Assembly: GCA_024704765.1 (NCBI GenBank)
Contig: JAKMXF010000017.1
Location: 1-22,163, forward strand
Length of the DNA: 22,163 nucleotides
From: Oopsacas minuta
Taxonomy: Eukaryota > Animalia > Porifera
Direction of reading: 5' to 3'
Shown: piece after piece, positions 1 through 22,163 of the stretch
How positions within the stretch are numbered: position 1 is the stretch's first letter
Layout of the letters: each line of letters begins with the position of its first letter
Notes under the pieces: model-generated
Database searches by the model: none
Seen by the model: the letters and a program-made list of their open reading frames with translations, nothing else
Told to the model about the DNA's origin: nothing
Made by a program: the position numbers and the translations under genes

Positions 1-96
1 GGTATTTACACATGTTAAACTCTAATAGTCCAATACCTGTAATAGTCCACCTCAACTACCGTTGCCAGTAGGTGGACTATTAGAGAGGACATACTG
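1..96 (+). mobile_element. Right half of TA-flanked MITE A
   Basis: aggtggactattagagaggacatactg then TA (97-98). Internal taatagtcca motifs are shared with 14381-14469. Confidence 0.9.
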
Positions 97-134
97 TACA
101 TATAATATAATACGAGCCTTGGAGAATTAAAATA

Positions 135-288
135 CAGTAGAACCTCTTTGATACGAGCGGACTATCGAAATTCGTACTTCTTATCTAAGTAATAATCGGA
201 GTAATATCAAGTGAAAACCATTGTAGGAACTGATTTAGTGTAAATATTTGTTCGTATTAACCATATTTGTACTAACTAGATTCTACTG
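135..288. mobile_element. TA-flanked MITE (Tc1/mariner-like termini)
   Basis: TA cagtagaa ... ttctactg TA. Confidence 0.7.
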
Positions 289-1131
289 TATATCGAATAT
301 ACTTAATCCGATTTTGACACATTTGAATTAATCATATGTAAAGTAATTTATTGTTTTGAATATGAAATAAACAAATTAGCCAAATCTCAAATATCGAAGG
401 AAACTTGATCTTAACAGCTACCCAGGGCAGTTCCGCCGAATCAGGATTTTACATCTTTCATATGTAAATTTATTATATTTTTTAAATTCCCAAATATAAT
501 GACAATATCCGTGCGGTAGTCAAATCAGATGCGGGGTGGTGGAGCTGAAACATGTTTCCAATTAACAGTGGCCTAATTAGTGAAAATTAAATCTACCAGT
601 ACTGACCCTGAATATTTAAAAAATGACAGACATGTAGTTCTGTAAATGTATTCTTTGTGGGAATACTGAATTTAATTACCACAAAGAGTGACGGACGGGG
701 TTCATAAGATACCGAGTACATATCTTGACTTCATATAATAAGCGTACTAGGTTACTATAGTTTTAACCAAGCTGACTTCACTGATTAAGTACAGATTTTA
801 GTCAAAACTATCACAGGGTTTTTTCTAGATGATTTGAGGGGTAAAATGCCCCCCCCCCCTCAAATATTCTCCTAAAAAACCCCTTGTATAACATAAAATT
901 ATACAATTATTAATGCAAAATTAAAAGATAAACAAATCATCATATCAGATTCACACAGATTATCTTTAGACTGGTAATTAATATTTACATATCTATCATG
1001 CATGTAGCTTAAATAATTCTGTATATACATCTTCATGCTTCAATTGAATTCTACTATTTATCTGTGGAATTTCTTAATGACAGGGATTTTATAAACTATC
1101 TTAAGAAGCACAGTATAGTAGATATGTAAAA

Positions 1132-1274
1132 ACCAAGGTTGCAACCGAATAATATTTGGCGAATAGTTCAATATTCGGTTACAGTAACCGAATATTATCA
1201 GTATTCGTATTCGTAATCGGCAAGACAGCTATTTATGAATACTGATATTCGGTTCGGTCGGTTTCAACCTTGGT
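1132..1274. mobile_element. Short TIR element
   Basis: accaaggttgcaaccga / tcggtttcaaccttggt (16 of 17 match), with internal ccgaata/tattcgg motifs. No clear TSD. Confidence 0.7.
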
Positions 1275-1796
1275 ATCAACTATATCAATACTATCTTTGG
1301 TGCCAATTCACATATCCTTAATTATATCGTCACTAATAGATATTATGAAGTCTTAGCCGTATTTCTCCTCCATTTATGATATATTTAAATATATCAAAAT
1401 TGTAGAAGTTGAAACGAAAGCATCATTTTGAAGTATTACCAAAAGGTGGAAAAATATGATTAATCATATGTTAAATATGTGAATTTGTAACTTCCTGACT
1501 CTGAAAATTTCAAAATCTGACTCTACGCACCCAATTACCCCTGAAAACATGTTGAAACTTAGTCTTGAGGATGCTTTTGAGTTGTACTTATAAAAAATTT
1601 ATACCCGAGGGGCAAATCTCCGACAAAAATGATATGTGTACCAATTTTCATGTGAATCGGATTGCTAGATTTCGCACGGCCGCGAACGGACTTACGGACA
1701 TCGAACATAGCCCAAAAGAAAAATGGAGATAAAAGAACCTGTATGAAAAATCAAATTCTGCTTCAAACGATACAAAATGAAATAACTAGAACATAC

Positions 1797-1947
1797 CGAA
1801 TAGGATTGAATCTGAAAGAGAACTGATAATGTTTTGCTCGCCGATAGGAACAAACTGATTATTGTCCTCTAGTAATCCTACCATCTCTTGCTTAGTTAGT
1901 TCTTTCTTAAGAATACCTATTAGCTTCCATATTTTCTCGTTCTGAGA
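1797..1947 (-). CDS. PARP1: PARP1 exon 5 (PADR1/zinc finger 3, helical part)
   Basis: SQNEKIWKLIGILKKELTKQEMVGLLEDNNQFVPIGEQNIISSLSDSILF. ctttag acceptor, GTATGT donor, phase 1 out. Not in the ORF track. Confidence 0.9.
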
Positions 1948-1962
1948 CTAAAGTACAAAATA

Positions 1963-2097
1963 CAGTCGAAAACGGTTTTTTCTAACTATTGTTTACAGGA
2001 AAATTAGTAAGAATAAATCGATGGAAAATTTAAGAAAAATCTCACATTCTATGCAATCTGAGCAATAAAATAGAGTTAGAAAAACCGATTTCGACTG
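1963..2097. mobile_element. TA-flanked MITE
   Basis: TA cagtcgaaaacggttttttctaact ... agttagaaaaaccgatttcgactg TA. Confidence 0.85.
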
Positions 2098-2712
2098 TAG
2101 AGGAAATAATCATGTAGTTAAGTTATATTAGGCCTCACAAATAAGTGGAAATAGTATCTGCATCGTGCCTCGAATTTCTTTTCATAAGAACAACAAATAT
2201 TCACAAAATGTTGTTGAAATAGCATATTTGGAATCAGCGTACAGTGAAACCCTGCTTAACGGAATTCGTGGAATAGCGGCCACCTCGAAATTATTTCGTA
2301 GAAAGGAAAATTCCTAGAACCGAAATAATATTGCAATATTATTATTTAAGTTTGTCGCTGAGTAATATTGTTTGTAATTGTAGATTTTCATAAATTGTAA
2401 AGTCAGGGTGAATAACCAAAAAGCTGTAGTACCAAAAATTAGGGCGAGATAAAAACCCTGGACCAAGAATAAGGGTTAGGTTTGTAACCAAACCGTGAGG
2501 AAAGAGAAAAATCCCCTGGAATAATTCCCGGATACTTTACCGTTCAACGAAATTTCTGGTCTGTTTACCATACAAAAGCGTATCAAACTTGTATTTCTAG
2601 CTAAGTCTCATAATTTCAAATAAAGGCCAATAGTTTACTTGTACCTCGAGTTAATTAATGTAGCCTATATTTTGCTGTGATTCGCCAATTACTAATCGAA
2701 GGTATAATATAC

Positions 2713-3012
2713 CTTCAGGTAATCCAATTCTGTTTGTTCCTCCTTAGTACGCTTAGCAGGAGGAGCTCCTGTCTGTTCCTTACTTCTCTTGGGAGCTACT
2801 TTAGCCTTCCCAAGCTCTTTCTCTAACAAAGATTTATCTGCTTTCTTCAAAGAGGAATATCCATTAATATTGTTAGCAGATAAATTGCTAGCTTCCAACT
2901 CTTCCCTCTTCTTCATGAAACACTCTACGTGATGCCAGCGTGGCGATTTAACAAACACTGGTCTGCTTCCAACACCATCAGAAGTTTCCATATGTCCAAG
3001 TCTAAGTGCATC
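2713..3012 (-). CDS. PARP1: PARP1 exon 4 (second half of zinc finger 2, basic NLS-like linker)
   Basis: DALRLGHM...PRWHHVECFMKKREEL...PKRSK...PPAKRTKEEQTELDYLK. 300 nt, AG/GT, phase 0/0. Confidence 0.95.
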
Positions 3013-4005
3013 CTATAAACACAAATTTATATTTGCAAATACAGGTAAAGCCTCCAAAGTGGCACCTACGGCACAATCCCATTCCACTGATTGATTTTCC
3101 TATACAAATATAACTTCTCGAACCTCTGAGATACAGCACATAATTATCTCCAGATGATGCCGTTTCTCGGGGGTTTAGCTGTATAAAGAAAATTTGTCTA
3201 GAACAGTTGTATATATTTAACCGATTATGGCCAGAAAAATGTTGGAATGTTTGTAGGTTAAAATTTGAGGAAATGTTGATGTTTACAGAATTGTGTAAAA
3301 TGTGATGCTAAAATTTAGTGTTCCGTTTCATTACAATAGTAACAGTTTGACTGTATTCAGGTGAAGAGAGTGGCATATACTACAACAATCCTGCCAGATC
3401 TGCTAATGCATGAAAATAAGGATGTTAATCCATGAAATATATTAAGGAAGGATCTCCATGCAACACTTAGTAAACAAACATCTATTTCTTGGTTACCCTT
3501 CAGGAATGAAGTACACTCTGTAAGTAATGGCTAAATAGTCTAGAGTCTACTGATGTTGGTAACGGCCAGGGATGGATCTATTTTCAAATTATCCTGAGGG
3601 TATTTTATTCAGATTCATTTTTCAGAGGGTGGCTTTGGTGAAACACTGGTAGCAGCTGGTAATATCCTGTACGATAGTTTATTAAAACTCGCATAACAGC
3701 TGGTCTATAATTTCCTAAATTTCCCTAACAAATTCCAGTATTACTAGTGCAAATTGAATATACATAATAGCAATAAGAATTCTATAGAAACATAGTTATA
3801 AAATTCCAGCCAATAGAATTGCTACAACAATTATATTAGATATACTAGAAAAGTGATTCGAAAGGTTTCAGGTAGTTTTTAGCTCAGGCTTAGCTACACG
3901 TGGAAGGTATACGTAATCTATGACTATTTAGATTTGTATAAAATGTATAAATAGAATAATATCGCAAAGGAAATTAGAAATTACAAAAATAGTAATAGAA
4001 TCTAA

Positions 4006-4746
4006 ATGACATCATCAGAATATCTGCTACAAATACTTATCGAAATAATACTATTGTTAGCAACATTTTCTATTGCTAAGATCCATTACAAATTTCTCAA
4101 CAACAATACTCCGAAACTAGAACCATATACAATTCCTATACAATCCAACAATTATAACACTCCGGATAGAAATGACGAAACAATCGCGACACACCCCACT
4201 ATAGATGAAATTAATGCTGACAATATTGATGCACCAGTATCACTATTGATAGTAATCATTGTTAATCAATTGGTCAACTTGTTCAACAGTTGGTTAACAT
4301 GGTTTGTGACTGTGGTGGAAAAGAGACAAACTCTATATCACGAGCAATTGAAGAACGATATCTTAGCAAATGAAATTACTGGAGAAGACTATGAATCGGA
4401 TAAAGAAACATCATCCAATTCTTTGGAATCAGAAATGAACTTATCCGAAATAAGCTCAATTCAGAAACAAGCTATGGAAGATACAGCAGGTTTATTCATC
4501 GCAAAAGCGCTCTGCTACTCAAATAAACAAGAATACAAACTTGCAGTCAAAATGTTAACGCGTGCAGCTAAATTAGAGAATCCAGTAGCACATTACAACC
4601 TGGGATTGATGTACTTCAATGGAAAAGGAGTAGAGAAAAATCTCCAAACAGCGCTCAATTGTTTTGTAAAAGCTTCGAGTAAAGGACATGCTAAGTCAAC
4701 TGAAAATGTGAAACTATTAAGAAGGCGAAATAATTTGTTAAAATAG
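4006..4746 (+). CDS. Intronless Sel1-like-repeat protein with N-terminal hydrophobic segment(s), nested antisense in PARP1 intron 3
   Basis: ATG-started 246-aa ORF. C-terminal AAKLENPVAHYNLGLMYFNGKGVEKNLQTALNCFVKASSKGH fits the Sel1 consensus. Hydrophobic stretches at about aa 6-26 and 78-103. Confidence 0.85.
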   Translation: MTSSEYLLQILIEIILLLATFSIAKIHYKFLNNNTPKLEPYTIPIQSNNYNTPDRNDETIATHPTIDEINADNIDAPVSLLIVIIVNQLVNLFNSWLTWFVTVVEKRQTLYHEQLKNDILANEITGEDYESDKETSSNSLESEMNLSEISSIQKQAMEDTAGLFIAKALCYSNKQEYKLAVKMLTRAAKLENPVAHYNLGLMYFNGKGVEKNLQTALNCFVKASSKGHAKSTENVKLLRRRNNLLK

Positions 4747-4833
4747 TTTAATATTTATTTATTGAATAATATTCAAGGAATGCTTGTTGAATTTTTAATA
4801 TTTGTTGTATTTTAATCATTAAATTAACATTAC

Positions 4834-4916
4834 CTTTTCAATCTTCTCTCCACAACCTTGACATAAACTTCTATTAGACTTTGCATATTCTGCAACATAA
4901 TCGTGATCTATCGCAA
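4834..4916 (-). CDS. PARP1: PARP1 exon 3 (first half of zinc finger 2)
   Basis: 83 nt, (V)AIDHDYVAEYAKSNRSLCQGCGEKIEK. AG/GT flanks, phase 1 in and phase 0 out, matching both neighbours. Confidence 0.93.
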
Positions 4917-5112
4917 CTAGTAAATTCAAATAAATGTTAATATGCAACCACAATAGTGAACATTGTAAATACGGAATACAAATTTCACGGAAATACATGT
5001 ATGGGTGTAAATATAGTTTTCAATTGCGATCATATCCTTCAAAATCGAGACAGGAAATATAAATTATTACAATCATTACAATGTTTTGCAATTCATACTT
5101 CAGCCAAAAGTA

Positions 5113-5198
5113 CAGTCGAAATCTGTTTTACTTACTAATCAGTTTTTTTCTTTCTTTATTTCCGTGGAAGAAATAGTAAGAAAAACCGGTTTCTACTG
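5113..5198. mobile_element. TA-flanked MITE related to 1963-2097
   Basis: TA cagtcgaaatctgtttt ... aaaaaccggtttctactg TA. Confidence 0.7.
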
Positions 5199-6087
5199 TA
5201 TTTGTTAACGAATAACAGGACTTCTAGGACTTCTCTTAACATTGGCTAAAATTAAAAGTTCTCAAATATTTCCTTTGCAAGTAATTCTACTTTCGTTATT
5301 CTGTACTGTGAAAATGAAGTGGAACCCTGCAGCTGGACAAACGCATGTAATTAATTATACTAAAAATAAAGACACGTGCCACAGTTCTTCAGTTTCCAGA
5401 AACTCTTACTTGGGAATTGGGAGCAACTAACTGTAATGCAGTTTCGTATAGTGATGATACGTTACATAATTATCACAAGATGAAACTAAATTACAATTTG
5501 TTGTTTCCAAATAAGAGTCCTTGGCAAAATTAGAGGCGTAGCCAAGATGCGGAACATGCTGCACCTACAATTACGTGTGCCAACCAAAATTGTAGATATA
5601 AATGTATCACAGGTGCGGTATTGCGGCACCAACGTGCTGACCTAGTGTCACACACTGACAACATTATAAATGTGCGAGATCCCTGCAAGTAGGACAATTA
5701 CTGGCTAAGGATTAGCTAGAATAAATAGCTAAGTTGTTTAATACGTATTATATATTTTGGTGACGTAACTTCTATTAGGCTGATTGCTGCAATATATATT
5801 CGGCATGAAAACAGAAGTTCTCGAATTGTTAATGAGAAATATCAGCTTAGTTGACCAAATTATGAATACTTGATAATTATGTGATTTATACAAGTCCAAA
5901 AATGTCAAAATGTCCTATTTCGAGATTAACCCAGAAGTATAATACGTAAAATAGATAATGTATAAGGTATTATACAACTTAGATAAATAGTAATAAAAAA
6001 TACATAAATAAAAGAATTAAGATTACTCTTAATATGACTACTACATATAACTGTGTGGTAAATAACAATATATTTCAGCAAACATAC

Positions 6088-6277
6088 CAGAATGTTTCCC
6101 ATGAGCTCCTGCAGAATTAGTCCCGTCCACTGACATTAATTTTTTCTGAATTTTTTCTTGATCTTCCCACTTGAGAGAATCGTATCCACCAACATCTGCT
6201 GTGCTCTTAATTGTTTTCTTTTTAAAGAAACAAGATTGATGGTACCAGTTGGGCACTTTACCGTCAAAATGTGGAGA
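6088..6277 (-). CDS. PARP1: PARP1 exon 2 (second half of zinc finger 1)
   Basis: tatag acceptor, then SPHFDGKVPNWYHQSCFFKK...YDSLKWEDQEKI. GTATGT donor, phase 1. Confidence 0.95.
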
Positions 6278-6993
6278 CTATAAGACCAAACAAACCAATA
6301 AGAAGAGATACAAAGTGATAAGTGAGATTTTAATAAAATAAAATACTCTACAGTCTGAATCATAAAACAAAGATGATTTCGAAATTCAAATTTAAATATA
6401 TTTTTCGGTTCTAGTGTATAAACCGTCACGCAGTGACCAAAAGCACTAAAAGAAGTTTAGCTGTTGTTTTGCTAAGTTTGAGGCACTAAGTGTTGAGCAT
6501 ACGGCAGTCCCGTAGCAGACTAGCAGGCGAGCACTGAGAAGCCCGCTAATAATTCAATAAAATTTTTTTGAGAATACGCACCTAAAAGTAACATCTCATT
6601 ATGCGTAACTAGCAGAATTCGTGTATAAAAAATTAGAACCTTTCAAAACCTAACTTACAAATGAATAATATTATGCAAATTCGGACTTTAAGCTAATTGG
6701 TGCAGGGTGTATAATGCTATTTTGAGTAAAGTAATATTCATACGGGAGGATTTATTTAGACACTAAATTACACATGCATGTGCGCATGCAGTTAATATTC
6801 AGTCTATATATTCTTTGTTGTGATTAATATTTGGCGACTTACAAATTAATGATAGTACACGTATATATGGTATTGGCTATTTTTCTATAATTAATCAAAC
6901 ACAAATACCCAACTGCTAGGATTTAAATACGTTGTAATGCTGTTATGGTTGTGAAGCATGAAGTCCAATAGTAATAGTTGTGTCATGACCAAC

Positions 6994-7107
6994 CTGTACC
7001 ATCTCAGCTATCCTCAGGCTATCTTTGAATATGTTACCTTTACAGCCTTTACAACCAGCTCGACTAGACTTAGCATACTCAGCTAGAAATTTAGATTTCT
7101 CCTCCAT
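6994..7107 (-). CDS. PARP1: PARP1 coding exon 1 (start codon, first half of zinc finger 1)
   Basis: Translates MEEKSKFLAEYAKSSRAGCKGCKGNIFKDSLRIAEMVQ, the EYAKS..CxxC motif of the PARP zinc finger. GT donor at 6993-6992, phase 0. Not in the ORF track. Confidence 0.95.
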
Positions 7108-7869
7108 TTAGATAATGAAATCTGAAAAAGTACAACAATTTAAAATAAATAAGATATGATGATATTAACTAAATCGCATTAATATTGGTTGTCTTTGAAC
7201 ACAGACTAGTAGAATACACGGACGCGACAAATTCAAACCACGGTGAGAAATGCATAGGCTGAATATTGATCTACCATAACTTATGTTTTACTTAGAATTT
7301 TTCCATACATTCTGTGTACAAATGCTAGGAAATCTTTTGATAAATTCATTTATGTGAGTAATTCGTCATAACTGACTCATATCGAGTTTAAATTACTTTA
7401 TATCATGAATGAAACGGATTTCGTATAGATGACTGTATCAAATATTGAGATGTCTAGCACAACTGTTTGAGTTATTTACTATAAGTGTATTATCAACCCA
7501 TTTAAATAGGATATCAAAGTATGAGTATGGCTTCTCAAATTATGAGTTGTCATCATTTGATTGCATAATTGCCTTTATTGGACCATTTGGCCATATTTCG
7601 AGCCTTTTTTACCCTGTTTTATACAAGATGGATCTTCTATCCTTGAATGGAATAATAGTGACATGTAATCACTTATATTGTCATAAGAGAGACGACATAC
7701 GTATCTATTAGATTTCATTCACCAATATATATATATAATACATATAGTACATACAATATCTTATCGAGCAAAGAAAATAAACAATTAGAGGAATCTCTAT
7801 ATATACACACATAAATAATATAATCCATCATTAGTTACAGGAATAATTATATTTGTCGCTAGCAGAAGA

Positions 7870-8925
7870 TTAGTCGTCAATAGCTGTAATAGATTCTTCT
7901 GGAAGTAACTCTAACGTACTGATATAAGAGCAGAACTCTGTAAAGTCAACAGATCCATCTGAATTGATGTCAATTTTATTAAACAGTTCATGACCTTGAT
8001 TAAAATTATACTCTTCAATGTTGTATAGAAAATTTGAGAATTCTTTGCGAGTTATTTTACCGTCTCCATTCTTGTCAATCGTGTCAAACAGTATTCGTAT
8101 TTGCTGGTCATCTTCTGGATCCATGTTGCTAGAACGCGCTCTAGAGAACACAATGGGAGTATTTTCAGATGTGGAACGCGGAAACGAAGGTGTACTACCG
8201 CCTCCATCACCAGAATTATCACCAGAAGCTTGTGCTTTGGGAGTTGTAAAATTGGTAGCAGGATTAAGTGTGTCATCATCAGAACACTTAGTAGAACTAG
8301 CAATAATACCGCTTGTATGCACTGATGCGCTTTTCTTAACTTTCTTCATGGGCGAGGTCTTAAACTTTACAACAGCTAATGTAGCTCTCCGTATACTATT
8401 CCATCCAGGATGTTTCTCACACTCAATGCTCGTACTCATAGCAAGTCTGAACTTTTCGCTACCTTGTTCCCCCAAGGTTCCTTGCTGTAGCAGGCTAATG
8501 CTCTTCCGCTTAAACTTACTGTTTACAGGCGCTGTACTTATCCGCTGTCTGAGAGGCAATCCAGAAAACTCAAATACGTCAGAATCATCAGTGAATTCTT
8601 TTGTAGTGACAGACTTCTTGGCAACATTGAGAGGAGTTTTGGCTTGAATAGGAGGAAAGGAGAAACGTTCTCCTTTAGGATTAGGCGCTAGATCGATACG
8701 AGCTGTCTGCTTTGCATCAAACTGTATAATCTCAATACCACTAGTATCAGCCTTGAAGTGTAGGAATGCAGCAAGATTTCCATGAGTCCCTACGTAGTTA
8801 GGAGCAGAGAATACTGTGATTACCATAGGGTAGTAGTAAGGTTTATGCCAAGTGTCCTTGTAGTGAGTCATGTAACCAAGATCTTTGGATTGATGAGCAC
8901 GTATTATACCGTGTAGTTCATTAAC
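7870..8925 (-). CDS. Calcineurin-A-like PPP phosphatase, terminal exon with two C-terminal EF-hands
   Basis: ctttag acceptor extends the listed ORF by VNELHGIIRAHQSKDLGY. RAHQ and ITVFSAPNY are PPP motifs. EF loops DKNGDGKITRKE (8041-8076) and DINSDGSVDFTE (7936-7971). Confidence 0.9.
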   Translation of the reverse strand, partial: VNELHGIIRAHQSKDLGYMTHYKDTWHKPYYYPMVITVFSAPNYVGTHGNLAAFLHFKADTSGIEIIQFDAKQTARIDLAPNPKGERFSFPPIQAKTPLNVAKKSVTTKEFTDDSDVFEFSGLPLRQRISTAPVNSKFKRKSISLLQQGTLGEQGSEKFRLAMSTSIECEKHPGWNSIRRATLAVVKFKTSPMKKVKKSASVHTSGIIASSTKCSDDDTLNPATNFTTPKAQASGDNSGDGGGSTPSFPRSTSENTPIVFSRARSSNMDPEDDQQIRILFDTIDKNGDGKITRKEFSNFLYNIEEYNFNQGHELFNKIDINSDGSVDFTEFCSYISTLELLPEESITAIDD

Positions 8926-8972
8926 CTAAAGAAAAGGTGGTAATGATACGAGTTACTAAATCATACTGAACT

Positions 8973-9527
8973 GTGAATATATGTTGTGATTCTCTTGTCT
9001 GTCTGTCTGTGTCCTTTTTCAAGGAAATGATAAATCATGGCATGCAATATTGCATATTTGGCATAAACGGACACTTAGTCTCTTGGCAAGTATGGTTTGT
9101 AAATTTTGTAGAAAAAGACAAATTTTGTCGTTTAACATGTTCTAAAAAGCCGCTAACTTCAAATTTAGCCACAAGCTATTGTACTGTAAATTTCAAGAAG
9201 GTAGCTACAATAGTACTATGCATTTGCAGACAATTTCACTTTATCCATTTTACATATTTCTTGGTAACTATGGTAATACTCAATAAAGCCCAAATAAGAG
9301 CAAAAGTATATAATATCTTTAGACTTGAGATATCAACTACAAACTCATTAATTGAAATGACGTCGAGTTTAGGGAATGATAATGTATCTCTACGAACGAT
9401 ACAGAGACAGTATGGAGGGCTTATATTGGAAAATGACTCATTGGAAGAGGACCCGAGACCTGGTTCTCCGTTCACGAAAGTATCACTGGAGAATATCGAA
9501 CCTGCTGACTTAGAAAATTCCTCATAA
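8973..9527 (+). CDS. Candidate nested antisense ORF/terminal exon in the phosphatase intron (hydrophobic segment plus acidic Ser/Pro tail)
   Basis: 184 stop-free codons in AT-rich DNA, with acceptor-like sites at about 9023 (ctttttcaag) and 9229 (tttgcag). No recognisable domain. Confidence 0.35.
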   Translation: MNICCDSLVCLSVSFFKEMINHGMQYCIFGINGHLVSWQVWFVNFVEKDKFCRLTCSKKPLTSNLATSYCTVNFKKVATIVLCICRQFHFIHFTYFLVTMVILNKAQIRAKVYNIFRLEISTTNSLIEMTSSLGNDNVSLRTIQRQYGGLILENDSLEEDPRPGSPFTKVSLENIEPADLENSS

Positions 9528-10695
9528 ATAATAAAACTAGCAGAGGCACTGAAGCAAATGATATCAGTGATTAACCCCAGGGAAATGTCATCAAATGCAG
9601 TAAATGCTATGTATATTCTTGATATGTCGTATAATGTTAAATCGAGTACATTTAACTTGTGGCCAATTTGAAGTTAGTGGAATACTTAGAACATAGGACA
9701 AAAATAACATAGCACCTCTTGTATATCTCACCTAAAACTACAGTACCGAATGGCCTCTCTTGTATATTGAACTTGAGTAGAATATTTCAGGGCAACGGAA
9801 ACTAAATTCGAAAAGACAAGTTGAAAAGCTAATAAATGTATTTATTACCTCTTAAAATAGTTTCAAAATTAGAACAGTTCTCTGACATATTTGCTGTAAT
9901 GGTATTTGTCATTACTTACTGTCCATATTTACTAACCATTTCCTGGCCGCAATAACGTCATCTGATTGCTTATTCTAATAGATTTATTCTGGCCAAAATA
10001 TCACGTAAATATTATAGAAATTACTAGAATTCCATATGACTGATTTAACACATCCCTGGTCCAAATCTATCGATCAATACCATTAGCCCACTACTTTAGC
10101 GCATAGAATGCTATGGACGAACTTATATTCTTAAAAAAAGATAGAAATCGGCAAACTGTCGCTTCCCTTCACATCTAATAACAAGAAGCGTGAAATATGG
10201 AGAGGGTAGATACTTTCATGAATTTAGAGCTAGATAACGTTTGGATGGCCTAGTAGCTGGATGTGAAATAACCTGAGCATTAAGCGCTCCTCAGTTTTTG
10301 AGCGCGCTCTCGCTCTGGGCTCCCTCCCTGAAAAGGAGCGGCGCTCCCACCTCCGATCCTTAATCAGAAAAGGAGCACACTCCGGCTGCCGCTCCAGGAC
10401 AAACAGAGCGGACTCCAATCGCGCTCCTTTTCATTCTCTCAGATTTTCGTTATATTTGTATTTTAAGCAGTCAGGATTGAATTTAACATTCGGGAAATTG
10501 CTAAATGTGCAACTTCAAACCATTTCAATATATTGTGAATTATACAAAAGTGTCCCAGCATCCACTTTTGATTCCAAGAATGCTGAATTTTATGCATAAT
10601 AACGATGAAATTTGTAAATTGTTTGCAATTAAATAGGAGCGGGCTCCTTTAATGCTCTGGAAATAACTTTTGAATCAACAATAAACTTGACTGAC

Positions 10696-10817
10696 CTTAA
10701 GAAATGTGTGTATAGAAGCGTGTCCATAAAGAGAAGAACATCCTCTAACTATATTTGGCAGATAATCTAGCTCTAAGAACTCTTCATAATCTGCATCTGT
10801 CTTAATATTCATCTCAG
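10696..10817 (-). CDS. Calcineurin-A-like PPP phosphatase, penultimate exon (5' exons absent from this segment)
   Basis: cctag acceptor, EMNIK...DYLPNIVRGCSSLYGHASIHTFLK, GTCAGT donor in phase 0. The N-x-VRGCS motif is characteristic of calcineurin A (NTVRGCSY). Confidence 0.85.
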
Positions 10818-10823
10818 CTAGGA

Positions 10824-10824
10824 N
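10824..10824. other. Single-N contig junction
   Basis: Phosphatase acceptor on the left, right half of a MITE on the right. Confidence 0.9.
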
Positions 10825-10968
10825 AGAAAATATGTCGCTAAATTCAATTTGTCGTATCCGACAGGTCGTTATACCCGAGGTATGGTGTGTGCAGAATAAT
10901 GCTGCGAGATTCTGGGTAAGCAAAATGAGTCGTTATAAGCGATTTGTCGTTAAATCCAATGTTTACTG
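10825..10968 (+). mobile_element. Right half of TA-flanked MITE B
   Basis: tgtcgttaaatccaatgtttactg then TA. Internal gtcgttata motifs are shared with the left half. Confidence 0.9.
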
Positions 10969-11327
10969 TATTATTGAAATACAAAATTGGTTAAGATAGG
11001 TTAGAACGAAATTAGAAAGCTTTACGAAAGATTGTTATGATTAAATAAATTCAAAGAAGCAGTGACGTCATGGGGATCATAGACCCCAATCTTAGCAGAG
11101 TTTAATTTTTTATTGAAATAAGAGTGCTACCCATTCAAAAGTACCTGTACATCAAAACTACATAGGGCCTCTCATACCGCCAATCTGTTACAGTAGTAAT
11201 ATAAATAATCGAAGGTGGCTCTTCTTACAAGCAAAATTGAACAGATTACTTAATTAACCCGGCTATGACTTAGAATTTTATACTGTTCTTGTCTCACTGC
11301 TTGTTTGTCATATAAATGAGTACTAAC

Positions 11328-11449
11328 CAGTTTTCTCTAAATACTTGGCAGCGAACTCATTGACAGCTTTGGGTAGTGAGAAGAAGTCTTCCAACTTGCT
11401 ATTACCCACATTCGTTCCTACACGGCCCCACGCACGAAATATATAATAT
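11328..11449 (-). CDS. PARP1: PARP1 exon 10 (WGR motif)
   Basis: YYIFRAWGRVGTNVGNSKLEDFFSLPKAVNEFAAKYLEKT. Phase 2 in, phase 1 out. Confidence 0.95.
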
Positions 11450-11548
11450 CTAGACAAGATAGAAGTTAACTAGAAATAGACAATCCTTGCATGTGCAAAC
11501 ATAGAATACTACAACAGTAAAAATATGAAATATTGGATCTGAACTTAC

Positions 11549-11796
11549 TTCTTCTTAGTATCATGTTCCAACAATTGTAGCTTGTAATAAGAATTCATTC
11601 CATTAAACAAGTCCACCATTCCTAGGGTGGCACTGTAGATCACATCTCCTTGTTTATAGATATGGCAGTCATGCTCATGTCCTGAATCAGGGTCTACAGC
11701 TCCTCCTCCCTTTACAGTCATCTTTGCCATTTTGGGAATTGACTTTTCGCTTTTAGCAGAGCTCTTAAATACACCAGACTTGGTTAACATTTGAGG
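11549..11796 (-). CDS. PARP1: PARP1 exon 9 (start of WGR domain)
   Basis: PQMLTKSG...[15 protein letters not shown]...[32 protein letters not shown] donor, phase 2. Confidence 0.96.
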
Positions 11797-12194
11797 CTAT
11801 CGGATATAGAATATGAAACATATTATTAATATAGATCAAAAGATGAAACAGTAATGATCTATGCAGCACTAATATGGGGGTAGAGGCTGGAAATAGAAAC
11901 TACTAAAGTACAAGGAGTTGCGAAAAAAACATTTGCAGATTGAAAATGGTGAGAAATTGAGGTCCTTTGGGATAAATTTTCGAGGACTAATAGTCTGGTT
12001 TCGCTAATTCCTCGATTGCAATAAGTTTGAGATAGAAAGTATATGGTCATACGATCAAAATTGCAATCTGAAAGTATCATAACGCATAAATTGTAGTCTT
12101 GTTCGATTTTTGCACGCCTAGAGGTATAAGAGATGAAATGTATATGCCTGTAGGAGTCCCACATACGCCTGCTGAGTCGTATACCGATTCAAAG

Positions 12195-12215
12195 TATATA
12201 TATATATATATATAT
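12195..12215. repeat. (TA)n microsatellite
   Basis: Directly visible in PARP1 intron 8. Confidence 0.95.
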
Positions 12216-12253
12216 CTAATTCGAATTAAAAATAACCAACACAGAATACTTAC

Positions 12254-12487
12254 AACTGCTCCCCAATCTGATATCTTATTGGTTAACACTTTAGACAAGG
12301 CATCTCCAGTTTTTGATTCTTCTAAGAAACTAACTGACAGGATTGGAATGCTGTGTTTCTCAGCTGTCTTGATCTTAGCAGACTTTTTAGTAACTTCATT
12401 GGGATTACTGAGTACAATCGTTGTTTGTTGGGAGACAGAGTCTACAACCACAGCTCCCAATGAAGTTAGCTCTGCAGTAAGTTCACC
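12254..12487 (-). CDS. PARP1: PARP1 exon 8 (BRCT domain)
   Basis: GELTAELTSLGAVVVDSV...IPILSVSFLEESK...KISDWGAV. 234 nt, GTAAGT donor. Confidence 0.92.
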
Positions 12488-12985
12488 CTAGAATCAACAA
12501 TTAATATCTAAATAATTACTAAATCATCCTGATTGGTTAATAATTAAATACTTAGACGAGGGGACTTTTGTAATTCGTGATGACCAAAAGATTCGTATAT
12601 AAACTAACCATAACATTTACAAAATGTATTCCTATCCTTTGATCATGGGTAGTCAACCTTTTAAACCCTGCCGGCCACATGAATGTTTAAAGATCTGACC
12701 AATATTGTTAACATTTATTATGGCACGTAAGTGTACTATATACAAATTTTAAATGTATGATTAATTAATGTGATTTCTGAGGTTGTTTTGATTGGAAATT
12801 AGGAATTGGGTAAATCACGTTGTAATGCTTGATGTCATGGATGTGGCTGGAAATGACGGTGTGGAACCTAAAATTATACATAATGGTGCAGTATGAAATG
12901 TAAGATGACTAAAGGTTTACAGATCAACAAGGTCAGTAATACGTATTATATTGTTCTACTATACTAGAGATATAGTAATCCTCAC

Positions 12986-13157
12986 CTTAGTTCTCTCCAA
13001 TTTCCCTACAATACAAACAGAGAATCCATTCAAAGGTTGAGAAGTTTCTGTCTCCATCGCTTCTTGAGATCCTAATGATGAGGATGCGCTGGGAGCAGAA
13101 GCAGTTAGTTTAGGGAAGATGCGCTGTCCTACACTGTAACTCAGTTTCATAGACTTT
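12986..13157 (-). CDS. PARP1: PARP1 exon 7 (automodification linker, start of BRCT)
   Basis: KSMKLSYSVGQRIFPK...SQPLNGFSVCIVGKLERTK. Phase 2 in, phase 0 out, AG/GT. Confidence 0.9.
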
Positions 13158-13331
13158 CTAGGAAAATGGAATGTTTTCTAAACAACTCTGGGTTCGTAAA
13201 TGAATAAAATAGAATGGCAAACATATGCATCTACTGATAATAATTTGGCAACAGGACAATATTACAAAGATTTCGGGATAGGAGGTTATAAGCCATAGAA
13301 ACTTATGTCACGCGCCATGCATGAGCTGACC

Positions 13332-13718
13332 GATAGACTACTACATAACACAGATAGGAAAGTAACCGAGAAACGAATAAAACAGAGGCCATTTGTATAA
13401 ATCTCCTAAAAGTTAAATCAATCCTCCAAAGTTCGTGAAATTAACTTTTTTAGGGTAAAAAATGTAAAAATATTTGAGAAAATAGTCAACTTATATAAAT
13501 GTTAACGTCATCGCATAAATGGCGCCTAAACGGATGAAAGATGGCCGTTAGAACTTTTAGGTATTCTTAACTGATTTCTTACATTTTCTAACCCTAAAAA
13601 AAGTTCAATTCACAAACTTTGAAGGGTTAATTTAACTTCTATGAGATTTATACAAATAGCCTCACTTTTTTATTCGTAGCTCGGCTACTTTCCTATCTTT
13701 ATGATATAGTAGTCTATG
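13332..13718. mobile_element. Foldback MITE with about 140-bp imperfect TIRs and 7-bp TSD (P-superfamily-like)
   Basis: Arms (g)atagactac...gataggaaagta...atttgtataaatctc / reverse complement ending gtagtctatg. Flanks gctgacc / gctggcc. Confidence 0.8.
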
Positions 13719-14039
13719 GCTGGCCATACACGATGCAACTTCGTTGATCTTGTATCGTGTACTGTAAATTAAATTCCATGAAAAATTGCATGCAAATGTT
13801 GTATGGAAGTATGAACATGTTCTAGCTTACTGCATTACTTGCACGAAAAAGTATTTTTAGCCAACATTGAATCATTCATAACAATAAATTTGTTGGTACA
13901 ATTCCTACATATATCTTGGTCAAATTTCCGCGCCCCGTTATCGCGTTTTCGTGCTATATAGAGTAAATTATAGGATTCGGCCAATAATTGGTTCCATTCT
14001 AGATAAATAAATATACAAATCCTTCCCACATAAACTCAC

Positions 14040-14211
14040 ATTTCAGGAATTTCTTTAACTTCTTCTGGAATGTGAAACTTCTTCCTCTTAGGTTCCTTTG
14101 TAGTATAAATGCACTTGCTCCATTCAGAAAGAGCACCCTTACACACATAGTAACCTTTGGGTGAGTATATCAATGTTTCTGATTTACAATCAGGACAAGG
14201 ATGTAGGGACC
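14040..14211 (-). CDS. PARP1: PARP1 exon 6 (PADR1 zinc ribbon)
   Basis: (G)SLHPCPDCKSETLIYSPKGYYVCKGALSEWSKCIYTTKEPKRKKFHIPEEVKEIPE, with four Cys ligands. Phase 1 in matches exon 5; GTGAGT donor, phase 2. Confidence 0.92.
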
Positions 14212-14380
14212 CTATAAAATAGGAGACTTTGAGTTGAACATGATAGATTAATGTCTAGTTTAGCGAGACAAGTTAATCACAAATTCTTACTCTTCTTAAG
14301 CAGAATTGAAATAGGGCCCATTTGATGACCCTAGAACCTGAAACTGACATAAATATGCTTCACAAAAAGATTCTGTTATA

Positions 14381-14469
14381 CAGTATGTCCTCTCTAATAG
14401 TCCACCTCCCTTATAGTCCAAATCCCCTAATAGTCTAGCAGATACCCAAAACCCATTTGTATTTGTAGG
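14381..14469 (+). mobile_element. Left half of TA-flanked MITE A (right half at 1-96)
   Basis: TA then cagtatgtcctctctaatagtccacct; exact 27-bp reverse complement at 70-96. Confidence 0.9.
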
Positions 14470-15007
14470 NNNNNNNNNNNNNNNNNNNNNNNNNNNNNNN
14501 NNNNNNNNNNNNNNNNNNNNNNNNNNNNNNNNNNNNNNNNNNNNNNNNNNNNNNNNNNNNNNNNNNNNNNNNNNNNNNNNNNNNNNNNNNNNNNNNNNNN
14601 NNNNNNNNNNNNNNNNNNNNNNNNNNNNNNNNNNNNNNNNNNNNNNNNNNNNNNNNNNNNNNNNNNNNNNNNNNNNNNNNNNNNNNNNNNNNNNNNNNNN
14701 NNNNNNNNNNNNNNNNNNNNNNNNNNNNNNNNNNNNNNNNNNNNNNNNNNNNNNNNNNNNNNNNNNNNNNNNNNNNNNNNNNNNNNNNNNNNNNNNNNNN
14801 NNNNNNNNNNNNNNNNNNNNNNNNNNNNNNNNNNNNNNNNNNNNNNNNNNNNNNNNNNNNNNNNNNNNNNNNNNNNNNNNNNNNNNNNNNNNNNNNNNNN
14901 NNNNNNNNNNNNNNNNNNNNNNNNNNNNNNNNNNNNNNNNNNNNNNNNNNNNNNNNNNNNNNNNNNNNNNNNNNNNNNNNNNNNNNNNNNNNNNNNNNNN
15001 NNNNNNN
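14470..15007. other. Assembly gap (538 N)
   Basis: N run separating the segments that carry PARP1 exons 6-10 and 11-13. Confidence 1.
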
Positions 15008-15080
15008 CGAGTATACATGCCAAATCTGGTCTTAACTCCTCCAAAGTCCAAAGGTGTGAACAAGGAAGTAACTTCAAGTG

Positions 15081-15081
<1 letters not shown>

Positions 15082-15115
<34 letters not shown>

Positions 15116-15130
15116 GTATATATATATATA
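15082..15130. repeat. (AC)n plus (TA)n microsatellite
   Basis: Directly visible. Confidence 0.95.
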
Positions 15131-15842
15131 CAGTGGAACATCTGAATTACGGTCACCCTTGGACTCAGGTGAATGGCCGTAACTTCGGGGTATCAATATA
15201 ATTTGGTACTAGAAATGGCTGGAAGTCGGAATTGTGGGGTGTCTGTAATTCTGAAATAAATTAATGTTAATGTCTATTGGAAATTTGGAATTCAACCGGG
15301 ACAAAGAAGCGGGCTCCGAAAAACAGGTTTTAGCACCCACTGAATCCGCCAGGAAGCTAAAATTGTTTGAAAAAATGCAATAAGATCTAGTGAACTGCTC
15401 ATGAAGCTATACCAGTTTGTAATAACTACTACGTAATTATATATGTCATCCTCTAATAATAAACTATGTATATTTTCGACCACAATCTAAAATCTAAATA
15501 AATCTATACAAACTACTTAGTTAATCTATTTTAGCAAATTCTGCAAAGCAATTGATAAACCAATTTTATTTAAGTCAGAATTAACCAAACTAATTCAGAC
15601 AAGAAATTAGTTCAATTATTTAGCCATTTAAAACCTGTTAAATTATTAACAAACATTGACCAATCAAAAGTGGAGCGAAATGTTGGACTCCCTCTATGTT
15701 GTTCGAAGTCATTTTGAGGCACACCTGGGTTGGTTGGAGTGGGGATCTACACTGGATTTTTATTTATACCTTCATGGGTGTTTCGGCAACCAATTTTCAC
15801 GCGACTAACTTTCGCCTTTCCGCTTGGGATCTAATTTCTTAC

Positions 15843-16073
15843 CTCTAATAGCTTAAGGTCAAAAGAAGAGTGAGTAGATCCGTGAGTATTAGAAATGAAC
15901 TCTTTGATCATATCGAATTCATCAGATTTCTTATCAACTACCGTTAGATCAGCCTTCAGTTTTTCATAGTAGACATCAATTGGGTCAGTTTCTTCCTGCT
16001 CCTTCTTACCTCCGCTTAAGAGTGAGTATGTGACCTCTAGCTCAAGCAAACTATCCAACATCTCGCTCTTTTC
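15843..16073 (-). CDS. PARP1: PARP1 exon 13 (end of regulatory domain, start of ART domain)
   Basis: EKSEMLDSLLELEVTYSLL...DPIDVYYEKLKADL...NTHGSTHSSFDLKLLE. GTAAGA donor, phase 0. Confidence 0.96.
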
Positions 16074-16154
16074 CTAGAAATATGTAACAGTAGGTATCGC
16101 TTATATGTACACCCTTTGGATTAGCAAATCTCTTTTAATCACCGATACATATAA

Positions 16155-16310
16155 CAGCGGTTCCCAACCTGGGGTCAATGGACCCTTGGTAGTCCAAGGA
16201 CGACAGCAGGGAACCCACAAAATCTATTGCAGACTATGGGAGGTGGTCCACAGAATGTTCTCAAATTGGTATAGGAGGTCCACTGGTGAAAAGGGGTTGG
16301 GGACCGCGAG
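16155..16310. mobile_element. Degenerate hAT-type MITE
   Basis: cagcggttcccaacct left end, degenerate ggttggggaccgc right end. TSD not preserved. Confidence 0.55.
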
Positions 16311-16705
16311 CTTATTAAAGGAACACTAATCATTTATCTAAAGAAATAATAAATACATAGCGTTTGACTATGAATGAAAATTATAATTTGAGGATAGAAA
16401 TGGCGAAATCGTATGCAGGGTGGGCCAAAAATCAGAACCCTAACACTTAGCTTCGAATATGGATAATATTTAGAAAGAGGAACAAAATCTTATCGTTGAA
16501 TTGGCGTGCAAGACGAATACAATTTTTTCCCCACCGAACACAGAACTAAACATTGCGCGATCGTATTAAATATGCAAGCACAAGATGATAAAAACCGAAA
16601 AGAATTGGGTAAGAAAGAACTGAGGCGGCCATATAGGAAAGACCAAGCTAAAAAGGTTAAGAACCACTGTGTTAAATATAATTATCATGGTAATTAGAAT
16701 CTTAC

Positions 16706-16924
16706 TTTAATAACTTCAGCATTGACAAGTAGTGGTGGAGATTCCAAACCAAAATCGTGTGGAATTAAAGTATAGAATTTGTTAGACAAATCTAAGAACC
16801 GTCCTTTGTGTGTTGTAGCATCAGATCCTGAATTTATTAGAGTCTCCAGTTCCTTAAGGGCAGAGTAAGCTTCTTTTATCTGATTCTTGGATAATTTACC
16901 CAAAGGCATCTTATTCAGATCAAT
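16706..16924 (-). CDS. PARP1: PARP1 exon 12 (regulatory domain)
   Basis: IDLNKMPLGKLSKNQIKEAY...LDLSNKFYTLIPHDFGLESPPLL. 219 nt, AG/GT. Confidence 0.96.
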
Positions 16925-17515
16925 CTAAATCAGTTGTATAAGTAATACAATAGCTAAATAATTCTGGGATCTAACGATCTAGCCAAAGTGACGTTTATGA
17001 CATTTGACCGTTTCACATGTTGGTTCTAATGGAAAATTTGAATTGTTGAAAATGGATGCGTGAAGCTATCACAAAAATTTGCAATTTGCTATTTGCAAAG
17101 GTGTTAAACTCATTAACTAGATAATTAGATGTAAAAAATATTGGAGATCAAATATTTACAAAAATAGTGTGAATATTCAAATTTGAATTCATATATGAAA
17201 TCTACTCAATACAGTAGAAATTAATCTTAGCTATAAATAGGTTTTTTCCAAATTTAGCACAAATTGATTATTAAAGAATATTTTTTGCAGAATTCCCCAC
17301 TTAGAGGTGAATTTCAATGGAGTAAGGCATAATTATCTCCAGAGTATGCCCCATTCCTCGTTTATAGAGTTTGCCCTGTACTATTATGTGAATTTAGAAG
17401 CATTCCCATCATTTCTTCCTGATATATAGCCACTTTTGGTTTGGACCCCACCTTTGAAAATGGAAAAAGTTGCCAAAAATGGAACAGTAACAATGTTTTT
17501 TCGAATTTTCATTAC

Positions 17516-17706
17516 CTCCATCTCGAGGAGAGATTGCTTCATGGCTTGTACATCAAATATCATCCGTATAATACTCTGTATAGCCGGATCTAATTTAGAT
17601 TTAGACCCAGCATCAGCAAAGGTAGGTTCATCTTCATCTCCATAGTCTATCTCTAGCGGAAAAAACTTGCCAGGCACCTTAGAATATGTTGTACCCCAGA
17701 TATTTC
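17516..17706 (-). CDS. PARP1: PARP1 exon 11 (end of WGR, start of helical regulatory domain)
   Basis: (G)NIWGTTYSKVPGKFFPLEIDYG...SKLDPAIQSIIRMIFDVQAMKQSLLEME. Phase 1 in matches exon 10 (KT-G-N). Confidence 0.95.
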
Positions 17707-17844
17707 CTAAATATGTTAAACTCCTTAATTAAGCTAAGAAAGCACTACTATTTGTACAGACAGTAAGAAAATAATCTCAGTAATCCAATCCATACAATTA
17801 TTCTAAGTCAAATTAATTACAGTATATTGATGGCAAATATACTA

Positions 17845-17972
17845 CAGTAAACATTGGATTTAACGACACTCGTTTGGACAGGCAAAAAAGGTCGTTATAT
17901 CCGATTTGTCACTAAATCCGAGGAAGCTTTAAATATGCATTATATACCTGATGACACCCAAATTTATTCATG
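17845..17972 (+). mobile_element. Left half of TA-flanked MITE B (right half at 10825-10968)
   Basis: TA then cagtaaacattggatttaacgaca; exact 24-bp reverse complement at 10945-10968. Confidence 0.9.
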
Positions 17973-17973
17973 N
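17973..17973. other. Single-N contig junction
   Basis: Left half of a MITE on the left, sequence 3' of the PARP1 stop on the right. Confidence 0.9.
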
Positions 17974-18325
17974 ATTATACGCCTTATATATTGGTATTTC
18001 AACATTTCCCTTTATAGAGTGTGGATTCATATACTCAGACACATCAGGTACTTCACTACATCCACATATCCGTCCTCAGGCGTTGCGCCTTCTCAGCTAT
18101 AATCCAGCATAATTGAATTTTCAGTTCAGTTGCCAAAATAATTGAATTCAGTTGGCTAGATAATATTACATTCAGCCCAAAATCTATCGGGGTTCTGGTG
18201 CATTTAGGTATCTACACGGGGGTCAGGGGCGTGCCCCTCCTGAAAAGAACAAAACAAATAATCCTGAGCTGCACTGCCAGTCTGTCGGCTGGACATTTTT
18301 CTAAGATTCGGTAGCATTGGTACCA

Positions 18326-18326
<1 letters not shown>

Positions 18327-18367
<41 letters not shown>
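18327..18367. repeat. (ATT)n microsatellite
   Basis: Directly visible; it produces the poly-N and poly-I pseudo-ORFs. Confidence 0.95.
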
Positions 18368-18607
18368 GGTATGCCATAGTGGCCATTTTAACAAGTTAAC
18401 TAATTAAGATACAATAATGTTAGTCCTCTCAGATTATAATGTAAGATTTCATAATTAATAATTATTAGCGATAAGAATATTTATTATTAATATTGTTTTA
18501 TGAAAAACTTCGAAACGAATGCTCTAGATTAATGTTTTAAGAAACACAACAAATTACTTTATGATAATTATCCATTACTCAATGATATTTAATAAGAGAT
18601 AAGAAAG

Positions 18608-18855
18608 TTAATAGAAACCGCTCTTGTATTGAAAATCTATCTTTAGTAAGTAGCACATTTTGACTTGAGCTTCGTCATAAACTATAAATTCATTGTAGAG
18701 TAGCGAGGAGGAGCCTGTATAAGAGCTTGTAGCAACGCCCATTGGAATGTCCACACCCTCAGGAGTAGTACGTAAGCCTGAAATATCAGGGGCTGTCCTA
18801 CCGATTCCTTTGGTGCTGTGAAAGCCTGCGGGTAGTTTCTGAATATATTTGGATC
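18608..18855 (-). CDS. PARP1: PARP1 exon 15 (last coding exon, catalytic Glu, stop)
   Basis: (G)SKYIQKLPAGFHSTKGIGRTAPD...SLLYNEFIVYDEAQVKMCYLLKIDFQYKSGFY*. TAA at 18610-18608. Confidence 0.96.
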
Positions 18856-19143
18856 CTAAGAGAATAAAATGCCTGATATATTACCAAACGCAATTTGGGT
18901 CAATGCAATGTTACAATCCCTGAATTAATTGCAACACTATGCCAAACTTGTCTCAAATAAGGTAGAACCGCATCCCACGAGTCTTGGATCCTACTTCCTG
19001 TGTAATATAGTATACTCTCTCTGGGAATGCCCTCACGGGGGAAATACTATGTAGTAGTCTTCCCCAGGAAACTCAACACGCTTAGTTAATTTCCCTCTAT
19101 TCAAAAACAATTGAAACAATTGAATCTACGTATTTAAGTTAAA

Positions 19144-19625
19144 GGGATAACTGAATAAGACCGAATGGAACACAAGACTGAAAATAATAAACTAGAGGTC
19201 TAAAGCAGTGGTTCCCAAAAACGGGACCGAAAATTTTCCTGAAGTCTTAATGTTACTAACATTAATGACACTTAATTTTATCGGAATCGTTGATTGGACC
19301 TCAATTCTGGTAACCTAAAATTCTTAAATTCATTAAAATGGACATTTTTTCTTGCTAGGTTGCTTCACGACTGAGGCGCCGGTACAACAATCGCTTCAAA
19401 TCCAGAAAGACCCCGTTGGTGAGGTCGCAAGGGATTAAAAATTGTATAATGGAGTCGAGAACCACTGGTCTAGAGGATTTTGAGCTTTTATCTACACCTA
19501 TATAGACTTCGGGTTAGGGTCGGGTCGGGTTTTGAAAAGTGGACCCAATTCCAACTCTGATTCGGTCTTATTCCAGTAGTGACTATTATTCGGTACTGTT
19601 CCATTCGGTCTTATTCAGGTTTCCC
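19144..19625. mobile_element. TIR element with GGG termini hosting the hAT MITE
   Basis: gggataactgaataagaccgaatggaaca vs the reverse complement of 19597-19625 (27 of 29 match). No clean TSD. Confidence 0.7.
19206..19467. mobile_element. hAT (Charlie/Buster-type) MITE
   Basis: TIR cagtggttc / gaaccactg, with 8-bp TSD gtctaaag / gtctagag. Confidence 0.85.
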
Positions 19626-20197
19626 AAGTCAAACAAGATATTTGTGTATTTAAGTTCATTGTTTGAAGTGTAGTGAAGAGCTTTTGTTTCGGAATTGTTG
19701 TCTAGATCTATGACTACTTCCTGATTGTTGGTCAAAATCTGGACAATGCATTCTGCAAAATTCCAACAAATGCATACTGCAAGATTCAGAAATGTATAAT
19801 ACTAATTCGGACAGATGCATCAGTCGTACAAATGTATACCAATTCGGACAAATGCATGCGCCCCCATCATGACAGGAATATGAGTCGCGCAATTGACAAC
19901 ATACAAAATTCTAATAATTATCAACATATACAGTCGGACAATTGCATGTCGCCAATACGAGAGCGTATTGATGAATCTATTATGTGTTTAAGTTCATTGT
20001 TTGAAGGCCACTATAGGAGGATGAAACTATATAACACCGGCAATTTATGAAGAAAATTTTGGGTGGTGTTGCCATCACTTTTGCCACTTCCTTAAAATTA
20101 ACTACTCTCTCAAGAAAGTTTAACATCGAAAATAATTTATTCAACTTAATTCGTATTGTGTAATACGGTATGACACAAGTGACAATTCACAACTTAC

Positions 20198-20492
20198 CAG
20201 TGAGTTCATACATATTGCCAAGAGCTACTTCACATAAAAGCATAAGACCAGTCGGGTTTGAGGGTGTGGTTCTGCAATAATTGGCAGATTTTGATGCCAT
20301 ATCTGCGAAATAAAGTCCCTTCCCAAACATGTATCCTGTTGAGGGGGCCTCCGGTGGCGCTATTCTCAGTCCTTGTGATATAATACCTCCGAAGTTAGTC
20401 GTTCTAGAGCCGTGCCAGAGGAGCTGACGGTTGTGTAGCTCGTTAAAAGGTTTGTATCTCTTATTTTCACCATTTCTCTTCAGCTTAAAGAG
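20198..20492 (-). CDS. PARP1: PARP1 exon 14 (catalytic ART domain, PARP signature)
   Basis: [73 protein letters not shown]...[13 protein letters not shown]. Contains the His and Tyr of the H-Y-E triad. Not in the ORF track. Confidence 0.97.
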
Positions 20493-20912
20493 CTAACAGA
20501 AATAATTGTAATTACGTACATATTAAGATATTTAATCAGTAATAAACAGTAGCTTATAGATATGGCGTTAGTCGATCACCTAATTAATGATCACGATCAC
20601 GATGGTCCATTAAAAATGATCAGAGATCGTGATTTTTGAAATTTATAAGCACTTCCTATATGGAGATGCTCAATTACGTGCGTCCGTCCGTCCCCGAGGC
20701 CATGCGAAATCTACCAGTCTGAATGCTATGAAAATTAGTACATACAATTTGATATACATTATGGGGTCTAGGTTCGCAAATTTTCAAATCCTGTCTGCCT
20801 AAAATTATTGAAAATATGATCGAAAGTTTTTCAGGAAAAATTATCGTGATCTTCAACAATAGATCACGATCGTAATCGTGCGATCAATGATCTCACGATA
20901 CTAATGCCCTAC

Positions 20913-21242
20913 CATGGCCTACTATTATACGGGTATACATGCTGTCGAATCATAGCGAAAAATTAGAGTCCAGTTTTATAAATCTCATTAAAGGAAAAAT
21001 AATCCTTCAATGTTTGTGAATTGAACTTTATTAGGGTAAAAAATCCAGGAATCAATATAGGCTAGTTAAAAAGTTCAAACGGGCCATCCTTCATCTAGTT
21101 AGGCTCAATTCATAATATGAATTCATAGTTTAATAATTCGCAAACATTGAAATATTATTTTCCTTTAATGAGATTTAGAAGACTGGACTCTTATTTTTAC
21201 TATGATTCGGCAGCATCTATAGCTGTATCATAGTAGGCCATG
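20913..21242. mobile_element. Foldback MITE with about 110-bp TIRs and perfect 7-bp TSD (P-superfamily-like)
   Basis: catggcctacta ... tagtaggccatg, flanked by gccctac on both sides (20906-20912 and 21243-21249). Confidence 0.85.
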
Positions 21243-21592
21243 GCCCTACTTATAGATGATAATATTTGGCTAAATAACTTGGAATGCTTTATATTAAATT
21301 ATAATTCAATACCTGTAAATCTCGTTTTTGGTGCGGAATTAAATGAAATGTTAAAATTTTAGAGTTCCTTTTCATTACGAATGTAAAACTTCAGCCGTGA
21401 TAGGTAATTACTCAATGAACCTAATTGTACTACTATCAACTGTTCTCTCAGATATTTGATAATTAATCAACATGATTTACTGTATCTCCTGACTAATAGT
21501 CAAGAATTAAAGCGTAAAATACATATAAATGAATATTCATACGTAGTATTTGCTACATTTGTGTATTCTTTTAAACAACTCTTCTATTCTCA

Positions 21593-22044
21593 ATGGACCC
21601 TGATCAGCCCTCCTTCCGGCAGATCAGAACAAACAAGGGAGGACAAAAGCTGTTAGAAGGAGGATACCAATATTTGACGCACAGGAGAGTTGGAAAAAAT
21701 TCACATTGGCAGTGTGAGCAGAGAGGAGAGTGTAAAGCAAGGGTTCATACGAAGGGAATGGAGATAGTGAAGCGTACGAATGAGCATCTGCATGCACCTG
21801 ATGTGCAGGCTACGGCCTGCTGTGAGATAAAGGCCAGCATCAAGAGGAAAGCACGAGACACACAGGATAGCTCACACCAGATAATCGGTGAGGGTATGCT
21901 AACAGCATCAGAGGGTACTGCTGCTAAACTACCTAAGCTGGACAGCCTGAAGCGGACGATACAGCGTCAGCGTGCAAGTGTATTATCAGCTCCAGTGCAG
22001 CCTACCGCCCTAGCAGAGTTGGTTCTACCTGCAGAATACCAGCG
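21593..22044 (+). mobile_element. N-terminal part of a FLYWCH-domain MULE/Mutator-like transposase, truncated by an adapter artefact
   Basis: KGGQKLLEGGYQYLTHRRVGKNSHWQCEQRGECKARVHT...NEHLHAP is a FLYWCH/WRKY-like C2H2 finger, followed by SLKRTIQRQR...P. Higher GC than the flanks. The DDE domain is not in the window. Confidence 0.75.
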
Positions 22045-22063
22045 AGATGTGTATAAGAGACAG
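22045..22063 (+). other. Nextera/Tn5 mosaic-end adapter contamination
   Basis: Exact AGATGTGTATAAGAGACAG, translating as DVYKRQ in the ORF track. Confidence 0.98.
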
Positions 22064-22163
22064 CTCAGACACATCAGGTACTTCACTACATCCACATATC
22101 CGTCCTCAGGCGTTGCGCCTTCTCAGCTATAATCCAGCATAATTGAATTTTCAGTTCAGTTGC
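22064..22163 (+). repeat. 100-nt exact copy of 18034-18133 (mate-pair junction chimera)
   Basis: Base-for-base identical to 18034-18133 and begins immediately after the adapter. Confidence 0.97.

What the first reader, a model, noticed from the sequence alone, without database searches (positions are those of the whole stretch)
7870..10817. Calcineurin-A-like phosphatase carrying its own EF-hand pair instead of a clear calcineurin-B-binding helix
Seen: two spliced exons give NIVRGCSSLYGHASIHTFLK-VNELHGIIRAHQSKDLGY...MVITVFSAPNY...NLAAFLHF...IIQF, a long tail, then two canonical 12-residue EF loops. Established: N-x-VRGCS is the calcineurin (PPP3) signature, whereas the EF-hand-bearing PPEF/RdgC family has RGGGxxFG here. 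Calcineurin A normally lacks EF-hands, and its IRQF is followed by the PHPYWLPNFMDVFTWSLPF helix that binds the EF-hand B subunit. Here that helix is at most vestigial (APNPKGERFSFP). Inference: a single-chain, self-sensing Ca2+-regulated calcineurin-like phosphatase, analogous to the way CDPKs fuse kinase and sensor. It is the best candidate for a new system in this window. The N-terminal metal-binding exons are not visible, so activity is unproven.
Basis: partly seen in the sequence, partly recalled or inferred. Interest (0 to 1): 0.75.

Follow-up and report, generated by a model that had tools for sequence, protein, structure and literature searches.

The report
Sponge calcineurin-like phosphatase with own EF-hands
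This is the real, transcribed 3' half of a glass-sponge gene for a calcineurin-related phosphatase that has its own calcium-binding EF-hand pair instead of a binding site for the calcineurin B subunit. The protein type is unstudied, but it is not new to the databases: it also occurs in the other sponge classes, ichthyosporeans and red algae.

Summary
On the minus strand, an exon fragment (10696-10823) is spliced to a last exon (7873-8925). Together they encode the end of a PPP catalytic domain, a roughly 200-residue linker and two canonical EF-hand loops. An RNA-like run shows the GT..AG splice and covers the EF-hand part.

The N-terminal exons are missing only because this contig is a chimeric scaffold. 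A single N at 10824 cuts the exon, and a Nextera adapter sits at 22045.

Four related glass-sponge genomes carry the complete three-exon gene with GDxHG, GDxVDRG, GNHE and HGG intact.

In a maximum-likelihood tree the gene falls in a well-supported clade (99/99). That clade lies inside the calcineurin (PP2B) superclade, outside canonical calcineurin A, and far from a PPEF-like protein.

Members lack the calcineurin-B-binding helix. They keep a probable homologue of the calcineurin autoinhibitory segment (F..A...D...E.HPGW), followed by a basic amphipathic helix and a C-terminal EF-hand pair.

The clade includes all four sponge classes, three ichthyosporeans and red algae. Their database names are automatic: "calcineurin A", "PPP3CA-like" or "uncharacterized". 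I found no paper describing it.

The calcium-switch mechanism is inferred, not shown.

The parts
10696..10823 (-). 3' fragment of the middle exon. It encodes ..LAEMNIKTDADYEEFLELDYLPNIVRGCSSLYGHASIHTFLK, including the phosphate-binding Arg of the RGCS motif. It is truncated at its 5' side by the scaffold join.
   Evidence: Translation. The donor GT is at 10695-10694. Related loci continue upstream through WSDP without an intron. The X4 contig continues past 10823 as MWSDPLLEE.
10824..10824 (.). Single N: a false scaffold join that cuts the exon.
   Evidence: DNA contigs of runs X1-X3 stop at 10823, and the letters that contigs carry before 10825 differ from the window. 10864-11047 is a very high-copy repeat. 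No metal-binding motif occurs anywhere in the window.
8926..10695 (-). Intron of 1770 nt with GT..AG ends.
   Evidence: A joint in run X4 skips exactly 1770 nt with CT..AC ends on the plus strand. Depth in X4 falls from 400-860 on exons to 13 in the intron.
7873..8925 (-). Last exon, 351 codons: end of the catalytic domain, linker, autoinhibitory-like segment and EF-hand pair.
   Evidence: Open frame. It is 48-62% identical to the same exon in five related genomes.
8716..8925 (-). C-terminal 70 residues of the PPP catalytic domain (IIRAHQ with the metal-binding His, VFSAPNY, IIQF).
   Evidence: phmmer against PDB aligns residues 2-69 to calcineurin A 271-333.
8356..8451 (-). Autoinhibitory-like segment F159..HPGW175, running into a basic amphipathic helix (to about K190).
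   Evidence: Strongly conserved across the clade, with three columns (E, P, W) identical in every member. hhalign against the canonical calcineurin autoinhibitory segment gives probability 90.7%, E 1.2e-6. With whole tails compared it is the only hit, at E 2.4e-4.
7921..8106 (-). EF-hand pair, with loops at 8041-8076 and 7936-7971.
   Evidence: Pfam EF-hand_7 E 4.5e-14. It is the only confidently folded part of the exon model, pLDDT 81-94. It resembles calmodulin lobes (about 20 bits each) more than calcineurin B (4-9 bits).
7870..7872 (-). Stop codon.

Best explanation
The region is the 3' part of a genuine, expressed glass-sponge gene. The assembly statistics fit Oopsacas minuta. The gene encodes a roughly 660-residue Ser/Thr phosphatase of the PPP family.

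The protein belongs to a conserved clade that is part of the calcineurin (PP2B) superclade but lies outside canonical calcineurin A. From N to C terminus its build is:
- a catalytic domain with a variable insert between GDxHG and GDxVDRG;
- no calcineurin-B-binding helix;
- a disordered linker;
- a segment homologous to the calcineurin autoinhibitory segment (F..A...D...E.HPGW);
- a basic amphipathic helix;
- a second linker;
- a calmodulin-like EF-hand pair.

Inferred mechanism. At rest the autoinhibitory segment occupies the active site, as it does in calcineurin. When Ca2+ loads the two EF-hand loops, the pair clamps the adjacent amphipathic helix of the same chain. This pulls the inhibitory segment out and switches the enzyme on without calcineurin B. 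The logic resembles that of CDPK kinases.

Shown: the gene model, its expression, clade placement, motif conservation and absence of the B-binding helix. Inferred: catalysis in this species (its exon 1 is not in the assembly), autoinhibition, and the EF-hand/helix contact.

Odds: identity and architecture about 0.9; Ca2+ regulation through the cis EF-hands about 0.6; the specific helix-clamp step about 0.4.
For: - Gene model and splice.
- Complete three-exon orthologues with all metal motifs in L014-L017.
- Conserved synteny, with the phosphatase followed by PARP1 on the same strand in L013, L015, L017 and the window.
- Large HMMER search and accession names of the full-length relatives.
- Word search with the Sphaeroforma catalytic domain: clade members first, then a long run dominated by canonical calcineurin A at about 35-37% identity.
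- Careful ML tree: the clade at 99/99 includes the glass-sponge exon-1 rows, the PP2B superclade is at 99/97, and the sponges group in an order that fits sponge phylogeny.
- No FTWSLPF-type helix in any member, while RGCS is present in all.
- Autoinhibitory-segment homology.
- Foldseek with the Corticium model: the top 36 hits are all calcineurin A at 35-41% identity.
- EF-hand loops are canonical and conserved across the clade.
Against: - Exon 1 and the 5' part of exon 2 are absent from this assembly. Metal ligands in this species are therefore inferred from relatives at about 60% identity.
- The autoinhibitory homology rests on a 37-41 column match. It reaches 90.7% probability only when the segments are pre-cut, and 43.8% when whole tails are compared. 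A PDB profile search with the segment found nothing.
- The models give low confidence for the linker and show no docking that I could read.
- The tree has a single PPEF-like outgroup and no plant PP7 or BSU1.
- The four subclades of the PP2B superclade form an unresolved polytomy.
- No biochemical data exist for any member.
Confidence: 0.7

Rival explanations
1. The EF-hand pair is not the switch. The enzyme would be activated in trans by calmodulin binding the basic amphipathic helix just after HPGW, as calmodulin activates calcineurin. The cis EF-hands would serve targeting, dimerisation or a structural role, like the high-affinity lobe of calcineurin B.
For: The helix after HPGW (W..IRR..LAV.KFK and its equivalents in other members) looks like a calmodulin target (by inspection). 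One EF-hand loop is degenerate in the Corticium lineage, with Gly at loop position 1. PPEF uses both calmodulin and its own EF-hands (PMC11962071).
Against: hhalign found no homologue of the canonical calmodulin-binding segment in the linker. Both loops are canonical in the glass sponges, ichthyosporeans and red algae.
Confidence: 0.25
2. It is a divergent orthologue of PPEF/RdgC, the known phosphatase with EF-hands.
For: It has a PPP catalytic domain followed by C-terminal EF-hands, with an insert in the catalytic domain.
Against: The PPEF-like protein P0097 (IQ motif, NGDFVDRG, RGAG) groups with PP5 at 100/99, outside the 99/97 PP2B superclade that holds this gene. Fly RDGC (8JFW) does not appear among the 60 listed PDB matches to exon 1, which are calcineurin, PP2A, PP1, BSU1, Ppz1 and one other chain. 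No IQ motif is visible at the N termini of the relatives. The motif here is RGCS, not RGxG.
Confidence: 0.03
3. In this genome the locus is a dead 3' fragment, either a partial duplicate or a fusion behind PARP1 exons, and not a working gene.
For: No N-terminal exons are in the window or anywhere in the assembly. PARP1 exons lie directly upstream on the same strand.
Against: The break is a single N next to a high-copy repeat. The RNA-like contig continues upstream in frame as MWSDPLLEE. The frame is open and conserved. The scaffold is demonstrably chimeric, with an adapter at 22045-22063. Relatives have the complete gene in the same neighbourhood.
Confidence: 0.04

Closest known systems
Calcineurin A (PPP3C / PP2B catalytic subunit)
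   Same: The catalytic domain lies in the same superclade (99/97). It has the highest sequence identity of any solved PPP, 36-41%. The PN..RGCS motif is shared. A C-terminal segment with the spacing F-3-A-4-D-4-E-2-x-P aligns to the autoinhibitory segment. Both are presumably Ca2+-activated by relief of autoinhibition.
   Different: It lies outside the canonical clade (99/98). It has no calcineurin-B-binding helix, and no homologue of the calmodulin-binding segment was detected. It has a C-terminal EF-hand pair on the same chain, a variable insert between GDxHG and GDxVDRG, and RAHQ instead of RAHE. The genome also has an ordinary calcineurin A, with the B-binding helix, on another contig.
PPEF / RdgC (PPP7C), phosphatases with EF-hands
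   Same: It is a single chain with a PPP catalytic domain and C-terminal Ca2+-binding EF-hands. [quoted passage not shown]
   Different: It belongs to a different catalytic lineage, since PPEF groups with PP5. It has no N-terminal extended IQ motif. The inhibitory element here is C-terminal and calcineurin-like. It has one EF-hand pair rather than an EF-like plus EF-hand tandem.
CDPK / CCaMK (kinases fused to a calmodulin-like domain)
   Same: The logic is analogous: enzyme, autoinhibitory junction, then a cis EF-hand sensor.
   Different: There is no homology of the enzyme domain. The analogy is only one of design and is untested here.
Protist RGCS-type phosphatases with C-terminal EF-hands (for example Plasmopara halstedii XP_024581330, named both 'PP2B catalytic' and 'phosphatase with EF-hands')
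   Same: They are in the same PP2B superclade and also carry C-terminal EF-hands.
   Different: They form a separate clade (98/94). They lack the HPGW motif, and many are much longer (900-1240 residues).

Membership tests
PPP-family Ser/Thr phosphatase | N-terminal metal-binding motifs GDxHG, GDxVDRG and GNHE, plus HGG | tested here: inconclusive
   They are absent from the window and from the whole assembly, because exon 1 is missing. They are present and invariant in the orthologous exon 1 of four related glass sponges.
PPP-family Ser/Thr phosphatase | C-terminal catalytic residues: Arg of the RG motif, His of R-A-H-Q/E, and SAPNY | tested here: met
   VRGCS, IIRAHQ and VFSAPNY are read directly from the window and align to calcineurin A 271-333.
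Calcineurin A (PPP3C) | Catalytic domain groups with calcineurin A in a PPP tree | tested here: inconclusive
   It is inside the PP2B superclade (99/97) but outside the canonical calcineurin A clade (99/98). The relation among the four subclades is unresolved.
Calcineurin A (PPP3C) | Calcineurin-B-binding helix (..LPNFMDVFTWSLPF..) after the catalytic domain | tested here: not met
   The pattern was found in seven of the nine canonical sequences scanned, and reading the tails shows variant forms in the other two. It was found in no member of this clade. The window has PNPKGERFSFPP at that place.
Calcineurin A (PPP3C) | Calmodulin-binding segment | tested here: not met
   Profile-profile comparison of the whole linker with whole canonical tails aligned nothing to the calmodulin-binding segment. 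A non-homologous calmodulin site is not excluded.
Calcineurin A (PPP3C) | Autoinhibitory segment near the C terminus | tested here: met
   hhalign gives probability 90.7%, E 1.2e-6 on pre-cut segments. With whole tails it is the only hit, at E 2.4e-4 and probability 43.8%. It is a short motif, so support is moderate.
PPEF / RdgC | Catalytic domain groups with PPEF (the PP5/PPEF/PP7 group) | tested here: not met
   The PPEF-like P0097 groups with PP5 at 100/99, apart from this clade. Only one PPEF-like reference was available.
PPEF / RdgC | N-terminal IQ / extended-IQ calmodulin-binding motif | tested here: not met
   No IQ-type motif is visible at the N termini of the four glass-sponge exon-1 sequences (by inspection). 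It cannot be read in the window itself.
PPEF / RdgC | C-terminal EF-hands | tested here: met
   Pfam EF-hand_7 E 4.5e-14.
PP2B-related 'HPGW' clade (unnamed; Sycon XP_065185606, Sphaeroforma XP_014149223, Porphyridium KAA8491789 and others) | DY.EFLELDYLPN..RGCS, then F..A...D...E.HPGW.S(L/I)R, then a C-terminal EF-hand pair, with a catalytic domain inside the clade | tested here: met
   All three sequence features are read in the window and align with members. Exon 1 of the glass-sponge orthologues falls in the clade at 99/99. The last-exon profile finds members at E about 1e-25.

The most novel reading that the evidence does not exclude
This clade may be an ancient, undescribed third kind of Ca2+-regulated PPP phosphatase: a single-chain calcineurin relative. 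It would keep the calcineurin autoinhibitory segment but replace both calcineurin B and calmodulin with one cis EF-hand pair. It would have been present in the ancestor of animals and been kept, among animals, only by sponges.
Probability: 0.4. Interest if true: 0.7.

Novelty: new variant of a known kind. Interest (0 to 1): 0.55.

Why it matters
Calcineurin is the textbook Ca2+/calmodulin-dependent phosphatase and always needs a separate EF-hand subunit. PPEF is the only studied PPP with built-in EF-hands, and it belongs to another lineage.

A calcineurin-side clade that carries its own sensor and keeps the autoinhibitory segment would show a second, independent route to Ca2+ control of a PPP. 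It offers a simple one-chain system for studying relief of autoinhibition. It should also be insensitive to FK506 and cyclosporin, which need the A/B interface.

Its distribution is patchy: all four sponge classes, ichthyosporeans and red algae. It was not seen in other animals in these searches. This bears on what Ca2+ signalling parts the first animals had and later lost.

The practical limit is that the sequences are already public under automatic names. The novelty therefore lies in recognising and testing the class, not in finding the gene.

Tried and rejected
- Motif scan of all six frames of the window for GDxHG, GDxVDRG, GNHE, WSDP and HGG found none. Pfam Metallophos over the whole assembly, and exon 1 of a relative used as a query, found only other PPP genes. 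The 5' exons are simply not assembled.
- G000 contigs C11 and C266 were checked as possible 5' halves. C11 is the ordinary calcineurin A, and C266 holds PP2A/PP4-type genes.
- A PDB profile search with the HPGW segment gave no calcineurin hit, only chance matches at E above 0.7.
- Complex prediction was run with the EF-hand pair (residues 262-351) against the autoinhibitory-plus-helix peptide (150-205) and 2 Ca. It returned no verdict (score 0.02). This is not evidence either way.
- AlphaFold model of the last exon alone: only the EF-hand pair is confident. In the full-length Corticium model the catalytic domain and EF-hands are confident but the linker is not.
- VIA-align gives Z about 30 for calcineurin and PP2A alike and covers only residues 1-333. 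The fold therefore does not discriminate, and the position of the inhibitory segment could not be read.
- The protein atlas search gave only generic Metallophos clusters.
- Nine literature searches, including one by accession numbers, found no description of this clade.
The tree uses exon 1 of relatives as its own rows.
Full report
**What is in the sequence**

The gene lies on the minus strand. Window 7873-8925 is one open frame of 351 codons ending at a stop at 7870-7872. It begins VNELHGIIRAHQ. It runs through VFSAPNY and IIQF, which mark the end of a PPP catalytic domain. A linker of about 200 residues follows. The frame ends with two canonical 12-residue EF-hand loops, at 8041-8076 and 7936-7971. 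Pfam EF-hand_7 scores E 4.5e-14.

The acceptor AG is at 8926-8927, behind a pyrimidine tract. The upstream exon ends at 10696 with AAG|GTCAGT and encodes ...DYEEFLELDYLPNIVRGCSSLYGHASIHTFLK.

**Expression and splice**

Four runs from one sample hold the stretch. Three behave as DNA. The fourth, X4, behaves as RNA: its depth is 300-860 on exons and 3-13 in introns. One X4 contig joins 8925 to 10696, skipping 1770 nt with GT..AG ends. X4 also has spliced joints in the neighbouring PARP1 exons. It covers 7919-8387, so transcripts include the EF-hand region. The run's type is not on record. "RNA" is my reading of the depth and splice pattern.

**Why the N-terminal exons are invisible**

The window is a whole 22-kb contig of the assembly. 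It holds no GDxHG, GDxVDRG, GNHE, WSDP or HGG in any frame.

The frame stays open and matches relatives up to 10823 (X-L-A-E-M-N-I-K), and position 10824 is a single N. In related genomes the same exon reads ...EPPLNG..CDVMWSDPLLEELLAEMNIK... without interruption. The X4 contig continues beyond 10823 with letters that translate to MWSDPLLEE. The DNA contigs of X1-X3 stop at 10823, and 10864-11047 is a very high-copy repeat.

The contig is chimeric in other places too.
- PARP1 exons are all on the minus strand, but their four blocks are in reversed order. The blocks are separated by N at 10824, 14470-15007 and 17973.
- An exact 19-nt Nextera mosaic-end adapter sits at 22045-22063.
- The letters that follow the adapter repeat 18035-18110. 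This is the mark of a circularised mate-pair junction.

A search of the assembly with exon 1 of a relative finds only other PPP genes. The 5' half of the gene is therefore simply unassembled. A second contig, C138, starts inside the same exon and carries a diverged copy of the intron before turning into an unrelated hydrolase gene.

**The complete gene in relatives**

The last exon finds seven ORF-type proteins, 45-60% identical, on long ENA contigs. I fetched five of these loci.
- L014, L015, L016 and L017 show a three-exon gene. Exon 1 runs from Met to HGGIG, about 231 residues. It has GD(I/L)HG, GDYVDRG and GNHE, and a 30-residue insert between the first two motifs. Exon 2 runs from KKLTS to FLK. 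Exon 3 runs to the stop.
- In L013 the first exon lies beyond the fetched flank.
- In L013, L015 and L017 the next gene downstream on the same strand begins with a PARP zinc finger. The window is the same: zinc-finger exons lie at 7107-6943, 6256-6041, 4998-4819 and 2991-2692.

The assembly has 61,460,524 bases in 365 contigs. The Oopsacas minuta paper reports 365 scaffolds and about 61 Mb (PMC10280926). Earlier notes of this scan also call the genome a glass sponge.

**Relatives beyond glass sponges**

I searched 1.84 billion cluster representatives with a profile of six last exons (A1). Only the glass-sponge ORFs matched end to end. Among the next hits were full-length phosphatases that match both the catalytic end and the tail. 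Their sources are:
- Sphaeroforma arctica XP_014149223;
- Creolimax and Ichthyophonus;
- Sycon ciliatum XP_065185606, named "PPP3 catalytic subunit alpha-like";
- Porphyridium purpureum KAA8491789, named "Calcineurin subunit A";
- Timspurckia.

A word search with the Sphaeroforma catalytic domain adds Corticium candelabrum LOC134193213, Geodia barretti ("PP2B ... gamma isoform") and several unnamed entries. After the clade comes a long run dominated by canonical calcineurin A at about 35-37% identity. No protein named PP5, PPEF or BSU1 appears among the 120 listed, although their lengths were admissible.

All clade members share these features:
- GNHE(T/S/C)R.M;
- DY.EFLE(L/I)D(Y/F)LPN..RGCS;
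- F..A...D...E.HPGW.S(L/I)R followed by a basic amphipathic helix;
- a C-terminal EF-hand pair;
- no ..FTWSLPF.. helix, which is the calcineurin-B-binding helix.

**Phylogeny**

I built a careful ML tree with 50 rows, 346 columns and the LG+C20+F+G4 model.
- It was rooted on PP5 plus a PPEF-like protein (P0097, which has an IQ motif, NGDFVDRG and RGAG).
- PP1 plus PP2A branch next.
- A PP2B superclade follows at 99/97. It has four subclades whose order is unresolved: canonical calcineurin A (99/98, including this genome's own calcineurin exon); a small RGCG group with a B-helix-like motif; a protist clade with C-terminal EF-hands (98/94); and the HPGW clade (99/99).
- The four glass-sponge exon-1 rows sit inside the HPGW clade (100/100). 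They are next to the group that holds Geodia (98/77).
- The sponges group together (82/74), beside the ichthyosporeans and red algae.

Rows left out: tandem-duplicated PP2A artefacts (P0172, P0173, P0180) and a rotifer calcineurin with a duplicated segment (P0175).

The tree has three limits. It has one PPEF-like outgroup. It has no plant PP7 or BSU1.

The genome also encodes an ordinary calcineurin A, with the PHPYWLPNFMDVFTWSLPF helix, on contig C11. Its best match to the PPEF-like protein is PP5.

**Structure**

phmmer of exon 1 against PDB ranks calcineurin A first, at 101 bits. PP2A scores 90 and PP1 scores 85, so the margin is small. Foldseek with a model of the Corticium member gives calcineurin A for the top 36 hits (35-41% identity), then PP5 and PP2A. 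VIA-align gives Z about 30 for calcineurin and PP2A alike, so the fold does not discriminate.

The EF-hand pair scores like a calmodulin lobe, about 20 bits each. It scores 4-9 bits against calcineurin B in the same fusion chain. It is therefore not a fused B subunit.

**The linker**

The strongest conserved block outside the domains is F159..W175 in the window's last exon. Its spacing, F-3-A-4-D-4-E-2-H-P, is the same as in the canonical autoinhibitory segment (F..A/V...D...NE..P), which I located in canonical calcineurins from fungi, apicomplexans, a chromerid, a dinoflagellate, a rotifer and this sponge.

Profile-profile comparison of the pre-cut segments gives probability 90.7% and E 1.2e-6. 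Because I chose those segments by eye, I repeated the comparison with the whole linkers against the whole canonical tails. The only hit is the same pair of segments, at E 2.4e-4 and probability 43.8%. Nothing aligned to the calmodulin-binding segment. A profile search of PDB with the segment found no calcineurin. I take the homology as probable, not proven.

**Mechanism**

This part is inferred. The autoinhibitory-like segment would block the active site. Ca2+ loading of the cis EF-hand pair would make it grasp the amphipathic helix that directly follows HPGW and withdraw the inhibitor.

The main rival is activation by calmodulin in trans on that same helix. A complex prediction of the EF pair with the peptide gave no verdict. 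The models leave the linker at low confidence.

Because the calcineurin A/B composite surface is absent, I expect no inhibition by FK506-FKBP12 or cyclosporin-cyclophilin. This follows from established knowledge of how those drugs bind and was not tested.

**Novelty**

This is a calcineurin-side phosphatase with its own EF-hands and no B-binding helix, and none of its stated refuters applies in full. But the architecture is already present in public proteomes of sponges, ichthyosporeans and red algae under automatic names, and a separate protist clade has a similar build.

I found no paper that describes or tests it. The two PPP-evolution papers, the PPEF structure paper and the Oopsacas genome paper that I searched do not describe it.

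I therefore class it as a new variant of a known kind, namely Ca2+-regulated PPP phosphatases. Interest is moderate. The value lies in recognising a conserved, untested class and in its patchy, sponge-restricted distribution among animals.

Noticed in passing
window 22045-22063 (+), with 22064-22140 repeating 18035-18110: An exact 19-nt Nextera mosaic-end adapter is left in the contig, and the letters after it repeat a stretch 4 kb upstream. This is a circularised mate-pair junction assembled as if it were genome.
   Followed up: partly
window 2692-7107, 11323-14173, 15831-17677, 18608-20330 (all minus): PARP1 exons lie in four blocks that have the right strand but reversed order (Zn1/Zn2; Zn3/BRCT/WGR; helical domain; catalytic end). 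The blocks are separated by N at 10824, 14470-15007 and 17973. In relatives PARP1 simply follows the phosphatase.
   Followed up: partly
window 4006-4746 (+): A 246-residue ORF with Sel1-like repeats lies on the opposite strand between PARP1 zinc-finger exons. Relatives have a Sel1 ORF in the same nested position (L014 17129-17827, L015 17555-18253).
   Followed up: no
G000 contig C138 (L008 1-1597): A second contig starts inside the same phosphatase exon (32 codons, 100% identical). It carries a diverged copy of about 1 kb of the intron, then switches to an alpha/beta-hydrolase-like gene. It is either a haplotig or another chimeric join.
   Followed up: partly
window 10290-10640 and 10864-11047: These are high-copy repeats inside and next to the intron. 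Summed contig depth reaches about 100,000 in run X1, and many alternative joints occur. They are the likely cause of the misjoin at 10824.
   Followed up: no
window 21593-22044 (+): An ORF with a FLYWCH-type zinc-finger look (..W.CE....C.ARVHT......H.H) runs into the adapter. It is probably part of a mobile element or a separate gene.
   Followed up: no
L014 1127-3436: In one related glass-sponge contig, a 769-residue ORF with a Bacillus_HBL (haemolysin BL-like) Pfam hit lies 4.6 kb upstream of the phosphatase gene.
   Followed up: no
L019 (G000:C318:261000-264500): Two intronless PP2A catalytic-subunit genes lie in tandem. One has the usual DYFL end. The other has a changed RG motif (GWGSGYTFG) and a different tail.
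   Followed up: no
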